Source: Candidatus Nomurabacteria bacterium
GTDB lineage: Bacteria > Patescibacteriota > Minisyncoccia > Phycocordibacterales > UBA9973
NCBI GenBank assembly: GCA_023267215.1
Contig: JAHFNS010000002.1
Span: 256,892-320,891 of the forward strand
Reading direction: 5' to 3'
DNA: 64,000 nt
The notes under the pieces were generated by a model. The model was given only the letters and a program-made list of their open reading frames with translations. It made no database searches and was not told the origin of the DNA. This document shows, one piece after another, positions 1-64,000 of the stretch. Every line of letters starts with the position of its first letter. The stretch's first letter is position 1. A program made the translations under genes and the position numbers.

Positions 1-233
1 GGGATGTGGGCTTGGCCGTAGACGCTATAAAGCTAGCACCAAAGCTCGATGCTGTCGTTCTCGTCGCTGGTGATGGAGATTATGTACCAATGGTTGAATA
101 TATACAGAGTTTTGGTACGCAAGTAGAAGCTATTTCATTTGGTAAATCAACTTCAGGCAAACTTCGTGATGCCGTGGATGATTTTATAGATCTTTCCTTG
201 AATCCGAGGAAATATTTAATAGGAATGAAATAA
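1..233 (+). CDS. NYN/LabA-like (DUF88) protein, C-terminal fragment; the 5' end lies outside the window
   Basis: Carries the LVAGDGDY motif typical of the NYN/LabA family, and the ORF is open to the window edge. Confidence 0.5.
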   Translation, partial: DVGLAVDAIKLAPKLDAVVLVAGDGDYVPMVEYIQSFGTQVEAISFGKSTSGKLRDAVDDFIDLSLNPRKYLIGMK

Positions 234-325
234 TTTATAAGTTAATCAGGTTCGTCTTTAGATAGAGATAGTGTCTCACGATATCGTGGACAATACTTTA
301 TTCTGAAGAAGAACCTCGCCCGCCT

Positions 326-2494
326 TTGGTGGGTAATAAAAATATGAATAAGAAAGAATTCAGTGTAGAAATTGGTGGTAAAACATTGACCGCTATTTTC
401 TCAGATTTAGCAGAACAAGCACATGGATCAGTCATGCTTAAATATGGTGACACTATAGTGCTAGCGACAGCTTGTATGTCCAAAGACAAGCAAGCAGGTT
501 TGGGATTTTTTAATCTGACAGTAGACTATGTAGAGAGATTTTATGCTGCTGGAAAGATTTTAGGTTCACGTTTTATGCACAGAGAAGGAAAGCCATCAGA
601 AGATGCTGTCCTTGCTAGTCGTGTTATAGACAGAACCTTGCGTCCACTTTTCGATCAATCTATTCGCCATGCTGTGCAAGTCATCACCACTGTCATATCT
701 ATGGGTGAGGATGACTCTACAATACTTGCAGTAAATGCTGCATCTTTGGCCCTCGCAGTATCAGACATACCATGGGCAGGGCCTATCGGCTGTGTGCGCA
801 TTGGGAAATACGATGACGATAATTTAAAAATAAATCCTGCGCAAATTTTAAGACAAGATGATTCTAAATATAAATACGATCTTACTATCTGTGGTAAAAA
901 TGGAAATATAAATATGATAGAAGCATCAGCTCATCAGACTAGTGAAGATGAACTCGAAGAAGCATTCAAAAAGGCAAGTGAAGAAATAACAAAACTTGAA
1001 GACTTCCAAAAGAAGATAGTTGCTGAGATAGGTGTCGCTAAGAAGGTAATAGAAAAAGAAAAAGTTAGCGATGGATCAGTAAAATTATTTAATGAAAACA
1101 TTTTACCAAAGATGGAAAGTGCACTATTCGCTGGTGCTGGCAAAAAACCCATAGATGAACTTCACAGTGTTTGGAATAAATTGGTGAAAGACACTTACCC
1201 TGACAGGACCGACTTTGCCCCCGAAGATGCTCTCTTTGACGATACAGAAAATGATATGTTGCACGAGAAAGCTATTCACGAAAACAAACGTGCAGACGGT
1301 AGGGCGATGGATGGACTTCGTGCTCTCTATGCACAAGCTGGAGGACTTTCTACAATATTGCATGGTTCTGGAATTTTCTATCGTGGAGGAACTCATGTCC
1401 TATCTGTTCTTACTCTAGGTGGACCAGAAGAGAAACTTTTAGTAGACGGAATGCAATCAAAAATTGAAAAAAGATTTATGCATCATTACAACTTTCCACC
1501 TTACTCAGGTGGAGAAGTAGGCCGTATGGGAAATACAAATCGCAGAGAAGTCGGACACGGAGCACTAGCTGAAAAAGCTTTAGCTATGATATTGCCAAGT
1601 GTCGAAGAATTCCCTTACACTATGCGTATAGTTTCTGAATCAATGGCATCAAATGGTTCTACTTCTCAAGCTTCTATCTGTGCTTCAAGTCTTGCCCTTA
1701 TGGACGGAGGTGTGCCTATAAAAGCACCAGTCGCTGGTATTGCTATGGGTCTCATGATGGAGATGACCTCACCCCAGCCCTCTCCTTATAAAGGAGAGGG
1801 GGAAATTCCAAAATATAAAATTTTGACTGATATCCAAGGACCCGAAGATCATCATGGAGATATGGATTTCAAGGTGGCAGGCACGAGAGATGGCGTCACA
1901 GCTATTCAGCTTGATGTGAAAGTGGAAGGAGTACCAATAAAAATATTAGGTGAAGCCATGAGACAATCCAAAGCCGCTAGACTTTCTATCTTAGATACTA
2001 TAGAAAAAGAAATTCCAAAATCTCGTTCCGAAATTTCTCCAAACGCTCCAAAGATATTGATTATGAAAATCAAACCAGACCAGATAGGTATGGTGATAGG
2101 CGGTGGTGGAAAAACCATTAAGGATATAAAAGAACGTTCAGGTGCAGAAATAACTATTGAAGATGATGGTACAGTATATTTGACAGGGAAAGATGATAAA
2201 GCAGAAAAAGCTAAAAAAATAATAGAAGAAATGACCCATGAGTACAAAGTTGGGGAAGTTTTGAAAGGAGAAGTCGTGAGAATTGCAGACTTTGGAGCTT
2301 TCGTCGCCTTAAATCCTTTTACTGATGGTATGGTGCACATTTCTGAGATGGCCCCATTTCGTGTAGAGCGAGTCATTGATATAATAAAGGATGGCATGAT
2401 AGTGCCAGTGAAGATAATAAAAGTGGACAGAGAACAAGGTAAAATCAGTTTGTCTATCAAAGAAGCCGATCCAAATTTCTTTAAGAAACCTTAG
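326..2494 (+). CDS. pnp: Polyribonucleotide nucleotidyltransferase (PNPase)
   Basis: 722 aa with two RNase PH-like cores (GDMDFKVAGT motif) and C-terminal KH plus S1 domains (GEVLKGEVVRIADFGAFV). An alternative start is at 344. Confidence 0.9.
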   Translation: MVGNKNMNKKEFSVEIGGKTLTAIFSDLAEQAHGSVMLKYGDTIVLATACMSKDKQAGLGFFNLTVDYVERFYAAGKILGSRFMHREGKPSEDAVLASRVIDRTLRPLFDQSIRHAVQVITTVISMGEDDSTILAVNAASLALAVSDIPWAGPIGCVRIGKYDDDNLKINPAQILRQDDSKYKYDLTICGKNGNINMIEASAHQTSEDELEEAFKKASEEITKLEDFQKKIVAEIGVAKKVIEKEKVSDGSVKLFNENILPKMESALFAGAGKKPIDELHSVWNKLVKDTYPDRTDFAPEDALFDDTENDMLHEKAIHENKRADGRAMDGLRALYAQAGGLSTILHGSGIFYRGGTHVLSVLTLGGPEEKLLVDGMQSKIEKRFMHHYNFPPYSGGEVGRMGNTNRREVGHGALAEKALAMILPSVEEFPYTMRIVSESMASNGSTSQASICASSLALMDGGVPIKAPVAGIAMGLMMEMTSPQPSPYKGEGEIPKYKILTDIQGPEDHHGDMDFKVAGTRDGVTAIQLDVKVEGVPIKILGEAMRQSKAARLSILDTIEKEIPKSRSEISPNAPKILIMKIKPDQIGMVIGGGGKTIKDIKERSGAEITIEDDGTVYLTGKDDKAEKAKKIIEEMTHEYKVGEVLKGEVVRIADFGAFVALNPFTDGMVHISEMAPFRVERVIDIIKDGMIVPVKIIKVDREQGKISLSIKEADPNFFKKP
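1767..1806 (+). repeat. Copy of the GC-rich REP-like element (CCTCACCCC..CCCTCTCCTTATAAAGGAGAGGG) embedded in-frame in pnp
   Basis: Near-identical to the intergenic copies at 13473-13546, 14893-14981 and 61691-61786. It encodes the extra TSPQPSPYKGEGEIPK segment just before the conserved LTDIxGxEDHxGDMDFK motif, at the position where E. coli PNPase has only KEGDNYVV. Confidence 0.6.
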
Positions 2495-2499
2495 CTGAT

Positions 2500-2545
2500 T
2501 TCTTAAGCTGGGCTTCTGTCTCCCTAAACCCAGCTTAGGGGAAAG
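2500..2545. repeat. Palindromic intergenic element, CCCAGCTTAGGGG family (CTTAAGCTGGG..CCCAGCTTAGG hairpin)
   Basis: Inverted repeat immediately after the pnp stop. Related copies lie at 4283-4325 and 61425-61468. Confidence 0.55.
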
Positions 2546-2564
2546 TTTTGAGGAGCCAAAATTT

Positions 2565-4280
2565 ATGCAAATCGAAACTAAACAATGCCAGAATTGCAAA
2601 AAAGACTTCATAATAGAAGGAGAAGATTTTAAATTTTATGAAAAGATAAAAGTTCCTCCACCGACTTTTTGTCCGGAATGCAGAATGCAAAGACGTCTGT
2701 CATATAGAAATACTCATTCATTTTATAAAAAGAAAGATAGTTTTTCTGGTAAAGACATTATCTCGGCTTATTCTCCAGATAAAAATCTAGTTGTTATTGA
2801 TAGGAAAACATGGTGGAGCGATGATTGGGATCCGCTTGATTATTGTGCTGATTATGATTTTTCTGAACCATTTTTTTCTCAATGGGCGAAGTTGCGTGAT
2901 AAATTTCCTTTACAAAATCTTATGCAGACGAAGTCTGTAGATAGTGACTATTGTAATGTAGCAGAAGAAAGTAAAGATTGTTATTTAATATCTGCTTCTT
3001 GGAAAAATGAGAGAGTTTTTTATTCTGATGCTATTACAGAAGTAAAAGATTCAATGGATTTGCATGTTGTCCACAGAACACAATTTTCCTATGATGATTT
3101 AGTTTGTGCAGATTCCTATCAGCTTTTCTACAGTCAAGATTCTCATAACTGTGTAAATTCGTATTTTCTTTATGATTGCCGAAATTGCACAGACTGTTTT
3201 ATGTGTTCAAATTTGAGGAGTAAGAGTTATTGTTTTTATAACAAACAGCTAACCAAAGAAGAATATCAGAAAAAAATAAAACAAATGGATTTAGGTAGCC
3301 ATTCTTTTATTCAAGAAAAGAAAAAAGAATTTGAGAATTTAAAACTAAAAGCTATTCATAAGTATGCTCATATTGTAAATTCAAGTAATATATCTGGTGA
3401 TAATATTGTGAATGCAAAGAATTGCCACAATTGTTTTGACTTGATGAGCGAACTCCAAGACTGTAGTTATGCTTTTTGGGGTGTACAGGGTAAGGATATA
3501 TTTGATTGTGGCCCAGGATTTGGAGTTGTCGAATTAATGTATGAAACTTTTGATGCTGGCCCAGGCGGAAAAAATATTTTATTTAGTCATAGTATTCATT
3601 CTTCAGAAAGCGTGGAATACAGTTTTTACTGTCACGACTCTTCCAATCTTTTTGCTTGTTTTGGTCTCCGCTCTAAACAGTATTGCATTTTAAATAAACA
3701 ATACAAGAAAGAAGAATATTTTAAATTGAGAGAAGAAATCATTAAACACATGAATGAAATGCCTTATATTGATAAAAAGGTGAATGCGTATAAATATGGG
3801 GAGTTTTTTCCAGCAGAGCTTGCACCTTTTGCTTATAACGAAACAGTAGCACAAGATTATTTTCCAATGGAGAAAGAAAAAGTTCTTGAAATGGGCTTGT
3901 CTTGGAAAGATTCTGAAACACGTAATTATAAACCGACTCTTTTATCTAAAGATATTCCAGATAATATAAAAAATGTGCCAGACAGCATAAAAAATGAAAT
4001 TATAGAATGTGAACATCAAGGTAAATGTAAAGACCATTGCACTACTGCTTTTAAAATTATTCCAAATGAATTAATCTTTTATCGAAGGTTTAATATTCCA
4101 ATACCGCATCTTTGCTATGGTTGTAGGCATTACGGGAGATTAAAAGAAAGAAATCCGATGAGGCTTTGGCACAGAAAGTGTATGAAAGATGGCTGCACTA
4201 ATGAATTTGAGACTAGCTACTCCCCAGACCGCCCTGAGATTATTTATTGTGAGAGGTGTTATAATCAGGAGGTATATTAA
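2565..4280 (+). CDS. Cysteine-rich (~31 Cys) putative zinc-ribbon protein, hypothetical
   Basis: N- and C-terminal CxxC..CPEC / CYGC..CERC ribbons that resemble each other (F.I..E.FY..I.P.P..C..CR). An internal duplicated motif C..C..LRSK.YC..NKQ..KEEY. Confidence 0.6.
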   Translation: MQIETKQCQNCKKDFIIEGEDFKFYEKIKVPPPTFCPECRMQRRLSYRNTHSFYKKKDSFSGKDIISAYSPDKNLVVIDRKTWWSDDWDPLDYCADYDFSEPFFSQWAKLRDKFPLQNLMQTKSVDSDYCNVAEESKDCYLISASWKNERVFYSDAITEVKDSMDLHVVHRTQFSYDDLVCADSYQLFYSQDSHNCVNSYFLYDCRNCTDCFMCSNLRSKSYCFYNKQLTKEEYQKKIKQMDLGSHSFIQEKKKEFENLKLKAIHKYAHIVNSSNISGDNIVNAKNCHNCFDLMSELQDCSYAFWGVQGKDIFDCGPGFGVVELMYETFDAGPGGKNILFSHSIHSSESVEYSFYCHDSSNLFACFGLRSKQYCILNKQYKKEEYFKLREEIIKHMNEMPYIDKKVNAYKYGEFFPAELAPFAYNETVAQDYFPMEKEKVLEMGLSWKDSETRNYKPTLLSKDIPDNIKNVPDSIKNEIIECEHQGKCKDHCTTAFKIIPNELIFYRRFNIPIPHLCYGCRHYGRLKERNPMRLWHRKCMKDGCTNEFETSYSPDRPEIIYCERCYNQEVY

Positions 4281-4282
4281 TT

Positions 4283-4325
4283 TCCCCTAAGCTCAGCTTA
4301 GGAGACGAAAGCCCAGCTTAGGGGA
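4283..4325. repeat. Palindromic intergenic element, CCCAGCTTAGGGG family
   Basis: CCCCTAAGCTCAGCTTAGG..GCCCAGCTTAGGGG. It contains a perfect 17-bp palindrome, CCTAAGCTCAGCTTAGG. Confidence 0.55.
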
Positions 4326-4333
4326 AGAAAAAT

Positions 4334-5203
4334 ATGGAAGAAAATAAATTAAAAAGTAAAATTGTGGAGACTTACACTGGAGATATGGTGAAGGTTCTTG
4401 AAAGTAATAAAGGAAGTTTAATAAAAAAAATAATTCACGAAGAAGAAGCACACGAAGCAGAAAGTAAAAATTTATCTCCGAAATCAAAGAAAAATAAATT
4501 TTTTATGTTAATTAGTATTACACTTATAATTTTAGCTTTGACCGTATTGCTTTTCTTGGCTTTTTCAAAAGAAAAAATAAATACTGTCTCTATCGAACAG
4601 CAATTTACTTCAATTATTTTTATTGATCAGACAGATTTTAAAGTAATCGATGGATTTAATAAAGAAAAAATAGCTGAAACTGTTTTTAATCAAACCAATG
4701 ATACAAAAGTAAAAATAGGTGGAATTGATGGCATTTATCTAACAGAAAATAATAAAGTAGTGGGTTTTAAAAGATTTAATGAACTTATAAAAAGTAATCT
4801 CGATCTAGAAAAAGTTAACTTATTTGGAGACAATTTTTTATTTGGTGCATTTAAAAATGGATTAAGTTCAATATCACCTAATATCGGAACTCCTTTTATT
4901 TTACTGAAGGTTAAATCTTTTACAGATGTATTTCCAGTAATGAAGATTTGGGAAAATAAAATGTTATATGATTTAGCACAATTTTTTAGAGTAAAGATAA
5001 CCCCAGAAACTAATTATTTATTCACAAAGAATTTTGAAGATGGTGTTGTAGCGAACAAAAATGCAAGGATGCTAAAAGATAAAGATGGAAATATTGTTTT
5101 GATGTATGTGTATGCAGATGATAGTTCTGTTGTTATAACTAACTCTGAAAATGCGGTTAATGAAATAGTTCTACGTTTAAACTCTAGTAAGATAAAGAAA
5201 TAA
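4334..5203 (+). CDS. Hypothetical membrane-anchored protein (single N-terminal TM helix)
   Basis: Hydrophobic segment FFMLISITLIILALTVLLFLAF. No recognisable catalytic motif. Confidence 0.45.
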   Translation: MEENKLKSKIVETYTGDMVKVLESNKGSLIKKIIHEEEAHEAESKNLSPKSKKNKFFMLISITLIILALTVLLFLAFSKEKINTVSIEQQFTSIIFIDQTDFKVIDGFNKEKIAETVFNQTNDTKVKIGGIDGIYLTENNKVVGFKRFNELIKSNLDLEKVNLFGDNFLFGAFKNGLSSISPNIGTPFILLKVKSFTDVFPVMKIWENKMLYDLAQFFRVKITPETNYLFTKNFEDGVVANKNARMLKDKDGNIVLMYVYADDSSVVITNSENAVNEIVLRLNSSKIKK

Positions 5204-5221
5204 AAAACCGTTAGGAGAGGT

Positions 5222-5692
5222 TTAGTGATTTTTATAAATATTTATCAATATTTTATTCAAATCATATAATCCTTTTATTAGGATAATTTTTTTGTGTTTT
5301 AAAATATGATCTTGTTTTAGTATTTTATGTGTTTTTTTATTGTTAGTTATCACGAAATCTATACTTCCTTTTATCATCCAGTCTTTGAGCCAAAGTAATT
5401 GATCGTCCACAAAGATAACAGCTGGTTTATTTGAATTTGCATAATAGCCACATTCCCACGAACAATCTTTTCCAAAATTTGGTAGAACTAATCCGATATC
5501 TGAATTTTTAATTGCCTCTACATCAACGTCAACAACTTTTTGGGAAAAACTTTCATGTTTTTTGTCCCAAGGGTTATGTTCGTGTGGTTTGAATACTTCA
5601 AATATATTTTTATCAAAACTTGAGGCCACTTTATTGTTCCATGGTTGTGCATACTTTGCTATCCTAGCTATTAAATATATTTTTATTTTCAT
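5222..5692 (-). CDS. Nucleoside 2-deoxyribosyltransferase-like (NDT/LOG-fold) protein
   Basis: The motif DCSWECGYYANSNKPAVIFV parallels the NDT catalytic region (GLGMELGYAL..GK.V) and the N-terminal KIYLIA parallels KTIYFGAGWF. The call is low-specificity. Confidence 0.45.
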   Translation of the reverse strand: MKIKIYLIARIAKYAQPWNNKVASSFDKNIFEVFKPHEHNPWDKKHESFSQKVVDVDVEAIKNSDIGLVLPNFGKDCSWECGYYANSNKPAVIFVDDQLLWLKDWMIKGSIDFVITNNKKTHKILKQDHILKHKKIILIKGLYDLNKILINIYKNH

Positions 5693-5812
5693 AACATAAA
5701 AGAATATAACAGTTTATAGTATATTTGTCAATAAATATCCACTATTTATTCAATATTTAACACATAATTTCATTATAAATATATAAAATATAGATAAATT
5801 TGTGGAAAAAGA

Positions 5813-5841
5813 TTGACACAAATTAAGAAAGGCTATATAAT
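5813..5841 (+). promoter_or_regulatory. Consensus sigma70-type promoter TTGACA-N17-TATAAT, 30 nt upstream of the trmB-like gene
   Basis: TTGACA at 5813-5818, a 17-nt spacer, and TATAAT at 5836-5841. Confidence 0.5.
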
Positions 5842-5870
5842 AGAAACGTTACTCATTAATTTTTAATGAA

Positions 5871-6635
5871 ATGATAAAAAAAGAGCAACTTATTGACTTG
5901 GGGTTTGGAGACAAAGAAGCGAGTGTTTATTTGGCTTTACTTGAGCTTGGCCCTTCCACTACCACAGAAATATCAAGACGAGCAGGCATAAATCGCACGA
6001 CTGGATATGATATTTTGGAATCTTTAGCAAGTGATGGATTGATTAATCCAATTAGGGATACAAAAATTCAGAAATACTCAGCAGAAAACCCAGAGAAAGT
6101 CATTTCTTTTTTAGAAAATAAAATAAAACAGACTGAAGAAAAATTAAAACAGGCACATTTGTTGTTGCCAGAGCTTCTTTCTGTCTTTAATGTGAAAGAA
6201 AAACCAAAAGTTAAATTTTTTGAAGGAATTGAGAGAGTGAAAGAAGCATTTGAAGATACCTTAAATACAAAAAGAGAAATATTAGCTTATGCTGTCGGTG
6301 CTGACATGTTTGAAACTGTCGGGCGCGAATATTTTAAAGAATATACCAGAAAAAAGGTAGAAAAAAATATTCATGTTAAAGTAATTGCTCCAGATGATGA
6401 GGAAAGTAGGGAGGTTGTCTCTAGGGATGCTCTGGAATTAAGGGAATCTGTGCTTATACCAAAAGAAAAATTTTACTTTACAACAGAAATCAACATCTAC
6501 AACAATAAAATGATTATTATTTCTTGGAAAGAAAAATTTGCTGTGATTGTAGAAAGTGAAGAAATTGCCAACGCACAAAGAAGAGTTTTTGATCTCGCGT
6601 GGCTAGGGGCAAAACAGTTGTCAAATAGGAGTTAA
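5871..6635 (+). CDS. TrmB-family (winged-HTH) transcriptional regulator
   Basis: N-terminal HTH ASVYLALLELGPSTTTEISRRAGINRTTGYDILESL, typical of TrmB. Confidence 0.6.
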   Translation: MIKKEQLIDLGFGDKEASVYLALLELGPSTTTEISRRAGINRTTGYDILESLASDGLINPIRDTKIQKYSAENPEKVISFLENKIKQTEEKLKQAHLLLPELLSVFNVKEKPKVKFFEGIERVKEAFEDTLNTKREILAYAVGADMFETVGREYFKEYTRKKVEKNIHVKVIAPDDEESREVVSRDALELRESVLIPKEKFYFTTEINIYNNKMIIISWKEKFAVIVESEEIANAQRRVFDLAWLGAKQLSNRS

Positions 6636-6671
6636 TATTTTGGATTTTAGAAATTGTAGTATAATAAATTT

Positions 6672-7514
6672 ATGAAAACTGAAATAATAAAATCACTTGT
6701 AAATAATTTTGAATCCTATGCTCACAAAACTAATGAAGGGATAGAGTTTTGGTTAGCTAGAGATTTACAGCAACTTTTGGGTTATAGGAAATGGGATAAC
6801 TTTTTAACTGTTATTACTAAAGCAAAAACAGCTTGTGAAATAACGGGGCATAAAGTTACCGATCATTTTGCCGACGTCGGGAAAACGATCCAAATGCCCA
6901 AAGGGGCACAAAAAGAGATTCAAGATTTAATGCTTACTAGGTATGCTTGTTATCTTATTGCTCAGAATGGAGATTCTAGAAAAGAAGAAATTGCTTTTGC
7001 CCAAAATTATTTTGCTATTCAAGCTAGAAAGTTTGAAGTAATTGAGAAAAGAATACAAGAATTTGAAAGAGTTAGGGCTAGACATAAATTAATTGAAACA
7101 GAAAAAGAATTATCTAGTGTTATTTATCAACAAACAAAAAATGATAAAAATTTTGGATTAATTCGTAGTAAAGGAGATAAAGCCTTATTTGGATATACAA
7201 CTCAAGAAATGAAAAGTCGGCTAAAAGTTCCTAGCAGTCGTGCTCTAGCAGATTTTCAACCGACTATATTATTAAAAGCCAAAGACTTTGCTACAGAAAT
7301 AACCATTTTTAATACAAAAAATAAAGGATTAAAAACTGAACAGGCAATTTCAGAAGAGCATATTATAAACAACAGAAGTGTTCGGAAAACTTTAATTAGT
7401 CGTGGTATTCGTCCAGAAATTTTACCTGCCGAAGAAGATATAAAAAAAGTTGAAAGGAAAATTGAATCTGAAAATAAAAAAAGTTTAAAAAAACCAGACA
7501 AATTGAAAACCTAG
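6672..7514 (+). CDS. dinD: DNA-damage-inducible protein D-like (Bro-N domain)
   Basis: The N-terminal half aligns with E. coli DinD: FWLARDL..LGYRKWDNF..AKTACE.TGH...DHF...GAQKE..D..LTRYACYLIAQNGD...IAFAQNYFAIQ. Confidence 0.7.
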   Translation: MKTEIIKSLVNNFESYAHKTNEGIEFWLARDLQQLLGYRKWDNFLTVITKAKTACEITGHKVTDHFADVGKTIQMPKGAQKEIQDLMLTRYACYLIAQNGDSRKEEIAFAQNYFAIQARKFEVIEKRIQEFERVRARHKLIETEKELSSVIYQQTKNDKNFGLIRSKGDKALFGYTTQEMKSRLKVPSSRALADFQPTILLKAKDFATEITIFNTKNKGLKTEQAISEEHIINNRSVRKTLISRGIRPEILPAEEDIKKVERKIESENKKSLKKPDKLKT

Positions 7515-7558
7515 CAATTTTTAGTTGCTTTTTGGAATTAAAGTGCTAGGCTTTAAGG

Positions 7559-7915
7559 ATGTTAGACAAAAAGAAAATTAAAGAAAATTTAGAAAAAGAA
7601 CGAGATATGCTTCTTGAGCAAATTCGTGATATTGGTAAATTAAATGAAGAGACGAACGAATGGGAAGCTGTCCCTGAAGAAAGAGAATCTAGAGAATCAG
7701 ACCAAAATGATATGGCTGATAGATTTGAAGATTTTGAAGCGCGAAGTATCATGATAAAAACTTTGGAGTCAAGATTAAATAATATTTTAAGTTCATTAAA
7801 AGGGTTGAATAAAGAATCTTTCGGCAAATGTGAAGTTTGTAAAAAAGATATTGAGATGGATCGAATGAAAGTGAATCCAGCAGCTAAAACGTGCAAGAAG
7901 CACTTGAATGGGTAG
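7559..7915 (+). CDS. DksA/TraR-family C4 zinc-finger protein
   Basis: C-terminal CEVCKKDIEMDRMKVNPAAKTCKKH four-Cys finger and a coiled-coil N-terminus. Confidence 0.6.
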   Translation: MLDKKKIKENLEKERDMLLEQIRDIGKLNEETNEWEAVPEERESRESDQNDMADRFEDFEARSIMIKTLESRLNNILSSLKGLNKESFGKCEVCKKDIEMDRMKVNPAAKTCKKHLNG

Positions 7916-8033
7916 TTAAATAAGTAAAAAAATCACAGAAATCAAAAATTTTTGAGCCTTCGCCCTCGGGGACATAAGGACAGGGGACCAACACGACTCT
8001 TAAAATTTTTATTTCTGTAATTTTTGTAAAATT

Positions 8034-9608
8034 ATGAGTTTCGCAAGAGTTTATTCGGCACAAGTAAACCTCCTTTCTGGAACTATCGTTACAATCGAAG
8101 TTGATTTGTCGCGTGGGTTGCACACTTTTAATGTTGTTGGTTTGCCAGACTCTGCTGTAAATGAATCCAAAGATAGAGTGAGTTCAGCTATAAAAAATTC
8201 TGGTTTTAAATCTCCTAAAGCTAAAAATCAAAAAATAATAGTTTCTCTTTCACCGGCCGATCTTAAAAAAGAAGGGCCGTTTTTTGATCTAGCTATCGCA
8301 CTCTCATATCTACTGGCAGCAGATGATTTGGAATTTGATTCAGAAAAAAAGATTTTTTTAGGTGAACTTGGGTTAGATGGAACCTTGAGACGCATAAGAG
8401 GAGCCTTGCCTCTTGTCATGGAAGCGAAAAGGGCAGGATATGAAGAAGTTTACCTGCCGAAAGAGAATGCAGTGGAGGCCGCGCTTATTGATGGCATAAA
8501 AATTTTTGGCGCAGAAACATTGAAAGAAGTTGTGGAGCATATTGATAGTGAAAAAAGACCGTCTTTAAAGAATTCCCAAAAGACGGTCTTTGGGGAAAGA
8601 AGGTTAATTAAGGTGCAACCAAAAACGGAAATAATTTATAAAAAAGAAAAAAGAAATTCTGACTTTTCTGATATTAAAGGTCAAGAAGGAGCAAAAAGAG
8701 GGCTCGAGATAGCTGCAGCTGGAGGACACAATATAGCAATGTATGGCCCACCAGGTACAGGTAAGACGATGCTCGCTAGGGCTTTCTCTCAATTGCTTCC
8801 AGATTTGAGTTTGGACGATGTGTTGGAAATCACAGGAATACATTCCGTGTCTGGGGCGACACAAGGTGAACTTATTTCGACTCCACCTTTCCGCTGCCCA
8901 CATCATACTTCTTCTTATGTTTCTATTATCGGGGGAGGAACATATCCGAAACCGGGGGAGGTGACTCTCTCACACAAAGGAGTGCTTTTTCTAGACGAAT
9001 TTCCAGAGTTTGAAAAAAGAGTTATAGAATCTTTACGTCAACCACTAGAAGATAATATTGTTTCTATTTCTCGATCAAAAGGGACTGCTACTTTTCCTTC
9101 GAATTTTATTTTAGTTGCAGCTATGAACCCTTGTCCATGTGGAAATACAGGGAATAAACAGAAAGTTTGTATTTGTCGGCCGTCGGATTTAGATAGATAT
9201 AAAAGAAAATTGTCTGGGCCAATAATGGACCGCATTGATCTCTGGGTGTCTGTCGGCAATGTTGATTACAAAAAGTTAGGCGAAATAGGGGATGGAGAGA
9301 AAAGCGAAAATATAAAAAAGAGAGTGGAGAATGCACGTAAGATTCAATCTGAAAGATTTCAAAAATTTAAGAGAAATATAACGACCAATAGTGAGATGAA
9401 TGTGAAAGATTTAGCCAGTATGGTGAAGCTTGATGAAAAAGTGAGGAATCTTTTAGATGATAGTGCGGAACGTCTTGCCCTATCTGCTCGTGCATATCAT
9501 CGTGTAATAAAAATAGCCCGCACTATAGCCGACCTCGAAAATTCTCCAGATGTAAATTCAAATCATATCCTCGAAGCGATACAATATAGGCCGAAGGTGA
9601 ATAATTAA
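8034..9608 (+). CDS. comM: YifB/ComM-family Mg-chelatase-like AAA+ ATPase
   Basis: N-terminal Lon-protease-like domain, Walker A GPPGTGKT, and a C-terminal Mg-chelatase domain. Confidence 0.85.
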   Translation: MSFARVYSAQVNLLSGTIVTIEVDLSRGLHTFNVVGLPDSAVNESKDRVSSAIKNSGFKSPKAKNQKIIVSLSPADLKKEGPFFDLAIALSYLLAADDLEFDSEKKIFLGELGLDGTLRRIRGALPLVMEAKRAGYEEVYLPKENAVEAALIDGIKIFGAETLKEVVEHIDSEKRPSLKNSQKTVFGERRLIKVQPKTEIIYKKEKRNSDFSDIKGQEGAKRGLEIAAAGGHNIAMYGPPGTGKTMLARAFSQLLPDLSLDDVLEITGIHSVSGATQGELISTPPFRCPHHTSSYVSIIGGGTYPKPGEVTLSHKGVLFLDEFPEFEKRVIESLRQPLEDNIVSISRSKGTATFPSNFILVAAMNPCPCGNTGNKQKVCICRPSDLDRYKRKLSGPIMDRIDLWVSVGNVDYKKLGEIGDGEKSENIKKRVENARKIQSERFQKFKRNITTNSEMNVKDLASMVKLDEKVRNLLDDSAERLALSARAYHRVIKIARTIADLENSPDVNSNHILEAIQYRPKVNN

Positions 9609-9647
9609 AGAAGGCCTTGCCTTCTCCAGTTATCCACAGGTAGATGA

Positions 9648-9676
9648 TTGACAGTGAACGCTCGTTCACTTATACT
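9648..9676 (+). promoter_or_regulatory. SOS promoter TTGACA-N17-TATACT with a Cheo-type LexA box (GAACGCTCGTTC, 9656-9667) in the spacer
   Basis: TTGACA at 9648-9653, TATACT at 9671-9676, and the palindrome GTGAACGCTCGTTCAC overlapping the spacer. It lies upstream of the small ORF and lexA. Confidence 0.6.
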
Positions 9677-9754
9677 TATTTACATAAGTAGAAGGTCAAT
9701 TAGTAACAATTTAATAATCCTGCTTCGCATAAAGCTACGCAGGACAAGGAATAT

Positions 9755-9964
9755 ATGTCACAAAAACAATATTTAAAAACAGTTGAAAGAGAGATCCAGA
9801 GAATTAATAGAATAATTGATTTCAAAATCCTTCGTGGAGAGGAATATACAAAAGAGGCGAGAGATCACAAACTTCTCTTAAAGAAAGTTCGTTATCATAA
9901 CAGACAGGGTTTCTTTAAAAGAATTTTTTCTTCACCTAGCTTTCGGATCGCTTCCTTTTTTTAA
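9755..9964 (+). CDS. Small hypothetical protein (69 aa), co-transcribed upstream of lexA
   Basis: AAGGA RBS 7 nt upstream. It sits between the SOS promoter and lexA. Confidence 0.4.
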   Translation: MSQKQYLKTVEREIQRINRIIDFKILRGEEYTKEARDHKLLLKKVRYHNRQGFFKRIFSSPSFRIASFF

Positions 9965-9984
9965 ACGACATTTCGTTTCCTTAA

Positions 9985-10551
9985 ATGAAAAACTCACATC
10001 AAAAAAAAATAGAATCTTTCTACGGAAAAAATAAAAGAATGCCAACGTATTCTGAGATGATGGATCTTTTTGGTTTCAAATCTAAGAATGCTGTATTTAA
10101 AATTGTAAATAAATTGATCGAAGGTGGGCTCGTATCGAAAGATCATCTAGGGAGATTAGTGCCGACAGAATCATTCGGAGAAATCCCAATGCTTGGCTTC
10201 GTGACAGCTGGGCTTCCTGCATCTGTCGAAGAAGAAATGACAGACACAGTAAATCTAGATGACTTTTTGATTAAAAACAAACCACTGACTTATATGCTGG
10301 AAGTTGATGGGGACTCCATGATAGATGCACATATAGAAAAAGGGGATATGATTCTCGTCGAGAAGGCGAATACCGCCAGGGACATGCAGATAGTTATAGC
10401 GGAAGTAGATGGAGAGTTTACGATGAAATATTTTAGAAAGGTTGGGAACAAGTCTTGGCTCGAACCTGCTAATAAAAATTATAAACCCATTTACCCGACC
10501 CAAAGCTTGAATGTGGTAGCTATCCTCAAAGCTGTGGTTAGGAAATACTAA
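9985..10551 (+). CDS. lexA: LexA repressor (S24 peptidase)
   Basis: Winged-HTH N-terminus, an AG cleavage site (VTAGLPA), catalytic Ser (DGDSM) and Lys (KYFRK). Confidence 0.85.
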   Translation: MKNSHQKKIESFYGKNKRMPTYSEMMDLFGFKSKNAVFKIVNKLIEGGLVSKDHLGRLVPTESFGEIPMLGFVTAGLPASVEEEMTDTVNLDDFLIKNKPLTYMLEVDGDSMIDAHIEKGDMILVEKANTARDMQIVIAEVDGEFTMKYFRKVGNKSWLEPANKNYKPIYPTQSLNVVAILKAVVRKY

Positions 10552-10568
10552 TTAATTTATATAAATCA

Positions 10569-10595
10569 AAAAATCCCCTAGAAGGGGATTTTTTG
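10569..10595. terminator. Bidirectional intrinsic terminator (AAATCCCC-TAGAA-GGGGATTT plus T-tract) between lexA and hup
   Basis: Perfect 8-bp GC-containing stem flanked by A and T runs on both sides. Confidence 0.6.
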
Positions 10596-10624
10596 TGAGT
10601 CAATTCTTTTCGCGCGAAAAGAAT

Positions 10625-10897
10625 TTATGCAACTGCGTCTTTTAAAGCCTTTGCAGCTCTAAATTTTGGAACTTTCTTTGCAGCTACTTTGACTTGTTCT
10701 CCAGTTTTTGGATTACGAGCCATTCTTGCAGCACGTCCTTTTACTGAAAAGATTCCGAAACCAGCTATTGATACTTCGCCACCTTTTTTCATAGTGGAAA
10801 CGATCGCATCAAACAATCCATCAACGATTTCCTCAGCTTGTACTTTTGTACCACCAAGTTTACCGTGTACCAATTCAGCTAATGCTTGTTTATTCAT
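10625..10897 (-). CDS. hup: HU-family DNA-binding protein
   Basis: 90 aa; the GFGIFSVKGRAARMARNPKTGE arm motif. Confidence 0.9.
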   Translation of the reverse strand: MNKQALAELVHGKLGGTKVQAEEIVDGLFDAIVSTMKKGGEVSIAGFGIFSVKGRAARMARNPKTGEQVKVAAKKVPKFRAAKALKDAVA

Positions 10898-11111
10898 ATC
10901 TTTTTTAGGTTATTTTTATAATGCTTTCGACCATTTATCTATATAATTACTACCTATACATTATATATCAAGGGTTTTTTAAGGCAAGCTTGTAATAGTC
11001 TTCGCAGAATATAACTTTTTAAGGGGTAAGGCCTCCGACGGCGAGCCAATTTCAGGATTTTTTAAGCTTCAAAAAATCTGTACCGACAAAAAGTTTATAT
11101 TCTGTGAAGAC

Positions 11112-12641
11112 TTATCTTGCGTATTCTATAATTCTTGTCTCTCTTATCATGGTTACTTTAATTTCTCCTGGATATTTTAATTCTTGTTCTATTTTTACAG
11201 CAATATCATGTGCCATTATCTTTGCTTCAGCATCTGAAACTTTTTCTGGGGTGACGAAGATACGAATTTCACGTCCAGCCTGTAGAGCGTATGATTTATC
11301 TACTCCTTCAAAGGTGTTTACCAAAGCTTCAAGTTCTTGTAATCGCTTTAAATAATTTTCTACTGAATCACGGCGTGCTCCTGGTCTACCTCCAGAGATA
11401 GCATCGGCTGTCTGAACGATCACTGCTTCTATTGTTTCGTAAGGATGATCTTCATGGTGAGATTTCATAGCAACAATAATGCGTTCATCTGCTCCAAATT
11501 TTTGCAAAATTCTAATTCCTATTTCTATGTGTGTACCTTGTACTTCGTGGTCGAGAGCTTTTCCTATATCGTGTACGAGCGCGCCTGCTTTTGCTATGGC
11601 GACATCTGCACCCAATTCTTCTGCTATCATTCCAGCGATATGAGCCATTTCAATTGAATGTTGGAGAACATTTTGTCCATAACTTGTACGGAAGTAAAGT
11701 CTCCCTAAAATGGCGATAATGCGTGGATCAAAATTAAATATCCCACATTCATATACGGCTTGTTCACCTTTTTCTTTAATAATTTTATTTATATCTTCTT
11801 TAGCTTTTTCTACTAGTTCTTCAATTTTGGCTGGTTGAATGCGTCCATCTAGAATTAAATTCTCAAGTGCAAGTCTAGCGACTTGGCGTCTGATAGGATC
11901 AAATGAGGAAATGATGATTGAACCTGGAGTGTCATCCACAATGAGTTCAACTCCAGCTGCTCGCTCAAAAGCCCTTATATTTCGGCCTTCTTTTCCGATA
12001 ACTTTACCTTTTATTTCATTATTTGGAATACTGACTATCGTCGTCATGAGTTCTGATGCGGTACTAGAAGCGAGGCGTTGAATAGAAGTTGCTAATATTT
12101 CTTTTGCTCTTCTGTCCAATTTTTCTTCATTATTGTTTTCAAGTTTTTGAATTCTAATTAAAAGATCTTCTTCGTATTTTTTCTCAATATCTCGCATTAA
12201 TTCTTCCTTGGCCTCTTCTGTGGTGAGCTTAGATACTCTTTCGAGTTCAACTCTTTTTTCTGTTTCTATCCCCAAAACCCTTTCTTGGATTTTTTTAATT
12301 TCTTCAACTTTAGCTTTAATATTTTCTGTTTCTTTATTTATTTCAACTTGTCGAGCGTCTAAAAACTCATCTTTTTTGATAAGTCTTTTTTCTGTCTCTT
12401 TAAAATCTTGTTCGTGTTTTTTATCCTCCTCCTTTAACTCTTTTAAGGTCTTTTCGACTTTTTCTTTTGCCTCATCGGTGATCTTTTGTGCTTCTTCTTT
12501 TGCACCGACCATCATTTGTTTGATGTCTATCTCTATAGATTTTCTCTTTCCTAATGCGACGATAACTCGGAGATAATATCCGATACCAATTCCCAAAAGG
12601 AGTACGGAGACTCCAATCAAGATTACTATTAATGTACTCAT
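11112..12641 (-). CDS. rny: Ribonuclease Y
   Basis: N-terminal TM helix, coiled coil, KH domain and an HD domain (HSIEMAHIAG..LVHDIGK). Confidence 0.9.
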   Translation of the reverse strand: MSTLIVILIGVSVLLLGIGIGYYLRVIVALGKRKSIEIDIKQMMVGAKEEAQKITDEAKEKVEKTLKELKEEDKKHEQDFKETEKRLIKKDEFLDARQVEINKETENIKAKVEEIKKIQERVLGIETEKRVELERVSKLTTEEAKEELMRDIEKKYEEDLLIRIQKLENNNEEKLDRRAKEILATSIQRLASSTASELMTTIVSIPNNEIKGKVIGKEGRNIRAFERAAGVELIVDDTPGSIIISSFDPIRRQVARLALENLILDGRIQPAKIEELVEKAKEDINKIIKEKGEQAVYECGIFNFDPRIIAILGRLYFRTSYGQNVLQHSIEMAHIAGMIAEELGADVAIAKAGALVHDIGKALDHEVQGTHIEIGIRILQKFGADERIIVAMKSHHEDHPYETIEAVIVQTADAISGGRPGARRDSVENYLKRLQELEALVNTFEGVDKSYALQAGREIRIFVTPEKVSDAEAKIMAHDIAVKIEQELKYPGEIKVTMIRETRIIEYAR

Positions 12642-12834
12642 AAGCCTTTAAGTCGGCTTATAAAAACAAACCACTATATTCGTGAGCTTTTTTCTTCAAG
12701 AAAGATATTATAATTTTTCTTTAATAACAACATAAAATATATGGGATATTCCTATAAACCAATCGAAAATAAATTTTTAAAATCTGACTTATTAAATATA
12801 ACAAATTGAAAGTGTTTTGTCCACTTTCAAAAGT

Positions 12835-13437
12835 CTAAGTTTTAATAGCAACAGAGGCTTTGGATTTCGTGACTATTTCGTCGATAATGCCATATTTTTT
12901 GGCTTCTTCTGCATCCATAAAGAAATCTCTTTCCACATCCTTTTCTATCTGTGCGAATAGCTTGCCTGTATTTTTAGCTAGAATTTTATTTAAATTGTCT
13001 CTTGTTTTTAGAATATGTTTTGCTGTGATGGCTATGTCTGTGGCTTGACCTTCTACTCCACCCAATGGTTGATGGATCATTATTTCAGCATTTGGCAAAA
13101 TGAATCTTTTACCTTTTTTACCAGCAGATAAGATAATGGCTGCGCCAGATGCTGCTATGCCGACACAAAAAGTGGAAATGTCTGGACGGACATGGTTCAT
13201 AGTGTCTACTATGGCGAGAGTGGAAGTGACAGAACCGCCAGGGGAATTTATGTAAAGCGAAATATCTTTCTTTGAATCTTCGGATTCTAGGAATAAAAGC
13301 TGTGCGATGACGATGTTTGCCACGTTGTCATCGATAGGTCCGGCTAAGAATACTATTCTTTCTCTTAAAAGACGGGAATATATATCATAAGCTCTTTCGC
13401 CGAACTGACTTTTTTCTATAACGGTTGGGATTAACAT
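12835..13437 (-). CDS. clpP: ATP-dependent Clp protease proteolytic subunit
   Basis: [11 protein letters not shown] and IMIHQPLGG Ser-His-Asp triad motifs. Confidence 0.9.
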
Positions 13438-13472
13438 GATTGTATTATATGTTAAATTTATAATTTTTTCAA

Positions 13473-13546
13473 ACCCCCTAAATCCCCCTTGTCAGGGGGC
13501 ATACCTCACCCCCTGACCCCCTCTCCTTATTAAGGAGAGGGGGAAT
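13473..13546. repeat. GC-rich multi-hairpin REP-like element (CCCCCTTGTCAGGGGG / CCTCACCCC / CCCCTCTCCTTATTAAGGAGAGGGGG)
   Basis: Three consecutive GC-rich palindromes in an otherwise AT-rich intergenic region. Same family as 1767-1806, 14893-14981 and 61691-61786. Confidence 0.65.
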
Positions 13547-13570
13547 ATGATATGATGAATTGTAAGATTT

Positions 13571-13789
13571 ATGAAAAATTTGAGCATTGTTCACAAAATA
13601 ATAGGAATAAGTTTCATAGTGGTGGGGTTAATCTCTTATGTCTTTCCAGTTCCGGGGAGTACTGTCCTCGTTGTATTGGGTTTTGTCTGGTTAATAGGCA
13701 AAGATAGGTCTTTGTATTTCTTGAAAGAAATTTTAGGTAAGAAAATATTCAAATTATTAAAAATAAAAAAGGTAGTAAAAGAAATATAA
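13571..13789 (+). CDS. Small hypothetical membrane protein
   Basis: ORF with one or two predicted TM helices; no motif. Confidence 0.3.
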   Translation: MKNLSIVHKIIGISFIVVGLISYVFPVPGSTVLVVLGFVWLIGKDRSLYFLKEILGKKIFKLLKIKKVVKEI

Positions 13790-13792
13790 AAT

Positions 13793-14173
13793 ATGTTTTT
13801 AAATATTATTTTAAATTTTTTTATTGGTTTGATTGTCGGTCTTGTTTTGGAATATATCTATAGATCTCACGAAAACAAAAGATTAGTAAAACCAAAATTA
13901 ATAGATGCACAAATGTATGCCCTGATAGGAGCATTTTTAGCTCTTCTTAGTTTTTTTGAAATGCCATTAGTCTATAAAGTAGTACTGATTTTTATAGTTC
14001 CGACATTAGTGGAATTTTTGACTGGTTATTTAGATTTGAAAATAAAGAAAGTCAGGTTGTGGAATTATTCTAAAGAGAAATTTAACTTTATGGGCTTGAT
14101 TTGCCTACGTTTTTCCTTATATTGGTTTCTGATTTCCTTAATTTACTACTACTATTTGATGCCTAGGTTTTGA
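13793..14173 (+). CDS. Small hypothetical membrane protein
   Basis: ORF with multiple hydrophobic helices; no motif. Confidence 0.3.
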   Translation: MFLNIILNFFIGLIVGLVLEYIYRSHENKRLVKPKLIDAQMYALIGAFLALLSFFEMPLVYKVVLIFIVPTLVEFLTGYLDLKIKKVRLWNYSKEKFNFMGLICLRFSLYWFLISLIYYYYLMPRF

Positions 14174-14841
14174 TCATCTTCCCGAGGGTTATCCTCGGGA
14201 AATTCACTAAAATCATCCACAATAGTGCTGTAATCAATAATGTTTGTTTCCTCAACCGGGAATAGTTTAGGATTTATGATTTTATAATCTGAAGAGAGAT
14301 ATTCTTGCAAGCTCGAATATGGATATTCAGAAATAAATTTTTTAAGTTGGTTTAAAAAACTTTTTGATTGAGTTTTCCAATTTGAATTTTTTAGTTTTGC
14401 TGGATTTAAATGGATATATGCATAAATATACCTTAAATATATATCATCATCTATATATTCTGATTTAAAAGTTCCTTGGAAAAGAGCACCTACTCTATCA
14501 TTTTTTTTATTAAAATACATAGAATAGCCAGTTTGAAGTTTAAGCATAAATTTTGAAACTCCTCCATCCACAAGGGGAGTAAGTAATAAATGAAAATGAT
14601 TTGGCATTAAACAATATGCTCCAATGGCCACGAGTTGTTCCCCTCGGTCCTGTTTGAAAATTTCTTCTATTGAGATAGAACCAAAATCTTTTATATGTAG
14701 AGGTTGGTCGTTGTTTGCGATATAAAGTAATATTAAAAATCTTTTATATTCAGAAGAATTTTGAAATATTTTTCGTTTCTCTACGCCACGATTGTAAATA
14801 TGGTAGAATTCTTCTACCTCAAGTTTTGTTTTTCGTTCCAT
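14152..14841 (-). CDS. IS200-like / REP-associated (RAYT) Y1 HUH transposase
   Basis: HUH motif (NHFHLLL) and catalytic Tyr motif (YIHLNPAK). The probable ATG is at 14841; the ORF track extends to a TTG at 14859. The C-terminal codons overlap the 14179-14201 palindrome. Confidence 0.7.
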   Translation of the reverse strand: MERKTKLEVEEFYHIYNRGVEKRKIFQNSSEYKRFLILLYIANNDQPLHIKDFGSISIEEIFKQDRGEQLVAIGAYCLMPNHFHLLLTPLVDGGVSKFMLKLQTGYSMYFNKKNDRVGALFQGTFKSEYIDDDIYLRYIYAYIHLNPAKLKNSNWKTQSKSFLNQLKKFISEYPYSSLQEYLSSDYKIINPKLFPVEETNIIDYSTIVDDFSEFPEDNPREDDQNLGIK

Positions 14842-14884
14842 ATAATAATTATAGCACAAAATTTCCCGAGGGTTATCCTCGGGG
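14179..14884 (-). mobile_element. RAYT/IS200-like unit bounded by two copies of the palindrome CCCGAGGGTTATCCTCGGG (14179-14201 and 14864-14884)
   Basis: Identical 19-bp palindromes sit at both ends of the transposase gene, which lies between the normally adjacent tig and clpP. Confidence 0.5.
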
Positions 14885-14892
14885 AGTTTAAT

Positions 14893-14981
14893 TGTCAGGG
14901 GGGGGATACCTCACCCCTAACCCCTCTCCTTAATAAGGAGAGGGGGAAAGTTTCTCTACTGAGAAACTGGGGTGAGGTGGA
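14893..14981. repeat. GC-rich multi-hairpin REP-like element
   Basis: TTGTCAGGGGGGGG..CCTCACCCC..CCCCTCTCCTTAATAAGGAGAGGGGG..GGGGTGAGG. Same family and orientation as 13473-13546. Confidence 0.65.
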
Positions 14982-16091
14982 TTAATTTTGATTTTCTAGA
15001 AATTGGAAAACAGCTTCATTTGTAAGCACATTTTCGGCATGCATTTGAGCTCTTTCAAGGTCTGCATCTTTATAATGTTCGAGTATAGCTGCAACTTCTT
15101 TGGCTACTTGTTCAGGATCTGCTGCTATTTTTTCATCTGCAGCTATTTTGTTTAAGACTAGCGCGAACTTGGCTTTTTTTTCTGCATCATTTCTAAATTC
15201 TTTTCTCAAATCTTCCACAGTTTTACTCAAATGTTTTAGATAATCTTCAAATTTTAAACCCATCTGAGTGATGTCGGATTCCATACGATATAAAATTTTA
15301 TCGAGTTCTACTTCAATTAAAATTTCTGGGAGCTCAACTTTCAAATCATCGATTATTTTTTCAACGATTTTCAATCTAGTTTTTTCTTTTAGTTGGTTTC
15401 CTTTTTCTAATTTTATATTTTCTTTTAGTTTTGTCTTGAAATCCTCTACGTTTTTGAAGGGCCCTAGAGCTTGGACGAATTCATCATTAAACTCTGGTAA
15501 TTCGGCTTCTTTTGGTTCTTCGTGCTTGTGTTCCTCACCTTCTTTATGTACGTGTTCAGCCTCGTCTCCACCCTTCGCTAAAGCTTCGGAGGACGTAGCT
15601 GCCATGTGAATTTTTGGAGCGCGGGATTTTCTAATGTCCATGATTGTGTCTTCAACTTCTTTTTCTGTCACTTCAGTATTTTTTTCTTTATCTGTTATTC
15701 CAGAAATTATTTTTTTAGCAATATTTTTATAATCCGGCAATGTCATTTCTGGAAGGGTGGCGGTTTTTATTTTAAATCCTAACGGATTCTTGCGGGCAAG
15801 TTTGGTGATAGAAATTTCTGGGCGACTGATTGCGTCAATTTTATTTTCTTCTAAAATCTTTGGATAATGTTCGGAAAGAGCCATTTCTGCCATCTCTCCT
15901 AATATTTGTGCTTCTGGAATTTTAGAAAGTAAAACACTCTCAGGGACTTTTCCCTTACGAAAACCATCTATTTCTAAATTCTCACCGATTCGTTTTAAAG
16001 CCTTGTTAAAATAGGTCTCAAAAACCTCTGCGTCAATTTCTCCTTCAATCTCCACCTCACTTTTTGGTAATTTGTTGATTTTTATTTGCAT
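14982..16091 (-). CDS. tig: Trigger factor (compact, 369 aa)
   Basis: The N-terminal ribosome-binding domain (GFRKGKVP) and overall profile resemble trigger factor, and it is the neighbour of clpP. Confidence 0.8.
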   Translation of the reverse strand: MQIKINKLPKSEVEIEGEIDAEVFETYFNKALKRIGENLEIDGFRKGKVPESVLLSKIPEAQILGEMAEMALSEHYPKILEENKIDAISRPEISITKLARKNPLGFKIKTATLPEMTLPDYKNIAKKIISGITDKEKNTEVTEKEVEDTIMDIRKSRAPKIHMAATSSEALAKGGDEAEHVHKEGEEHKHEEPKEAELPEFNDEFVQALGPFKNVEDFKTKLKENIKLEKGNQLKEKTRLKIVEKIIDDLKVELPEILIEVELDKILYRMESDITQMGLKFEDYLKHLSKTVEDLRKEFRNDAEKKAKFALVLNKIAADEKIAADPEQVAKEVAAILEHYKDADLERAQMHAENVLTNEAVFQFLENQN

Positions 16092-16130
16092 TTCTCTACT
16101 TTATACTAAAAGCCAATTTTTTTCAAATTA

Positions 16131-16162
16131 AAAACATCTACGCGACTAGCGTAGATGTTTTT
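16131..16162 (-). terminator. Intrinsic terminator hairpin CATCTACGC-GACTA-GCGTAGATG plus T-tract
   Basis: 9-bp perfect stem followed by TTTTT. It lies downstream of the 16175..16486 gene. Confidence 0.5.
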
Positions 16163-16174
16163 GGGAGATAATTT

Positions 16175-16486
16175 TTAAGCTGCTTCTTTCTTTTCTAATT
16201 CTTTTCTAATTTTTATTGTTTCCAGTAATACTATCAGTCTATCTAAATCATAATAAGAATATGGAGTTTTTTCACCTGAGGGTTTATCTTGAGGAGAGAT
16301 ATCTTCTTCTATAAGTAATTTCCATACTTCATTTTTTTTATCAAATTCGTTTTGACAGCTTCTGTCTAGAAAGTCTTTGATTTTGTCTTCATTTGCCCCC
16401 GTATTATCTTTTAAGAACTTAGCAAGCCCTGATTCAGAATACGAATTTTTTAGTTTAGATTCCTGATTGAAATTTTCTTTAAACAT
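16175..16486 (-). CDS. Hypothetical protein
   Basis: ORF only. Confidence 0.35.
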   Translation of the reverse strand: MFKENFNQESKLKNSYSESGLAKFLKDNTGANEDKIKDFLDRSCQNEFDKKNEVWKLLIEEDISPQDKPSGEKTPYSYYDLDRLIVLLETIKIRKELEKKEAA

Positions 16487-16544
16487 AAGTTTATACTACA
16501 TTTATTTTTTTAATAAAGCAAAATGAGCATCGGAAGTTTTATTT

Positions 16545-16710
16545 TTTATTTAGCTATTTGGTTTACAGCAGCTGCGCTTTGGTTGGCTTTCTGATTATTT
16601 TTTATTTCTTGTATTTTGGAATAAAAAATATAGATTCCGCCGATTATAAGAATAATAACAATAACTATCGAACCAAAGAGCGCTCCATCTGATTTTTTTT
16701 CTGTTTCCAT
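16545..16710 (-). CDS. Small (~55 aa) hypothetical membrane protein, below the ORF-track cutoff
   Basis: ATG at 16708-16710. It encodes METEKKSDGALFGSIVIVIILIIGGIYIFYSK.., a single TM helix. Confidence 0.3.
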
Positions 16711-16926
16711 GGTTTTAATTAGTTATCTTATAATAAATTAATTATATCACCTTATACGGTTAAAAGGTATTTTTGGTGCTATTTTATTCCTTTGACTTTA
16801 AATAAGCGTTCGGGTATAGTTATTTTGAGTCATTTGGATTATAGAAAGTCGAAGATCTATAGTCTTTTTTTATTAGCCTGCCCTGAGTTTTATCGAAGGG
16901 TTTATTATTAATCATTTTATAATTTT

Positions 16927-18957
16927 ATGTTATTAACTTCTTTTGTTATATCAATCTTTGCATTACTTTTCGCTGGTTATCTAGTTTTTTGGATAAAAAA
17001 ACAAGATATGGGCACAGCAAAAATGCAAGAAATTTATGAAGCCATCAAAAAAGGTGCAAATGCATTTTTGAAAAGACAATACAAAACGATAGGCATAATG
17101 GCCGTCGTCTTAGCACTCGTACTCTATGGAGCCTATGCTTTGAATGGTAAACCTGAGGCAGGTCTCCAAGTCGGAATCGCATTCCTACTCGGTGCATTTC
17201 TTTCTGGTTTGTCTGGACTCGTCGGTATGTGGATTTCTGTTCGGTCAAATATCAGAACAGCTTCTGCTGCTCAGACAAGTTTGAGTAAAGCTCTCACCAT
17301 AGCGCTTCGCGCTGGGGCAGTATCTGGTATCACCATCGTTGCTATGAGCTTGGTGGGTATTACTGGACTCTACTATATATATGGTGCACTAGGATATACA
17401 GCTGCAGAAATACCAGCATTGCTCGTCGGTTTCGGATTCGGAGCTAGTCTCGTCGCCTTGTTTGCTCAATTGGGTGGAGGGATCTACACAAAGGCAGCAG
17501 ATGTCGGAGCAGACCTCGTCGGTAAAGTTGAAGCAGGAATTCCAGAAGATGATGCTAGAAATCCAGCAGTCGTCGCAGACTTAGTCGGAGACAATGTCGG
17601 AGATTGTGCAGGACGTGGAGCAGATCTTTTCGAATCAACAGCAGCAGAAAATATCGGAGCTATGATATTGGGTGTTGCTCTTTTCCCTCACTTTGGAATC
17701 AACGGTATTATTTTCCCATTAGTTATTCGTGGCTTCGGATTACTCGCAGCGATGATAGGTGTCATGTCTGCAAAAGCAAAAGAAGATGAAGAGCCATTAA
17801 AGGCTTTAAATAGAGGATATTTTGTCACTTGTGCTTTAGCTACAGTCGCTTTCTACTTTATAACTATGGACATGCTTGGTAATGTACTATTCTTTTTCGC
17901 AGGCTTGGTTGGAATAGTCGCAAGTATCGCTTTCGTATTTATCACTCAATACTATACAGAACATAAATACAGACCAGTTCAGGAAATTGCAAATGCATCA
18001 AAGACCGGTCATGCTACAAACATAATCGCAGGACTTTCTGTCGGTTTTGAATGTACTGCTGCCACAGTCGTCACTATTTCATTTGCTTTACTTGCTTCCT
18101 TTGAATTAGGAAAGATGTCTGGTTTTGAATCAGGTGGACTTTATGGAACAGCTGTCGCTACTATGGGAATGCTCGCAACAGCCGCTTACGTTTTGGCTAT
18201 GGATACATTCGGACCAATTACAGATAACGCTGGAGGAATAGTTGAGATGTCTGGTGCTTCAGAAGAAGTCAGAAAGAGAACAGACCAACTCGACTCAGCA
18301 GGAAATACTACAAAGGCTTTGACGAAAGGATATGCCATGGGTAGTGCTGCTCTCGCTGCATTCTTGCTTTTCTCTGCATACTTACAAGAAGCCAAAATAA
18401 CAATTGTTGACTTGGCAAAAGTGGAGGTTTTCGTTGCAGCTTTGATCGGAGCAATGTTGGTTTTCTTTTTCTCAGGACTCACGATGCGAGCTGTCGGAAA
18501 GGCAGCTGGTAAAATTGTTGAAGAAGTTCGAAGACAATTTAAAGCTGATCCAGGACTTATGGCAGGAACAAGTAAGCCAGATTATGCAGCTTGTGTTGAT
18601 ATCACCACAAAGGCAGCTTTAAGAGAAATGATCGCCCCAGGATTACTAGCAGTACTCGTACCTATCTTGGTCGGAGTATTTATGAAAGCAGAGGCAGAAG
18701 CAGGACTCATCATGGTGGGAACTATTGCTGGTATTCTTCTAGCTACATTTATGAACAACGCTGGTGGCGCTTGGGATAATGCTAAGAAATATATTGAAAT
18801 GGGTAATCTAGGTGGTAAAGGTAGCGATGCTCACAAGGCAGCTGTCACAGGAGACACAGTCGGTGATCCATTTAAAGATACAGCAGGTCCATCACTACAC
18901 GTGTTGGTAAAATTACTTGGTACATTGTCGCTAGCATTAGTGGCTTTGTTTATGTAA
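16927..18957 (+). CDS. hppA: Membrane-bound H+(or Na+)-translocating pyrophosphatase
   Basis: GDNVGDCAGRGADLFES and DTVGDPFKDTAGPSL signature motifs, with about 15 TM helices. Confidence 0.9.
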   Translation: MLLTSFVISIFALLFAGYLVFWIKKQDMGTAKMQEIYEAIKKGANAFLKRQYKTIGIMAVVLALVLYGAYALNGKPEAGLQVGIAFLLGAFLSGLSGLVGMWISVRSNIRTASAAQTSLSKALTIALRAGAVSGITIVAMSLVGITGLYYIYGALGYTAAEIPALLVGFGFGASLVALFAQLGGGIYTKAADVGADLVGKVEAGIPEDDARNPAVVADLVGDNVGDCAGRGADLFESTAAENIGAMILGVALFPHFGINGIIFPLVIRGFGLLAAMIGVMSAKAKEDEEPLKALNRGYFVTCALATVAFYFITMDMLGNVLFFFAGLVGIVASIAFVFITQYYTEHKYRPVQEIANASKTGHATNIIAGLSVGFECTAATVVTISFALLASFELGKMSGFESGGLYGTAVATMGMLATAAYVLAMDTFGPITDNAGGIVEMSGASEEVRKRTDQLDSAGNTTKALTKGYAMGSAALAAFLLFSAYLQEAKITIVDLAKVEVFVAALIGAMLVFFFSGLTMRAVGKAAGKIVEEVRRQFKADPGLMAGTSKPDYAACVDITTKAALREMIAPGLLAVLVPILVGVFMKAEAEAGLIMVGTIAGILLATFMNNAGGAWDNAKKYIEMGNLGGKGSDAHKAAVTGDTVGDPFKDTAGPSLHVLVKLLGTLSLALVALFM

Positions 18958-18983
18958 AAAATTAAATATAAATAAGCAAATTA

Positions 18984-19010
18984 AAAAATCCCCGAAATTC
19001 GGGGATTTTT
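18984..19010. terminator. Bidirectional intrinsic terminator (AAAAATCCCCGAA..TTCGGGGATTTTTT) shared by hppA and nusA
   Basis: GC stem flanked by A and T runs. Confidence 0.6.
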
Positions 19011-19025
19011 TAATTAAATATTTTT

Positions 19026-20222
19026 TTATTCTTTCACTTCCACATCTTCTCCATCAGTGGAAGCGACTTCTTTGCCCTGGTCGCCTTCGGCGCCGCCAGA
19101 GGCGGGTAAACCGTCACCTTTTATATCTATTCTCCATCCAGTGAGCTTGGCAGCGAGACGGACATTTTGTCCGCCCTTACCTATAGCTAGGGAGAGTTGA
19201 TCGTTGGCGACTTCGATGACAGCTTTATGTTCTTGTTCATTTACTTCAATGGACAAGACTTTTGCTGGAGAAAGGGAATTGGAAATAAATTGTTTTGGAT
19301 CTGTTGACCACGGAATAATATCGATTTTTTCTCCTAGAAGTTCTTGAGTAATTGTATTCACTCTGGTACCTTTTTGCCCGACGCAAGATCCTACTGGGTC
19401 TATATGTTCGTCGTTTGAAAAGACAGCTATCTTTGAACGAGCCCCTGCTTCACGAGCAATGGATTTTATTTCTACTGTGCCATTTTCTATTTCTGGAGCT
19501 TCTATCTCGAAAAGTTTTTGAATAAATTTAGGATGAGTGCGAGAAAGGCGGAGGTTGATTCCTCTTTGGGTATCTTCAACAGAGTATAGATAAGCTCGAA
19601 TACGTTGTCCTCTTTGTAAAAATTCTCCTGGGATTTGTTCTTCAACTGGCAATATTCCTGTAGCTCGATTGAAATCAACATAGACATTTCCTCTTTCTAT
19701 TTTTTGTACGATTCCCGTAACAATTTCTCCTTCTTTAGTGCCATATTCATCTATAATAGAAGTTCTTTCTGCTTCTCGGATTTTTTGAATAATGACTTGT
19801 TTGGCTGTTTGAGCAGCGATTCTTCCATAATCATCTTTAGGTTCAAGAGGGAAGACGACTTCATCATTGAGCTCTACATCTTTTTTTATTTTTTTTGCAT
19901 CTTCGAGCATGATGTGATGTTCAGAATTAAAACGTACACGTTCGTCATTTTCATCTTTTATCGAATACTCTCCTTCCTCGTTTTCTCCTTTTTCTTCAAT
20001 CTTAGAGATAGTTTCATCAACGACAATTTTGATTTGAAAAAAATCTGTTTTACCACTTTCCAAATCAAACTTAGCACGGATGATTTGTCCTTTCTTGCCG
20101 TAGTCTTTTTTATAAGCGGCTGCCATGGCTTGCTCGATGGCATCGATTATTTTTTCTTTTGGAATCTTTTTTTCTTCTTCTAATTGCTCGAGCGCACTCC
20201 TGAATGTTTTTATGTCTAACAT
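19026..20222 (-). CDS. nusA: Transcription termination/antitermination factor NusA
   Basis: N-terminal domain, S1 domain and two KH domains (GKGGQNVRLAAKLTGWRIDI). Confidence 0.9.
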   Translation of the reverse strand: MLDIKTFRSALEQLEEEKKIPKEKIIDAIEQAMAAAYKKDYGKKGQIIRAKFDLESGKTDFFQIKIVVDETISKIEEKGENEEGEYSIKDENDERVRFNSEHHIMLEDAKKIKKDVELNDEVVFPLEPKDDYGRIAAQTAKQVIIQKIREAERTSIIDEYGTKEGEIVTGIVQKIERGNVYVDFNRATGILPVEEQIPGEFLQRGQRIRAYLYSVEDTQRGINLRLSRTHPKFIQKLFEIEAPEIENGTVEIKSIAREAGARSKIAVFSNDEHIDPVGSCVGQKGTRVNTITQELLGEKIDIIPWSTDPKQFISNSLSPAKVLSIEVNEQEHKAVIEVANDQLSLAIGKGGQNVRLAAKLTGWRIDIKGDGLPASGGAEGDQGKEVASTDGEDVEVKE

Positions 20223-20353
20223 AAATTAGGTTTTAGGTTCTAGTTGTTAGGTTTTGATTAACAATAAGGCCTATTTATTAAGTTTTTCTAAAAAATAAAA
20301 GCCCTGTTTCGACAGGACTTGTACATATATAAAGATAGCACAATTCCCCAGAA

Positions 20354-20881
20354 ATGCAACTTTTTGATATACTTAAACGGCATATGAAAATCACTGAGAA
20401 AAATACAATGTATGAGGGGAATGAATATATTTGTGAATACGAAGACGTAGATTCTTTTGATAATCTGGATTACTCTTTTTGCAAACAAACTTATGCAGTT
20501 TGTTTATGTGACGGAAAGATGGTGATAGCATATAGAGGAAAAAAGAAAAAATGGGGGCTTATAGGAGGACATATTGAAAAAGGAGAAACTTTTGAACAAA
20601 CATTAAAGAGAGAAATAAAAGAAGAATCAAATATGGAAGTTTTAAAATTTCTTCCAGTTGGATATCAGAAAGCCACGGATACGAGGGACAATAGTTTCGT
20701 TTATCAACTACGTTATGTATGCATTGTTCGTCCGTATGGGCCATTTGTTTCTGACCCTGATGGTTCTATTGTTGAAATTAAATTAATTGATCCGAAAGAT
20801 TATAAAAAATATTTTGATTGGGGAAAAATCGCAGACAGAATAATAGAACGAGCTTTGGAACTAAAAGATAAATTAAAATAA
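20354..20881 (+). CDS. NUDIX hydrolase
   Basis: Nudix box GGHIEKGETFEQTLKREIKEESN. Confidence 0.65.
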   Translation: MQLFDILKRHMKITEKNTMYEGNEYICEYEDVDSFDNLDYSFCKQTYAVCLCDGKMVIAYRGKKKKWGLIGGHIEKGETFEQTLKREIKEESNMEVLKFLPVGYQKATDTRDNSFVYQLRYVCIVRPYGPFVSDPDGSIVEIKLIDPKDYKKYFDWGKIADRIIERALELKDKLK

Positions 20882-21053
20882 ATTTATTTGCTATACTAAA
20901 AATATGTCAGCATATTTTATTAAACACGCCGATGATAAAACTGTTTTACCCTCCAAAGAATTATTAAGTGCAGTGTTTTTATTGGCTATCTAATTTACTC
21001 TTTTTACTTTACCTCTTTCGGGAGATTTTTTGTTATACTTAGTTGTATAGATT

Positions 21054-21953
21054 ATGCCAAAGTTTAGACCTAAAATATCACGTTATGCAAATTTGTATTT
21101 TTTCATTCAAAATTTATCTGAATGGCATTTCTCAAATCGTAAAAAACATAATAAAGAATGGCGTAATGAGTTAGCTTTTTCTGAAAAGGTTGAACTTTGT
21201 TTACAAGAATTTAAAGAGATACATAAAAAATATTCATTTGGTGATGAATATCTTGGACGACCATTTTTTCTTTACGATAATCCATGGTCTATGATAAAAA
21301 CAATTGTTGGCGAAGATGATTATGTTAAAATAAAAAATATTTTTTCAACACTTGAGCCATATTTTAATACTCTTTATATAAAGGATGAAATAATTTTAAA
21401 AAAGTGGGCGATACTCATTTCAGAACCAGAATTTTTGGAAAAGGCTTCTTTTATAAATGAAACCCTTGCGAGTTTTTATGGATGTTCTCTATATAATGAA
21501 GATTGTACAATATATCTATTATTATCTACAAAAGAAAAAAATGGTGGAACATCGGGAACTATAAATGATCATTCTGTCACTCTTGAATTGAGCCAGATAT
21601 CTCTGGAATCAAAAGGACAAGTACTCAAAGTATTATGGCATGAATTGATTCATCTATATTTTAGAAATAACACATTTTATCCTCTTTTGGAAAAGTATAC
21701 AGATAACAACTTAGAAGCTATGGGTAAAATTGACGAGCTCATCGCCTCTTCACTTCTTCCGAATGGTTTATTAAAAGAAAATACAATAACCTTGGTTAAT
21801 GAATCAAAAACCCCTGAAACTTTTAACGCTCGCATTATCTCAGATAAGATTATATTCATTCAAAAATTAATTTATCCATATTTGAAAGAAAAAAGGACTG
21901 TTGATGCGAAACTTGTAGAAAAACTTTGTGTGATATATGGTTACAATAAATAA
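21054..21953 (+). CDS. Hypothetical protein with an HExxH motif (possible metallopeptidase)
   Basis: WHELIHLYF; no other recognisable domain. Confidence 0.35.
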   Translation: MPKFRPKISRYANLYFFIQNLSEWHFSNRKKHNKEWRNELAFSEKVELCLQEFKEIHKKYSFGDEYLGRPFFLYDNPWSMIKTIVGEDDYVKIKNIFSTLEPYFNTLYIKDEIILKKWAILISEPEFLEKASFINETLASFYGCSLYNEDCTIYLLLSTKEKNGGTSGTINDHSVTLELSQISLESKGQVLKVLWHELIHLYFRNNTFYPLLEKYTDNNLEAMGKIDELIASSLLPNGLLKENTITLVNESKTPETFNARIISDKIIFIQKLIYPYLKEKRTVDAKLVEKLCVIYGYNK

Positions 21954-21993
21954 AAAGAGATGGTAATAAATTACCATCTCTGGACCAGCATTA

Positions 21994-22143
21994 TTAATCA
22001 CTTGGTCCGTCACTATGTCCATTATCCCAATCGTCCCAATCTCCAAATTTAGCAGAACATTCGGTATTGGAAGAGCTATTACTACACTCGCTCATTCGAG
22101 ATAAAGCACCTGCGATTGCTTCTTGGCCTATGTCTTTTTCCAT
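21994..22143 (-). CDS. Candidate 49-aa Cys-containing precursor peptide (MEKDIGQEAIAGALSRMSECSNSSSNTECSAKFGDWDDWDNGHSDGPSD), not in the ORF track
   Basis: A consensus AGGAGG lies 8-9 nt upstream of the ATG at 22141-22143. It sits 37 nt downstream of the radical-SAM/SPASM gene on the same strand. The two Cys lie in a Ser/Asn-rich core. Confidence 0.4.
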   Translation of the reverse strand: MEKDIGQEAIAGALSRMSECSNSSSNTECSAKFGDWDDWDNGHSDGPSD

Positions 22144-22180
22144 AGGATGTTTCCTCCTGTGTTGTTTTTGATGAGGTTAA

Positions 22181-23275
22181 TTATGGTGTTGCACTATTTA
22201 CATATGATGATAAATAGTCAAACACCTCCTTCCTTGATTTACAGAAAAAATATTTTCCATTTATATCTCCAACTCTCTGAGCAGTACAACCGTTGTTGCA
22301 TGCATTCTTCTGTTCACATGAAATACAGTCATCTGGTAATTCACGGCTTTTACATATAAAATTTTGCCATTTTTTATCGTGGAAAATTTCTTGCAGAGTC
22401 TGTTTTGTTAAAGTTCCAAAACAAAAATTGCTATCTCCCGACAAACGATCACATGGATATATAGAACCATCATAATTAACAGTATAAAATGTATGACATG
22501 AACCATTAAATGAACAAGTACTTGCACGTTTTTCATACAGACCTGCCAGATAATTATCTATCTCTCTAATACGTAAAGAGTTATCGTTTTTTTTAATCCA
22601 CAGATCAATGTATTTTTTAAAAATCTGAGTGAGCATATCATTAGACAAGCTTTGTCCGCTCATGTGCTTGTTAGATTCTAAAATATCAAGATATGGATTA
22701 ATACCAAAACTATTTAGACCCATATCATCAACGAAGAACTTGAAATCTTCTTCTATACGACAGATATTTGTTTGTGTGATAGTCTGTATCACACTTAATT
22801 TTATGCCATACTTACGAAGTATTTTTATGCCACGTAATGTATTATCAAATGTTCCGTTTCCATTGTGAGTTATGCGGAATTGATTATGACTTTTTGCACT
22901 GCCATCTAAACTTATTCCAACCCTAAAATCATTTTCTTTTAAAAAAGCTGCCCATTTATCCGTAATTAATGTTCCATTAGTTTGTATAGAATTACGAATA
23001 GCTCTATTGGGAGCAATTATTAATTTTTGCAGACGGATTACTTCTTGGAAGAAGTCTAGTCCAGCCAAAATAGGTTCTCCTCCGTGCCATATAAAGGACA
23101 GATTACCGTTTACGATTTTTGTGTGTTGTCTTATAAATGATTCAAGTATTTTTAAATTCATCTTTTTTGGAGATGTTTGATTAAGATGATGGTAAAAACA
23201 ATAGCCACAATTATTATTACAATAATCACCCACAACTTTAATAATTGGGGTAAGGTATAGATTATCAGTTTCCAT
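22181..23275 (-). CDS. Radical SAM / SPASM-domain enzyme (anSME/peptide-maturase type)
   Basis: CNNNCGYC (CxxxCxxC) cluster, a GGEP motif, and C-terminal SPASM cysteines (C..C...YDGSIYPCD; CISCEQKNACNNGC). Confidence 0.8.
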   Translation of the reverse strand: METDNLYLTPIIKVVGDYCNNNCGYCFYHHLNQTSPKKMNLKILESFIRQHTKIVNGNLSFIWHGGEPILAGLDFFQEVIRLQKLIIAPNRAIRNSIQTNGTLITDKWAAFLKENDFRVGISLDGSAKSHNQFRITHNGNGTFDNTLRGIKILRKYGIKLSVIQTITQTNICRIEEDFKFFVDDMGLNSFGINPYLDILESNKHMSGQSLSNDMLTQIFKKYIDLWIKKNDNSLRIREIDNYLAGLYEKRASTCSFNGSCHTFYTVNYDGSIYPCDRLSGDSNFCFGTLTKQTLQEIFHDKKWQNFICKSRELPDDCISCEQKNACNNGCTAQRVGDINGKYFFCKSRKEVFDYLSSYVNSATP

Positions 23276-23354
23276 TTTATGCTTCCTTCTTTTTAATTTT
23301 CAAATAATGTTTATTTTAGTATACCAAATATAAGGTTATTTGTCCATAGGAACG

Positions 23355-23400
23355 TAGCTAAAATGCCAAAAAAGCTAGTGTTTACGTGGACTTATCCACA
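23355..23400. repeat. ~46-bp repeat AGCTAAAATGCCAAAAAAGCTAGTGTTTACGTGGACTTATCCACA (second copy at 27270-27316)
   Basis: Near-identical copies upstream of the rSAM gene and upstream of the 1591-aa gene. It ends in the DnaA-box-like 9-mer TTATCCACA. Confidence 0.5.
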
Positions 23401-23524
23401 ATTTTTTATGAGGTAAAAATTATAGAGTATTTGTTCTTGTTTTTTTTGTTTGATTTGATATACTAAAAATACAAATGGACGTAAGTCCTCCGAGAAATCC
23501 CGTCGTAAGACGGGATTTCGCTTT

Positions 23525-23911
23525 TTATGGGAGAAATTCTTTTATTTTAAAAGCTATATCTTTAAATTCATTTTCTGAAATATTTTCTATTTTTCGAAGT
23601 AAGCGTTTTGCACTTATTAATCTTATTTGAGAAAGAATCACAAAACTCCCACTAGTTTTTAGTTTATGATGGTATAAATTATTTTTTATCACAGAAGTTA
23701 GAGGTACTATTACAGCGATATCTCTATTGAATTTTTTTAAAATTAAAACTGGTCTTTCAAAATTCTCATTTTTCCCATCTTGTTCATATCCAATATTTAC
23801 ACCTAAAGAACACCACCAGATTTCTCGTTCGTGAAAATAGAATTTTTTTGGTTTCTCTAAAGAATTTGTATTCTTTTTTATTTCGTTCCACTTATCAAAA
23901 TCTTTTTGCAT
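23525..23911 (-). CDS. PemK/MazF-like toxin-fold protein; no cognate antitoxin ORF seen
   Basis: REIWWCSLGVNIGYEQDGKNENFERPVLIL resembles the MazF/PemK signature (IWWVDLGP..G.EQ.G.RP.LVIS). Confidence 0.5.
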   Translation of the reverse strand: MQKDFDKWNEIKKNTNSLEKPKKFYFHEREIWWCSLGVNIGYEQDGKNENFERPVLILKKFNRDIAVIVPLTSVIKNNLYHHKLKTSGSFVILSQIRLISAKRLLRKIENISENEFKDIAFKIKEFLP

Positions 23912-24104
23912 ATAAAAATTATATCATAATTTAAATAAATTTTTCCCCATAAATTAGTAAGAGCCGTCATATGATAAATCACAGACGGCTCTATTTTACT
24001 ACCTCAGAACTTACACACATTTTTTATTCCAAAAAAAATTTTAAAAAATTATTAACTAAAAAACAAATTTTTTTATCCTAACAAGACATCTTGCTAGTCT
24101 GTTG

Positions 24105-25028
24105 CTATTTAATCAGCAACATTTTTTTGGTTTCTACTACTACAGATCCTGCTTGGAGTCTGTAGAGGTACATTCCACTTGGTAAATTTGAAGCATTAAA
24201 TGCAACTTCATAATTACCAATTGGTTTGAATTCGTTAACTAATGTTGCAATTTCTTTTCCCAACATATCGTACACCTTAAGTGATACGAATTGCGAGTTA
24301 GGAACAGAAAATTGAATCTTTGTTGCAGGGTTGAATGGGTTAGGATAATTCTGTGACAATTCAAATTTGGAAGGGATATTATTTCCTTCAATTTTTGTTA
24401 TCGACATATTATCAATCACAGTTTTTTTGCCCAAAGAGATGATACTTAAATCATCAAAATCGATTGCGTACATTACATACGTACCTGTTTCAAGGGATAT
24501 ACCCCAAACTTCAATGTAAACTTTATTGAAATTTGGCAATCTCTTTTTGGTGTCCGTCATGTCAATTTTAATCTCCTGCCATTCATTACCTACAGCAGGA
24601 TTTTTGATTGTGATTTGACAGTACGGAGATGAAACATAATGATTGTTGTATTGCAAAGCTATTCTGATCGTTAACTCAGATAGCCCACTTGCACCAGATA
24701 TCCTAGAGAGGAAACTAACAAAATCTGGTGTTTCAAGGTATCCTCCATTTAAACTGAATGTGGATGCCTTAGAAAAATCTTTCGGGTAATTATTTTGTAT
24801 GGAACTTTCGTTCCCTTTTAATGTGGTTTTTCCCTCTCCCACAAATGTTACAAAACCACTACCCAAGACAGACTTTGTGATAAATACGGGGTTTCCGTAA
24901 ATATCATACTCATTCGAGAAACTTCCCCAGCCATTCGCATCAGCTGGGTCAACTCTAATGGTTTGCTGAGCTGTTACCAACCCAACAAAAATTAAAACTA
25001 AAAACAGTGTGTTAAGTAACGTTTTCAT
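24105..25028 (-). CDS. Secreted protein with a T9SS-type C-terminal sorting domain (Por_Secre_tail-like)
   Basis: Signal peptide MKTLLNTLFLVLIFVGLVTAQ. The C-terminus LSQNYPNPFNPATKIQFSVP..LKVYDMLGKEIATLVNE..SGMYLYRLQAG matches the TIGR04183-type CTD pattern. Confidence 0.7.
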   Translation of the reverse strand: MKTLLNTLFLVLIFVGLVTAQQTIRVDPADANGWGSFSNEYDIYGNPVFITKSVLGSGFVTFVGEGKTTLKGNESSIQNNYPKDFSKASTFSLNGGYLETPDFVSFLSRISGASGLSELTIRIALQYNNHYVSSPYCQITIKNPAVGNEWQEIKIDMTDTKKRLPNFNKVYIEVWGISLETGTYVMYAIDFDDLSIISLGKKTVIDNMSITKIEGNNIPSKFELSQNYPNPFNPATKIQFSVPNSQFVSLKVYDMLGKEIATLVNEFKPIGNYEVAFNASNLPSGMYLYRLQAGSVVVETKKMLLIK

Positions 25029-25215
25029 AACGCTCCTTTTATTTTTTTTATAAATTAAATTGATTACAAAAAAACGGAATATTTTTTCTGTACTTTTGTA
25101 ACCAATTTAAATGTTTGTCAAAGAAATTCTCTATTAATTAGAGAACATATTTAAACCTATGTAAAGCATAGCATAGTTTGGGGCTTTTGTCAATGTCAAG
25201 GAGGTTAAATTCATT
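24965..25215. repeat. ~250-bp duplicated block (promoter region plus 5' coding region for the signal peptide), paralogous to 27032-27270
   Basis: Near-identical nucleotide sequence in both copies. It includes a candidate minus-strand promoter, TTGACA (25193..25188), 17-nt spacer, TATGCT (25170..25165). Confidence 0.65.
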
Positions 25216-25273
25216 AAAAACCCTTATATTTTGGTGAGTTATCCACAAGATTTTTTTAAATACATTTTTAAAC

Positions 25274-25350
25274 TTGACTTTTTGGATATGACTAGAGTAT
25301 AATATGAGGACTAAACGTGAAGGGCATCCTATATGGGTGCCTTTTTCTTT
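25274..25350 (+). promoter_or_regulatory. Orphan promoter (TTGACT-N18-TATAAT, 25274-25303) followed ~20 nt later by an intrinsic terminator (25322-25347); a possible very short ncRNA
   Basis: Near-consensus hexamers, then the hairpin GGGCATCC-TATAT-GGGTGCC plus TTTTT. There is no downstream plus-strand ORF. Confidence 0.3.
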
Positions 25351-25367
25351 TAGAGATATTGTTTATT

Positions 25368-26000
25368 TTATTTCATTTTTAATAATTCTCTTAAATATTC
25401 AAAATCTCTAAAATTGCTTCCAGCAAATTGTTTTATTTCTTTTGCTGTTCGTTCACTTCTACTTAATATGATTATTTCTTTTTTATTTTCCTTCAAATAT
25501 TTTAATACAGGTAAAAAATCTCCATCCCCAGACAAAATAATAGCTTTATCAAAATTATCTTTTTCTTTCATTAAATGAAATGCCATATCAACATCACAAT
25601 TTGCTTTTCGTTTTGTTGTACCATCTTCCTGCTCATACATTTTTATTGGTTTTAAATATAAAGAGTATCCAAATTTTAGAAGTTTTAGATAAAAACGTAT
25701 TCTTTGTAAATGTTTACCAATAAGAAATATTTGAGCTTCATTTAAATGTTTAGTTTTGTCTTTTATTAAACTTACTAAATAAGTTTCCAATTTATTTATT
25801 GGAACTGTCTCTTCTTTTTGATAATCATATTGGAAATTATATATTTCAACTCCTCCAAAATAAAAAATAGGACCTACATTATATTTATTTTTTAAATAAT
25901 TAAATAATTTTTCATAATCAATTTTCCAACCAAGAGATTTTTCTCCACCATAAAAAAGATTTGAGGCGTCAATAAAAGCAAAATTATTTTTTCTTTCCAT
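25368..26000 (-). CDS. NYN/LabA-like (DUF88) domain protein
   Basis: FIDASNLFYGG N-terminal motif and AIILSGDGDFLP motif. Confidence 0.6.
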   Translation of the reverse strand: MERKNNFAFIDASNLFYGGEKSLGWKIDYEKLFNYLKNKYNVGPIFYFGGVEIYNFQYDYQKEETVPINKLETYLVSLIKDKTKHLNEAQIFLIGKHLQRIRFYLKLLKFGYSLYLKPIKMYEQEDGTTKRKANCDVDMAFHLMKEKDNFDKAIILSGDGDFLPVLKYLKENKKEIIILSRSERTAKEIKQFAGSNFRDFEYLRELLKMK

Positions 26001-26180
26001 TGATATATTTTATCATAATTTAAATAAAATACCCCTTAAATTAAAAAGAACCTGATGATTAAAAAAAATCATCAGGCTCAAATTATTACTTCAGAACTTA
26101 AAACCATTTTAAAACTCCGAGATTACTCAAAATGAACAATTAATTTTTATTCTAATCAGAATCATCTGGCTAGTCTGTTG

Positions 26181-27095
26181 TTATTTTACTAACGACATTT
26201 TTTTTGTTTGCATAAAGTTACCTGCTTGTAACCTATAGAAATAAGTACCGCTTGATAACTTAAGTTTGCCGGCATCGAATGTTGCTTCGTAAATTCCAGC
26301 AGGTTTTTGCTCGTTGTCAACGAGTGTTGCTACTTCTCTACCTTGTAAATCGTAGACCTTTAATGTAACAGGTCCAGACTCAATTGGTACGAAGTATTGA
26401 ATCTTTGTTGCAGGGTTGAATGGGTTAGGATAATTCTGTGACAATTCAAATTTGAAAGGGATATTATTCCCTTCAATTTTGGTGATCTGAAAATTATCAT
26501 AGACAATCTCATTCCCGAGACTATCTACTCCAATTAAATTTCTTATGTCTATACTTGCTCCGACATATGAAATTTCAGAAGACATGACCCAAAATAAGAA
26601 AGTCATGGAATAGAAATTTTTTATTCTATTTGTCACAGCATCTGTTGGAAGCTTTATTTTCTTCCATCCATCTACCACTGGATTTGTTTCATTCACACTT
26701 ACAGTTTTATTGTAAATAGAATACCCGTCACCAGTAATTTCAAGACCAATAGCAATTTCTGATACATTTCCAACTAATCCAGAAACTCGATAATCAAATC
26801 CGACGTATTTTTGGATTTTTTTAGTTTCAGTTGCAGAAAAAAATCTTTTTTTATAATTGGTCATTAGATATACTTGTCCATTTAAATATGTATTACCAAA
26901 TGTATTGAATGTTTGGTAACCACTTTTAATTTGTGAGTATGTTTTTGAAGCATCATACAACAAGTTACCATGGATATCGTAACCTGGTAGACACTCCCAA
27001 CCATTTACAGCAGTTGCATCTGTTACTTTTGTCTGAGCTGTTACCAACCCAACAAAAATTAAAACTAAAAACAGTGTGTTAAGTAACGTTTTCAT
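26181..27095 (-). CDS. Secreted protein with a T9SS-type C-terminal sorting domain; paralogue of 24105..25028
   Basis: Identical signal peptide. C-terminus LSQNYPNPFNPATKIQYFVP..LKVYDLQGREVATLV..SGTYFYRLQAG. Confidence 0.7.
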   Translation of the reverse strand: MKTLLNTLFLVLIFVGLVTAQTKVTDATAVNGWECLPGYDIHGNLLYDASKTYSQIKSGYQTFNTFGNTYLNGQVYLMTNYKKRFFSATETKKIQKYVGFDYRVSGLVGNVSEIAIGLEITGDGYSIYNKTVSVNETNPVVDGWKKIKLPTDAVTNRIKNFYSMTFLFWVMSSEISYVGASIDIRNLIGVDSLGNEIVYDNFQITKIEGNNIPFKFELSQNYPNPFNPATKIQYFVPIESGPVTLKVYDLQGREVATLVDNEQKPAGIYEATFDAGKLKLSSGTYFYRLQAGNFMQTKKMSLVK

Positions 27096-27359
27096 AACGC
27101 TCCTTTTATTTTTTTTATAAATTAAATTGATTACAAAAAAACGGAATATTTTTTCTGTACTTTTGTAACCAATTTAATTGTTTGTCAAAGAAATTCTCTA
27201 TTAATTAGAGAACATATTTAAACCTATGTAAAGCATAGCATAGTTTGGGGCTTTTGTCAATGTCAAGGAAGCTAAAATGCCAAAAAAGCTAGTATTTACG
27301 TGGACTTATCCACAGAATTTTCCCCAATTTGCCTTGTTTAATGTATAATTAAAGAATTA

Positions 27360-30300
27360 TTGGTGTATTTTAAATATAAATTTATATCTATGTATAAAAA
27401 ATTTTTGAATATTGGAGTTGTAGTATTGGTAGTTTTGACAATTGGTATAAGTTTTCTTTTTATATCTAATGTACTAGCCTCAGGTCAAAATCCTCCGACT
27501 TTAACGCTTTCTGCAAATCCATCGACAGTAGAATATGGAGATTCGACTACTATAACTTGGTCAACGACATATGCAGATAATTGTACCGCTTTTGAAAGTT
27601 GGTCAGGATCGAAAGCAGTTTCTGGGTCGCAGAATATTGGCAACATAACATCAAGTGGGGTTTATCGACTTACATGCACTGGGTCTGGAGGTAGTGTCAC
27701 AAAGGATGCTTATATTAATATTGCAGCTTCGCCTAAATGTGGCTGTTATTCTAGTTTAGTAAATAGTGCAAATGCTGTAGGGTTGCCTTATTGCAGTGTG
27801 TATAATGACAATAACTATTGTCGTGCTGAAGTTGCTGGGGGTGGTTGGGGGTATTGTAATTGGCAGCCAATGTATGATGAATACTTTTCGTACTGTCCTA
27901 CATTAGGAGTTAGTGCCACCCCCGTCTCTATTTTTACTAATTCAACAGGAACATCTACTTTGACTATCTCAAGTAGTGATATTTCTGGAAATATAACTTA
28001 TTCTGTAAATAAACCAGATGGTCTTACAAATACATCTGTAAAAAATGGTTTTACAAATAAATCTGCTGAAATTGAAATTATTGCAGGGTCTACTGCCGGA
28101 ACTTACACTGTGACCGTGACAGCAAGTGGAACTGGCACTAATGGGAATTCTATTTCTACGTCAAAAGATATTCTCGTGACCGTGACGGCTGCCCCTACAC
28201 CTACTTTAACCCTTACAGCAACTCCAATTTCACTCCCTATTAATTCAACAAAAACAGGGAATATAATTGGTGTGACTGCGAGTAATATTTCGGGAAATAT
28301 AAATCTTTTTAAAACTCTTCCAAATAATATTTCTGATGTAGCTATACCTGATTCAATTCCTTCTACTTCTCTCTCTACTTCTTACAGCGTTACAGCTGGA
28401 CCTAATGCTACTACTTCAGGAAATCCTGCATTAGTAACAATATCCGCAAGCGCAGTTGGGACAGATGGAAGTACAGTTACTAAATCTATAGATGTCCCTG
28501 TCACTGTGACTGCCGCCGCTGTTCCTGATCCTTCTGGAACTATTTCTGTAGCTCCGACTTCTTGTGTCATAGCAATTGGCGCATCTACTTGTCCTACGTA
28601 TGTAAGTTGGGGAACTTATGATTTAATTGATGGTGTCACCGCAGAAGTGACAAGAAATAATCCACCCAACACTCATGTTTCTTATGCTCCAAATAGAAGT
28701 TCATATTTTCATAATATTAATTATGGAAAAACTATTTTCTTTCTCTACCATAATGGAGTAGAGTTGGCTAAAAGTGAAGAAATCACTGCTTCTTGTGCTA
28801 GTGGTTCCACTTGGAACAATACTATATGTGCAACTAATACAACTGTTCCCACTGTCGTTACTTCTGGAGCTATAAGTGTAACATCAACTTCTGCAACAAT
28901 TGGTGGAAATGTTACTTCAGATGGAGGTTCAGCTATTATTTCTCGAGGAACTATTATTGGTCAACAGCAGCCCACTTCAGATGTCCCCAAAACTGCAGAA
29001 GGTGGTACAACAACTGGTCATTTTAATCAAAATAAAACAAATTTAACTCCAGAAACCTCCTATTATTACAAAGCCTATGCCGTAAATAGTGTTGGTACAG
29101 CTTATGGTGATGATGTATTGTTTACAACTAGTGCTAAACTTTTATCTGACCTTGTTGCTTCAGCACCTACTTCAACCACAGCAGTTGTCGGAGTCGCTCA
29201 AACATTTTCTTCAACCATTCTAAACTCAGGCACTGCTTCAACTGGGGCTAGTTTTTATAATGCATTTCAAATAGCTGATGATGTAAGTGGAGTAGATCCA
29301 AGATCGCCTGAATCTTCATCTTCGATGTCAGCACTTGCTGTAAATGGAACGGGTGTTGCTTCTGCCTCGCATACATTTGATACCGCTAGAACATATTCTG
29401 TTAGATTTTGTGCAGATAGTAACACTAGCTTTGTCGGAACCATCACTGAATCAAATGAAAATAACAACTGTAGTGCTTGGACAGACGTAGTGGTGAGCGA
29501 TGCTCCAACAGCTCCTACTTGTACTTCTCCAACTTCGACTAATATTACTCAGACTTCTGCTGTTATAGGGGGAAACATAACTTCAAGTGGTGGTTCTGCT
29601 ATTAACTCTCGAGGAACTATTCTTAGTTTAGCTGATGCGAATATTCCTAAAACTGCAGAAGGTGGTACAACAACTGGTGTCTTCACTCAAAGTAAAACAA
29701 GTTTAACTCCAGGGACCACTTATCACTACAAAGCTTATGCCACGAATGCTATTGGCACAGGGTATTGTCCTGATTCCACCTTTACGACTTTGCCTCCGGA
29801 TTCCTGCGGTGCTGGCAGTAGTTCTACTCCACAACTTACTGAACCAACAGGAACAAATGCTTGTACAACTGGAATATATGCAAACTCTCCAGCCGACACC
29901 ACAACTGCCGGATCGCAAGCATGGAATTGGTCTTGCGGAACAGTGACGACATGTTCTGCTCCTAAATATGGATGTACAACAGTTACAGATACTAATTACA
30001 ATGCGACTGGTCCAAATAATATTTATAATTGTGCTCTCACTTGTGCGAATGGTGCAACTAATTATCCGACTTGTTCAACACATACGATTACTTTTGATGG
30101 CAATGGTTCCACTGGTGGTTCTACTGCTAGTCAAACAATTCCAGAAGGAAATTCTGTTAATTTAAGAGCCAATGGTTTTACTAAAACTGGTTATTCATTT
30201 GCTGGTTGGGCAACCACTTCAACTGGAGTTGTTTCTTATATTGATCAAGCAAGTTATAGTATGGGAAGTGGAGATGTAACTCTTTATGCAAAATGGAATC

Positions 30301-32135
30301 AAGGAGATTCTTGCGGTACATATTCTGGAATTACTCCAAGACTTACCGAACCAACAACAAATCCAACAGCATGTAATCCAGGAACATATGCAAACTCTCC
30401 AGCCGACACCACAACTGCCGGATCGCAAGCATGGAATTGGTCTTGCGGAACAGTGACGACATGTTCTGCTCCTAAATATGGATGTACAACAGTTACAGAT
30501 ACTAATTACAATGCGACTGGTCCAAATAATATTTATAATTGTGCTCTCACTTGTGCGAATGGTGCAACTAATTATCCGACTTGTTCACTTCTTCCGACTG
30601 TCACCACTTCTTCAATAACAAACATAACTCAAACCACTGCCACAGGTGGAGGAAATGTAACTTCCGATGGAGGAGCGACAGTCTCAGTGAGTGGTCTAGT
30701 CTGGAGTACATCATCAAATCCGACAACAGCTGATAGTAAAACAACTAATGGTTGGGCACTCGGTGGACCATGGACAAGTAATATAACAGGATTAACAGCA
30801 AATACTCTTTATCATGTACGTGCATATGCCACGAATAGTGTCGGTACTTCTTATGGTGCCGATGTGACATTTACGACGACTAGCGTTGCACCAGTTTCGC
30901 CAACAGTTACAACAAGTGCAATTACAAACATAACTCAAACCACTGCCACAGGTGGAGGAAATGTAACTTCCGATGGAGGAGCGACAGTCTCAGTGAGTGG
31001 TCTAGTCTGGAGTACATCATCAAATCCGACAACAGCTGATAGTAAAACAACTAATGGTTGGGCACTCGGTGGACCATGGACAAGTAATATAACAGGATTA
31101 ACAGCAAATACTCTTTATCATGTACGTGCATATGCCACGAATAGTGTCGGTACTTCTTATGGTGCCGATGTGACATTTACGACGACTGACACATCATGTT
31201 CTGCCCCTCTTACTCAAAATGTCACAGTTGCTTGTGATTTACAAAATGGGGTAGCAGCGTCTTCTGGATCAGTAATAAGAAGTCAAACAAAAGTTTATCC
31301 AGATTGTACTTTTGGTACACCGGTGACAGTAAATAATTCTACTTATGTAAGTGACAATTGTGTGTATCCGACAATAGTAAATGGTGCTTGCTCATCTCCG
31401 GTTGCTCATTATAATTGTTTGACCGGTTCTCTAAGTAATTCAAGTGAAGATGCTAACTCTTATACTTGGAATTGTATAGGTTCTAGTAGTGGTTCAACAG
31501 CTTTTTGTTCAGAAAGTAAAAATAATGATGTCATTCTTCCGACAGGTACTATGTCTGCTACTGCTTGTTCAATACTAGAAGATGCTTCATCCTGTAACTC
31601 GACTCTCTCTTGGAGTATAGATAATCCTACAGGCTCTTCTGCAATTACTAGTTCTATCAATGATGCTGGTGCCTCTGCTCCAAATACAGAAGTTGTAACT
31701 GGAATTGCAGTTACAGGTAGTCATTCTGTTGTTGTTCCTTATAATTCCAGAGCTTTTTATCTTTACAATCAGGGCTCACCCAATGCTCTTTCTCAGATAA
31801 TAGTGAACGTAGATTGTGCAACTGGTACTTATTGGAATGATACTAAATGTGTAAAAAATAATATCACTCCTTCTCCGACGGTCACTATCACTGCTACTCC
31901 AAGCTTAATTGCTAAAGGTAAATCTTCAACACTCACTTGGTCTTCCACTCACGCAGATTCATGCAGTGGAGCAAATTTTAGCACAGATGGTGCAACCTTA
32001 GGCACTGTCTCAGTGAGTCCAACAGTTACAACTACTTACGGAATAAATTGTGTTAATGTCAATGCACAAACATCTGATCATACGACTGTCACTGTGACAG
32101 TAGGAGGTAAACAGCCAATTTACAAGGAACAGTAG
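27360..32135 (+). CDS. Giant (1591 aa) Thr/Ser-rich cell-surface protein with Fn3-like repeats and a Listeria-Bacteroides (InlB B-type) repeat
   Basis: N-terminal signal/TM anchor. Four Fn3-like units (..TNLTP.T.YYYKAYA.N..GT.YG..V.FTT). A Flg_new-type repeat (ITFDGNGSTGG..GYSFAGWATT..TLYAKW). Cys-containing modules. Confidence 0.8.
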   Translation: MVYFKYKFISMYKKFLNIGVVVLVVLTIGISFLFISNVLASGQNPPTLTLSANPSTVEYGDSTTITWSTTYADNCTAFESWSGSKAVSGSQNIGNITSSGVYRLTCTGSGGSVTKDAYINIAASPKCGCYSSLVNSANAVGLPYCSVYNDNNYCRAEVAGGGWGYCNWQPMYDEYFSYCPTLGVSATPVSIFTNSTGTSTLTISSSDISGNITYSVNKPDGLTNTSVKNGFTNKSAEIEIIAGSTAGTYTVTVTASGTGTNGNSISTSKDILVTVTAAPTPTLTLTATPISLPINSTKTGNIIGVTASNISGNINLFKTLPNNISDVAIPDSIPSTSLSTSYSVTAGPNATTSGNPALVTISASAVGTDGSTVTKSIDVPVTVTAAAVPDPSGTISVAPTSCVIAIGASTCPTYVSWGTYDLIDGVTAEVTRNNPPNTHVSYAPNRSSYFHNINYGKTIFFLYHNGVELAKSEEITASCASGSTWNNTICATNTTVPTVVTSGAISVTSTSATIGGNVTSDGGSAIISRGTIIGQQQPTSDVPKTAEGGTTTGHFNQNKTNLTPETSYYYKAYAVNSVGTAYGDDVLFTTSAKLLSDLVASAPTSTTAVVGVAQTFSSTILNSGTASTGASFYNAFQIADDVSGVDPRSPESSSSMSALAVNGTGVASASHTFDTARTYSVRFCADSNTSFVGTITESNENNNCSAWTDVVVSDAPTAPTCTSPTSTNITQTSAVIGGNITSSGGSAINSRGTILSLADANIPKTAEGGTTTGVFTQSKTSLTPGTTYHYKAYATNAIGTGYCPDSTFTTLPPDSCGAGSSSTPQLTEPTGTNACTTGIYANSPADTTTAGSQAWNWSCGTVTTCSAPKYGCTTVTDTNYNATGPNNIYNCALTCANGATNYPTCSTHTITFDGNGSTGGSTASQTIPEGNSVNLRANGFTKTGYSFAGWATTSTGVVSYIDQASYSMGSGDVTLYAKWNQGDSCGTYSGITPRLTEPTTNPTACNPGTYANSPADTTTAGSQAWNWSCGTVTTCSAPKYGCTTVTDTNYNATGPNNIYNCALTCANGATNYPTCSLLPTVTTSSITNITQTTATGGGNVTSDGGATVSVSGLVWSTSSNPTTADSKTTNGWALGGPWTSNITGLTANTLYHVRAYATNSVGTSYGADVTFTTTSVAPVSPTVTTSAITNITQTTATGGGNVTSDGGATVSVSGLVWSTSSNPTTADSKTTNGWALGGPWTSNITGLTANTLYHVRAYATNSVGTSYGADVTFTTTDTSCSAPLTQNVTVACDLQNGVAASSGSVIRSQTKVYPDCTFGTPVTVNNSTYVSDNCVYPTIVNGACSSPVAHYNCLTGSLSNSSEDANSYTWNCIGSSSGSTAFCSESKNNDVILPTGTMSATACSILEDASSCNSTLSWSIDNPTGSSAITSSINDAGASAPNTEVVTGIAVTGSHSVVVPYNSRAFYLYNQGSPNALSQIIVNVDCATGTYWNDTKCVKNNITPSPTVTITATPSLIAKGKSSTLTWSSTHADSCSGANFSTDGATLGTVSVSPTVTTTYGINCVNVNAQTSDHTTVTVTVGGKQPIYKEQ
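29877..30076 (+). repeat. 200-bp intragenic repeat, apparently nucleotide-identical to 30387-30587 (the Cys-rich module YANSPADTTTAGSQAWNWSCGTVTTCSAPKYGCTT..)
   Basis: Read directly from the two copies; the flanks are diverged. Confidence 0.7.
30613..31187 (+). repeat. Two tandem ~275-bp apparently identical units (30613-30888 and 30920-31187), each encoding an Fn3-like domain
   Basis: ITNITQTTATGGGNVTSDGGATVSVSGLVWSTSSNPTTADSKTTNGWALGGPWTSNITGLTANTLYHVRAYATNSVGTSYGADVTFTTT is encoded twice, with the same codons. Confidence 0.7.
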
Positions 32136-32161
32136 AATAAAAAATAAGATATAAAATACCA

Positions 32162-32187
32162 AAAATTCCCCAGTAGGGGAATTTTTG
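32162..32187 (+). terminator. Intrinsic terminator AAAAATTCCCC-AGTA-GGGGAATTTTT after the giant gene; it overlaps the extended -10 (TGGTATAAT, 32187-32195) of tpiA
   Basis: Perfect stem plus T-tract. The -10 element lies 6 nt upstream of the tpiA ATG, suggesting a leaderless tpiA mRNA. Confidence 0.5.
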
Positions 32188-32200
32188 GTATAATTGACTT

Positions 32201-33019
32201 ATGTCTAAGAGTATCATTATTGCCAATTGGAAGATGAATCCAGAAAATTTAAAAGAAGCAGAAAGATTATTTTCTGGTATTATTAAATCAATATCTGATA
32301 TTAAAAAAACGGAAATAGTGATTTGTCCGCCTTTTATTTTTTTGCCTTACTTTACCAAAGCTATTAAGAGTGAAGAAAAATTAATAAAAATTTCAAAAAA
32401 AATAAAAATTGGTGCACAGGATCTTTTTTTTGAAGATAGTGGGGCTTATACTGGAGAGATTTCAGCTCCTATGCTTTATGATATAGGTGCCAGATATGCA
32501 ATAATTGGACATTCTGAAAGAAGAAATCCTCCTTTTTCTAGCCTTGGAGGAACTATTGGAGAAACTAATTTAGAAATAAATAAAAAAATAAAAGCTGCTT
32601 TAAGAGCAGGACTTCAACCGATACTTTGTGTGGGAGAAAACCTAAGAGATGAAAATCACGAATATTTAAATTTTATAAAAATACAAATAGAAGAATGTTT
32701 GGATGGAATTTCTAAAAATTCTATTTCAAAAGTCATTGTTGCTTACGAACCAGTCTGGGCTATAGGTAATGGTGCTCGCCCAGCAACCCCGGAAGAATTT
32801 TATGAGATGAAAATATTCATTCGTAAAATCTTAAGTGATAAATTTGGAGTGAAATTTATTTCTGGTGCTAGAATAATCTATGGTGGTTCTGTTGATGATA
32901 AAAATGTTGAAAGTTTTATAAAAGAAGGAAAAGCAGATGGTTTTCTTCCGGGTAGAGCTAGTTTAGACATAAAAAAGTTTTCACAAATTATAAAAATATG
33001 CGAAACATCAAACAATTAA
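32201..33019 (+). CDS. tpiA: Triosephosphate isomerase
   Basis: IIANWKMN, IIGHSERR and AYEPVWAIG motifs. Confidence 0.85.
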   Translation: MSKSIIIANWKMNPENLKEAERLFSGIIKSISDIKKTEIVICPPFIFLPYFTKAIKSEEKLIKISKKIKIGAQDLFFEDSGAYTGEISAPMLYDIGARYAIIGHSERRNPPFSSLGGTIGETNLEINKKIKAALRAGLQPILCVGENLRDENHEYLNFIKIQIEECLDGISKNSISKVIVAYEPVWAIGNGARPATPEEFYEMKIFIRKILSDKFGVKFISGARIIYGGSVDDKNVESFIKEGKADGFLPGRASLDIKKFSQIIKICETSNN

Positions 33020-34038
33020 AAAATATAAAAGGAAAAAGAGCTTTGGTGCGAGTAGATTTTAACGTACCCATCAAAAATGGAAAAGTTTTGGATGATTTCA
33101 GAATTAAACAAGCAATACCCTCTATTAAATACTTAGAAAAAAAGGGAGCGAAAATAATTTTAATCACGCACTTAGGGAAAGACGGCAGTGCAAGTTTGGA
33201 GCCAGTCATTAAACATTTTTTTAAGATTTCAAAATGTTCTAAATTACAAATTAGTTTCTTTGAAAACATAAGGAAATTTTCTGGTGAAGAAAAGAATGAT
33301 TTAAATTTTGCAAAAAACCTTGCGAAACAAGGAGATTTTTATGTGAATGAAGCCTTTTCTGTGTCTCATAGAGCTCATGCATCTGTCGTTTCCTTAGCGA
33401 AACTTCTGCCTTCTTATGCAGGTTTCCAATTTGAAAAAGAAATTAAAAATTTATCTAAAGTTTTCAAAAATCCAAAACACCCTTTTTTGTTTATTTTAGG
33501 TGGTGCAAAATTTTCTACTAAAATGCCACTAATAAAAAAATATTTAAAATTAGCTGACAGTGTTTTTATCGGGGGAGCACTTGCCAATGATTTTTTGAAA
33601 GCTAAAGGATATGAAATAGGGAAATCTTTAGTAGATGAGATTGATTTTGGAATTAAAAATATTATAAAAAATAAAAAAATAATTTTACCAGAAGATGTAT
33701 TTGTAAAAGATGAAATTATCTTAGATATTGGTGAGAAATCAGTAAAAACTTTAGAAAATTTAATCCAAAAATCAAAATTGATTCTTTGGAATGGACCACT
33801 TGGTAAATATGAAGACGAAGAAGCAAAAGCAACCAAGAGAATCATGAATTTTCTTTTAAAACAAAAAAATAAAGAGATAATCCTCGGTGGTGGAGATCTC
33901 GTAAGTTGTATTCCGAAATCTGTTTTAGAATCTAGAAACTATAAACTAGCACCTAATTTATTTATTTCCACTGGTGGAGGAGCTACATTGGATTTTTTAG
34001 CGAACGGTACATTGCCTGGAATTAAAGCATTGAAGTAA
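32998..34038 (+). CDS. pgk: Phosphoglycerate kinase (compact, 346 aa)
   Basis: RVDFNVP N-terminus and the GGGA..D and GGGD C-terminal motifs. It overlaps the tpiA end by 22 nt. Confidence 0.8.
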   Translation: MRNIKQLKNIKGKRALVRVDFNVPIKNGKVLDDFRIKQAIPSIKYLEKKGAKIILITHLGKDGSASLEPVIKHFFKISKCSKLQISFFENIRKFSGEEKNDLNFAKNLAKQGDFYVNEAFSVSHRAHASVVSLAKLLPSYAGFQFEKEIKNLSKVFKNPKHPFLFILGGAKFSTKMPLIKKYLKLADSVFIGGALANDFLKAKGYEIGKSLVDEIDFGIKNIIKNKKIILPEDVFVKDEIILDIGEKSVKTLENLIQKSKLILWNGPLGKYEDEEAKATKRIMNFLLKQKNKEIILGGGDLVSCIPKSVLESRNYKLAPNLFISTGGGATLDFLANGTLPGIKALK

Positions 34039-34414
34039 TTTTTTTTACTACTTCTTCTTTTTCTCCTTCCTCATAATGCTTTTTAGGCCATTCTGAAAGT
34101 CCATCGTCTTTATAACGAGGTATTAGATGCACATGAAAATGTGGTACATCTGTACCACTCACACTTAGGGATACATAATCGCAACCGATTCCTTTTATCA
34201 TTGCTTGCATTAATTTTTTTGCTAACTTGAATATTTCTGAGATAGTTTCATCTTTTACTTCTTGCATCCAGACAACATGTTGTTTGGGAATTATTAAAGT
34301 ATGTCCAAAAGAAACTGGTTCTATGTCTAATAGGGCTAAAAAATACTCATCTTCGTAAACTTTTGTGACAGGCAATTCTCCTTTGGTTATTTTACAAAAA
34401 ATACAACTTTGCAT
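34022..34414 (-). CDS. HIT-family (histidine triad) protein
   Basis: HVHFHVHLIP histidine triad. Confidence 0.8.
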   Translation of the reverse strand: MQSCIFCKITKGELPVTKVYEDEYFLALLDIEPVSFGHTLIIPKQHVVWMQEVKDETISEIFKLAKKLMQAMIKGIGCDYVSLSVSGTDVPHFHVHLIPRYKDDGLSEWPKKHYEEGEKEEVVKKITSML

Positions 34415-34450
34415 AAGGATAATATATCAAATTATGTTAAAATTTACTAC

Positions 34451-36133
34451 ATGCAACAATATTCCGAATTACTTCGGACAATTTTAGAAAAGAGAGGAAT
34501 AAAAACAGAAGCGGAAGCTCTGGTTTTTTTAAATCCTGATTATGAACGTGATCTACAGGATCCATTTTTAATGAGAGATATGGAACGTGCCTGCGTAAAG
34601 CTTTTCGAGACGATAGATAATGGAGAAAAGACTGTTATATATGCTGATTATGACTGTGATGGCATACCGGGTGCTGTTATATTGCAAGATTTATTCAAAA
34701 AAGTAGGGTATACAAATTATGAGATTTATATTCCAGGTAGAAATAATGAAGGTTATGGACTAAACTCTCAAGCCATAGAACAATTTGTAAAAAAAGGAAT
34801 AAAACTTTTAATAACGATTGATCTTGGCATAACAGCTGTTTCCGAAGTGGCTGAAGCAGGGGTGGGAGGCATGAATGTGATTATTACAGACCATCACTTG
34901 CCTATCCGTAGCCTTGGCGAAGGAGGGCTTACCTCTATTGTTTTACCGAAAGCTTATGCAATTTTAAATCCAAAAGTAGATGAATATCCTGAAAAAATGT
35001 TGTGTGGAGCGGGAGTAATGTTTAAGTTTGTCCAAGGTTTCGTAAAAAAATATGGAGAACTCTACAAGGTGAAAGAAGGATGGGAAAAGTGGTGTCTAGA
35101 TATGGCGGGACTCGCCACTCTTTCTGACCTTGTGCCACTTTTAGGTGAGAATAGAGTCATTGCTTACTATGGAATGAAAGTATTAAAAAAATCTCCACGC
35201 CCAGGTTTACAAAAACTTTTATCAAAAATGAATATTGATCAGAAATATTTGAGCGAAGATGATATCGGTTTTATGGTGACTCCTCGGCTCAATGCTGCCT
35301 CGCGTATGGATGATCCGATGAGGGCTTATGAACTTCTTGCCACAGAAGACGAAGTGGAGGCCGGAATACTCGTCGATCATTTGTCTAAAATAAATGATGA
35401 TAGAAAAACAATGGTGACTTCCATTATGCGGGAAGTAAATAAAAAATTTGAAGAAAGAGATTTAAAAGAGGTAATAGTTATAGGCAATCCTAATTGGCGG
35501 GTGGGAGTGCTCGGGCTCGTGGCGGGAAAAATAACAGATGAATACAAAAGACCTGTTTTTGTTTGGGGGAAAGATGAAAATGATTTGATAAAAGGTTCTT
35601 GTCGATCTGATGGCTCGGTTTCTCTCGTTGAATTGATGACAGAGACCAGTGAATTTTTTACGGAATTTGGTGGACACGAGTTTGCTGGCGGTTTCACTGT
35701 AGACAATGAAAAGATTCATTTTCTAGAAGAAGCTCTTTCGACATCTTACCATAAGGTAAAGAGAGATGTGCTAGAAGATGAGATAGCTTATGACATCAAG
35801 TCTGATTTGAGTGCTGTGAATATGAAAAATTGGCGCGAGATAGAAAAACTTTCTCCTTTCGGGTTAGGAAACCCAAAACCAGTTTTTCTTTTTGAAAATG
35901 TTAAAGTAGAAAATATAAAAAAATTCGGCAAAAATGGTTCGGGGGAACATTTAGAAATCACTTTTTCTGACAATAGTAAAAATAAAGTTAAAGCAATTTC
36001 TTTTTTTTCTAACAATGATTCATTTGATGTGCCCTTGTCAGAAGGTATAAAAGTAAATCTTCTTGCTACATTTGATTTATCTAGATTTAGAGGAAGAGAA
36101 GAATTACGTTTACGAATTGAAAATGTCTTGTGA
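34451..36133 (+). CDS. recJ: Single-stranded-DNA-specific exonuclease RecJ (DHH/DHHA1)
   Basis: DHH motifs (YADYDCDGIPG; ITDHH) and a C-terminal DHHA1 GGH motif. The ORF track starts at 34409, but 34451 avoids overlap with the divergent HIT gene start. Confidence 0.75.
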   Translation: MQQYSELLRTILEKRGIKTEAEALVFLNPDYERDLQDPFLMRDMERACVKLFETIDNGEKTVIYADYDCDGIPGAVILQDLFKKVGYTNYEIYIPGRNNEGYGLNSQAIEQFVKKGIKLLITIDLGITAVSEVAEAGVGGMNVIITDHHLPIRSLGEGGLTSIVLPKAYAILNPKVDEYPEKMLCGAGVMFKFVQGFVKKYGELYKVKEGWEKWCLDMAGLATLSDLVPLLGENRVIAYYGMKVLKKSPRPGLQKLLSKMNIDQKYLSEDDIGFMVTPRLNAASRMDDPMRAYELLATEDEVEAGILVDHLSKINDDRKTMVTSIMREVNKKFEERDLKEVIVIGNPNWRVGVLGLVAGKITDEYKRPVFVWGKDENDLIKGSCRSDGSVSLVELMTETSEFFTEFGGHEFAGGFTVDNEKIHFLEEALSTSYHKVKRDVLEDEIAYDIKSDLSAVNMKNWREIEKLSPFGLGNPKPVFLFENVKVENIKKFGKNGSGEHLEITFSDNSKNKVKAISFFSNNDSFDVPLSEGIKVNLLATFDLSRFRGREELRLRIENVL

Positions 36134-36145
36134 TATAATGCTTAA

Positions 36146-36610
36146 ATGTCAAAAGAAAAAATAATTATTTATACAGATGGTGCGGCGAGAGGGAACCCAG
36201 GTCCTGCTGGTTGGGGAGCTATTTTAATTTTTGGAGAAAAGATACATGAAATGGGTGGAAGGAGCGACCATGCCACAAACAATCAGATGGAGCTCTCAGG
36301 TCCGATCGAGGCTTTAAAATATTTACATAAGAAAAAAATAGATATGCCTGTGGAGATTTTTTCTGATTCAAAATATGTGATATTGGGAATCACTGAATGG
36401 ATTTCGAATTGGCAAAAAAACAATTGGCGAAATGCAGCCAAGAAACCAGTTTTAAACAAAGAGCTCTGGGTGGAACTTTATATACTTACAGAACAATTCA
36501 AAATCAAATGGAATTATGTTGCCGGACACAATGGTGATAAATGGAACGAACGTGCTGACGAAATAGCCACAAACTTTGCCGACGATAACGAGATAGAACT
36601 TAAAAAATAA
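36146..36610 (+). CDS. rnhA: Ribonuclease HI
   Basis: IYTDGAARGNPGPAGWGAIL and the DEDD catalytic pattern. Confidence 0.85.
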   Translation: MSKEKIIIYTDGAARGNPGPAGWGAILIFGEKIHEMGGRSDHATNNQMELSGPIEALKYLHKKKIDMPVEIFSDSKYVILGITEWISNWQKNNWRNAAKKPVLNKELWVELYILTEQFKIKWNYVAGHNGDKWNERADEIATNFADDNEIELKK

Positions 36611-36614
36611 AATT

Positions 36615-37220
36615 ATGAATGAAAATATTTTTAAAAATCAACAGGCTAAGCAAGAAAGATTGTTAGTAAAAGTAGAACTTGCAAAACCAGAAAATTGGAA
36701 AGAGTGTAAAGAGTTAAGGTTGCTTGAGCTTACTGATGATACAGCAGAAATGTTTGCGGCTGGACCAAAACATCCAGAGAAGTTGGAAGAGGAACAAAAG
36801 AGAGGAGAAAAAGAATGGCGAGAAGATTTGTCTCCGGAAAATAAAAGTATGTTTTTTGTATTATCATGGCATAATTCTAATGCGGTAGGTTTGGGTCGTG
36901 CAATACAGAAGACAGAAGGAATTTGGCATATGGGTTGGGCTTATACAAAGAAAGAGTTTCGTAAAAAAGGTTTTGGAACAAAAAATTCTGCACGGCGTTT
37001 AAAAGAAATAATAGAACGACAGGGGAAAAAAGTTACAATTGCAGTAAAGGCTACAAATAAAGAATCTATTAGTATTGCTAAAAATTTTGGTTTTGAATCA
37101 GATGACAAAATTCCAACAAAACTTCAAAAAGTGTTCAAATACCGTGGCTATTATATGGAGCTAGATTTAACTAATCCAGAAGTAATTAAGAAAATTAATG
37201 ATGTTCTAAATGCAGGATAG
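36615..37220 (+). CDS. GNAT-family N-acetyltransferase (putative)
   Basis: RKKGFGTKNSARRL resembles the Q/RxxGxG acetyl-CoA motif. Confidence 0.45.
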   Translation: MNENIFKNQQAKQERLLVKVELAKPENWKECKELRLLELTDDTAEMFAAGPKHPEKLEEEQKRGEKEWREDLSPENKSMFFVLSWHNSNAVGLGRAIQKTEGIWHMGWAYTKKEFRKKGFGTKNSARRLKEIIERQGKKVTIAVKATNKESISIAKNFGFESDDKIPTKLQKVFKYRGYYMELDLTNPEVIKKINDVLNAG

Positions 37221-38688
37221 AATTTTTTACACTTCTTGTTTTGGCTTTATATTTGGGGTGCTGTTACGCTCTTTTATTCCTGTAAATTTTTATACTTCGA
37301 TTTTAGTTGGAGTAATTTCTATTGCAATCTTTCTATTTTATACTTTTATTTCAGTTAACAGGTGGGGAATACTCGTAGGGATTTTTATTTTGGCTATGTC
37401 TTTTGGCGTTTTTAGATTTAATAGTGTTGATGTTCCTGCACCTCAAATTTTTGAGTCTTCTGTCGGGCAAAAAGTTGTTTTGTCTGGGGAGATTATAGAT
37501 GAACCGAGTATCGGAGAAAATAATCAGAAATTAACTGTAGAAATTTTGGCTCCCAATAAAAGCAAAACGAAGATTTTGTTATCAACAAATTTTGACCAAG
37601 AATTTAAATATGGTGATGAAATAAGTTTTAAAGGTACTTTGAAAAAACCAGATAATTTTACAACAGATCAAAACAAAGAATTTGATTATGTAAATTATTT
37701 GAGAAAAGATGGGATTTTTTATGTGATGACTTATCCGAAAATTGAAATTGTTTCAGAAGGGAATGGGAATAAAATAAAAAGTGTACTGTTTTATGTTAAA
37801 GATATTTTTTTATCCAAAATGAATTTGGCTATCAGAGAGCCTGAATCATTGCTCATGGGAGGGCTAATTTTAGGAGAGAAATCTTCTTTTGACCAAGCTT
37901 TAAGGCAGAGCTTTGTAGATACCGGCACGATACATATTGTTGCACTTTCTGGTTACAATGTGACGATCGTGGCTAATTGGATTATGAAAATTTTAGGTTC
38001 TTTTCCAAAAAGTATAGCGATTGGAGCTGGAATAATTACTATTTTACTTTTTATTTTAATGACCGGTGGATCTTCGACTGCCATCAGAGCGGGAATAATG
38101 GCGAGTCTTGCTCTCTTTGCTCGTCTGATAGGTAGAAACTATGACGTTGGAAGAGCATTGATTCTTGCAGGTGTTTTGATGGTTTTATTAAATCCATTTA
38201 TTTTAGTTTTTGATGTTTCTTTCCAACTTTCTTTTATTGCCACTATTGCTGTCATTTTTTTAGCGCCTAAACTAGAGAAATATTTTTTATGGATCACAAA
38301 AAGTTTTGAATTAAGAGATATTATTTCTGTTACCTGCGCAGCATATATTTTTGTTTTACCTTTTATTGTTTACAAAATGGGTAATCTTTCACTCGTGGCG
38401 TTACCTGCCAACACTTTGATTTTACCTCTCATTCCATTTACAATGATTTTAGGTTTTTTGACTGGTTTTGTTGGCCTTGTTTCATACACTCTTTCTGTGC
38501 CGCTGGGTTTATTTTCTTATTTTTTTCTTCATTATGAACTTTCCGTTATAAGTTTTTTTTCCAATATTCCTTTTGCCTCATTAACCATCCCAAACTTCCC
38601 ATTGATTTTAACAATAGCAATTTATATATATTTTATTTATAGACTTTTTGGCAGAAGTATCAAAAATTTTATTACTGAGCCTTTTTAA
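37210..38688 (+). CDS. comEC: ComEC/Rec2 competence channel, N-terminal (DUF4131 plus competence) portion
   Basis: Multiple TM helices, the hallmark HIVALSGYNVTIV motif, and an OB-fold-like N-terminal domain. Confidence 0.75.
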   Translation: MQDRIFYTSCFGFIFGVLLRSFIPVNFYTSILVGVISIAIFLFYTFISVNRWGILVGIFILAMSFGVFRFNSVDVPAPQIFESSVGQKVVLSGEIIDEPSIGENNQKLTVEILAPNKSKTKILLSTNFDQEFKYGDEISFKGTLKKPDNFTTDQNKEFDYVNYLRKDGIFYVMTYPKIEIVSEGNGNKIKSVLFYVKDIFLSKMNLAIREPESLLMGGLILGEKSSFDQALRQSFVDTGTIHIVALSGYNVTIVANWIMKILGSFPKSIAIGAGIITILLFILMTGGSSTAIRAGIMASLALFARLIGRNYDVGRALILAGVLMVLLNPFILVFDVSFQLSFIATIAVIFLAPKLEKYFLWITKSFELRDIISVTCAAYIFVLPFIVYKMGNLSLVALPANTLILPLIPFTMILGFLTGFVGLVSYTLSVPLGLFSYFFLHYELSVISFFSNIPFASLTIPNFPLILTIAIYIYFIYRLFGRSIKNFITEPF

Positions 38689-38741
38689 AATTCTCTTCAA
38701 CAACTTCCTCCACCGACGCTAGGGCTTTGGCGGACAGGCAA

Positions 38742-39338
38742 TTAAGATATTGACTCAACAAAGTTTTGTTCTATTTGTTCCCAGTTAATATTATCGAAGT
38801 AAGCTTCAATGTATTTTTTCTTTTCAGAGGTTGGGTAATCATAGATAAAAGCATGTTCCCACATATCAATACCGAGAATCCAATTTAAACCATTGAGTTG
38901 CCCCAAGTGTTGTTCATCCACCCAAGTAGCGACTAATTGTTCTGTCTTTTTATCCCAATACAATACTGCCCAACCTATGCCACGAGTCATAGCCAGAGCT
39001 TTGAAAGCAGTAAGCCAAATATCAAAAGAGGAGACCAGTTTTTCTATTGCTTTTTTGAATTGAGAATCAAATGGCAATGGTTTTGCTCCACCTTCCAAGG
39101 ATTCAAAATAATATTCATGGTTTCTCATTCCGTTGAATTCAAAGCCGAATCTTCTTTGCAATTCTCCTATGACGTAAGCATTTTTTTCAGCATCAGCCAT
39201 ATATTCTCCCATTTTCTCCCAAATTAAATTGGTGTGTTTCACATAGCCTGCATAAAGTTTCAAATGCTCTTCGATTGTTTTAGCCGATATTCCTTTTAAT
39301 TCGCCAATATTAAATTTTTTTTCTTCAAATTTTTGCAT
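38742..39338 (-). CDS. sodA: Fe/Mn superoxide dismutase family protein (somewhat divergent N-terminus)
   Basis: C-terminal GWAVLYWDKKTEQLV..LGIDMWEHAFIYDY..NINWEQIE matches the SOD GWAWL...LGLDVWEHAYY...VNW motif. The N-terminal H..YV..TN partially matches. Confidence 0.7.
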   Translation of the reverse strand: MQKFEEKKFNIGELKGISAKTIEEHLKLYAGYVKHTNLIWEKMGEYMADAEKNAYVIGELQRRFGFEFNGMRNHEYYFESLEGGAKPLPFDSQFKKAIEKLVSSFDIWLTAFKALAMTRGIGWAVLYWDKKTEQLVATWVDEQHLGQLNGLNWILGIDMWEHAFIYDYPTSEKKKYIEAYFDNINWEQIEQNFVESIS

Positions 39339-39418
39339 ATTTTTTTGTGTTACTAATAAAAGAGGAAATTTATTAGATTAAATTATAATAGAGAAGATGA
39401 TCGTGTTAATATTATAGC

Positions 39419-40288
39419 ATGTTTAAGGAATACAAGAAATACTGGCTATTTTTCTTTGCCTGGTTACTTTTAATGGCAAATATTTTATTTTTTTACATTG
39501 ATTGGCAAGATTCACATAAAGGTTTTACTTTTGCAATGTTAGATGTAGGACAGGGTGACTCTCTTTTTATAGAATCTCCAACAGGTACACAAATATTAGT
39601 TGATGGTGGACCACCTAAAAAGATTTTAAATCAACTTTCTCGTGTAATGTCTCCTTTTGATCGCAAACTAGATGCATTTATTATTACTAACCCAGATGCA
39701 GATCATATTAGTGGGTTTTTAGATGTTTTGAAAACTTACAAAGTAGATAAAATATTTGAATCGGGGGCACTGACAGATTCCAAAACATATCAAAATTTAA
39801 AAAGTGAATTAGAAAAAAATAATGTTCAAAGTGTTTTAGCAAAAAGAGGGATGAAGTTGTATTTGGGTGGCGGAGTTGTGATAGATATTTTATTTCCTGA
39901 CCGAGACGTGTCATCTTGGGCAACGAATGACGGATCAATTGTAGCGAGACTTTCTTATGGTAATACTTCTATAATGCTTACAGGAGATGCAACTACCAAA
40001 ACAGAAAAAATAATTTTAGCAGAAAATAAAACAGCACTATTAAATAGTACTATTTTAAAGGTGGGACACCATGGTTCACGCACCTCTTCTTCCTTAGAGT
40101 TTACAAAAGCTATTGCTCCCATATATGCACTTATTTCAGATGGTAAAGATAACAAATATGGTCATCCACATCAAGAAACATTAAATATGCTCACTTCTTT
40201 AGGTGCACAAGTATTTCGAACTGATCTTTTAGGTACAATAGTTATGAAATCTGATGGTATAAATTCGAGGTTTTATTTTCAAAAGTAA
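39419..40288 (+). CDS. MBL-fold metallo-hydrolase corresponding to the ComEC C-terminal lactamase-B domain, encoded as a separate ORF with its own TM helix
   Basis: FAMLDVGQGDSLFIESPTGTQILVDGG, ITNPDADHISG and KVGHHGSRTSSS motifs. Confidence 0.7.
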   Translation: MFKEYKKYWLFFFAWLLLMANILFFYIDWQDSHKGFTFAMLDVGQGDSLFIESPTGTQILVDGGPPKKILNQLSRVMSPFDRKLDAFIITNPDADHISGFLDVLKTYKVDKIFESGALTDSKTYQNLKSELEKNNVQSVLAKRGMKLYLGGGVVIDILFPDRDVSSWATNDGSIVARLSYGNTSIMLTGDATTKTEKIILAENKTALLNSTILKVGHHGSRTSSSLEFTKAIAPIYALISDGKDNKYGHPHQETLNMLTSLGAQVFRTDLLGTIVMKSDGINSRFYFQK

Positions 40289-40375
40289 AAATGATACAAT
40301 GAAAATACTTGTCCCGTTAGAAATTCAATAGACGGGGAAGATGGTCATATTATTAAAGTTAAAATTTCTAATGAG

Positions 40376-41620
40376 ATGAAAGACAAACAAATAGAGAAAT
40401 TAATAAAAGGAGAAGAAAAAAGACAAGCCGAAGGGTTGGAACTTATTCCTTCCGAGAATTATGTCTCAGAAGATGTTTTAAAGGCAAACGGTTCTGTATT
40501 TACTAACAAATATTCAGAAGGTTATCCAGGACGCAGATATTATGGCGGACAAGACTTTACCGATCAAGTAGAACGTTTAGCCATAGAACGTGTCTGTAAA
40601 TTATTTAAATGTAAATTTGCAAATGTACAACCGCATTCAGGAGCACCAGCCAACCTAGCCGTGTATTCTGCTCTTTTGAGCCCTGGTGATGTCGTGCTCG
40701 GTATGGATCTTTCTCATGGGGGACATTTGACTCATGGACATCCGATGACATTGCCTGCGAAGATTTATAAATTTGTCACATACAAAATGAAAAATCCTGA
40801 TACAGGGGAAATAGACTACGAAGATCTTCGTCGTGTTGCAAAAGAATTTAAACCGAAAATAATTTTGGCTGGTTTTTCTGCATATTCTCGCGCTCTTAAT
40901 TATAAAAAGTTTGTAGAGATTGCACACGAAGTCGGAGCCGTCACTATGGCAGACATGGCACACATCGCTGGGCTCATTGCGGCTGGCGTTCTTCGTAACC
41001 CATTTGATGATGGTTTTGATATTATCACTTCAACTACTCATAAAACTTTGAGAGGTCCTCGTGGAGGTATAATTCTCACCAGAGAGAATGAAGAAATTGC
41101 GAAAAAAATTGATAAAGCTATTTTCCCAGGTATACAAGGTGGTCCTCATATGCATACGATAGCCGCGAAGGCAGTCGCTTTCGGTGAAGCAATGACACCT
41201 AAATATAAAAAATATGCCGGACAGATTTTGAAAAATGCAAAAGCAATGGAATCTGTTTTTCATAAAAACAATATACGAATGATAGGAGGTGGTACTGATA
41301 ATCACCTTATTTTGGCTGATGTTTTCGGCTCTTTAGGAGTGACAGGTAAAGAAGCACAAACAGTTCTTGATGAAGTGGGCATTACCTTAAATATGAATGC
41401 TATTGCAGAGGATACAAGAAAGCCCATGGATCCATCTGGTATTCGTTTTGGTACTCCAGCTATCACCACAAGAGGATTTAAAGAAAAAGAATGTAAATAT
41501 GTTGCGGAACTTATGATAAAAGTTTTGAAGAATAAAGATAATAAAAAAATAAAAGAATCTATACATAAAGAAATAAAAAAACTTGCTAAAAAATTCCCAA
41601 TACCAAAGAAGTTTGTATAA
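40376..41620 (+). CDS. glyA: Serine hydroxymethyltransferase
   Basis: PLP-Lys motif TSTTHKTLRGPRGG and the conserved N-terminus. Confidence 0.9.
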   Translation: MKDKQIEKLIKGEEKRQAEGLELIPSENYVSEDVLKANGSVFTNKYSEGYPGRRYYGGQDFTDQVERLAIERVCKLFKCKFANVQPHSGAPANLAVYSALLSPGDVVLGMDLSHGGHLTHGHPMTLPAKIYKFVTYKMKNPDTGEIDYEDLRRVAKEFKPKIILAGFSAYSRALNYKKFVEIAHEVGAVTMADMAHIAGLIAAGVLRNPFDDGFDIITSTTHKTLRGPRGGIILTRENEEIAKKIDKAIFPGIQGGPHMHTIAAKAVAFGEAMTPKYKKYAGQILKNAKAMESVFHKNNIRMIGGGTDNHLILADVFGSLGVTGKEAQTVLDEVGITLNMNAIAEDTRKPMDPSGIRFGTPAITTRGFKEKECKYVAELMIKVLKNKDNKKIKESIHKEIKKLAKKFPIPKKFV

Positions 41621-41632
41621 AAAAATAATAAA

Positions 41633-42040
41633 ATGGAACTACAAGTTGGTGTAAAAATTTTACTAAAAAATAAAGATGATAAATATCTTGTACTTTTTCG
41701 TTCCTTCAAAAGTAATCCCAAACCTCATAGAGAATATTGGGATATGCCTGGGGGGAGGATAAACACTGGCTCCTCTTTGATAGAAAATTTAAAAAGGGAA
41801 GTTATGGAAGAAACAGGGCTTGAGATTGAAGGTGAACCAGAATTAATTACTGCTCAAGATATTATGAAAGAACAACACGTCGTTCGTTTAGTTTATATTG
41901 GTTTTGGAAATGGAGAAGTAAAATTAAGCGAAGAACATTCCGAGTATAAATGGTTATCTTTTGAAGAACTTTCAAAATTAGAACCAATTGATTCTTATTT
42001 AAAGAAAATTTTAATATCCTTTTATAAAATATTAGAATAA
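41633..42040 (+). CDS. NUDIX hydrolase
   Basis: Nudix box GGRINTGSSLIENLKREVMEETGLE. Confidence 0.6.
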   Translation: MELQVGVKILLKNKDDKYLVLFRSFKSNPKPHREYWDMPGGRINTGSSLIENLKREVMEETGLEIEGEPELITAQDIMKEQHVVRLVYIGFGNGEVKLSEEHSEYKWLSFEELSKLEPIDSYLKKILISFYKILE

Positions 42041-42044
42041 TAAT

Positions 42045-42518
42045 ATGCCACACATTCACGAAAAAGTTGATTTTACAGTAGAAGTATTTATTGTCTATAA
42101 AGATAAAGTACTTCTACGCATGCACGATAAATTTAATACATGGCTTTCTATTGGAGGACATATAGAACTCGATGAAAACCCTGTCGAAGCTGCTATTCGT
42201 GAAGTTAGAGAAGAGGTTGGGCTTGAAATAGAACTTATTGGACCTAAGTTACCTACACCAGATGAAACTGATGGTGTAGATTATAGACATATTGTTGGTC
42301 CAAGATATATTGGGGAACATCATGTAAATAATGTTCATAGACATATAATACTTGTATACTTTGCTAAAGCTAAAAATGATATAGTTTCTGAATCAATAAT
42401 GGAACATGAACGAACTGAAACTCGTTGGGTGACAAAGGAGGAATTAAAAAATATGAAATTATTTCCTAATGTTTTGTCTTATGCAGAAGAAGCTCTAGAA
42501 GAATTGGGAGAAAAATAA
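42045..42518 (+). CDS. NUDIX hydrolase
   Basis: Nudix box GGHIELDENPVEAAIREVREEVGLE. Confidence 0.6.
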   Translation: MPHIHEKVDFTVEVFIVYKDKVLLRMHDKFNTWLSIGGHIELDENPVEAAIREVREEVGLEIELIGPKLPTPDETDGVDYRHIVGPRYIGEHHVNNVHRHIILVYFAKAKNDIVSESIMEHERTETRWVTKEELKNMKLFPNVLSYAEEALEELGEK

Positions 42519-42521
42519 TTT

Positions 42522-42860
42522 ATGAATTTAATAAATAAAATAATAAATATTGTTTTGAATATAATCCCAATTCTTATAATGATTTGGTTGATTCCTGTTA
42601 TTAAAGATGATTACTTACTTACTGTTGTGTATGTAGGTATTATTTTATTTTGTTTATTTATTAAAAAAGAAAGAGGAGACGTTTTTATATTTATTTTTGG
42701 ATTTTTTGCGATGATTTTATCTGAAATGATTTTTGTTAGTACTGGTGTTGAGACTTTTGTAAGAAATACCTTATTTGGGTTAATGCCATTATGGCTTCCG
42801 TTCCTTTGGGGCTATGGATTTGTGGTGATTAAAAGGGTATTAAAAATTTTAGAGATTTAG
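42522..42860 (+). CDS. Hypothetical small membrane protein
   Basis: Three predicted TM helices. Confidence 0.35.
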   Translation: MNLINKIINIVLNIIPILIMIWLIPVIKDDYLLTVVYVGIILFCLFIKKERGDVFIFIFGFFAMILSEMIFVSTGVETFVRNTLFGLMPLWLPFLWGYGFVVIKRVLKILEI

Positions 42861-42861
42861 T

Positions 42862-43449
42862 ATGGAAAACAAAATTGCTATTGATATAGTTTTACTTTTA
42901 TCAAATGAGACAAACGATATCATTTGTGATTTCAGCAAAAAAATAGTTACTCCAAAAGATTTAAAGCCATATGTGTTGGATAATATAAATTATATTCCAC
43001 ACATTTCTCTTTTAATGGGGGTTGTGACAAGCGACAAACTAAATTTAGTCAAAGAAAAAATTAAACCAATTTTAAATAAATATTTACCACTCGAAATAAC
43101 TTTTGACGGTTTAATAAAAAACAAATTTCCAGGACTTGAGATTAAAAAGACAAAAGAATTAGTTAATTTACAAAAAGACATAGCAGAAGCTATTCATTTA
43201 GATTATGATGCAACGAGAGATATGTTTTTTGATGCTGATATTTCAGATCAGGGGATAGAATGGATAAATAAATTTAGAGAAAATAATATTAATGACGGGA
43301 AATATAATATTCATATTACTCTTGGGTTAGGAGATATTGGTTCTTTAGACTTTAACTTACCTATTAAAACTACTATTAACACAGCAGCTGTTTGTCATAT
43401 TGGATATGGTTGTTCTTGTAGAAAAATTTTAGCTAAAATAGTTGTTTAA
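42862..43449 (+). CDS. 2H-phosphoesterase / LigT-like (2'-5' RNA ligase family) protein
   Basis: Two H-x-S/T-x motifs (PHISLL and HITLG). Confidence 0.5.
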   Translation: MENKIAIDIVLLLSNETNDIICDFSKKIVTPKDLKPYVLDNINYIPHISLLMGVVTSDKLNLVKEKIKPILNKYLPLEITFDGLIKNKFPGLEIKKTKELVNLQKDIAEAIHLDYDATRDMFFDADISDQGIEWINKFRENNINDGKYNIHITLGLGDIGSLDFNLPIKTTINTAAVCHIGYGCSCRKILAKIVV

Positions 43450-43489
43450 GGAATTTTCAATTTAACTAAATTTCTGCTATATTTTCTAT

Positions 43490-44188
43490 ATGGCAAAAAA
43501 ATACAAAGGGAGACTAATCGTTATAGATGGCACAGACGGGAGTGGGAAGGCAACGCAGGTTGCTCTTTTAGCAAAGAAATTAAAGAAAGAAGGTAAAACG
43601 GTTAAAATTGTTGATTTTCCTGATTATTATTCTAACTTTTTTGGTAAATTTATTGGCCATTGTTTAACCGAGCAATATTATAATTTTGTTAAGGTTCATC
43701 CGAAAATAGCTTCAGTACTTTATGCCGCAGATCGTTTTGAGTCAAAAGAAAAAATAGAAGTTTGGCTTAAAAAAGGTTATATAATCATTGCAAATAGATA
43801 TGTTAGTGCAAACCAGATTCATCAAGGAGGCAAAATTGAAAACGTTAGGAAGCGACAAGTTTTTATAAAATGGTTGGATGAAATGGAATATGGTGTTTTT
43901 AAAATTCCGAGACCAGATGTAGTTTTTTACTTAAATCTTCCTTTGCCTTTCATCCTAAATTTGATAAAAGAACGTAATGAAAATAGTAAACGTTCATATG
44001 TGGGAAAAAAGAAAGATATTGTTGAAGGAGATATTGAATATCTGACGAATTCAAATAAGAGCGGTCTTTGGCTCGCAAAAACCCAGCCAGAGTTTATGAA
44101 AGTAGAATGTGTTTCAAAAAATGTTATACGTTCACGAGAAAATATTCACGAAGAAGTTTATAAAAAGGTAAAAAAAGTTTTAAGATAA
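43490..44188 (+). CDS. tmk: Thymidylate kinase-like P-loop kinase
   Basis: LIVIDGTDGSGKATQ P-loop. Confidence 0.65.
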   Translation: MAKKYKGRLIVIDGTDGSGKATQVALLAKKLKKEGKTVKIVDFPDYYSNFFGKFIGHCLTEQYYNFVKVHPKIASVLYAADRFESKEKIEVWLKKGYIIIANRYVSANQIHQGGKIENVRKRQVFIKWLDEMEYGVFKIPRPDVVFYLNLPLPFILNLIKERNENSKRSYVGKKKDIVEGDIEYLTNSNKSGLWLAKTQPEFMKVECVSKNVIRSRENIHEEVYKKVKKVLR

Positions 44189-44192
44189 AATC

Positions 44193-44618
44193 ATGCAATT
44201 AAAAGCTAAAAAATTAAATAAAGATGCGAAATTACCTACTCATGGTCATCCTGGGGATGCAAGTATTGATTTTTATTCTATAGACAAGGTAGTTTTCCCG
44301 CCTTTTGGCCAGCAAAGAGTTCCGACTGGTGTAGCCGTAGAAATTCCAGAAGGACACGTAGGTCTGATATGGGATAAATCAAGTATTTCTTTTAATTTTG
44401 GATTGAAAGTTATGGGAGGTGTCATAGATGCTGGTTTTAGAGGAGAATTAGTTATGAATCTTTTTAATACTAGAAATGAAGAAGTTGTATTAGAAAAAGG
44501 ACAGAAAGTCGCTCAAATGCTCATACAAAAATTTGAACACTGTGATATTCTTGAAGTAGACGAACTTTCAGAAACTGTAAGAGGAGAAGGCCGCGAAGGT
44601 TCAACTGGACTTTTTTAG
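44193..44618 (+). CDS. dut: dUTP diphosphatase
   Basis: dUTPase motifs (GLIWDKSSIS; GVIDAGFRGEL). Confidence 0.85.
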   Translation: MQLKAKKLNKDAKLPTHGHPGDASIDFYSIDKVVFPPFGQQRVPTGVAVEIPEGHVGLIWDKSSISFNFGLKVMGGVIDAGFRGELVMNLFNTRNEEVVLEKGQKVAQMLIQKFEHCDILEVDELSETVRGEGREGSTGLF

Positions 44619-44625
44619 TATAGAT

Positions 44626-46365
44626 ATGAAAGAAAAAATAGAAAATTTAATAAAAGAAACACTAGAGAAACTGGATATTGAATACGGAAGTATTTCCCTT
44701 GAGCATCCAGCAGATTTGAAAATGGGAGATTATTCGACGAATGTGGCAATGACTCTCGCTAAGAATCTGAAGATGAATCCGAAAGATTTGGCAGATAAGA
44801 TAGTAGATTCTCTAAAGCAGGGCTTTAAAAATTCCCCAAAGCCCAGCTTTTTGGAAAAAATAGAAGCGAAAAATGGTTTTGTTAATTTTTATTTATCTCA
44901 GGAATTTTTTGTTGATTCTGTAAAAGAAATTTTAGAAAATAAAAATTTTGGACATAATAATTTTTTTATAAATAAAAAGGTAATGGTTGAATACACAGAC
45001 CCTAATCCTTTTAAACCTTTTCATATTGGGCATCTAATGACTAATGCAATAGGGGAATCTGTCTCACGAATCGTTGAATTTTCTGGAGCAAAAGCAATTC
45101 GCGCGAATTATCAAGGAGACGTTGGCCCACATGTAGCGAAAGCTATCTATGGCCTTTTGAAATTTAGTATGCCCGATGAAAATAAATCTATTCCCGAGAA
45201 GGCACGATATATAGGTGAGCTTTATGCAAAGGGTAGTGATGCTTATGAGACTGATGAAAATTCAAAAAAGGAAATAGATGATATAAATCAAAAAATTTAT
45301 GATAGAAGTGACGAAAGAATAAATGAGATTTATGATTGGGGAAGGAGAGTGACGCTTGAAGCATTTGAAGAAATTTATAAAATTCTTGGAACAAACTTTA
45401 ATTATTATTTTTTTGAAAGCCTTGTCGCCCCTATCGGAGAAAAAATAGTTAATGAAAACCTAAATAAAATTTTTGAAAAATCAGAAGGAGCAATAGTATT
45501 TAAAGCAGAAAAATATGACCCGAAACTTCACACCAGAGTTTTCATAAATTCCAAAGGACTTCCCACTTATGAGACTAAAGAATTGGGACTTTCCAAAGTG
45601 AAGTTTGAAAAAGAAAATCCTGACATCTCTATAGTGGTTACAGCTAATGAGCAGGGAGAGTATATGAAAGTAGTAGAACAGGCTCTTAAATTAATTAGTC
45701 CTTTATATGCTTCCAAAATGAAACATATTACTCACGGCATGATGCGTCTTGCTTCTGGCAAGATGTCTTCACGAAAAGGAAATGTGATTACTGGAGAATC
45801 TTTGTTGTTAGAATCTTGTGAGCAAATTTTAGAAAAGATAAAAGATAGGAATTTTACAGAAGAAGAAAAGAAACAAGTGAGTGAAGAAGTTGGGGTTGCT
45901 GCTCTCAAATATTCTATTCTAAAGCAAAATATTGGTGGAGATATTATTTATGATGCAGAAAAATCTATTTCTTTTGAAGGAGATTCTGGTCCATACTTAC
46001 AGTACTCATATGCACGAGCAAATTCTATTTTGGAAAAAGCAAAATTAGAAAATATTTTACCTGGATTTTTATTCTCAAAGTCGGGCTTTGAAGATTTAAA
46101 AAAGCCTGACTTTTGGGATATAGAAAAATTATTGTATAGATTCCCAGAAATTGTATATAGGTCGGGAGAAGAATTTGAGCCCCATTACATTGCAAATTAT
46201 TTGATAGAAATCGCTCGTGCATTTAATACCTATTATGGTAATACAAAAATAATAGATAAGAATGATCCAGAGTCTCCATATAAAATAGCTCTCACCTTGG
46301 CTTTCTCTTTGGTTATGAAAAATGGACTTTATCTTCTAGGTATAAAAGTCCCAGAAAGGATGTAG
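44626..46365 (+). CDS. argS: Arginine--tRNA ligase
   Basis: HIGH variant PFHIGHLMTN and an anticodon-binding C-terminus. Confidence 0.85.
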   Translation: MKEKIENLIKETLEKLDIEYGSISLEHPADLKMGDYSTNVAMTLAKNLKMNPKDLADKIVDSLKQGFKNSPKPSFLEKIEAKNGFVNFYLSQEFFVDSVKEILENKNFGHNNFFINKKVMVEYTDPNPFKPFHIGHLMTNAIGESVSRIVEFSGAKAIRANYQGDVGPHVAKAIYGLLKFSMPDENKSIPEKARYIGELYAKGSDAYETDENSKKEIDDINQKIYDRSDERINEIYDWGRRVTLEAFEEIYKILGTNFNYYFFESLVAPIGEKIVNENLNKIFEKSEGAIVFKAEKYDPKLHTRVFINSKGLPTYETKELGLSKVKFEKENPDISIVVTANEQGEYMKVVEQALKLISPLYASKMKHITHGMMRLASGKMSSRKGNVITGESLLLESCEQILEKIKDRNFTEEEKKQVSEEVGVAALKYSILKQNIGGDIIYDAEKSISFEGDSGPYLQYSYARANSILEKAKLENILPGFLFSKSGFEDLKKPDFWDIEKLLYRFPEIVYRSGEEFEPHYIANYLIEIARAFNTYYGNTKIIDKNDPESPYKIALTLAFSLVMKNGLYLLGIKVPERM

Positions 46366-46397
46366 AAAAAAAAGGTTTTTTCTGCTAATATCTTAAT

Positions 46398-49300
46398 ATG
46401 GAAGAAAAAACAAGCAAATCTGAAACAGTGCTTAGAGAAGAGCGGGTTTTGGAATTTTGGAAGAAAAATAATATTTTTCAGAAATCTTTAGAAAAAGAGT
46501 CACCGCTCGGTGAATTTGTTTTTTACGAAGGTCCGCCTACAGCCAATGGCAAGCCGGGTATTCATCATCTAGAAGCTCGAGCATTCAAGGATGCAATTCC
46601 TAGATACAAGACGATGAGAGGGTATCACGTCGGCCGCAAGGGTGGCTGGGATACTCATGGCCTACCAGTAGAACTTCAAGTGGAAAAAAAGTTGGGTCTA
46701 GATTCTAAAATTGCTATCGAAAAATACGGTATTGCGAGATTCAATCAAGAGTGTAAAGAAAGTGTTTGGCAATACACAGACGACTGGAGTAAATTTACTG
46801 AACGCATAGGCTACTTTGTTGATCAAGAAAATGCATATGTCACATATCACAATTCATACATAGAGTCTGTCTGGAATGTTCTGAAGAAAGTTAACGAACA
46901 AAAATTACTCTATAAGGATTATAAGGTTGTTCCATGGTGTCCTAGATGTGGAACAGTTCTTTCTTCTCATGAGCTTGCTCAAGGATATGAGAATATAAAA
47001 GATTTATCAGTTTATGTGAAGTTTAAAATAAAAAATCAAGACAATACTTTTATCCTCGCTTGGACGACGACTCCTTGGACATTGCCGGGCAATGTCGCTC
47101 TGGCTGTCGGGGAAAAGATCGATTATGTAAAGATAGAAAAAGAAAAAGAATTTTTAATATTAGCTAAAGCACGTTTGTCTGTAATTGATGGTGAATATAA
47201 AGTAGTAGAAGAATTTAAAGGGAAAGATTTGCTCGGATTAGAATACGAGCCTCTTTATCCATTTTTACAAGAAACTATTTCGGGAAAAGAAAAAGAAAAA
47301 ATGGATAAAGCATATAAAGTATATGCAGCTGACTTTGTGACCACAGAAGATGGTACTGGGGTGGTGCATACCGCAGTGATGTATGGTCAGGATGACTTCG
47401 TGCTAGGAAACGAGATAGGCTTGCCGAAGCATCATCTTGTAGGCCTCGATGGTAAATTTTTAGAGGGCACCGGATTTTTAGAAGGTAGATTTGTAAGAGA
47501 CGAAGAAGTGGCTGTGGACATTATTAAAGATTTAGCTAATCGTCCTACAGGTCCTCTCTTGTTTAAAAAAGAAAGGTACGAACACTCATACCCGCATTGT
47601 TGGCGTTGTCATACTGCACTCATTTATTACGCTCGAGATTCTTGGTACATAAAAATGTCTGATCCAAAGATCAAAGAAAAAATGATAGAGGAGAATAAAA
47701 GTATAAATTGGGAACCATCCCATATTCGTGATGGACGTTTTGGTGAGTGGTTGAAAGATATTAAAGATTGGGCAATCTCAAGAGAAAGATATTGGGGTAC
47801 GCCTCTTCCTGTCTGGACTTGTGACACTTGTAAAAATATGGAAGTTCTAGGAAGTGTAGAAGATATAAAACAAAGAACTAAAAAATCTGGTAATAAATAT
47901 TTTGTCATGCGACATGGGCAGGCAGAAAATAATATTGAAGATGAAAATAGTATTCATCATAAGGAGCTCAATCATATAGCAAAACTTACAGAAAAAGGGA
48001 AAGTGCAAGTTTTAGAAAATTCTAAAAATTTTAAAGAAAAGATAGATATGGTATTTTGTTCACCATTTCAAAGAGCGAAAGAAACTGCAAAAATAGTTTG
48101 TGAGCAAATTAATTTTCCATTTGATAAAATTGTTTATGATAGTCGAATACAAGAATGGGAATCTAGTTCTCTTTTTGAAGGTAAGAAAAAAGCTGTATTT
48201 AATAAATATTATGATGTAGATTATTTAGATAATCCGACTGAAACATTGCCTGACGGAGAAAGTTTTTCAGAATTAGTGAAAAGAGTTGGTGATTTTATTT
48301 ATGAATTAGAAACAAAATACTCAGGTAAAAATATTTTAATTTTTGGACATGGAAGTGCCACCAATGCTTTGAGTTTTGTAGTTCAAGGATTCTTATTGAA
48401 TTCTTTGTCTAGTAAAAATAATCTATTTAAAGAACTTCAAAATGCAGAAATTAAAAAATTTGATTTTGTTTTACTTCCACACAATGAAAATTATGAATTG
48501 GATTTACATAGACCATATGTTGATGAAATAGAACTTATTTGTAAATGTGGAGGAAAATTGGTACGCACAAAAGAAGTCATGGATGTATGGCTCGATTCTG
48601 GTGCTATGCCTTTTGCTCAGAGTCACTATCCTTTTGAAAATAAAGAATGGGTGGACGGAGTAGGTTACCCAGCAGATTTTATTTCTGAAGCCATAGATCA
48701 GACTCGTGGATGGTTTTACACCTTGCATGCAGTTGGAGTTTTGATGGGACGTGGAAAAGCATTTAAAAATGTTATTTGTTTAGGACATTTACTTGATGCA
48801 AAAGGGAAGAAGATGTCTAAATCTTTAGGTAATGTCGTCGACCCTTGGGTAATGATAGAAAAATATGGAGCGGATACGTTACGACTATGGATGTATTCTG
48901 TAAATCAGCCAGGTGAGTCTAAAAATTTTGATGAAAAGACAGTGCTCGAACTTCATAGACAAATATTCGGCCTACTTTACAATGTTTTGGTTTTCTATGA
49001 TCTCTATCGAGATCCTCAATTAGAAGTTTCTGAGTACAAAAAATCAGATGATGTTTTAGACCAATGGATTTCAGCTAGACTTGATGAATTGATAAAAGTT
49101 TCTACAGAAAATCTAGACAATTACAAACTTCTCGAACCTACGAGAGCTGTTCGTGATTTCATCGGTGATCTTTCTACTTGGTATCTACGTCGATCACGCG
49201 ACAGAATAAAAGATGGAGACAAAGGTGCAAAACAAACCTTATATTATGTCTTGAAAAATATTGCGAAGATCATGGCGCCATTTGCCCCGTTTGCAGCTGA

Positions 49301-49868
49301 AGATATATGGTTGAAATTGAAAAATGAAAAAGATGAAGAAAGTGTACACTTAGCAAGTTGGCCTACGGTAGAAAAAGTTGATGAAAAAATAATAGAAGAT
49401 ATGGAGAAAGTTCGAGAGATAGTTTCTCTTGGGCTCGAAGCTAGACAAAAATCAGGAATAAAAGTTCGTCAGCCGTTAGCTACTTTAAAATTTAAAGTTC
49501 AAGGAAAGCTTTCAGATGAACTGACTTCTCTTATCAAAGATGAAGTGAATGTGAAAGAAGTAGTCTTTGATGAAAAAATAGAAAATGAAGTCTTTCTTGA
49601 TACAAAAATCTCAGAAGAACTAAAAGAAGAGGGAAGCTATCGCGAACTCGTGAGAGGAATCCAAGATATGCGTAAAAAAATGGGGCTTACTCCTAGTGAC
49701 GTTGTCTCTATATCTGTCGACACCAGTGATGAAGGTAAAAAATTGATTCAAAAGTTCGAAAAAGATCTCTCAAAAGTAATCCTTGCTTCAAAAATAGAGT
49801 TTAAACCAAACGAAGGGGAAGAAATAAAAGTAGACGAACTAGTATTTAAAGTAAAAATAGAAAAGTAG
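46398..49868 (+). CDS. ileS: Isoleucine--tRNA ligase carrying an in-frame ~200-aa histidine-phosphatase (PGAM-like) domain insertion (about 47890-48500)
   Basis: Class I HIGH (PPTANGKPGIHHLE), the editing domain, WAISRERYWGTPLP, KMSKS (GKKMSKSLGN) and an anticodon-binding C-terminus. The inserted block has RHGQAENN, LTEKGKVQ, CSPFQRAKETA and ILIFGHGSATNAL, and lies between VLGSVEDI and DLHRPYVD. Confidence 0.85.
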   Translation: MEEKTSKSETVLREERVLEFWKKNNIFQKSLEKESPLGEFVFYEGPPTANGKPGIHHLEARAFKDAIPRYKTMRGYHVGRKGGWDTHGLPVELQVEKKLGLDSKIAIEKYGIARFNQECKESVWQYTDDWSKFTERIGYFVDQENAYVTYHNSYIESVWNVLKKVNEQKLLYKDYKVVPWCPRCGTVLSSHELAQGYENIKDLSVYVKFKIKNQDNTFILAWTTTPWTLPGNVALAVGEKIDYVKIEKEKEFLILAKARLSVIDGEYKVVEEFKGKDLLGLEYEPLYPFLQETISGKEKEKMDKAYKVYAADFVTTEDGTGVVHTAVMYGQDDFVLGNEIGLPKHHLVGLDGKFLEGTGFLEGRFVRDEEVAVDIIKDLANRPTGPLLFKKERYEHSYPHCWRCHTALIYYARDSWYIKMSDPKIKEKMIEENKSINWEPSHIRDGRFGEWLKDIKDWAISRERYWGTPLPVWTCDTCKNMEVLGSVEDIKQRTKKSGNKYFVMRHGQAENNIEDENSIHHKELNHIAKLTEKGKVQVLENSKNFKEKIDMVFCSPFQRAKETAKIVCEQINFPFDKIVYDSRIQEWESSSLFEGKKKAVFNKYYDVDYLDNPTETLPDGESFSELVKRVGDFIYELETKYSGKNILIFGHGSATNALSFVVQGFLLNSLSSKNNLFKELQNAEIKKFDFVLLPHNENYELDLHRPYVDEIELICKCGGKLVRTKEVMDVWLDSGAMPFAQSHYPFENKEWVDGVGYPADFISEAIDQTRGWFYTLHAVGVLMGRGKAFKNVICLGHLLDAKGKKMSKSLGNVVDPWVMIEKYGADTLRLWMYSVNQPGESKNFDEKTVLELHRQIFGLLYNVLVFYDLYRDPQLEVSEYKKSDDVLDQWISARLDELIKVSTENLDNYKLLEPTRAVRDFIGDLSTWYLRRSRDRIKDGDKGAKQTLYYVLKNIAKIMAPFAPFAAEDIWLKLKNEKDEESVHLASWPTVEKVDEKIIEDMEKVREIVSLGLEARQKSGIKVRQPLATLKFKVQGKLSDELTSLIKDEVNVKEVVFDEKIENEVFLDTKISEELKEEGSYRELVRGIQDMRKKMGLTPSDVVSISVDTSDEGKKLIQKFEKDLSKVILASKIEFKPNEGEEIKVDELVFKVKIEK

Positions 49869-49880
49869 TATAATTTAAAT

Positions 49881-50435
49881 ATGGAAGACTTTTTAATAGA
49901 AGCTAGAAAATTAGCATATAGTGAAACGGATAAAAATGATACTCCTCCGGTACCTATACTGAATTTATCCACAAACAAAGGTAAAGAAATTGCTCAAAAA
50001 CTAGGTGCGAATGTAGATATAGTTGAAGCTGGTACTTTACTTATGGATTGTGCTCTAGGTAGAGCCTTAAAAGAAAATCGCAGGGAAGAGCATGTCAAAA
50101 TGTCTTTAGATTTGGCTAACGAATTACTAATAAAATCTACTATAAATGAAGACGAAAAAGAAAATATCCGTCGTTGTATTTTACAACATCATGGAGTAGA
50201 TAAATTTTATTCTTTAGAATCAGAGATTTGTTGTAATGCAGACTGTTATAGATTTATTTCTTTGAAAGGATTTATTATGCAAGCTCGATATGGTAGAGAT
50301 ATGTCTTTTGAGGAAATGGTTGAGTTGTTCAAAGAAAAAGTGGATGAAAAATGGAATGCAATAAGCATCCCGTTTGTTCGAGAAGAACTAAGTCCTCAAC
50401 ACAAAATTATTCTTGAAATGTTAAAGGTTTTGTAA
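49881..50435 (+). CDS. Hypothetical protein
   Basis: ORF; no confident motif. Confidence 0.35.
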   Translation: MEDFLIEARKLAYSETDKNDTPPVPILNLSTNKGKEIAQKLGANVDIVEAGTLLMDCALGRALKENRREEHVKMSLDLANELLIKSTINEDEKENIRRCILQHHGVDKFYSLESEICCNADCYRFISLKGFIMQARYGRDMSFEEMVELFKEKVDEKWNAISIPFVREELSPQHKIILEMLKVL

Positions 50436-50446
50436 AAATAAAGTAG

Positions 50447-51079
50447 ATGAAAATTTTTAAATTTGAACAATCTGGTTTTATTCTAGAAACTGAAAAAGGT
50501 TTTCGTGTGGCTTTTGATATAGGTAATAAAACACCAATTGAAAAACTTGAAAATGTGAAAGTAGATGCGATGTTTGTAACCCATATTCATGGGGACCATT
50601 TTTCTTTAGAGCAAATTAAAAAATTATCTCCAAAAAAATTATATTTAGGAGAACAGTGTAAAGAAGCTCTTGGTAAATATTCACCTCCTTTTGAAACCAT
50701 AGAAGTGAAAGCTGACAATCAAGTTAATATCGAAGATATAAAAATTAAAATTTTTGATGTAGATCATGGTCCTAATGTTACTGCCCCGGTAAAGCAAAAT
50801 TTTGGTTTTTTGATAGTAGTAGATAATAAAAAAATATATTTTGCTGGTGAAATGTTTTATGAATCTGGTATTAGTGTTTCAAATCTAGAAGTTGATTATG
50901 CTTTTTTCCCAATAGGAACTTTTTATACATTTGGCCCTAAAGAGGCATTTGCCTTTGCAAAAAAATTTAAAAAAATTGGAGAAATTATACCAATGCATTA
51001 TGAAAAAACGCCAGAAACAAAAATTGAGTTTTTAAACTTAATAAAAGGTTATTTTAATATAAGCCAATTTACTATATAA
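50447..51079 (+). CDS. MBL-fold metallo-hydrolase
   Basis: VTHIHGDHF motif. Confidence 0.55.
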   Translation: MKIFKFEQSGFILETEKGFRVAFDIGNKTPIEKLENVKVDAMFVTHIHGDHFSLEQIKKLSPKKLYLGEQCKEALGKYSPPFETIEVKADNQVNIEDIKIKIFDVDHGPNVTAPVKQNFGFLIVVDNKKIYFAGEMFYESGISVSNLEVDYAFFPIGTFYTFGPKEAFAFAKKFKKIGEIIPMHYEKTPETKIEFLNLIKGYFNISQFTI

Positions 51080-51086
51080 TTTATCT

Positions 51087-51671
51087 ATGAAAAAAGTATT
51101 TATAATACATGGTTTTGGTGGAATTCCAAATGGAGGCTGGATTCCATGGTTAATGGAGGAGTTGGCTAAAGAAAAAATTTATGCCTGTGCTTTGCCTATG
51201 CCAGAATCAAAAAAACCTATTGTTTCCAAGTGGACAGAAGAGATTGTTCATGCGATAGAGAACTCAACAGAAGATGAAATTTATCTAATAGGGCACAGCT
51301 TAGGTGCTTCCGCTATCTTGAAATTTCTTGAATCTTACGATGGCAATAAAAAAATTTCAGGTGTTGTTTTGATGTCTGGCTTGATTAGTCCATTGGAAGC
51401 TCTAGATCCTGAAAGTAAATATCGTTTAATAGATTCTTTTGTTGTCCCACCAATAAATTTTGAAAATATAAAAAATAAGGCGGATAAATTTACTGTTTTT
51501 CATAGTATTGATGATCCGGCTGTACCATTTTCTCATGCTGAAAAAATATCTAGTGCACTTGATTGCAAACTTACGAAAGTAGAAAAAGGAGGACATTTTT
51601 ATATCCTATCTGAACCTATTTGTTATGAAATACCAGGATTGATCGAAGTCGTGAGAGAAGTTTTAAATTAA
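51087..51671 (+). CDS. Alpha/beta-hydrolase (YdeN/RBBP9-like serine hydrolase)
   Basis: GHSLGAS nucleophile elbow. Confidence 0.55.
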   Translation: MKKVFIIHGFGGIPNGGWIPWLMEELAKEKIYACALPMPESKKPIVSKWTEEIVHAIENSTEDEIYLIGHSLGASAILKFLESYDGNKKISGVVLMSGLISPLEALDPESKYRLIDSFVVPPINFENIKNKADKFTVFHSIDDPAVPFSHAEKISSALDCKLTKVEKGGHFYILSEPICYEIPGLIEVVREVLN

Positions 51672-52249
51672 TGCATCATATATACCATACAGAAGGAATA
51701 ATATTGAGTAGTGGGAACTTCGGCGAAACGGGGAAGTACTATTCTATTTTCACTCGCGACTTAGGGATGATATACGCTAGTGCCCAAGGTGTGCGAAAGA
51801 TATCTTCAAAACTTCGTTTTGTTTTGCAAGATTTCTCATATTTGAAAATTGATTTAGTTAAAGGAAAAGATTTCTGGAGAATCACAAGTGTATCGAAAAC
51901 AAATGAACTTGAAAATTTATCGAGGACTGGAACCTTCGAAGTTTTTGTAAATATTTCAAAATTATTAAAAAGACTTCTGGCTGGCGAGGATAGAAATGAA
52001 GAATTATTTATTGATCTTTTAAAAGGTCTATCCATCTTAAATAAATCTGAGACGAATGAAGAGTTGCGTAGTATCGAGGCCATCATAGTATTGCGTATCT
52101 TAAACAACCTAGGATATATAGGAGGGAATGAAGTTTTGAAAGATTTTATAAAATCTCCTTTCGAGGAAGAATTGATATTCAAAGTGCCCGAAAGTAGAGC
52201 TAAAATATTACATCAAATAAACAAAGCACTCAAAGAAACACATTTATAA
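51671..52249 (+). CDS. recO: DNA repair protein RecO (compact)
   Basis: N-terminal OB-fold signature EGIILSSGNFGETGKYYSIFTRDLGMIYASAQGVRK. Confidence 0.6.
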   Translation: MHHIYHTEGIILSSGNFGETGKYYSIFTRDLGMIYASAQGVRKISSKLRFVLQDFSYLKIDLVKGKDFWRITSVSKTNELENLSRTGTFEVFVNISKLLKRLLAGEDRNEELFIDLLKGLSILNKSETNEELRSIEAIIVLRILNNLGYIGGNEVLKDFIKSPFEEELIFKVPESRAKILHQINKALKETHL

Positions 52250-52299
52250 GTATTTTTTTGAGAGTTTTTAAATCTCATTTTTAATGTTATAATTAAAAG

Positions 52300-54231
52300 A
52301 TGTTATCTCGCGATAGAAATAAATTAAACAGAATAGAAGAATTGAAAAGCAAACTGTTTGATAAAGATTTTAAAGTAAAAATGGAACATCGTGATAACTT
52401 TCCTCATTTTCAACAAAAAGAAGTGATGGATTCTTGGGGAGAAAATGAAAGTGTAGAGACGAATTTTGAAGAAAATTTTTTTATGAAAACATCCATGTTT
52501 AAAAAATTTTTTATATTTTCAGTTGCTTTTTTTGTTCTAGCTGTGGGTTACGCTGCTTATGTGTTTTTTGCTAATAGCAACTCTGTTTCTAATGATAATA
52601 TTGATATCACTGTACAAAGCAATGCTTTTACTAACGGCGGAGAAGATTACCCTCTCTTGCTTGAAATAGCCAATAGAAACAGTTCACCGATTTTGTTGGC
52701 TGACTTAGTAATAGAATATCCAAAAAGTTCACAATCTGATTTATCAAAAGACAATGAACATTTACGTATTTCTTTAGGAACGATTCCAGCGGGGGGAGTA
52801 AAAAATGAAAATGTGAAGTTGGTATTTTTTGGTGAACAAGGGAGTGTCCGTCCAATAAATATTTCTCTTGAATATAGAGTTGAAGGTTCTAACGCTATTT
52901 TTGTCAAAGAAAAACCTTATGAAATTTCTATAAATTCCACACCGATAAATCTTTCTGTCGATGCACCTACTGAGGTGAATACAAATCAAGATATCACCTT
53001 GGGAGTAAAAGCTACTTTGAATTCAACGAAGGCTGTTTCTGGTATGCTTTTAAAAATTGATTACCCGATTGGTTTTCAATTTACTAAAGCAACGCCTTCA
53101 CCTTCAATAGGGAATAATGTTTGGGATTTGGGAGATATTACCCCTGGAACAGAACGAAATATTTCTATTTCTGGAAAAATGGTTGATGTTTTTGACGGAG
53201 AAGAGAAAGTTTTTCGTGTTTGGAGTGGAACTCAATCTTCTTCAGATAAATCATCGATTGATGTTGTTTTCAATTCTCTAGAACATATTGTCGCTATAAA
53301 AAAATCTTCAATTGAGGCAAAGCTTTTAGTCAACGGAGTTTTAAATAGTGAGTATGCAGTAGATACAAAAACCGGGGTTCAAGGGCAAATACAATGGACC
53401 AATAATTTAGAAACGAAAATAAATGATTTAAAAATTATAGCAAAAATTTATGGTAACGCGCTTGATCGCAAATCAATATCGGCCAAAGAAGGTTTTTATG
53501 ACTCTACTCAAGATTCTATTATTTGGGATAAAAATTCACAAAGCAAGTTTGCAGAAATAAATCCTGGTGATTCTGGGGTTGTCTCTTTTTCTCTTTCTCC
53601 ACTTTCACTTTTTGGAGCACAAGGCGGAATGATTTCTTCTCCCACTATAAATATAGATGTATCAATAACAGGGAGACAGTCAGAAGGAGGTGATCTGGCG
53701 ACAAATTTAAGCAGTCAAGAATCTAAAGTTATCAAAATAATTTCGGATATTGGTTTTTCTTCTAAGGCGCTTTATTATTCTGGGCCATTTAAAAATACTG
53801 GACCAATTCCTCCAAAAGTCGGAGAAAAAACTCTCTATACTATTACTTGGTCTCTTTCAAATACAGCTAATAATATTTCTAAAGCGCAGGTCTCTTCTTC
53901 TATTCCTTCTTGGATTCGATTTGTTGGAACAACAACTCCTCTTTCAGAAGATTTGGTTTATAATCCTTCTACCAGAGAAATAATTTGGAACGCTGGGACA
54001 GTATTAAAAGGAACTGGAATTACCGGAGAAAATAAAGAAGTTTCTTTTCAAGTTGAACTCACCCCTTCTCTTTCTCAAGTTAACACAGCACCTATTATTA
54101 TAAATAGTGCAATTTTGACCGGACACGATGATTTTGCTAATGTTGATGTAAAGGTTAGTAAGACATCTTTGGATGCTAGACTTTTAGGAGATTCAAGTTT
54201 TCCGCCTAATGGAGGCAAAGTAGTCGATTAG
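52300..54231 (+). CDS. Hypothetical membrane-anchored surface protein with DUF11/CARDB-like beta-sandwich repeats
   Basis: A single TM helix at about residues 70-90, and repeated V.DLGDI.PG...N..ISG-type segments. Confidence 0.45.
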   Translation: MLSRDRNKLNRIEELKSKLFDKDFKVKMEHRDNFPHFQQKEVMDSWGENESVETNFEENFFMKTSMFKKFFIFSVAFFVLAVGYAAYVFFANSNSVSNDNIDITVQSNAFTNGGEDYPLLLEIANRNSSPILLADLVIEYPKSSQSDLSKDNEHLRISLGTIPAGGVKNENVKLVFFGEQGSVRPINISLEYRVEGSNAIFVKEKPYEISINSTPINLSVDAPTEVNTNQDITLGVKATLNSTKAVSGMLLKIDYPIGFQFTKATPSPSIGNNVWDLGDITPGTERNISISGKMVDVFDGEEKVFRVWSGTQSSSDKSSIDVVFNSLEHIVAIKKSSIEAKLLVNGVLNSEYAVDTKTGVQGQIQWTNNLETKINDLKIIAKIYGNALDRKSISAKEGFYDSTQDSIIWDKNSQSKFAEINPGDSGVVSFSLSPLSLFGAQGGMISSPTINIDVSITGRQSEGGDLATNLSSQESKVIKIISDIGFSSKALYYSGPFKNTGPIPPKVGEKTLYTITWSLSNTANNISKAQVSSSIPSWIRFVGTTTPLSEDLVYNPSTREIIWNAGTVLKGTGITGENKEVSFQVELTPSLSQVNTAPIIINSAILTGHDDFANVDVKVSKTSLDARLLGDSSFPPNGGKVVD

Positions 54232-54266
54232 TCTTTTAAACTTAGCTTAAGATACACAGATAAAAT

Positions 54267-55586
54267 ATGAAAGAAGAAAAAAACAATTTAATGGAAAAAA
54301 TAGTTTCGCTTTGTAAAAGACGAGGTTTTATTTTTCCAGGTTCGGAGATTTATGGAGGACTAGCGGGGACTTATGATTATGGTCCTCTTGGTTCTTTATT
54401 AAAAAAGAATATAGAAGATTCCTGGTTAGATTATTTTATTCGCAGTAGAGAAAATATTTATTTAATAGATACTCCAATTTTAATGCATCCAAGAGTTTGG
54501 GAAGCTTCTGGTCATGTAGAAAATTTTGTCGATCCAGTTTCTAAATGCAAAACTTGTGGAAATAGTTTTCGTTCTGATCAAATAGAAGATAAAGAAAAAT
54601 GTCCAAATTGTGGTGGAAAACTTTCTAATCCAAATAATTTTAATTTAATGCTTGAAACAAAAATGGGAGCTTCAGAAGAAACAGCCATTAAAACTTTTTT
54701 GAGGCCTGAAGAAGCTCAAAGTATGTTTGTTAATTTTAAAAATGTTTTACAATCAATGTCTCCTAAAGTTCCTTTTGGTATTGCACAGATAGGTAAAGCA
54801 TTCAGAAATGAAATAACTCCAAGAGATTTTACTTATAGATTACGTGAATTTGAGATAATGGAATTTGAATATTTTATTCACCCCGATGCTCCATGGGAAG
54901 CTCTCTTTGATAATTTCTTACTAGAACAAAAAGAATGGCTTTCTAGAATTGGAGTTGATGTAACAAAACTTCATCCATTGGAACATCCAGAAAATGGTCG
55001 TGCTCATTATAGTAAAAAAACTGTTGATTTAGAGTTTGAATATCCTTTTGGTATTAAGGAGCTTACAGGTCTTGCTCATAGAGGTGATTATGATTTAAAA
55101 AGACACCAAGAATTTTCTGGAGAAAAAATGGAAGTATTGGATGATGCAACTGGAGAAAAATTTATTCCGCATGTTTTAGAACCTACTGTCAGCGTAGATA
55201 GAGCCATGCTTGCACTTATTTGTTCTACTTATCGAGAAAGTGGAGAAGGAGATAATATGCGAGTTTATCTAAAATTTCCTCCATCAATTGCTCCATATAA
55301 AGCTTGTGTTTCTCCATTATTAAAAAATAAATCAGAACTTGTGTCTTATGCCAAAAATGTTTTTACAGAATTAAAAAAAGAATTTGGTTGGATAGCTTGG
55401 GATGACAATGGCAATATAGGTAAGCGTTATAGAAGACAAGACGAGATAGGTACGCCATTTTGTATAGTTATAGATTTCGATACATTGACCGACAATATGG
55501 TGACTGTTCGCGATAGGGATACGGGTGAACAAGAGAGAATAAAAGTATCTGATTTGAAAAAATATATACAAGATAAAATAAGTTAA
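54267..55586 (+). CDS. glyQS: Glycine--tRNA ligase (alpha2 dimeric type)
   Basis: N-terminus RRGFIFPGSEIYGGLAGTYDYGPLG, class II motifs, and an insertion with the CxxC..CxxC zinc site. Confidence 0.9.
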   Translation: MKEEKNNLMEKIVSLCKRRGFIFPGSEIYGGLAGTYDYGPLGSLLKKNIEDSWLDYFIRSRENIYLIDTPILMHPRVWEASGHVENFVDPVSKCKTCGNSFRSDQIEDKEKCPNCGGKLSNPNNFNLMLETKMGASEETAIKTFLRPEEAQSMFVNFKNVLQSMSPKVPFGIAQIGKAFRNEITPRDFTYRLREFEIMEFEYFIHPDAPWEALFDNFLLEQKEWLSRIGVDVTKLHPLEHPENGRAHYSKKTVDLEFEYPFGIKELTGLAHRGDYDLKRHQEFSGEKMEVLDDATGEKFIPHVLEPTVSVDRAMLALICSTYRESGEGDNMRVYLKFPPSIAPYKACVSPLLKNKSELVSYAKNVFTELKKEFGWIAWDDNGNIGKRYRRQDEIGTPFCIVIDFDTLTDNMVTVRDRDTGEQERIKVSDLKKYIQDKIS

Positions 55587-55599
55587 TCACCACCCCCAA

Positions 55600-56868
55600 A
55601 TGAAATTCAAAAAAACAATTTTAAAAAATGGTTTAAGAATAATAACAGTGCCGATGAAGGACAATCCGACAGCGACTGTTTTGGTATTGGTTGAAGCTGG
55701 TTCTAAATATGAAACAAAAAAAATAAATGGCCTATCGCATTTCTTAGAACATATGTGCTTTAAGGGCACAACTAAAAGGCCAAAAGCGATAGATATTTCT
55801 AAAGAATTAGATGCACTGGGCTCACAATACAATGCTTTCACAGCTCAAGAATACACTGGATATTATGCGAAGTCTGATGCAAAACATTTTAAACAGATTT
55901 TTGATGTGGTTACCGATATCTATTTGAATTCAACTTTTCCAGAAGCTGAAATGCAAAAAGAAAAAGGTGTCATTATCGAAGAAATAAATATGTACGAAGA
56001 TATGCCTAACAGACATGTGCAAGACCTGATGATGGGGCTTCTTTACGGTGATCAACCAGCAGGTTGGAACATTGCTGGAGACAAGAAAAATATTTTAAAT
56101 ATGAAACGTGATGATTTTGTGAAATATAAAAAATCACATTACTTACCAGAAGCCACAGTTATAATAGTTGCGGGCCAGGTGAAGGAGGGTGATGTCTTAA
56201 AAGAAGTTAAAAAAGTTTTTGGTAAAGTCCCAAGTGGAGTGAAAGCCAAAAAGTTGAAAGTCAAAGAAAAACAAACAAAGCCAGAAGTGTTGGTGAGTTA
56301 TAAAAAGACAGATCAGACACATTTTGTATTGGGAGTGCGTAGTCATGATTTATTTAGCAAGAAAAATGCTGTGCTTTCTGTTTTGGGTGGAGTTTTAGGA
56401 GGAGGAATGAGTTCAAGGCTTTTTCAAAAATTGCGTGAAGAAATGGGCGTCGGATATTATGTGCGTGCTTATAACGATTCTTATACTGATCATGGATTTA
56501 TGCAGATTTCTGCTGGAGTAGATAATAAAAGAATAGAAGAAGTTTTGGAGGCTGTACTTTTAGAATGTAAAAAGTTAAAAGAAGAAAAAGTGAGTCTAGA
56601 AGAATTGAATAAAGTAAAAGAATTTCTAATAGGCAATATGAAGCTTTCTTTAGAATCAACAGATGACATCGCAGGTTTCTATGGTTTACAAGAAGTTTTG
56701 AAACGTGAAGTAAAAAAAGCAGAAGAGAAAGCAGAAGAAATTAGGAAAGTAAAAGCAGAGGATATAAAACTTTTAGCTAATACTATTTTCAAAAACGACA
56801 AGCTAAATCTTGCCTTGATTGGACCATTTAAAGATAAAACAAAATTTTCCAAAATACTGAAATTTTAA
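55600..56868 (+). CDS. M16-family (pitrilysin/insulinase) zinc peptidase
   Basis: Inverted zinc motif HFLEHMCFKGT (HxxEH). Confidence 0.8.
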   Translation: MKFKKTILKNGLRIITVPMKDNPTATVLVLVEAGSKYETKKINGLSHFLEHMCFKGTTKRPKAIDISKELDALGSQYNAFTAQEYTGYYAKSDAKHFKQIFDVVTDIYLNSTFPEAEMQKEKGVIIEEINMYEDMPNRHVQDLMMGLLYGDQPAGWNIAGDKKNILNMKRDDFVKYKKSHYLPEATVIIVAGQVKEGDVLKEVKKVFGKVPSGVKAKKLKVKEKQTKPEVLVSYKKTDQTHFVLGVRSHDLFSKKNAVLSVLGGVLGGGMSSRLFQKLREEMGVGYYVRAYNDSYTDHGFMQISAGVDNKRIEEVLEAVLLECKKLKEEKVSLEELNKVKEFLIGNMKLSLESTDDIAGFYGLQEVLKREVKKAEEKAEEIRKVKAEDIKLLANTIFKNDKLNLALIGPFKDKTKFSKILKF

Positions 56869-56873
56869 GTATT

Positions 56874-57974
56874 TTGTGTTATTATACTTTTATGTCAGAA
56901 AAAGGTGATATCAGTTCTATTTCGATAAACACCGGTACTATTATCCGCTTTTTTTTAGTGGCTCTTGGATTTTTTTTGATTTGGTATTTGAGAGATCTAT
57001 TTCTAGTACTCTTGACTGCTATAATGCTCGCTTCTTTTGTGGAAGCGGCTATACCTCATTTCAAAAAAATAAAAATTAACAGAGTCTTTGCGGTTGTAAT
57101 AATTTATATTTCTACTATTTTTGTATTAGCTCTCTTGTTTTATCTTTTTGTGCCACTACTTATAACAGAAATATATAATTTTTCTGTATTTTTATCATCT
57201 TATATTCCAGATTCTTCGATTATAAATTATTTTAAAAACGATGCTTTTTCTGGAGCAAAAGATATTATAAATAATCTTTCTCATAGTCTTTCTTTAACCA
57301 CTCTTATTGCCACTTCTAACGCTTTTATAAGTAGTCTTTCAACCGGATTTTTCCAAGTATTTTCCGTAGCCTTTGGTGGTATTTTCAATTTAGTTCTTAT
57401 TGTTCTTATTTCTTTTTATCTTTCGATTCAAGACAGAGGAATAGAGAAATTTTTAAGAATTATTTTACCATTGCAATATGAAGAATATGCAGTGGATTTG
57501 TGGGAACGTTCACGTAAGAAGATTGCTTTATGGATGAAAGGACAGTTGCTTTTAGGTATCCTTATTACTATTTTGACCTACTTAATGTTATCTATAATGG
57601 GAATTCAGTACGCTCTTCTTTTGTCTATTATTGCAGGATTGATGGAATTAATTCCTTATGGTATTTTAGTGGCCCTTATTCCAGCTGTTTATTTTTCTTT
57701 TCTTTCTGGTGGTATTGGGAGCGCTTTTATGGTTGCTGGAGCCTATATAATTTTACATCAATTTGAAGTTTTTCTTTTTTCTCCTTTAGTTATAAAAAGT
57801 GTAGTAGGGCTTTCTCCATTAGTGGTGATTATTGCAGCTACTATGGGTTTTGAATTAGGAGGATTTTGGGGCTTAGTACTTGCTATTCCAGTAGCAGTTT
57901 TTATAATGGAATTATTGGGTGATTTGGAAAAAAATAAAACTTTTGCTAGATCAAAAAATGATGACAAAAAATAG
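56874..57974 (+). CDS. AI-2E (PerM/YhhT) family transporter
   Basis: Eight TM helices and the LIAGLMELIPYG motif. Confidence 0.6.
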   Translation: MCYYTFMSEKGDISSISINTGTIIRFFLVALGFFLIWYLRDLFLVLLTAIMLASFVEAAIPHFKKIKINRVFAVVIIYISTIFVLALLFYLFVPLLITEIYNFSVFLSSYIPDSSIINYFKNDAFSGAKDIINNLSHSLSLTTLIATSNAFISSLSTGFFQVFSVAFGGIFNLVLIVLISFYLSIQDRGIEKFLRIILPLQYEEYAVDLWERSRKKIALWMKGQLLLGILITILTYLMLSIMGIQYALLLSIIAGLMELIPYGILVALIPAVYFSFLSGGIGSAFMVAGAYIILHQFEVFLFSPLVIKSVVGLSPLVVIIAATMGFELGGFWGLVLAIPVAVFIMELLGDLEKNKTFARSKNDDKK

Positions 57975-59442
57975 TTTTTACATTACGACTACATTGCCTT
58001 ACGTGAATGCTCCTCTACATATGGGACATGCACTTGAGCTTATACGTGCAGATGCGATAGCTCGTTGCAAAAAGTTATATGGTTTTGATGTTTACTTTAA
58101 TACTGGTACAGACGAACATGGTATAAAAATATACGAAAAAGCAAAAGAACAAAATTTAGATGTGCAAGATTTTGTTGATCAAGGATTCGAGACGTTCAAA
58201 AAACAATTAAAAATGTTTGGCATGAGTGATGATGTTCATTTTGTCCGTACTACAGACAAGCACCACATAGAATCAGCACAATATTTTTGGAAACTTGTTG
58301 AGAAAAATGGTTTTATCTACAAAAAAAATTACGAAACTAAATATTGTAAAAGTTGCGAAAGTGAAAAGACAGATTCAGAATTAGAAAATGATGAATGCAA
58401 AGAACATCTTGGGGTAAAAATTTCTGTAATAAATGAAGAAAATTATTTTTTCAAATATTCTTCTTTCCAAGATAAACTTTTAAATTTTTATGAAAAGAAT
58501 CCAAATTTTATAATTCCAGATTTTCGTTTTAATGAAATAAAAACATTTGTGAAAAATGGATTACAAGATTTTTCTATTTCAAGACTTAAAGCTAAAATGC
58601 CTTGGGGGATAGAGGTACCAGGGGATAGTGAACATGTGATGTATGTGTGGTTTGATGCATTGGTTAATTATATTTCTACTTTAGGCTGGCCCGAGAATTC
58701 TCCCCGCCTTGTGGAGGAGGGGGTTGGGGGTGGTGATGAGAATTTATTCGAAAAATTTTGGGTGAATGGCACTCCTACACAATATTGTGGTAAAGATAAT
58801 ACCCGTTTTCAAGGTGCTATGTGGCAAGCTATGCTTTTTGCCGCAGATGTTCCAAATTCCCATCAGATAATAGTAGATGGTTTTATTACAGGGGAAGGTG
58901 GAATAAAAATGTCTAAATCTCTTGGTAATGTTGTTGACCCCAGAGATATCGTAGATGAGTATGGAGTAGAGGCTCTTAGATATTTCTTATTGAAGGAAGT
59001 AAGTAGTTTTGAAGATAGTCCTTTTACCATAGAACGATTCAAAGATTCTTACAATTCAGGTCTTGCAAACGGTTTAGGCAACTTATCCTCAAGAATTTTA
59101 ACTCTTTCAGAAAAATATTTAGAAAAATGTCCAGAGATTCCAGAAGTAACAGATTTTACAGAATATTTTAAAATTTACGAAGAATTTGATTTAAAGAAAG
59201 TAATGGATTATATCTGGGATAAGATACAAAACCTTGATAAAAAAATTCAAGAAACACAGCCTTTTAAAGTTGTGAAGATAGACGAAGAAAAAGGGAGGGA
59301 AATGATAAAAGAATTAATTTTAGAACTTTATACTATTGCACGAATGCTAAATCCTGTAATGCCAGAAACAAATGAAAAACTAAAGAAATTAATTAGAGAA
59401 AACAAAAAACCAGAAGCCCCTCTATTTTTAAGGAAAGAATAA
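57958..59442 (+). CDS. metG: Methionine--tRNA ligase
   Basis: HMGH (PLHMGHALE), KMSKS (KMSKSLGN) and a CxxC zinc knuckle. The start is likely at 57958 (MMTKN) rather than 57919, which would overlap the upstream gene by 56 nt. Confidence 0.85.
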   Translation: MMTKNSFYITTTLPYVNAPLHMGHALELIRADAIARCKKLYGFDVYFNTGTDEHGIKIYEKAKEQNLDVQDFVDQGFETFKKQLKMFGMSDDVHFVRTTDKHHIESAQYFWKLVEKNGFIYKKNYETKYCKSCESEKTDSELENDECKEHLGVKISVINEENYFFKYSSFQDKLLNFYEKNPNFIIPDFRFNEIKTFVKNGLQDFSISRLKAKMPWGIEVPGDSEHVMYVWFDALVNYISTLGWPENSPRLVEEGVGGGDENLFEKFWVNGTPTQYCGKDNTRFQGAMWQAMLFAADVPNSHQIIVDGFITGEGGIKMSKSLGNVVDPRDIVDEYGVEALRYFLLKEVSSFEDSPFTIERFKDSYNSGLANGLGNLSSRILTLSEKYLEKCPEIPEVTDFTEYFKIYEEFDLKKVMDYIWDKIQNLDKKIQETQPFKVVKIDEEKGREMIKELILELYTIARMLNPVMPETNEKLKKLIRENKKPEAPLFLRKE

Positions 59443-59443
59443 T

Positions 59444-60337
59444 ATGATTCCAAAATACATCGATATACACGCACATGTAAATTTTAAAGTCTTTGAAGAA
59501 GATCATGATATTGTCACGCGTAGGGCACTTGATAATGATACTTGGTTTTTCAATGTTGGCACTCAGATAGATACTTCTCGTGAAGCCATGAGGATGGCCC
59601 ACAGGTATGAAGATGGTGTTTTTGCTGTAGTCGGATTGCATCCGATACACACAGATGCTTCTTATCATGATAAACAAGAGCTAGGAGAAGAGGGAATAGA
59701 GTTCACTTCGCGAGGGGAAGCTTTTGATAAAGAAGCTTATAGGGAGCTTTTAAAAGATCCGAAAGTAGTCGCTATCGGTGAATGTGGTCTTGATTATTTT
59801 CACACAGAAGAGAAATCCATTGCCAAACAAAAGAAAACATTTATAGAACAAATAGAGTTGGCCAACGAAGTGGGCAAGCCACTTATGATACATGTCCGAA
59901 ATAATTATGAGGATGAAAGCAGGAATGCCTATGTTGATATTTTGGAAATTTTAAAAAAGCATGCAAAAGTGAAAGGAGTGGTTCATTTTTTTGAAGGTAG
60001 CTTAGAAGACGCAAATAATTTTATAAAAATTGGTTTTATGATTTCTTTCACTGGGGCCATCACGTATCCTTCTAGAAAAAATAAAAGGAATTGTGATTAT
60101 GAAGAGATAATAAGTAATATTCCTCTTGATATGATACTAACAGATACTGATTCTCCTTATCTAGCGCCCGTACCACATCGTGGAAAACGAAACGAGCCCT
60201 TATACGTCAAAGAAATAGTCAAAAGGATTGCTGAAATTAAAAGTTTACCAGAAGTCGAAGTGGCGAAGGCTATCATAGCAAATGCTAAGAAACTTTTTTT
60301 GATCCCATCGCTCTCGAGCGACAGGGTGGACATTTAA
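59444..60337 (+). CDS. tatD: TatD-family metal-dependent hydrolase
   Basis: IDIHAHVNF, GECGLDYF and DTDSPYLAP motifs. Confidence 0.85.
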   Translation: MIPKYIDIHAHVNFKVFEEDHDIVTRRALDNDTWFFNVGTQIDTSREAMRMAHRYEDGVFAVVGLHPIHTDASYHDKQELGEEGIEFTSRGEAFDKEAYRELLKDPKVVAIGECGLDYFHTEEKSIAKQKKTFIEQIELANEVGKPLMIHVRNNYEDESRNAYVDILEILKKHAKVKGVVHFFEGSLEDANNFIKIGFMISFTGAITYPSRKNKRNCDYEEIISNIPLDMILTDTDSPYLAPVPHRGKRNEPLYVKEIVKRIAEIKSLPEVEVAKAIIANAKKLFLIPSLSSDRVDI

Positions 60338-60362
60338 GGCCAAAATTGCTAATATATTTCTA

Positions 60363-60411
60363 TCTCATTTGAACTGGCACTGAATCCAGTTCACAAAGGT
60401 CCATAATGAGA
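60363..60411 (+). promoter_or_regulatory. Structured 5' leader of the rpsF-ssb-rpsR operon (nested hairpins TCTCATT[TGAACTGG..CCAGTTCA]..AATGAGA)
   Basis: Perfect 7-bp outer stem and 8-bp inner stem, 15 nt upstream of the rpsF ATG. Its position is consistent with the S6:S18 autoregulatory rpsF leaders described in other bacteria. Confidence 0.35.
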
Positions 60412-60425
60412 TTTATTAAAAGTAA

Positions 60426-60929
60426 TTGAAATATCTAAAAAATATGGAAGAAACAAATGAGAATGTAGAAGCTAGTTCTCGTATTTATGAAGTTGCGTAT
60501 CTTTTGTCTTCAAATATTTCTGAAGAAGAAATACCCGTTGTTTATGGTAATTTGAAAGATCTTATTATCAACTTGGGTGGAGAAATAATTTCAGACGAAA
60601 TGCCTAAAATGATTCCTCTTTCTTATACGATGACTAAAGTTGTCCAAAATATCCGAAGCAAGTTTACTTCAGCTTTTTTTGGTTGGGTAAAATTTGAAAT
60701 GAAATCGGAAAAAGTTTTAGAATTGAAGAAAAAACTTGATTTAGATCCAAATCTTATCAGATTTTTGATTTTAAAAACGGTCAAAGAAAATACTATTGCC
60801 GCCAAAAGATTTGTTTATAGAGATTCAAAAAGAAAAATGCCGATAATAAAAAAAGAAGATCAAAACGAGACTTCTTTACCTATCGACAAAGAAGAGATTG
60901 ATAAAGAAATAGATGCTATGGTCGCTTAA
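60426..60929 (+). CDS. rpsF: 30S ribosomal protein S6 (with a C-terminal extension)
   Basis: The YEVAYLL...SEEE..L....GGEI.....L.Y pattern and its position before ssb and rpsR. Confidence 0.7.
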   Translation: MKYLKNMEETNENVEASSRIYEVAYLLSSNISEEEIPVVYGNLKDLIINLGGEIISDEMPKMIPLSYTMTKVVQNIRSKFTSAFFGWVKFEMKSEKVLELKKKLDLDPNLIRFLILKTVKENTIAAKRFVYRDSKRKMPIIKKEDQNETSLPIDKEEIDKEIDAMVA

Positions 60930-60954
60930 TTATTAGTATTAATTTAAAAAATAT

Positions 60955-61410
60955 ATGTACTTAAATAAAGCAATTGTAATAGGAAATCTTACTCGTGATC
61001 CAGAGATTCGTTCTCTACCATCGGGTATAAAAGTTTGTTCTTTTTCTTTAGCTACCAATCGTGTCTGGAAAGATAAAAATGGTGCACGTCAAGAATCTAC
61101 AGATTATCATAATGTTGTTGTCTTTGGACGCCAAGCAGAAACAGTCGCTCAATATATGAAAAAAGGAAGTTCAATCCTCGTAGAAGGTAGAATGCAGACT
61201 AGAAGTTGGGATGACAAAACAAGTGGAGAAAAAAAATATCGTACAGAAATAGTAGCAGATCGCACTCAATTTGGTCCAAAGAGTGGGGGAAGTTCTGAAA
61301 CAGTTCAAGATTCAGATTCTTCTAAGGCATCAAGTGTAAAAGAGAAAGAAGGACTTGATACGATAGAATATCCAGAGGAAGATATTAATCCAGAAGATAT
61401 ACCTTTTTAG
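60955..61410 (+). CDS. ssb: Single-stranded DNA-binding protein
   Basis: OB fold (NKAIVIGNLTRDPEIR..YHNVVVFGRQAE) and the acidic tail EEDINPEDIPF. Confidence 0.9.
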   Translation: MYLNKAIVIGNLTRDPEIRSLPSGIKVCSFSLATNRVWKDKNGARQESTDYHNVVVFGRQAETVAQYMKKGSSILVEGRMQTRSWDDKTSGEKKYRTEIVADRTQFGPKSGGSSETVQDSDSSKASSVKEKEGLDTIEYPEEDINPEDIPF

Positions 61411-61424
61411 TAATTAAGTAAAGT

Positions 61425-61468
61425 CCCTAAGCTGGGCATAGGGGATTCCCCTATGCCCAGCTTAGGGG
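61425..61468. repeat. Near-perfect 44-bp palindrome CCCTAAGCTGGGCATAGGGGA|TTCCCCTATGCCCAGCTTAGGG, CCCAGCTTAGGGG family
   Basis: It lies between ssb and rpsR. Same core as the elements at 2500-2545 and 4283-4325. Confidence 0.6.
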
Positions 61469-61480
61469 CACAACAAAACA

Positions 61481-61681
61481 ATGAAACAAGATTATTTTTC
61501 AGCAAACAATATAAAATACATAGACTATAAGGATATTGATATTCTAAAAAGATTTTTAAATCCAAATGGTAAAATTATGAGTCATAAACGTACAGGACTT
61601 ACAGCTAAAAATCAACGAGCTTTAGCTTTGGCTGTTAAAAATGCACGATTTATGGGGTTACTTCCTTTTGTCGCAAGATAA
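61481..61681 (+). CDS. rpsR: 30S ribosomal protein S18
   Basis: YIDYKD..LLKRF....GKI...RTGL.AK.QR.L..A.K.AR...LLP. Confidence 0.9.
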
Positions 61682-61690
61682 AAAACACAA

Positions 61691-61786
61691 AACCCCTCCC
61701 AACCTCCCCTTGTCAGAGGAGGAATTCACCTCTCCCCAGCCCCTCTCCTTCTCAAGGAGAGGGGTAAAGGGGTGAGGTAGGGGGTT
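61691..61786. repeat. GC-rich multi-hairpin REP-like element
   Basis: CCCCTTGTCAGAGGAGG..CACCTCTCCCCAGCCCCTCTCCTTCTCAAGGAGAGGGG..GGGGTGAGG. Same family as 13473-13546. Confidence 0.6.
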
Positions 61787-61809
61787 GTATTAAAATTAAT
61801 TTTTTAAAT

Positions 61810-62382
61810 ATGCTTCAATATAACGAAATAAGAGAGAAAAAAATAATAATTTACAATGATGAACCTTGCGAAGTTGTAGATTCGCATGTTGCACGTACTC
61901 AACAAAGAAAACCTCAGAACCAAGTAAAATTAAAAAGTTTAATTTCTGGTAAAACTATTGCAGCCACTTTTCATGTTTCTGATACAGCCGATGAAGCAGA
62001 TATAGAAAAACGTGAAGTTAAATTTTTATATCACAACAGAGGTGAATATTGGTTTTGTGACATAGATAATCCAAAAAATAGATTTGAACTTGATTCTACG
62101 CTTGTTGGTGATGCAGGGAAATTTTTTAAAGAGAATGGTACTGTCGTGGCTCTCGTTTGGGACAATGATGGTGAAGAAAAAACAATAAAAATAACTCTAC
62201 CCATCAAAATGGAATTCAAAGTAAAAGAAGCACCCCCAGCAGTCAGGGGAGATACTTCTAAAAGTGGAAATAAAATAATTACTCTTGAAAATGGAACGAC
62301 CTTAAATGCTCCAATGTTTATCGAAGAAGGAGATGTCATTCGTCTCAATACTGAGACAGGGGAATACGTGGAAAGAGTTTAG
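61810..62382 (+). CDS. efp: Elongation factor P
   Basis: KOW-like N-terminal domain with the conserved KPQNQVKLKS region (the Lys modification loop) and two OB domains. Confidence 0.9.
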   Translation: MLQYNEIREKKIIIYNDEPCEVVDSHVARTQQRKPQNQVKLKSLISGKTIAATFHVSDTADEADIEKREVKFLYHNRGEYWFCDIDNPKNRFELDSTLVGDAGKFFKENGTVVALVWDNDGEEKTIKITLPIKMEFKVKEAPPAVRGDTSKSGNKIITLENGTTLNAPMFIEEGDVIRLNTETGEYVERV

Positions 62383-62390
62383 ACCAATAA

Positions 62391-62422
62391 AAAAGCATCT
62401 ACGCTATAGCGTAGATGCTTTT
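62391..62422. terminator. Bidirectional intrinsic terminator AAAAGCATCTACGC-TATA-GCGTAGATGCTTTT between efp and recA
   Basis: 14-bp perfect stem with A and T flanks. It shares the CATCTACGC stem with the 16131-16162 terminator. Confidence 0.6.
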
Positions 62423-62433
62423 TTATTTTCTTT

Positions 62434-63474
62434 TTAAATTTCTTCAGAAAACTTTTTGCGGATTTCTTTTAATATTTGTTCTGCTATCTTTTTATTTTCT
62501 TTCAAGAATGTGCGAGTGCTATCGTAGCCTACTCCTAATTTCACTTTTTCCACTTTTTCCCCGACTGGTATATAGAAATATGAATTACCAGTTTTTTCTA
62601 TAATTTTGAATTTCTCTCCCAATGCAATGATTTCTCCTTCTTTAGAGATTCCTTCATTATAAATGATATCAAATTCTGTTTGTTTAAATGGTGCAGCTAC
62701 TTTATTTTTTACTACTTTCACACGCGTACGAGAGCCAACAATATCTTCACCTTTTTTAATTTGAGCAATTTTTCTTATATCCAGACGAACAGAGGTGTAG
62801 AATTTCAAAGCTTTACCTCCAGGAGTGGTTTCAGGATTACCAAACATCACACCTATTTGCATTCTAATTTGATTTATAAATATGACGACAGTTTTTGATC
62901 TTGAGACTATGGCTGTTAGTTTGCGGAGTGCTTGAGACATGAGTCTTGCTTGTTTGCCGACATGATAAGCTCCCATATCTCCCTCTATTTCATCTTTTGG
63001 GGTGAGGGCAGCGACAGAATCAATGACGATAACATCGATCTTGCCTGTGCGGACGAGACTCTCGACAATTTCCAATGCTTGTTCACCAGTATCTGGTTGA
63101 GAAATAAGTAATTGATCAATATTCACTCCAAGTTTTTTTGTATAATCTGGATCCATGGCATGTTCGGCATCTATATATGCACAGACTCCTCCCAATTTTT
63201 GAGCTTCAGCTACGATATGTAAAGAGAGGGTAGTTTTTCCTGAAGATTCTGGTCCGAATATTTCAATAATTCTTCCGCGAGGAATTCCACCGACACCGAG
63301 TGCCATATCTAGCCCGATGGATCCTGTCGGTATTGTATTAATATCTACTTTTGGTGAATCACCGAGCTTCATAATAGAACCTTCACCAAATTTTGCTTGG
63401 ATTGCTTTCACAGTATCATCAAGCAAAGATACTCCCATAGTTTTATCTTCCTTTTTTATTTTTTTCTTTTGCAT
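62434..63474 (-). CDS. recA: Recombinase RecA
   Basis: Walker [10 protein letters not shown], the L1/L2 loops and the conserved core. Confidence 0.95.
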
Positions 63475-63481
63475 ATTTTTT

Positions 63482-63826
63482 CTAATAAATTAACTTATAA
63501 TTTTTTTCATCACTATTTCCAAAATCATCTTTGGCTTTGATAGTTATTATATTATAACCCGAAAGAAGAATAATTGTTTCGTCAAAATTTCCTTCTTGAT
63601 CTATTGAAATAGGACGGTCGTTTAAAGTTAAAATATTGGCATTTTTAGCATTGCCTGTTATTTTTAGAATATTATCAGCAACTTTTGTGCCATCCACTAT
63701 ATTTACATCTTTTATTTTTACACCAAAGATAACATCTTTAGAGCGAAAAAAACTATATATAATTATAAAAAGTAAAAAAACAGAAATTAAAACTATTTTT
63801 AATATTTTTTTCGCATCTGTGTTCAT
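63482..63826 (-). CDS. Hypothetical small membrane-anchored protein
   Basis: N-terminal TM helix. It lies between ftsK and recA on the same strand. Confidence 0.4.
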
Positions 63827-63833
63827 AAATTCC

Positions 63834-64000
63834 CTAGATTACATTTTCTCCATTTTCTGTATGCTCAATTTTCTCTAAAACTTCTCTTGGTTTTGCTCCG
63901 TCACCCGCGCTGATCACTCCGCGTTCTTCTAATTTATCCATAAGTCTAGCGGCTCGAGCATAACCCAATTTTAGTTTTCTTTGCAAATAAGAAGTGGAAG
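63834..64000 (-). CDS. ftsK: FtsK/SpoIIIE DNA translocase, C-terminal gamma (winged-helix) domain fragment; the 5' part lies outside the window
   Basis: The reverse-strand translation ..[54 protein letters not shown] matches the FtsK gamma domain (SYLQRK..IGYNRAAR..ME..GIVS...G...REVL). Confidence 0.8.

Follow-up and report, generated by a model that had tools for sequence, protein, structure and literature searches.

The window, by which we mean the whole 64-kb stretch of DNA analysed here, carries the pnp gene of a Nomurabacteria genome at 344..2494 (+). It encodes a polynucleotide phosphorylase (PNPase) of 716 aa, identified from the ORF listing, from Pfam hits in the order RNase_PH (twice), KH_1 and S1, and from PDB PNPases that match it with E down to 3e-164; exactly this protein is recorded on three contigs. 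The conserved catalytic motif DHHGDMDFKVAG is encoded at 1847..1882 (+; residues 502-513), 15 residues downstream of an insert of 39 nt, or 13 codons (TSPQPSPYKGEGE; 1766..1804, +). Read from 1766, the codons ACC TCA CCC CAG CCC TCT CCT TAT AAA GGA GAG GGG GAA ATT CCA AAA translate as TSPQPSPYKGEGEIPK, PNPase residues 475-490.

The boundaries of the insert were drawn by comparison with relatives that lack it. Defined against the insert-free loci L121-L125, the indel measures exactly 39 nt and falls in the middle of a 6-codon loop, which reads YEN-DNK where empty and MEM-insert-IPK here. The M-E-M codons of the left flank (1757..1765, +) are homologous to Y-E-N/S of insert-free relatives, and the I-P-K codons of the right flank (1805..1813, +) to D-x-K. 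The relatives' comparison that the original prediction had proposed for fixing the indel gave the same length, the nearest ones (703 aa) being short by exactly 13 residues, and the E. coli chain, expected to be about 14 residues shorter, spans 75 residues against 89 here. A GC-rich repeat had been placed in frame inside pnp, just upstream of the catalytic motif; the open 39-nt unit confirms that this observation was real.

Three conserved blocks make up the unit. The first, ACCTCACCCC (1766..1775, +; the complement of GGGGTGAGGT), encodes T-S-P; it is invariant except for one base in one copy in an alignment of 7 sequences, three of them copies from other genomes, and its third codon positions are unchanged in 9/9 pnp genes. 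It is followed by a short loop, AG (loop 2; 1776..1777, +), where Gln is encoded by CAG or CAA, a third-position difference, and where proteins have Q, H, R or E. The pyrimidine arm CCCTCTCCTT (1778..1787, +), encoding P-S-P and the first base of Tyr, then pairs over 10 bp with the purine arm AAGGAGAGGG (1791..1800, +), which encodes part of K-G-E-G. The hairpin loop between them, ATA (1788..1790, +), is a variable spot, being ATA, ATG or ATC in pnp copies, or GAAA(A) in L209/L210, and all of these variants keep the pnp frame free of stops. A GGAA tail (1801..1804, +), placed by alignment within repeat family D12, is common to the intergenic copies (GGAGAGGGGGAA). The hairpin is GC-rich (-20.6 kcal/mol) within an AT-rich gene; a scan for intrinsic terminators found no T-run after it on either strand, so it is not an intrinsic terminator.

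On the minus strand, positions 1766-1800 read CCCTCTCCTT-TAT-AAGGAGAGGG-CTG-GGGTGAGGT, the canonical purine-motif order of C arm, G arm and G-rich third strand. As described in Holder 2015 (PMC4666352), a triplex motif (TM) is built of three consecutive blocks: a pyrimidine stem, its purine complement and a third block, which runs antiparallel to the purine stem and follows the code G.G-C, A.A-T and T.A-T, with stems of 6-15 nt, at most one mismatch and loops of 1-6 nt. The pnp insert, read on the minus strand, has 10 Watson-Crick pairs, 9/10 triplets that obey the code and two loops of 3 nt each. Positions 1766-1804 make up a full unit of a GC-rich, dispersed intrastrand TM repeat, of the family known from E. 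coli as BoxC/PIT/TMECO. The pattern CCCTCNCCC-N3-6-GGGNGAGGG-N3-GGGNGAGGG of TMECO itself is matched at 8/9 in each block, with T-A.T for C-G.G in one column, and we therefore file the copy as a TM sequence variant and not as TMECO. TMECO alone has been demonstrated, by CD/NMR in vitro, to fold as single-stranded DNA into a triplex, and triplex formation in vivo in E. coli was not detected.

Copies of the motif in the window and in other genomes

The core CCCTCTCCTT-N3-AAGGAGAGGG has 4 exact matches in the window (1778, 13519, 14922 and 61741) and none in 100 shuffles. An N4 spacer between the arms, as first proposed, gives no matches; the true loop is N3. These four copies form one repeat family (D12) with 89-96% identity over 27 nt, and in the formal alignment 29 columns are invariant (ACCTC.CCCC, CCCTCTCCTT and AAGGAGAGGG), all confined to the three TM blocks. 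The likeness to intergenic copies thus survives formal alignment and shuffling, where a fall to chance level had been named as the outcome that would undo the repeat reading. No Rfam family reached its gathering score anywhere in the window, and GGGGTGAGG at 62999 was dismissed as a chance match inside recA.

As predicted, ORF positions place all three copies outside pnp in intergenic spacers. The copy at 13503..13545 (+), between ORFs 12835-13437(-) and 13571-13789(+), comprises a left third-strand block and a 12-bp hairpin, obeys the triplex code at 10/10 positions on the minus strand and is preceded by a second hairpin, CCCCC-TTGTCA-GGGGG. Two-sided layouts are seen in the others: ACCTCACCCC, hairpin, a second small hairpin and GGGGTGAGGT at 14908..14978 (+), within a composite at 14860-14985 (MFE -68.8 kcal/mol, z -7) between ORFs 14152-14859(-) and 14982-16091(-); and ACCTCTCCCC, hairpin and GGGGTGAGGT at 61728..61778 (+), within a composite at 61691-61786 between ORFs 61481-61681(+) and 61810-62382(+). 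Read in the frame of pnp, the loops of 2/3 of these copies, ATT and AAT, would produce the stop codon TAA.

Outside the window, at least 120 genome stretches, drawn from many phyla, contain the TM core, and most of these have ACCTCACCCC, GGGGTGAGGT or a variant differing by one base on one or both sides of it. Among hairpins gathered without reference to the third strand, 46% of sides have a perfect mirror-code third strand (9/9) no more than 50 nt away, compared with 2% for reversed sequences used as a control, and variant hairpins are accompanied by matching variant third strands (GGAGAAGGG with GGGATGAGG, AGGGGGAGG with GGAGGGGGT). Only a minority of TMs in general have the loop ATA. The original prediction had called the element REP-like, and its dispersed, palindromic nature stands; a BoxC/PIT/TMECO-like TM fits better, since the third block ACCTCACCCC mirrors the purine arm.

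The motif also occurs within other genes. In-frame, stop-free TMs lie in or adjoin Pfam-confirmed domains of eight other protein families: Dus, UvrD/PcrA, peptidase M16, protein kinase, GcvP, FemAB, Elp3-like protein and M1 aminopeptidase. Other CPR bacteria carry the variant with loop ATA in frame within FemAB and PcrA. At least 3 of the six frames of the TM are open, and both orientations occur in these other genes. A literature search of incomplete coverage turned up no paper on triplex motifs lying in frame, nor one on palindromic inserts in proteins of CPR bacteria. TM repeats (BoxC/PIT/TMECO) have been known for thirty years, and we know of no demonstrated function for them and of no mechanism by which they spread.

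The insert in the PNPase loop and among relatives

The insert occupies the tip of a beta-hairpin in the second RNase PH domain. An AF2 model of moderate quality (mean pLDDT 72) places strands at residues 464-476 and 488-494, and leaves residues 476-487 without secondary structure at pLDDT <50. The S. aureus PNPase has a 14-residue gap at the insert, and at the same spot the loop is naturally extended by up to 13 residues in solved actinobacterial PNPases and is 7 residues longer in human PNPT1. The ribosome would read the unit through as a 13-residue loop extension rich in Pro, Ser, Gly and Glu, which the enzyme would tolerate because loop length varies among PNPases. Its length, a multiple of 3, and the lack of stops suggest that the insert is translated. 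Its GC-rich hairpin in an AT-rich gene superficially recalls a byp element, over which the ribosome would hop, and removal of the segment from the mRNA would have the same outcome for the protein. Both readings sit poorly with a length that is always 3n and stop-free, with loop variants that avoid stops, with take-off and landing codons that do not match (ATG...ATT, AAG...ATC, AAC...ATT and others) and with the in-frame copies in the eight other families, and we regard an untranslated insert as highly improbable.

The same insert is found in 14 other Nomurabacteria PNPase clusters, at the same codon and in the same frame and orientation, giving at least 15 clusters in all; these others stem from NCBI, JGI, ENA and Logan assemblies. 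An assembly or chimera artefact that had put an intergenic repeat inside pnp would draw on the GC-rich repeat nature of the segment and nothing more, and the identical protein on three contigs, the recurrence across independent projects and assemblers and the intact reading frame leave it a practically negligible probability. Most of the 120 closest PNPases lack the TM insert, and 69/120 have the short loop YE[NS]D.K. A metagenome scan with the 90-aa loop region supplied empty-site DNA and one other insert type; among the matches listed there were only PNPases without the TM insert, either insert-free or with other inserts.

In the nine genes for which DNA was available the consensus is ACC TCA CCC CAR CCC TCT CCT TAT/GAA VAA GGA GAG GRR GAA. 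The relatives' extra peptide, which according to the original prediction would have spoken for an ancient indel had it been encoded by non-palindromic DNA, is thus encoded by the same palindromic DNA, even at synonymous sites. The loop bases of pnp copies from different genomes are closer to one another than to those of intergenic copies of the same genome, which argues against re-creation by local gene conversion. The residues flanking the loop have diverged from the ancestral YE.D.K in every TM allele and differ among alleles, implying age. The insertion is neither private to this genome nor recent in it; judged from these sequence comparisons, it appears to be old and orthologous among a subset of Nomurabacteria.

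On the pnp tree, TM-bearing PNPases form no clade: P0001 is nearest to the insert-free P0005 (11.9% amino-acid distance; at least 18.4% to any TM-bearing sequence; bootstrap 100%), and P0083 is nearest to a sequence with a different insert. Insert types are scattered, nearest neighbours differing in insert state with 91-100% bootstrap. Sister lineages carry unrelated repeat-derived inserts in the same PNPase loop, of at least four types, and RNase PH domain 1 has a second palindromic insert at its equivalent hairpin. The PNPase loop is hypervariable and cassette-like, a place where different inserts are swapped. A single old insertion would, given the absence of a clade, need later exchange of alleles or cassettes. 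Among clade-diagnostic residues near the loop, two TM-like positions upstream are weakly suggestive (about 0.07 by chance, an estimate). Flanking synonymous identity is at background level, and the flanking residues are too conserved to reveal recombination tracts; among the DNA loci compared there was no close pair with different insert states.

The same pattern could be produced by recurrent site- and orientation-specific insertion, in which the codons of the hairpin tip serve as a landing pad and the TM and other cassettes of each lineage were acquired independently and recently from an active master copy. The intermingling of insert types, their variety in one loop, the second insert in RNase PH domain 1 and the ATA variant in FemAB and PcrA all agree with this alternative, and recent independent acquisition would explain the unchanged-looking DNA. 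Against it, 15/15 copies share position, frame and orientation although several frames of the TM are open and both orientations are used elsewhere, the diverged and allele-variable flanks imply age, ATA is a minority loop among TMs, and target-site duplications are absent. We consider recurrent insertion unlikely. At the pnp insert no duplication is seen in the flanks (GAGATG and ATTCCA), nor in the eight other pnp genes, and no transposase was found. Holder et al. likewise found no link of TMs to mobile elements (PMC4666352). The earlier picture of a mobile repeat that colonised an essential gene while keeping the frame is supported as to in-frame insertion; mobility itself is deduced from presence and absence among relatives and from dispersal, which suggest that the unit arrived by insertion of a mobile or copyable element.

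Nucleotide-level constraint on the insert

Third positions are invariant in 9/10 of the amino-acid-invariant TM codons, against 31/425 elsewhere in the nine genes (binomial P ~5e-10); a seven-gene version of the count gave 10/12 against 45/442. Within the TM, synonymous identity lies at 0.83-1.0; for the 30 codons to either side it is mostly 0.15-0.73. Synonymous third positions frozen in the repeat codons indicate that the DNA or RNA itself is constrained. Replacements fall at unpaired positions (Q to H/R/E, YK to EK/YE/YQ), and in the eight other genes with DNA the stem differs at a single place, an outer pair in L209, and the third-strand block is constant. The rest of pnp is saturated with synonymous change and all three TM blocks are unchanged at synonymous positions, from which it follows that the stretch is dual-constrained, by its codons and as a nucleic-acid element.

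These data bear on whether the loop is instead an ancient lineage-specific extension kept for protein function, its DNA resembling the repeat by chance or convergence. Retention of the peptide in 15 PNPase clusters, so near to the active-site motif, would be in keeping with such a role. The conservation of synonymous positions and the tolerance of replacements at unpaired ones contradict it, as do the identity of all 29 conserved stem and third-strand bases in intergenic copies and the fact that most close relatives lack the insert, some having unrelated inserts at the same place; this explanation has very little probability in our view. Selection on DNA or RNA structure, rather than copying bias, would best account for the intactness of the TM.

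Taken as a whole, an old, orthologous, in-frame TM unit in a turn of PNPase, tolerated by the enzyme and dual-constrained, is quite probably the correct explanation. A bolder reading is doubtful by comparison: the pnp TM would be a dual-coding element selected for its nucleic-acid form, and both of the equivalent beta-hairpin tips in PNPase would serve as landing pads where lineages exchange unrelated short repeat cassettes. In that reading the TM might form a triplex or hairpin in the DNA and so influence replication or recombination, or it might form a hairpin in the mRNA of this 3'-5' exonuclease and so shape how that message decays or is translated. If true, some site-directed mechanism would have to write short palindromic repeats into the coding DNA of many phyla.

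The pnp TM offers a natural selection experiment, as copies in an essential gene allow a base-by-base comparison with the saturated synonymous sites that flank them. Nucleotide constraint on the three TM blocks is measurable in coding copies, a measure that intergenic DNA could not give. Beyond Rickettsia, palindromic repeats lying in frame in housekeeping genes are seen here in several phyla, with examples from CPR bacteria, Bacteroidota and cyanobacteria. For metagenome-assembled genomes, inserts of this kind can lead alignments, homology models and gene calls astray, and they could also serve as lineage markers.

Comparison with known repeat systems

Classical REP, MITE and bypass readings of the pnp insert were set aside on its architecture, the absent target-site duplication and the open frame. 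The byp elements of Magnusiomyces mitochondria are short GC-rich hairpin-forming inserts in AT-rich coding sequences; byp and T4 gene 60 segments are skipped by the ribosome, which requires matched take-off and landing codons. The pnp insert shares the short GC-rich hairpin and the AT-rich coding context, but it is open, 3n long in 9/9 genes and flanked by unmatched codons.

Rickettsia palindromic elements (RPE) insert an estimated ~30-50 extra residues. Like the pnp unit, they are palindromic repeats found in frame in unrelated housekeeping genes (Ogata et al. 2000; review PMC10969869). They are translated as extra peptide segments judged fold-compatible, and also occur in intergenic DNA (PMC10969869). 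They differ in being about 100-150 bp long and restricted to Rickettsia, whereas the unit here, with its triplex-type third block, is 39 bp long (13 residues) and its family extends across many phyla. REP/REPIN sequences with RAYT transposases (PMC3116915) are likewise short GC-rich palindromes, mostly extragenic and present in many copies, often in composite arrays; unlike the present core, which is identical across phyla, REP sequences are species-specific and lack a mirror-repeat third block. Intragenic MITE-like repeats (ERIC, Correia and cyanobacterial MITEs; PMC10969869) are also small and non-autonomous and sometimes lie inside ORFs, yielding fusions or added peptides, yet they have terminal inverted repeats, target-site duplications and lengths above 100 bp, none of which is seen in the pnp unit.

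The closest likeness is to BoxC/PIT/TMECO (Hoyne & Maher 2000, 2002; Holder 2015, PMC4666352). That family too has three consecutive blocks with a third G-rich block mirroring the purine arm. It further shares nearly the same core (GGAGAGGG ... GGGTGAGG), dispersal in many copies, a conservation of stems that far exceeds that of loops, a frequent two-sided (palindromic) layout, and occurrence in cyanobacteria and proteobacteria. It differs in that the E. coli consensus is CCCTCNCCC/GGGNGAGGG/GGGNGAGGG, while here one column has T-A.T for C-G.G and stems are 10-11 nt; in addition, loop 2 of the present family can be long and can hold another hairpin. The accessible text of PMC4666352 describes TMECO as always intergenic in E. 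coli K-12 and, within that portion, makes no mention of CPR bacteria, whereas the copy described here belongs to a CPR host and lies in frame inside an essential gene.

The pnp element and its repeat family

The window is AT-rich (about 29–40% GC), and its ORF 344-2494 encodes a full-length polynucleotide phosphorylase (PNPase) with two RNase PH domains, a KH domain and an S1 domain. By the names of the closest PNPases, the host is a Nomurabacteria/Paceibacterota (CPR) bacterium. From position 1766, the codons ACC TCA CCC CAG CCC TCT CCT TAT AAA GGA GAG GGG GAA ATT CCA AAA are read as TSPQPSPYKGEGEIPK. The pattern CCCTCTCCTT-N3-AAGGAGAGGG has four exact matches in the window (1778, 13519, 14922 and 61741) and none in 100 shuffles; the 4-nt spacer of the original prediction gives no match, so that the repeat itself stands with a three-nucleotide loop. 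A repeat search of the window placed the four copies in one family (89–96% identity), and formal alignment, including copies from three other genomes, upheld the similarity to the intergenic copies; its 29 invariant columns all fall within ACCTC.CCCC, CCCTCTCCTT and AAGGAGAGGG. The three remaining copies each lie between ORFs, as had been stated; in two, GGGGTGAGGT follows to the right and the predicted fold is one of nested stems.

The intergenic copies at 14860-14985 and 13470-13512 are composites, with extra hairpins adjoining or within the repeat unit (CCCGAGG...CCTCGGG; AGTTTCTC...GAGAAACT; CCCCC-TTGTCA-GGGGG), and the 126-nt stretch 14860-14985 has a predicted fold of -68.8 kcal/mol (z -7). 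GGGGTGAGG at 62999-63007 was rejected as a further copy; it matches by chance, within the conserved AALTP stretch of recA (ORF 62434-63474, minus strand). Elsewhere, direct repeats of families D1-D5 (24311-31187; 120-288 nt, 76-97% identical, spaced 306-2085 nt) resemble repeated segments of genes or a protein rich in repeats. Directly downstream of pnp is a 571-residue cysteine-rich ORF (2565-4280) with no Pfam family on record; in L208, a stretch from another genome (as are all L numbers), the gene after pnp is similar in size and also has no Pfam match.

The element had been described as a REP-like palindrome. It is indeed a GC-rich repeat unit; in kind, however, it is a variant of the triplex-motif (TM) family, in which a third block mirrors the purine arm of a pyrimidine-purine hairpin. 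The minus-strand sequence of the pnp copy is CCCTCTCCTT-TAT-AAGGAGAGGG-CTG-GGGTGAGGT, a 10-bp hairpin with 9 of 10 third-block positions fitting the purine-motif code. The consensus of TMECO, the E. coli subtype, is CCCTCNCCC-loop-GGGNGAGGG-loop-GGGNGAGGG in the available text of Holder et al. (2015, PMC4666352). One triplet column differs (T-A.T in pnp, C-G.G in TMECO), and the pnp copy is therefore a family variant and not TMECO itself. Rfam holds no family for the element, and a terminator scan found it not terminator-like.

To examine the third strand, homopyrimidine/homopurine hairpins were gathered from all fetched loci, blind to any third block. A perfect mirror-code block was present at most 50 nt away on 46% of hairpin sides, versus 2% in the reversed-sequence control. 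Hairpins differing in sequence have correspondingly different third blocks, per the triplex code (e.g. L042:7917, L056 minus strand, L204:5413 and L206:11084), among them GGAGAGGGA with AGGGTGAGG, GGAGAAGGG with GGGATGAGG, GGGAAGGGG with GGGGATGGG, and AGGGGGAGG with GGAGGGGGT. Such matched pairs represent covariation of all three strands in natural sequences.

A scan of one genome per species found the hairpin core in at least 120 listed stretches, from Cyanobacteria, Bacteroidota, Chloroflexota, Armatimonadota, Nitrospirota, Ignavibacteria, several CPR groups, one archaeon and an Acinetobacter. In most of the listed stretches the hairpin is bordered on one or both sides by ACCTCACCCC (to the left), GGGGTGAGGT (to the right) or a form with one base changed. 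Putative viral or proviral contigs (IMG/VR, L211-L268) contain the core as well, on 58 stretches, with five copies in 7.3 kb of L212; this could bear on the spread of the family between phyla.

Position and conservation of the insert

The original reading of a repeat embedded in frame in pnp is supported and sharpened: the 39-nt TM unit (1766-1804, 13 codons) is open and forms an exact indel against insert-free genes. The window PNPase has 14 extra residues at this site relative to the solved E. coli and S. aureus structures, in agreement with the difference of about 14 noted for E. coli. Of the 120 PNPases closest to it (79-88% identical), 69 connect GLM to YKILTDIQG by a 6-residue turn, YE[NS]D.K, where the window PNPase has MEM, 13 residues and IPK; its gene differs from insert-free genes by exactly 39 nt, placed centrally in the six codons of the loop. 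Comparison with insert-free genes revealed no target-site duplication at the pnp insert.

In an AlphaFold2 model (mean pLDDT 72), residues 476-487 have pLDDT below 50 and no secondary structure, and lie between β-strands 464-476 and 488-494; the insert is therefore predicted to lengthen the tip of a β-hairpin. This loop is naturally variable, with up to 13 extra residues at the exact site in solved actinobacterial PNPases and 7 in human PNPT1. The catalytic DHHGDMDFKVAG motif starts 15 residues downstream, confirming the placement of the insert just upstream of it.

The peptide TSP.PSP..GEGE occurs at the same place in 14 other PNPase clusters among the 120. The DNA of the window pnp was compared with that of eight of these, and all nine genes encode the peptide by the same palindromic sequence, ACC TCA CCC CAR CCC TCT CCT TAT/GAA VAA GGA GAG GRR GAA, in identical frame and orientation, a result that goes against non-palindromic coding of the peptide in relatives. 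Outside the TM, these genes are saturated with synonymous change. At amino-acid-invariant degenerate codons the third base is invariant in 9/10 cases in the TM versus 31/425 (7.3%) elsewhere in pnp (binomial P 5e-10); with seven genes the counts are 10/12 and 45/442. Pairwise synonymous identity is 0.83-1.0 in the TM, compared with mostly 0.15-0.73 in the two flanking 30-codon stretches and 0.43-0.56 across the remainder of pnp.

Synonymous sites of the third block ACC TCA CCC are invariant too, though outside the hairpin. Variation is confined to loop 2 (CAG/CAA), the loop of the hairpin, the base immediately flanking the stem and, in L209, a single outer pair of the stem; nearly all amino-acid replacements across 15 proteins (Q to H/R/E; YK to EK/YE/YQ) fall at these mostly unpaired positions. 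From these comparisons, we infer that the pnp TM has been passed down in a part of the Nomurabacteria and that its conservation is at the nucleic-acid level as well as at that of the codons. Loop bases of pnp copies are more alike across genomes than like those of intergenic copies in the same genomes, which favours orthology over recurrent replacement by local gene conversion. Stop codons never occur in pnp copies, consistent with translation, and two of the three intergenic window copies would read TAA in the pnp frame. The insert is very probably translated, to give a longer loop that the enzyme tolerates.

Other inserts at the loop and the origin of the pnp copy

Unrelated inserts occupy the same hairpin-tip loop (equivalent to window 1757-1813) in sister lineages, and inserts of four or more residues are present there in 50 of the 120 closest PNPases. 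These include an ITN.ELRI... type (ITNEQLRITKE; L207:11414-11461), encoded by ATTACGAAT repeats, a GC-rich ..AKSR..GEG.. (KSR) type (L208:4563-4643), short derivatives of both, and a compound KSR+TM allele (L202:11414-11455). The first 21 nt of the L208 insert equal their L202 counterpart save one non-synonymous change. A more distant relative has a different palindrome, CCCGGGAAGAAGTCCGACTTCCCCGGGAAGTCGGACTTC (L127:3085-3147).

A second indel hotspot is the RNase PH domain 1 turn RIGKY-DDDN-LKINP (residues 156-163, window about 809-835), apparently the counterpart of the turn in domain 2. Inserts such as PEGKQEASYGAG are found there in L209 (about 3466-3510), encoded by the GC-rich palindrome CCCCGAAGGAAGCAAGAAGCTTCCTACGGGG, and in L204 (about 10470-10510), where the copy has decayed.

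Insert states are intermingled in a PNPase tree built without the loop, and nearest neighbours often differ in state. TM-bearing P0001 is nearest to insert-free P0005 (11.9% amino-acid distance; nearest other TM 18.4%; bootstrap 100%). The same holds for the TM-bearing P0083 with KSR-type P0091 (7.6%; 10.9%; 100%), P0074 with ITN-type P0089 (10.9%; 14.2%; 98%), P0057 with ITN-type P0080 (10.6%; 12.5%; 92%) and P0102 with insert-free P0098 (11.0%; 12.5%; 91%). Insert-free sequences retain an ancestral-looking turn and are therefore not deletion products of TM alleles.

We favour a single TM origin in pnp, after which short loop cassettes would have been swapped between alleles by recombination, because position, frame, orientation and even loop bases are common to the pnp copies. 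Site- and orientation-specific insertion at the pnp loop is the less favoured explanation, since other genes tolerate other TM frames and both orientations.

In-frame copies in other genes

Of the 141 hairpin matches listed in the genome scan, 32 fall within open frames of 150 codons or more. Eight that were checked lie in genes with confident Pfam domain matches, in several frames and both orientations. The Pfam match spans the repeat in dihydrouridine synthase (Dus, L007:5271), a UvrD/PcrA helicase (L106:1124, adjoining ACGAAT-type repeats), a peptidase M16 (L073:3656) and a Ser/Thr protein kinase (L046:6196). In glycine dehydrogenase (GcvP, L097:1617), FemAB (L040:3566), an Elp3-like radical-SAM protein (L096:6007) and the C-terminus of an M1 aminopeptidase (L033:6170), the repeat is outside the match, being between domains, ahead of the top-scoring match or C-terminal. 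By eye, a further TM copy lies within a putative intein (L112:7200). Housekeeping genes in related CPR genomes carry inteins too, namely a SAM synthetase with intein and LAGLIDADG domains (L201:14909-17215) and PcrA/UvrD (L106:833-4228).

The pnp TM is thus one of many in-frame cases, of which the literature searched yielded no account. It lies inside a gene, whereas every TMECO of E. coli K-12 is intergenic, according to the available text of Holder et al. (2015, PMC4666352). The closest precedent for in-frame TM copies is the Rickettsia palindromic elements, as presented in the available text of PMC10969869.

Follow-up and report, generated by a model that had tools for sequence, protein, structure and literature searches.

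A RAYT-class Y1 HUH endonuclease gene with an identical hairpin at either end in the tig-clpP spacer of a Patescibacteria genome, a probable REPtron/TIRtron-type unit

Most work on domesticated transposases of the RAYT type has concerned Proteobacteria and Cyanobacteria. The TnpA-REP protein of E. coli (RayT, YafM; PDB 4ER8) is a Y1 HUH enzyme of 165 aa whose gene is single-copy, vertically inherited and bracketed by copies of its own hairpin as a REPtron, with a GT[AG]G foot and a high-copy population of dispersed REPs. Among the TnpAY1 proteins, class 2 carries a Y---NP tyrosine motif, as opposed to the Y---Q of IS200 (PMC6006769). Its subclass 2.1 (Quentin et al. 2018, PMC6006769), which equals RAYT Group 1 (Bertels et al. 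2017, PMC5581495), has the signature NH[YF]H, FQ, Y[IV]HLNP and SS and a length of about 238 aa (Table 1 of PMC6006769), and most of its members are the TIRYT/TIRtrons of Di Nocera et al. 2013 (PMC3733652). Patescibacteria do not occur as a host phylum in PMC6006769, and RAYT in combination with Patescibacteria or CPR was not found among the ten top-ranked of 629 literature matches in the library searched.

The window analyzed here is a stretch of 64 kb from an ultra-small (Patescibacteria) genome, in which the minus-strand genes tig (14982-16091; Trigger_N 4.6e-31, Trigger_C 3e-25) and clpP (12835-13437; PF00574, 1.4e-81) form the left and right borders of an islet. A sequence-only reading of this DNA had placed both genes at these positions and strands, about 1.5 kb apart, with two REP-like elements, two plus-strand membrane ORFs and a palindrome-bounded transposase gene between them. 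Every one of these features was found, and the gap measures 1544 bp. The promoter-like sequence TTGAAA-17-TATAAT of clpP (13472-13444) is immediately preceded, upstream of its -35 hexamer, by copy A of a GC-rich palindromic element (13474-13545). The islet cargo consists of a small membrane ORF of 72 aa (13571-13789, plus strand), for which the family search returned no match, and a gene for a CmpB-like membrane protein of 126 aa (13793-14173, plus strand; PF06541, 2.6e-22). The Y1 gene (14152-14841, minus strand) follows, and copy B of the GC-rich element (14892-14980) is wedged between its 5' hairpin and the tig stop codon. In related loci, the 72-aa ORF is kept beside the CmpB-like gene in L002, L089, and L132, while a DUF805 gene replaces the CmpB-like gene in L001 and L127, and L132 has both genes.

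Empty tig-clpP sites were sought and found in L091 (18-nt gap), the P0145 contig, and L017, with Tig proteins 76-82% identical. Since such sites exist in relatives, the gap is an insertion islet, and the proposed interruption of an ancestral tig-clpP adjacency held up. A recent insertion did not. Orthologs of the Y1 gene occupy the same position between tig and clpP in L001, L002, L089/L090, L127, and L132, with dN/dS values of 0.05-0.15, and at least six related genomes share the conserved arrangement, at dS 0.5-1.1. With orthologs in the same place at these dS values and a dN/dS of about 0.1, the insertion is old. The expectation that such an arrangement would be unusual in a very AT-rich reduced genome also proved mistaken, as the family is very common in Patescibacteria: clustering at 90% leaves more than 7,600 proteins, clustering at 50% identity with E <= 1e-30 gives 278 clusters, and there are at least 571 confirmed members in species-representative genomes, out of 600 pattern matches listed.

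The Y1 gene encodes 229 aa from its ATG, and a TTG at 14859 gives an ORF of 235 aa. The protein matches Pfam Y1_Tnp (PF01797) with 35.1 bits against a cut-off of 23, and contains the HUH motif NHFH (N81-H84, with H82 and H84; 14590-14598), the catalytic tyrosine Y142 (14416-14418) in YIHLNP, the pair F121-Q122, and PYSS with S176-S177. H82, H84 and Y142-x-H-L-N-P are invariant across 100 homologs. All 32 aligned family members matched the NCBIfam RayT model (NF047646; best E = 2.9e-13), while the IS200 model (NF033573) was matched by only two of the 32; the protein itself scored 41.6 bits against the RayT model, which is under the equivalog cut-off of 80. An AF2 model built from a 100-sequence alignment reached a pLDDT of 86.2 and was used instead of one from a 32-sequence alignment, which was set aside at 55.8. 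In Foldseek, the top PDB match of this model was 4ER8_A, E. coli TnpA-REP in complex with a REP hairpin, with the IS608 TnpA structures ranking below it, and 4ER8, 2A6O, 2VJV, 2F4F, and 2XM3 were all matched at a probability of 0.98-1.00. PDB sequence searches with the single protein and the 32-sequence profile gave no match even at E <= 10, and hhalign aligned the protein to E. coli RayT at E = 1.7e-4 with 28% profile identity over 121 columns, pairing the HUH motif (NHFH with HMH), FQ with WQ, Y..NP, and PYSS with PFST (tail motif P-F/Y-S-S/T). The Y1 gene is thus RAYT-class and not IS200-class, and the HUH and tyrosine motifs named from the sequence survive proper alignment.

The protein nevertheless differs from E. 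coli TnpA-REP in its greater length, which includes an N-terminal YHxYNRG segment and a longer tail, and the locus differs in lacking both the GT[AG]G foot and a high-copy dispersed REP population and in having one hairpin that overlaps the end of the coding sequence. Its motif set (NHFH, FQ, YIHLNP, SS) and its length, on which the assignment is based, make it a TnpAY1 class 2 protein that is subclass-2.1-like. The low copy number and diverged paralogs of subclass 2.1 are found here as well: the window has one copy of the gene, the identity of paralogs within one genome does not exceed 78%, dS being saturated, and some genomes carry three paralogs, each in a different context. The distal HTH domain of subclass 2.1 was not found by Pfam (Bac_DnaA_C, HTH_23, HTH_28 at E <= 0.01), and the AF2 model has five short helices beyond residue 160. 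Quentin et al. report no adjacent REP-like structure for this subclass (PMC6006769), whereas about 80-90% of the genes compared here have a short perfect hairpin at their flanks. As in TIRtrons (PMC3733652), the flanking repeats may overlap the gene ends and may occur without a dispersed family, but the GGGGWSAS motif of the TIRs was not seen here.

The 19-nt sequence CCCGAGGGTTATCCTCGGG occurs exactly twice in the window, at 14181-14199 and 14865-14883, in the same orientation, where shuffled sequences are expected to contain none. The 5' hairpin (14865-14883) reads CCCGAGG-gttat-CCTCGGG, and the 3' hairpin, TTCCCGAGG-gttat-CCTCGGGAA (14179-14201, core 14181-14199), folds as DNA with -10.2 kcal/mol (z = -4.7). 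The transposase had been described as bounded at both ends by identical palindromes; the two copies are indeed exact, but the one at 14181-14199 lies inside the ORF and not outside it, within the last 17 codons and 6 nt past the stop codon of the CmpB-like gene. The flanks (...AAACTC|CCCGAGG and ...GAATTT|CCCGAGG) lack the GT[AG]G foot of canonical REPs, and no conserved GTAG was seen across loci.

In 83 Patescibacteria relatives, the longest word common to the 5' flank and the 3' end of the gene had a median of 19 nt, and a shared word of at least 15 nt was present in 66 of the 83, compared with eight of 517 control ORFs of the same loci. The hairpin sequence is constant within a locus and different between loci, even for paralogs of one genome (L013 vs. 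L087; the two genes of L061), and of 56 paired loci, 49 have RGG(N0-2) at the end of the 5' arm. In the orthologs L001, L002, L089, L127, and L132, the hairpin is unchanged except for one loop base in L089, in spite of dS values of 0.5-1.1. Hairpin and gene co-vary in nearly all relatives, and by this sequence comparison the predicted partner of the enzyme is the 19-nt hairpin and not the GC-rich elements. Of the 50 relatives whose loci could be oriented, 20 have the two hairpin copies direct, as the window does, and 30 have them inverted, so no single strand-specific mechanism fits all loci.

Upstream of the gene, an extended -10 box read from the sequence (TGTGCTATAAT; 14848-14858, minus strand) ends 6 nt before the ATG, which makes the predicted promoter leaderless-type, with a -35 position that coincides with the 5' hairpin. 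Among the 35 relatives with a refined start codon, a TAnnnT motif lies 3-12 nt before the start in 33, and a Shine-Dalgarno-like motif was found in none. The overlap of the 5' hairpin with the -35 position would allow autoregulation, and the same hairpin, judging from where it lies, probably also terminates tig transcription. From this place upstream of the promoter, the hairpin could also block read-in transcription, as is described for IS200.

Taken as a whole, the locus belongs to a kind of domesticated transposase locus that is already known, and from its sequence we consider it likely to be a REPtron/TIRtron-type unit, that is, a vertically inherited, single-copy RAYT-class Y1 HUH gene with two hairpins of its own, beside which the GC-rich elements form a separate, lineage-specific, MITE-like family that is not the substrate of the enzyme. 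One hairpin lies about 25 nt upstream of the predicted leaderless-type promoter, and the other overlaps the end of the coding sequence. By analogy with E. coli TnpA-REP on REP, the protein may bind its own hairpin extruded from single-stranded DNA and may cut and rejoin near the hairpin foot by means of Tyr142 and an HUH-bound metal. Such cutting and rejoining could keep the flanking copies identical and occasionally seed a new copy nearby. An ancestor of the lineage would have gained the unit in the tig-clpP spacer, which then became a small variable islet, and the GC-rich elements would have landed beside the unit.

The GC-rich family has four copies in the window, where shuffles are expected to contain none; its fold z-scores compare single strands with shuffles. 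Copy A is a truncated member (z = -6.1), with a longer orthologous copy at L001:6100-6215 and none in L002 and L089. Copy B (-29.7 kcal/mol, z = -6.5) has an outer stem, ACCTCACCCC/GGGGTGAGGT, around two hairpins, and its position is without the element in L001, L002, L089, L127, and L132. The two copies share one orientation, as had been noted, and are 79% alike. A full-length element with terminal inverted repeats lies between rpsR and efp (61682-61788; z = -4.65), and a fragment at 1766-1804, in frame within pnp, encodes ...TSPQPSPYKGEGE... in a variable surface loop of PNPase where L129, L061, and L075 have other, shorter sequences. Because Rfam searches of the 64-kb window at gathering thresholds and of the gap at E <= 1 produced no meaningful match, the elements match no described RNA family. 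Like these elements, the Rickettsia palindromic elements are short, GC-rich, palindromic, and dispersed. The in-frame copy in pnp likewise resembles the intragenic REPs listed in PMC3733652. The GC-rich family is nonetheless a different sequence family from both, with no transposase assigned.

The sequence-only reading had taken these elements to be REPs or REPINs mobilized by the Y1 enzyme, in the classic REP/RAYT arrangement. The 1.5-kb gap does contain two of the four window copies, with only 8 nt between one of these and the 5' hairpin, and the family is dispersed, strongly structured, and in one case intragenic, as some REPs are. We regard this reading as very unlikely, since the orthologous loci L002, L089, L127, and L132 carry the same gene (85-92% identical) and hairpins without any GC-rich element, just two copies turned up in about 1.2 Mb from other loci of the gene family, and the core-plus-tail motif occurs in 29 IMG/VR stretches (GC 33-60%), none of which has the gene. 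The stem polarity is also opposite, CCTT-loop-AAGG compared with RGG-loop-CCY in 49 of the 56 cognate hairpins. It is highly improbable, too, that the 19-nt hairpins are transcription signals only, terminators of tig and of the Y1 gene unrelated to the enzyme. On the minus strand, where it follows tig, the 5' hairpin was scored as terminator-like, the 3' hairpin lies between two convergent genes, and A and T tracts of the kind found on bidirectional terminators accompany the hairpin at a solo site in L129 and in L002, where A5/T5 tracts flank the corresponding 5' hairpin immediately after tig. However, T tracts are missing from most copies, the ordinary terminators of the window are A-tract/stem/T-tract hairpins that each have their own sequence, and independent terminators would not match within some 66 loci and yet differ between loci.

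An autonomous IS200-like insertion sequence, in which a hairpin-to-hairpin unit of about 700 bp transposes as single-stranded DNA by way of left-end and right-end hairpins, is unlikely as well, despite several points in common with the IS200/IS605 TnpA systems (IS200, IS608, ISDra2). The unit shares their catalytic Y1 HUH fold and has hairpins at both ends, in the same orientation at the tig-clpP locus, and it spans 703 bp (14181-14883), with IS200 being about 0.7 kb in size. Empty tig-clpP sites exist, a 40%-identical paralog occupies this gap in L093 but points the other way, and the three paralogs of some genomes sit in different contexts. On the other hand, the protein has Y..NP in place of Y...Q, only two of the 32 aligned members match the IS200 model, and the protein is 229 aa long where a minimal TnpA has about 150 aa. 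No identical or near-identical copies are seen, the orthologs stay put across species over dS 0.5-1.1 under strong purifying selection, and the inverted hairpins of 30 of the 50 orientable loci are a misfit with same-strand processing of left and right ends. A wider reading, which we rate as quite unlikely, would have the hairpin-flanked gene drive a small gene-cassette site based on HUH activity, where the enzyme inserts or deletes single genes beside itself at the hairpin, loosely like integron attC cassettes; if true, the islet would be the sole place that varies in a Patescibacteria backbone that is rigid elsewhere. Close relatives that share the H+-PPase...tig / clpP-rny-HU backbone have at least six different gap contents, the order tig-hairpin-[299-aa gene]-hairpin-Tnp-hairpin in L001 stands against tig-hairpin-Tnp-hairpin in L127, and 10 of 52 loci have a single unrelated neighbor gene bounded by an extra cognate hairpin, all of which fits such cassettes. 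The extra gene without a hairpin on the tig side in L089 and L132 counts against them. An equally long gene of 299 aa in the window (21054-21953) was considered as a relative of the L001 cassette gene and rejected as a chance match (E = 7.7).

For the REPtron/TIRtron-type unit that we favor, the Patescibacteria loci represent a large and uniform RAYT-type clade in which each unit is the system at its minimum, one gene with two cognate hairpins and hardly any dispersed repeats in streamlined genomes. Since purifying selection has kept the unit in genomes of this kind, we argue that it has a function beyond spreading repeats. In addition, recognition rules could be derived from the many natural protein/hairpin pairs of the clade. 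For annotation, the locus is a caution that a GC-rich repeat beside a RAYT need not be its REP.

With no further copy of the 19-nt hairpin in the 64-kb window, the repeat-spreading activity that gives RAYTs their name is barely visible here, and neither the window nor 760 kb of family loci showed the cognate palindrome as a dispersed multi-copy family of the REP/REPIN kind. A conserved arrangement with no repeats elsewhere had been named as evidence against the classic interpretation; for the palindrome, the arrangement is conserved and the window has no more copies, but a metagenome scan found one solo copy of exactly the CCCGAGGGTTATCCTCGGG hairpin in a related contig (L129:2724). Twelve other metagenome matches (GC 0.47-0.67), which had none of the four islet genes nearby, were treated as unrelated, and a scan of viral contigs gave no match to the hairpin. 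The 760 kb of family loci contained 18 extra cognate hairpin copies, 10 of them in the adjacent intergenic gap. In L018, what looks like dispersal is partly due to four related hairpins clustered in one 630-bp spacer, which could be a decayed copy of the gene.

The base composition of the window is AT-rich, and the names given to its closest homologs point to a Patescibacteria (Paceibacteria/Nomurabacteria-like) genome. The genes clpP (12835-13437, minus strand) and tig (14982-16091, minus strand), both confirmed with Pfam, are separated by a gap of 1544 bp. The features that the sequence-only reading had listed for this gap were confirmed by Pfam, repeat and folding analyses of the window. 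They comprise GC-rich element A (13474-13545), a 72-aa membrane ORF (13571-13789, plus strand), a 126-aa CmpB-like ORF (13793-14173, plus strand; PF06541, 2.6e-22), the Y1 HUH gene (14152-14841, minus strand; 229 aa counted from the ATG), and GC-rich element B (14892-14980). The palindrome CCCGAGGGTTATCCTCGGG, forming the hairpin CCCGAGGATAACCCTCGGG, occurs exactly twice in the 64 kb, at 14181-14199 and 14865-14883 in like orientation, where none would be expected by chance, and no further copy was found in the window with up to three mismatches. The downstream copy sits inside the final codons of the Y1 gene (...FPEDNPRED...), 6 nt after the convergent CmpB-like ORF ends. In single-strand folding, both the palindrome and the GC-rich elements scored far better than shuffled sequences.

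The catalytic core of the Y1 protein is of the RAYT class, conserved, and maintained under selection. The protein scored 35.1 bits against Pfam Y1_Tnp, above the threshold of 23, and its sole NCBIfam match was the RayT model, which also matched 32 of 32 aligned relatives, while the IS200 model matched 2 of the 32. Residues H82 and H84 (NHFH) and Y142-x-H144-L-N146 were invariant across 100 homologs. Sequence searches of the PDB with the protein gave no match. The AlphaFold model built from an alignment of 100 sequences (pLDDT 86.2, pTM 0.85) had as its best solved-structure match 4ER8_A, the E. coli TnpA-REP with a REP hairpin (E = 6e-5), followed by TnpA of IS608, IS200, and ISDra2. Profile comparison with the E. 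coli MG1655 RayT (E = 1.7e-4) aligned the motif pairs HUH/HMH, FQG/WQP, YIHLNP/YIYINP, and YPYSS/WPFST. Table 1 of Quentin et al. (2018) lists TnpAY1 subclass 2.1, Group 1 of Bertels, with a length and a motif set that the protein shares (NHFH, FQ, YIHLNP, and SS). This subclass has an HTH-like distal domain (Quentin et al., 2018, PMC6006769), which Pfam did not detect in the Y1 protein.

The flanking hairpins were compared in 80 loci from species-representative genomes, all Patescibacteria, together with the loci of close homologs. Nearly all loci carried two copies of a perfect hairpin, short and GC-rich: one ahead of the start codon, with a median distance of 25 nt between its end and the ATG, and another beginning near the stop codon. 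The two copies were identical inside a locus and distinct among loci, as in TGAGCAAGG-ggagt-CCTTGCTCA, TACAAGGT-tca-ACCTTGTA, and ATACGGAGGC-aat-GCCTCCGTAT, and paralogs in the same genome carried distinct hairpins, one of them TACAAGGTTCAACCTTGTA. In a hairpin-independent test, the longest word common to the 120 nt before the start and the 120 nt around the stop had a median length of 19 nt for Y1 genes and was at least 15 nt long in 66 of 83. Control ORFs of 150-350 aa from the same loci had a median of 8 nt, and 8 of 517 shared a word of at least 15 nt. The cognate hairpin pair thus co-varies with the Y1 gene. The orientation of the pair, set by the loop, was direct in 20 loci and inverted in 30, and the stem top RGG(N0-2)-loop was kept in 49 of 56 pairs. 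At some upstream sites (L014, L020, L082, L038) two inverted hairpins formed a doublet, or three to four copies an array, which resembles the REPINs and REP clusters found next to RAYT genes.

A TAnnnT box, frequently with TG upstream (TGTGCTATAAT at 14848-14858 in the window), follows the 5′ hairpin and precedes the ATG. It was present in 33 of 35 genes, its end lying at a median distance of 6 nt from the start codon. Since none of the 35 genes had a Shine-Dalgarno-like motif, this spacing suggests that the Y1 family is made from leaderless mRNAs, with the −35 position on the hairpin. The 5′ hairpin scored as terminator-like, and its copy in the orthologous locus L002 has A/T tracts. From its position, it would terminate tig, and its overlap with the −35 position of the promoter might allow autoregulation. 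The ordinary terminators of this genome contrast with both repeat families, being bidirectional A-tract/stem/T-tract hairpins of individual sequence (10567-10595, 16130-16162, 18979-19015, 32156-32191, and 62386-62427).

The order tig, Y1 gene, clpP with the same hairpin was found in L001, L002, L089/L090, L127, L132, and L137/L139. Both hairpins were unaltered among these orthologs except for one loop base in L089, despite a dS of 0.5-1.1 and a dN/dS of 0.05-0.15 for the Y1 gene, which indicates that gene and hairpins are under selection and that the unit has long been inherited vertically. Empty tig-clpP sites have spacers of 18 nt (L091), 142 nt (the P0145 contig), and about 190 nt (L017). 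Because tig directly precedes clpP in these relatives, whose Tig divergence is similar to that of occupied ones, the occupied state is derived, and the Y1 unit is an old insertion into tig-clpP. Other gap contents vary among close relatives (the CmpB-like gene with the 72-aa ORF, a DUF805 gene, a 223/226-aa gene, or a 299-aa gene) while the flanking backbone is constant. The gap of L093 holds a paralog of 40% identity, encoded on the opposite strand and flanked on either side by another hairpin, CACTTGGACATCGGATGTCCAAGTG. That hairpin recurs as a third copy (L093:6645-6668) in frame within the paralogous Y1 gene (6472-7107, minus strand; ...NKLGHPMSKLS...), between the Y and SS motifs; REP insertions within tnpA-REP genes have been reported for subclass 2.4 only (PMC6006769).

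The sequence-only reading had also taken the GC-rich elements as REPs of the Y1 enzyme, two of which indeed share the gap with its gene. Their core, CCCTCTCCTTANTAAGGAGAGGG, has four copies in the window, at 1778, 13519, 14922, and 61741. The full form of about 105 nt (61682-61788 in the window; L001:6100-6215) is bounded by the inverted repeats CAACCCCCT...AGGGGGTTG and contains a core hairpin together with an outer stem ACCTCACCCC/GGGGTGAGGT. Copy A is orthologous to the L001 copy, though truncated, and copy B has no counterpart at its position in L001, L002, L089, L127, or L132. Only two copies were found in about 1.2 Mb of other Y1-family loci. The core and tail recur in 29 IMG/VR stretches whose GC content varies, none of them with a Y1 gene. 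The stems of the elements and of the cognate hairpins also have opposite polarity. We conclude that the GC-rich elements most plausibly form an independent MITE-like family and are not the substrate of the Y1 enzyme. Many IMG/VR copies stand directly after a stop codon, ahead of a T-rich run. Within pnp (326-2494, plus strand), a 40-nt GC-rich fragment (1766-1804) takes the place of a variable loop of polynucleotide phosphorylase with the frame kept (...MTSPQPSPYKGEGE...), giving EMTSPQPSPYKGEGEIP versus EPITNDQLRITNE-P in L129, and the loops of relatives differ and are shorter. Five copies of the motif ACCTCACCCC-N3-CCCCTCTCCTT-NNN-AAGGAGAGGGG were seen in L095 (an IMG/VR contig of 7.3 kb, 45% GC), and this motif class reaches well outside the lineage of the window.

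Spread of the cognate hairpins exists, and it is rare and mostly local, given that few extra copies occur, most of them in the next gap, with one solo copy elsewhere. In 52 loci (760 kb), 18 extra locus-specific copies were found, 10 of which lay in the next intergenic gap, each bordering a single unrelated gene. Such a gene, bracketed by an extra hairpin one gene off Y1, was seen at L001:3973-4998, L009, L010, L011, L030, L032, L042, L046, and L080; the 299-aa gene bracketed in L001 is missing from the orthologous loci L127 and L002 and from the window. A hairpin-based gene-cassette site at the Y1 locus could be read from these brackets, and we regard it as improbable. L018 has four related hairpins clustered in one spacer 7 kb away. 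Scanning the metagenome collection for exact matches to the 19-mer recovered the orthologous islets and, in a related contig of low GC content, a single solo copy (L129:2724). This solo hairpin (L129:2716-2750) has A5/T4 tracts (AAAAATCCCGAGGATAACCCTCGGGATTTT) and is flanked by a 215-aa gene on one side and a toxin-antitoxin-like pair on the other, with no Y1 gene found within the surrounding 8.5-kb stretch.

By the paradigms of E. coli TnpA-REP and IS608, the Y1 protein would recognize the extruded single-stranded hairpin, cut and rejoin near its foot via Tyr142 and the HUH site, and so might homogenize the hairpin and now and then copy it. The locus has the same arrangement as the REPtrons (Ton-Hoang 2012 and Messing 2012, cited in PMC6006769) and the TIRtrons (PMC3733652), which already include flanking repeats overlapping gene ends and cases without a dispersed family. 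Unlike canonical REP/RAYT systems it has neither GTAG nor a repeat population, and unlike subclass 2.1 as published it has clear flanking hairpins. Among the ten best-ranked papers of a literature search, none joined a RAYT term with Patescibacteria/CPR terms.

Other repeats were also noted in the window. Between ssb and rpsR (61425-61467) lies a perfect palindrome with a 20-bp stem, CCCTAAGCTGGGCATAGGGG-att-CCCCTATGCCCAGCTTAGGG, unrelated to both repeat families. A tandem duplication with a period of about 2.07 kb (23900-27320) contains paralogous genes at 24105-25028 and 26181-27095 (minus strand) with their upstream regions, the copies being 78-93% alike (families D2, D5, D9, D10, and D14). 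A 1591-aa ORF (27360-32135, plus strand) is internally repetitive, with long direct repeats of 288 nt (97%), 233 nt (95%), and 149 nt (76%), and its product is probably a repeat-domain surface protein.

Follow-up and report, generated by a model that had tools for sequence, protein, structure and literature searches.

The window analysed here is a 64,000-nucleotide stretch of DNA from a Candidatus Nomurabacteria bacterium, and it holds a compact group of genes in which a radical SAM (rSAM)/SPASM enzyme is followed on the same strand by a 49-aa peptide gene and faced by a convergent gene for an HExxH protein. The features of this locus, in the direction of rSAM transcription, are:

23525..23911, minus strand: PemK/MazF-fold ORF (Pfam PemK_toxin, 2.3e-13)
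23318..23346, minus strand: promoter-like site 5' of the rSAM gene, TGGACA-17-TATACT with an extended TG, from a consensus scan
22181..23275, minus strand: rSAM/SPASM maturase ORF, 364 aa, from its Pfam domains
22153..22158, minus strand: Shine-Dalgarno sequence AGGAGG, 9 nt 5' of the peptide ATG, read directly from the sequence
21994..22143, minus strand: precursor peptide gene, 49 aa, MEKDIGQEAIAGALSRMSECSNSSSNTECSAKFGDWDDWDNGHSDGPSD, from synteny with rSAM homologues, family alignments and HMM
22009..22047, minus strand: peptide core F33-D45, with triads F-G-D / W-D-D / W-D-N / (G) / H-S-D
21956..21981, minus strand: intrinsic terminator hairpin, an 11-bp stem followed by a T-run, directly 3' of the peptide stop and between the convergent genes
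21054..21953, plus strand: HExxH ORF, 299 aa, convergent to the peptide gene

The peptide ATG lies 37 nt 3' of the rSAM stop codon on the same strand and is preceded by the AGGAGG with a 9-nt spacer, as had been read from the sequence before. Judged from this anatomy, the rSAM and peptide genes would form one transcript ending at the hairpin 3' of the peptide. Terminator-like sites in the region number 10, as compared with 1.4 expected from shuffles. The promoter-like site at 23318..23346 is a putative start of this transcript, and it is the weak part of the arrangement because promoter-like matches in the region do not rise above the shuffled expectation. Scanning the entire window for Rfam families and tRNAs gave no match, and thus no riboswitch or other RNA element is indicated in the 249 nt 5' of the rSAM gene. 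The window contains no second precursor and no second rSAM gene, and a PADLOC search for the peptide and HExxH families returned generic rSAM (viperin) and NYN matches only. Public annotation names the enzyme “radical SAM protein”, and calls the other two genes “hypothetical” or nothing. The 49-aa ORF, previously described as unannotated, is indeed unnamed, but it is not absent from annotation, as the public gene calls include the 49-aa product.

The 364-aa protein carries the CxxxCxxC motif (C19-x3-C23-x2-C26) and the SPASM cysteines attributed to it by the sequence-only reading, with Pfam matches to Radical_SAM (4.9e-20) and SPASM (8.2e-10). Its eight auxiliary-cluster cysteines (254, 260, 275, 317, 320, 326, 330 and 345) are all invariant among 60 homologues. 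The architecture is anSME-like and devoid of an RRE domain; the protein aligns with anSME, which likewise has no RRE extension, from residue 9. In a comparison with PDB sequences, anSME was matched at 1e-56 and ChlB, the only solved triceptide synthase, at 1e-15, and the enzyme model superposes full-length on both. HMM comparison placed the enzyme below the anSME cutoff: it reaches 273.8 bits on TIGR03942, and the range for six other family members is 262.6-286.8 bits, all under the curated equivalog cutoff of 349.45, whereas two sulfatase-adjacent anSME controls (L078 and L025) reach 401.9 and 406.3 bits. The residue preceding the GGEP motif is His in 119/119 family proteins, as opposed to Gln in 7/7 sulfatase-linked anSMEs (anSMEs among the matches listed), although the “YPCD” residue that aligns with the Cys-Asp pair of anSMEcpe is kept. 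A sulfatase signature (C/S-x-P/A-x-R) is found in none of the window ORFs of at least 250 aa, and no sulfatase occurs among the called genes of eight related enzyme-side loci. The earlier doubt about a simple anSME role is borne out by the sub-cutoff score and by the peptide, which has no C/S-x-P-x-R motif. The curated cutoffs for cyclophane synthases are not reached either (bits/cutoff: GrrM/OscB 144/310, YhhB 133/445, XyeB 100/450).

Conservation of the small ORF beside rSAM homologues had been set beforehand as the observation on which a RiPP-type cassette of rSAM/SPASM enzyme and dedicated precursor depends, and it was found at every locus compared: in 9/9 enzyme-side loci, an rSAM gene (44-75% identity) is followed by a 45-70-aa ORF homologous to the peptide and then by a convergent gene for a ~297-aa HExxH protein, while the other neighbours are unrelated. 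Approached from the HExxH side, 50 non-redundant evaluable metagenome loci include 37 with an rSAM gene, which divide into 33 with an rSAM of at least 40% identity (29 of these with a peptide HMM match) and 4 with a distant rSAM; the remaining 13 have none. Generic anSME-like loci, obtained as an outgroup, are without the peptide and the HExxH gene except for 3 sister loci, among the matches listed. These came from a contig scan with the back-translated patterns QTNATL and WHGGEP, which are common to anSMEs and serve as an outgroup source only; the scan yielded at least 80 loci, and 79 of the 80 listed are relatives at no more than 39% identity. The rSAM enzyme, the 49-aa peptide and the convergent HExxH protein are thus a real RiPP cassette and a conserved three-gene unit. 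The hosts are Zambryski-, Wolfe-, Pace- and other Parcubacteria-type genomes, mostly Patescibacteria, in which the cassette sits among housekeeping genes in small genomes, and no transporter or immunity gene is conserved near it in the enzyme-side loci.

The PemK/MazF-fold gene upstream is present as had been described and has no plausible antitoxin ORF beside it, but its membership in the cassette was rejected, as its linkage to the rSAM-peptide pair is not conserved. It is adjacent to the cassette only in the window's own genome; in the 8 other enzyme-side loci a PemK gene occurs once (L001), where it lies ~2.4 kb off on the other strand and has an 82-aa partner of its own. The cassette and its MazF-like neighbour are unrelated.

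The peptide is more than a chance ORF. Its HMM recognizes the 49-aa ORF at 8.7e-24 as the sole match in the window, and no NCBIfam (E up to 10) or Pfam model matches it. Related peptides form 28 clusters at 90% identity, and a profile search against 1.84 billion representatives gave 27 matches (representatives at 50% identity), a number that reflects how few such peptides have been called and is a poor guide to how large the family really is. W.DWDNGH.D occurs in 13 distinct nucleotide versions, and in the codons of its 8 invariant residues the variable columns number 0, 0 and 6 for positions 1, 2 and 3, respectively, demonstrating that the ORF is under protein-level selection. Family alignments divide the peptide into a leader conserved as AIxGALxRM(S)xx(S)N (leader motif AIxGALxRM at A9-M17 of the window peptide), a variable linker (S18-K32) that holds both cysteines, Cys20 and Cys29, and a conserved core, FGDWDDWDNGHSD, i.e. 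F-G-D-W-D-D-W-D-N-G-H-S-D. The division into leader and core proposed earlier, in which a Ser/Asn stretch was taken as the core, is thereby replaced.

The core follows a three-residue register. Across the family, an aromatic residue at i with Asp or Asn at i+2 is observed 196 times as compared with 65.5±6.3 in shuffled sequences (z=20.6, which is inflated because related sequences count as independent in the shuffle test), and the same pairing at i+3 is depleted (9 vs 62.6 in shuffles). The triad pattern, despite the inflated z, recurs in several diverged subfamilies. Successive aromatics are spaced by 3 in 110/153 cases and by 2 in only 2/153. W36, W39 and N41 are invariant and D38, H43 and D45 are conserved in at least 90%, such that triad positions 1 and 3 are invariant or near-invariant, in contrast to the free variation seen at two of the three X2 positions (D37 and S44). 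Replacements of Trp by Phe, Tyr or His keep the triad register, as in NWSDTYPFDNYDDFVDFPD of L153/L010 and the Tyr version of L013. In sister rSAM clades at 31-37% identity, the peptides encoded downstream contain units of the type W-D-K, H-x-D or W-x-K (among the matches listed).

By definition, a triceptide carries an aromatic-to-Cβ cross-link that an rSAM 3-CyFE has installed on an Ω1-X2-X3 motif (PMC11499958; PMC12912966). The Ω1-X2-X3 arrangement with an aromatic Ω in the core, as in the definition of PMC11499958, is found in the window peptide and its family. The cassette is therefore most likely a new triceptide-like family, with a cross-link chemistry that we infer entirely from sequence; the predicted cross-links are W36-D38, W39-N41 and H43-D45, with F33-D35 as a possible fourth. 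As the best explanation of the whole, a self-contained RiPP module typical of Patescibacteria, whose very acidic, Trp-rich product would bear three-residue cyclophanes, is a reasonably probable one.

In such a module, the rSAM enzyme would bind the leader AIxGALxRM directly, as it has no RRE domain. The 5'-deoxyadenosyl radical would then take the Cβ hydrogen from the third residue of an aromatic-X-(Asp/Asn) triad, and a bond from this Cβ to the ring of residue 1 would yield a three-residue cyclophane with a loss of 2 Da for each, as in triceptides. The motif, its conservation and the fold of the enzyme are the basis for predicting this step. The HExxH protein would act next on the modified peptide; its most likely activity is that of a zincin-type leader peptidase, the alternative being an αKG-HExxH-type β-hydroxylation of Asp, Asn or His.

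This third component had been noticed earlier on the other strand as a possible, though unassigned, peptidase. It is not incidental, being conserved in 9/9 enzyme-side loci and accompanied by an rSAM gene in 37/50 HExxH-side loci. The protein has an invariant H196-E197-x-x-H200 and E228, a Glu 28 residues downstream; its N-terminal domain is helical and contains YFFxQNLSxWH, a motif that is likewise invariant. Its structural model has a zincin-like fold in which the HExxH helix and the downstream Glu ligand that characterize gluzincins are both present. Pfam gives only a sub-threshold SprT-like match, a profile search of PDB sequences gave a chance match only and left 8s5f unmatched, and Foldseek of the model against the PDB found no significant match. 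The family of the HExxH protein is thus an uncurated one with a zincin-like fold, and the protein could be either a leader peptidase or an αKG-HExxH-type hydroxylase. It may in addition have a separate role, because 13/50 HExxH loci have no rSAM gene. In some lineages (L105 and L108), the HExxH gene is retained, the rSAM gene is lost and only remnants of the peptide are left.

The HExxH protein could also be not a leader peptidase but an αKG-HExxH-type enzyme that uses Fe and αKG to β-hydroxylate Asp, Asn or His of the pre-formed cyclophanes, a possibility on the unlikely side. Enzymes of this type repeatedly occur together with rSAM cyclophane synthases, and in cyclophane-bearing peptides they hydroxylate Asp and His (PMC12636437; PMC13060819). 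The core, full of Asp at X2 and X3, would suit such an activity, but neither the window protein nor three diverse homologues gave an NCBIfam match with E up to 10, in a library expected to include the αKG-HExxH family, and Pfam offers nothing past the sub-threshold SprT-like match. The reaction needs O2 and αKG, a requirement that is questionable in the mostly anaerobic, TCA-lacking Patescibacteria.

Returning to the rSAM step, the same enzyme-precursor pair might carry out some other radical chemistry on the Trp/Asp/Asn/His core, such as daropeptide/dynobactin-like ether or C-N links, Trp-Trp links three residues apart, larger rings, or a change that forms no cross-link, such as epimerization or oxidation of Asp/Asn; we regard this as rather unlikely. 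DynA is the second-best curated match (229.6 bits for the window enzyme against a cutoff of 450, 220-243 bits for the family), and the DarE and DarW models score 140-169 bits across the family (window DarE 141.6 against a cutoff of 650), but the DynA score is non-discriminating because genuine anSMEs score alike on this model (191-235 bits). A common origin of 3-CyFEs and daropeptide maturases has been reported (PMC12912966), and the chemistry of this enzyme clade is not predictable from sequence, both of which leave room for a different reaction. The daropeptide motif is, however, Ω1-X2-Ω3 (PMC12912966), and the corresponding spacing of 2 is seen in 2/153 cases as compared with 110/153 for a spacing of 3. 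An aromatic at position 1 with Asp/Asn at position 3 is, moreover, the pattern expected for an aromatic-to-Cβ(i+2) link.

A question apart from the chemistry is what the product is for. By a logic analogous to PqqA/PqqE or MftA/MftC, it might act inside the cell as a conserved factor (for example as a redox cofactor, a peptide that binds metal or a symbiosis signal) that the HExxH protein excises, and not as a secreted bioactive peptide; this seems improbable, although it is compatible with the cross-linking chemistry of the triceptide-like module. The motif WxDWDNGHxD is almost invariant within the closest subfamily, a degree of conservation that is met more typically in precursors of cofactors or signals than in antimicrobials that diversify. 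Furthermore, the core is rich in metal-ligand residues (Asp makes up 17.7% of core residues, and His is present), and the housekeeping surroundings without a conserved transporter or immunity gene point the same way. PqqA and MftA have fixed reactive residues. The more distant subfamilies of this peptide, in contrast, have quite different cores with differing triad numbers, and the decay of the cassette at L105 and L108 argues for a dispensable function.

The sequence-only reading had placed the enzyme with sactipeptide, ranthipeptide and SCIFF maturases, implying Cys-to-carbon thioethers on Cys20 and Cys29. This did not hold and is now highly improbable. The peptide does have the two cysteines, and weak sub-threshold NCBIfam matches exist to PapB (149/340), the SCIFF maturase (83/425), StsB (83/625) and CteB-like models. 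PapB, QhpD and enzymes of this clade link a Cys sulfur to the Cβ of Asp, and the Asp-rich core would fit a linkage of this type. None of these family cutoffs is reached, however, and the N-terminal RRE that is usual in such maturases is lacking. Past the leader motif, 29 of 58 family peptides are free of Cys, 26 contain a single one and 3 contain two; these cysteines fall in the unaligned variable linker, whereas it is Trp, Asn, Asp and His that are invariant. Thioether chemistry was consequently rejected, as the cysteines are neither conserved nor aligned.

Scarcely credible is an ordinary anSME acting on a sulfatase encoded elsewhere, with the small ORF and the HExxH gene as bystanders: the retained “YPCD” Cys-Asp pair speaks for it, but the family scores (262-287 bits, as opposed to 402-406 for sulfatase-adjacent anSMEs), the His in place of Gln before GGEP, the 64-kb window without a sulfatase signature, and a peptide and HExxH gene that track this rSAM clade and not generic anSME-like loci speak against it, and this function was rejected on the sub-cutoff score and the lack of a sulfatase in the window.

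Patescibacteria, or the candidate phyla radiation, have tiny genomes in which genome-mining surveys tend to find little, and to our knowledge, they are usually reported without biosynthetic gene clusters. In one survey, the Patescibacteria MAGs held none (PMC11613949). The motif strings DWDNGH, WDDWDN, GALSRMS and GALARMS were found in no relevant paper, and no paper was found that ties triceptides or SPASM peptides to Patescibacteria. The cassette thus appears not to be described in the literature compared, a comparison outside of which the published triceptide similarity networks lie. A bolder proposal would be that the cassette represents an unknown, Patescibacteria-wide class of acidic poly-cyclophane Trp/Asp peptide with a physiological role (metal, redox, or an episymbiont-host signal) and not an antibiotic one, with the HExxH protein as a new tailoring family distinct from both leader peptidases and αKG-HExxH enzymes; we consider this doubtful. 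If the chemistry of the triceptide-like module is true, an acidic Trp-x-Asp/Asn branch would be added to the triceptide class, together with a new family of HExxH partners whose peptidase or oxidase activity is directly testable, and a handle would be gained on small modified peptides in ultrasmall episymbiotic bacteria. More generally, the case shows that a peptide maturase can occur among anSME-like proteins whose scores fall slightly short of the sulfatase-maturase cutoff, and that its precursor can be found by a look ~40 nt downstream.

Set beside known systems, the window enzyme resembles anSME (TIGR03942; PDB 4k36-4k39) in length, in its three sets of [4Fe-4S] cluster cysteines and in the retained Cys-Asp pair, but it stays under the curated cutoff, has His for Gln before GGEP, and is paired not with a sulfatase substrate but with a dedicated small peptide that has no C/S-x-P-x-R motif. 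With DynA, DarE, DarW and the daropeptides it shares an anSME-like rSAM without an RRE and a Trp-containing core. The dynobactin core, like that of the window peptide, combines Trp, Asn and a His-Ser-X unit. Nevertheless, the DynA score is far under 450 and true anSMEs score similarly, Ω1-X2-Ω3 is absent in the window family, whose core is acidic and of greater length, the taxa are different, and nothing implies a target of the BamA type for the window peptide.

The HExxH protein recalls two kinds of RiPP enzymes. As with the αKG-HExxH hydroxylases (the ChlH domain of ChlB, BpmH, PflC/PosC and PesO), an HExxH zincin-like protein is encoded beside a RiPP precursor and a cyclophane-type rSAM; the window protein, however, has no match to that sequence family (IPR026337), is not fused to the rSAM, adds the N-terminal helical domain with YFFxQNLSxWH, and is equally similar to genuine peptidases. 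With gluzincin RiPP leader peptidases (M1, e.g., EryP/AplP-type) it has in common the invariant HExxH and downstream Glu, but identity is 10-16%, with no significant Foldseek match and no peptidase HMM match, and the protein is only 299 aa long with a different N-terminal domain.

The triceptides come closest in motif, with examples such as HTK, HAA, HNR, YDR, YSK, HAS and FTK (PMC11499958, PMC12912966). In the window family, Asp or Asn fills the third triad position in nearly every case and the core is extremely acidic, the enzyme reaches no curated 3-CyFE model and is similar to ChlB at only 1e-15, the hosts are Patescibacteria, and the cross-links are predicted ones. The HExxH partner has a gene of its own, convergent and from another sequence family, yet an HExxH-fold partner accompanies the rSAM enzyme in both the ChlB system and the cassette described here.

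The radical SAM (rSAM)/SPASM enzyme, the 49-aa peptide and the HExxH protein are encoded side by side, and the features that the sequence-only reading had picked out here (the rSAM/SPASM gene, the 49-aa ORF, its AGGAGG, the MazF-like gene and the HExxH gene) are all present, as judged from the sequence itself and from Pfam:

22181-23275, minus strand: rSAM ORF, 364 aa, with C19-x3-C23-x2-C26 and a Cys-rich C-terminus (Pfam Radical_SAM 4.9e-20, SPASM 8.2e-10)
21994-22143, minus strand: peptide ORF, 49 aa, its ATG 37 nt past the rSAM stop codon
22158-22153, minus strand: AGGAGG, 9 nt ahead of the peptide ATG
21981-21956, minus strand: terminator with an 11-bp stem, directly after the peptide stop codon
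21054-21953, plus strand: HExxH ORF, 299 aa, convergent with the peptide gene
23525-23911, minus strand: PemK/MazF-fold ORF, 128 aa (Pfam 2.3e-13)

On 8/8 contigs encoding rSAM homologues of 44-75% identity, the rSAM gene is followed on the same strand by an ORF of 45-70 aa and then by a convergent HExxH gene of ~297 aa, the remaining neighbours being unrelated. The proposed pairing of small ORF and rSAM gene thus holds at every enzyme-side locus sampled, and the HExxH gene is present in 9/9 such loci (27-70% identity). A six-peptide alignment used as query retrieves 28 peptide clusters, and the peptide profile has 27 matches among 1.84 billion representatives. In 13 distinct nucleotide versions of W.DWDNGH.D, the codons of the eight invariant residues have 0, 0 and 6 variable columns at codon positions 1, 2 and 3. 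The 49-aa ORF is a real, conserved gene, and enzyme, peptide and HExxH protein form a dedicated module under purifying selection, which very probably serves peptide maturation. Zambryski-, Wolfe- and Pacebacteria and the 'Patescibacteria group' are the sources of the named HExxH clusters; all 119 clusters are unnamed or 'hypothetical', and the rSAM homologues, from the same taxa, carry only the name 'radical SAM protein'.

Viewed from the HExxH side, 33 of 50 non-redundant loci with sufficient flanking DNA have a convergent rSAM gene of at least 40% identity, 29 of these with a peptide HMM match; a more distant rSAM gene is found in 4/50 and none in 13/50. Four loci (L105, L108, L091, L099) have kept a close HExxH homologue (60-67% identity) and lost the rSAM gene, and L105 (1834-1989) and L108 (1979-2062) contain leaderless or truncated peptide remnants (...GWQQWGDWDNGHADS and MAWDNGHADS). 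Such rSAM-less loci suggest decay of the cassette; the HExxH protein perhaps has an independent role of its own. A complete cassette (rSAM 49%, HExxH 32% identity, F/Y-x-D peptide core) also lies on the 9-kb contig L010 (CAYWLA010000049.1), which is binned into an 'uncultured Methanosarcinales archaeon' MAG. This is probably a mis-binned Patescibacteria contig, and otherwise a case of horizontal transfer; mis-binning would be of interest, as Patescibacteria are reported to parasitise methanogens.

Family alignments give the peptide a leader consensus (K/R/E)-A-I-x-G-A-L-x-R-M-(S)-x-x-(S)-N, a variable linker within which both Cys of the window peptide fall, and, in the closest subfamily, the core (F/W)-x-(D/Q)-W-x-D-W-D-N-G-H-x-D. 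In these alignments W36, W39 and N41 are invariant and D38, H43 and D45 at least 90% conserved; core positions D37 (D/G/S/P) and S44 (S/T/A/V) vary. The cores of distant subfamilies, drawn from a metagenome scan with the HExxH protein, from enzyme-side loci and from a peptide profile search, include GWDDQWGNWDDLGGDDPGWGDV, DNWGNWPDWSDSSDFPNWEDIG, EWDQWDQWDDGTEWTD, GWRNWEDWDDYENSGAW and NWSDTYPFDNYDDFVDFPD. What the subfamily cores have in common are consecutive aromatic-X-(Asp/Asn) triads, whose register is held where Phe, Tyr or His stands for Trp. Across 57 distinct 26-residue C-termini, an aromatic residue at i with D/N at i+2 occurs 196 times, as against 65.5±6.3 when residues are shuffled within each peptide (z=20.6, a value that overstates significance because the peptide sequences are related). 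The same pairing at i+3 is depleted (9 vs 62.6), and successive aromatics are spaced by 3 in 110/153 cases and by 2 in 2/153. Despite the inflated z, subfamilies that have clearly diverged show the pattern again, and the core is triad-structured.

The enzyme is of the anSME/ChlB type of rSAM/SPASM proteins (after anaerobic sulfatase-maturating enzyme and a triceptide synthase, respectively), and is not a curated anSME. Its nearest NCBIfam model is the anSME model TIGR03942, on which it scores 273.8 bits, under the curated cutoff of 349.45; six further family rSAMs reach 262-287 bits, and two anSME-like genes beside sulfatase genes 402 and 406. The window contains no sulfatase signature. With the curated cutoff missed and no sulfatase substrate in the window, anSME identity is rejected. 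The model of the dynobactin maturase DynA comes second (229.6 of 450), a score that does not discriminate, since sulfatase-adjacent true anSMEs also obtain 191-235 on it, and the cyclophane synthase and PapB models yield 100-150 bits, all far under their cutoffs. That the enzyme falls below the anSME cutoff supports the earlier view that it is no simple anSME; it also lies below every other curated cutoff. Trp-His precedes GGEP in 119/119 family proteins; Gln does so in 7/7 sulfatase-adjacent anSMEs among the matches listed, and the position corresponds to Q64 in the active site of anSMEcpe. The eight auxiliary-cluster Cys and a Cys-Asp pair are all conserved in the family.

Among the matches listed, 79 anSME-like loci of at most 39% identity form an outgroup (L010, at 49%, is counted with the family), and the peptide and HExxH genes are absent from these loci except for L013, with a Tyr-based triad peptide, YDDYTYPDIQYGDEYLD, and a recognisable leader (5113-5286), and L022, with an H/Y-x-D peptide (5158-5406) and a distant HExxH homologue. 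Like those two loci, other sister 'WHGGEP' rSAM genes, all 31-37% identical, have a short ORF with aromatic-X-X repeats downstream: in Bacteroidota a peptide with the C-terminus ...HQNWNNGGFTNHH (L012, 3022-3198), PWDK-repeat peptides of Parcubacteria (L054, 5138-5278; L069, 5139-5300), and 27-28-aa peptides ending VASW(T/I)KC of Patescibacteria/Saccharimonas (L021, 5189-5275; L029, 5056-5139). These, with the peptides of L013 and L022, may be further undescribed precursor families and are consistent with a broader peptide-maturase radiation around the anSME fold. At three other loci (L122 1773-3890, L145 549-2614, L167 333-2505), distant HExxH homologues (29-35%) are convergent with a different rSAM clade of the CNSDCCYC/CNFNCVYC type, 28-29% identical to the window enzyme. 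The gene ends there abut or overlap with no recognisable precursor in between, and this may be a sister system with its peptide encoded elsewhere. Directly past the HExxH gene of the related locus L002 lies an apparent second peptide-modification cluster (6296-9074), comprising a DUF2268 gene (predicted Zn-protease), a Peptidase_MA_2-like gene, ORFs of 55 and 46 aa and a further radical SAM gene.

The HExxH protein is the third conserved component of the cassette. H196, E197, H200, E228 and an N-terminal motif YFFxQNLSxWH are invariant in its family, and it has no match in Pfam, NCBIfam or PDB sequences. Its predicted structure is confident (pLDDT 92.3), with remote structural matches only and nothing significant in Foldseek. 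Together with the literature on αKG-HExxH enzymes, these remote matches leave two candidate roles, peptidase and hydroxylase. Hydroxylation of Asp, His, Gln, Phe and Pro by αKG-HExxH enzymes is documented in RiPPs, in some cases only once a cyclophane has formed, and one such enzyme is able to cleave peptide bonds as well (PMC12636437; PMC13060819). A hydroxylase is the rather unlikely option here. The favoured and probable role is that of a leader peptidase, given the gluzincin-like ligand set, the top structural hits, the lack of any match to a family and hosts that are for the most part anaerobic.

The MazF-like gene, which had been read as part of the cassette, adjoins it only in the window's own genome among the loci compared. 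Between it and the rSAM gene lie 249 nt, in which a hairpin (23494-23519) follows the MazF-like gene, and its product has a ~28-residue N-terminal extension (MQKDFDKWNEIKKNTNSLEKPKKFYFHE...). No credible antitoxin ORF is adjacent, and PADLOC and PDB sequences give no match; at the related locus L001, a PemK gene that has an 82-aa partner of its own lies 2.4 kb off on the opposite strand. We treat the gene as an orphan and an unrelated neighbour. The window is AT-rich chromosomal DNA (33.9% G+C) with housekeeping genes for PNPase, RNase Y, NusA, H+-PPase, RecJ, ArgRS and IleRS, and has one peptide gene of the cassette type and one rSAM gene in its entire length; no tRNA genes or Rfam families at gathering threshold are found in the whole 64 kb (1-64000). 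A NUDIX hydrolase gene (20354-20881, plus strand) directly precedes the HExxH gene in the same orientation, as in the Wolfebacteria locus L009 (6300-6758), and L002 has two NUDIX genes close to its cassette (1097-2146); the association may be a loose one, or mere coincidence, given how frequent NUDIX genes are in such genomes. A NYN-domain (LabA-like) nuclease gene (25368-26000, minus strand) lies ~2 kb from the cassette, and another adjoins the HExxH gene of locus L170 (5411-5989). Two paralogous proteins of ~305 aa (24105-25028 and 26181-27095, both minus strand) share an identical signal peptide, MKTLLNTLFLVLIFVGLVTAQ, and end in a Por_Secre_tail domain, a sorting signal for type IX secretion (Pfam 3.7e-11 and 1.3e-8). 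This is unexpected if the genome is that of a Patescibacterium, an assignment that follows from the homologues of the cassette genes, as both an outer membrane and a T9SS should then be missing. An isoleucyl/class-I tRNA synthetase ORF (46398-49868, plus strand, 1156 aa) has its catalytic domain split into two halves by a His_Phos_1 (histidine-phosphatase) insert at residues 502-660 (1.2e-22).

The chemistry of the cassette, as far as the sequences indicate it, is probably cyclophane formation on the triads. The leader, AIxGALxRM, would dock on the rSAM enzyme, and the 5'-deoxyadenosyl radical would take the Cβ-H from the third residue of each triad (D38, N41, D45, perhaps D35). The resulting carbon radical would attack the side-chain ring of the triad's first residue (W36, W39, H43, perhaps F33), and an auxiliary cluster would accept the electron as the ring rearomatises. 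The predicted product carries three or four three-residue cyclophanes, each of -2 Da, on which the HExxH protein would act last, by leader removal or ring hydroxylation.

The reading of the locus as a RiPP cassette is upheld by the conserved, dedicated enzyme-peptide module, but the Cys-based chemistry first envisaged for it is not: 29/58 family peptides have no Cys after the leader. As conserved Cys are absent, a sactipeptide, ranthipeptide or SCIFF system is rejected. A daropeptide is rejected as well, as the Ω-X-Ω motif is absent (aromatic spacing of 2 in 2/153). The cassette works most like a triceptide pathway, the proposed aromatic-to-Cβ triad links matching the published definition (PMC11499958; PMC12912966). 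Membership is only partly established: the peptide has the triceptide precursor motif, the rSAM enzyme scores below all curated cutoffs, those of cyclophane synthases included, and the cross-link is a prediction. In the literature we found no paper with the motif strings and none tying triceptides or SPASM peptides to Patescibacteria, an earlier bioinformatic listing being possible; in one survey, the Patescibacteria MAGs examined contained no BGCs (PMC11613949). Compared with known systems, the enzyme superfamily is known, and probably the chemistry too; what is new is the precursor family with its acidic W-x-D/N core and the HExxH partner family, and the host lineage is unusual.
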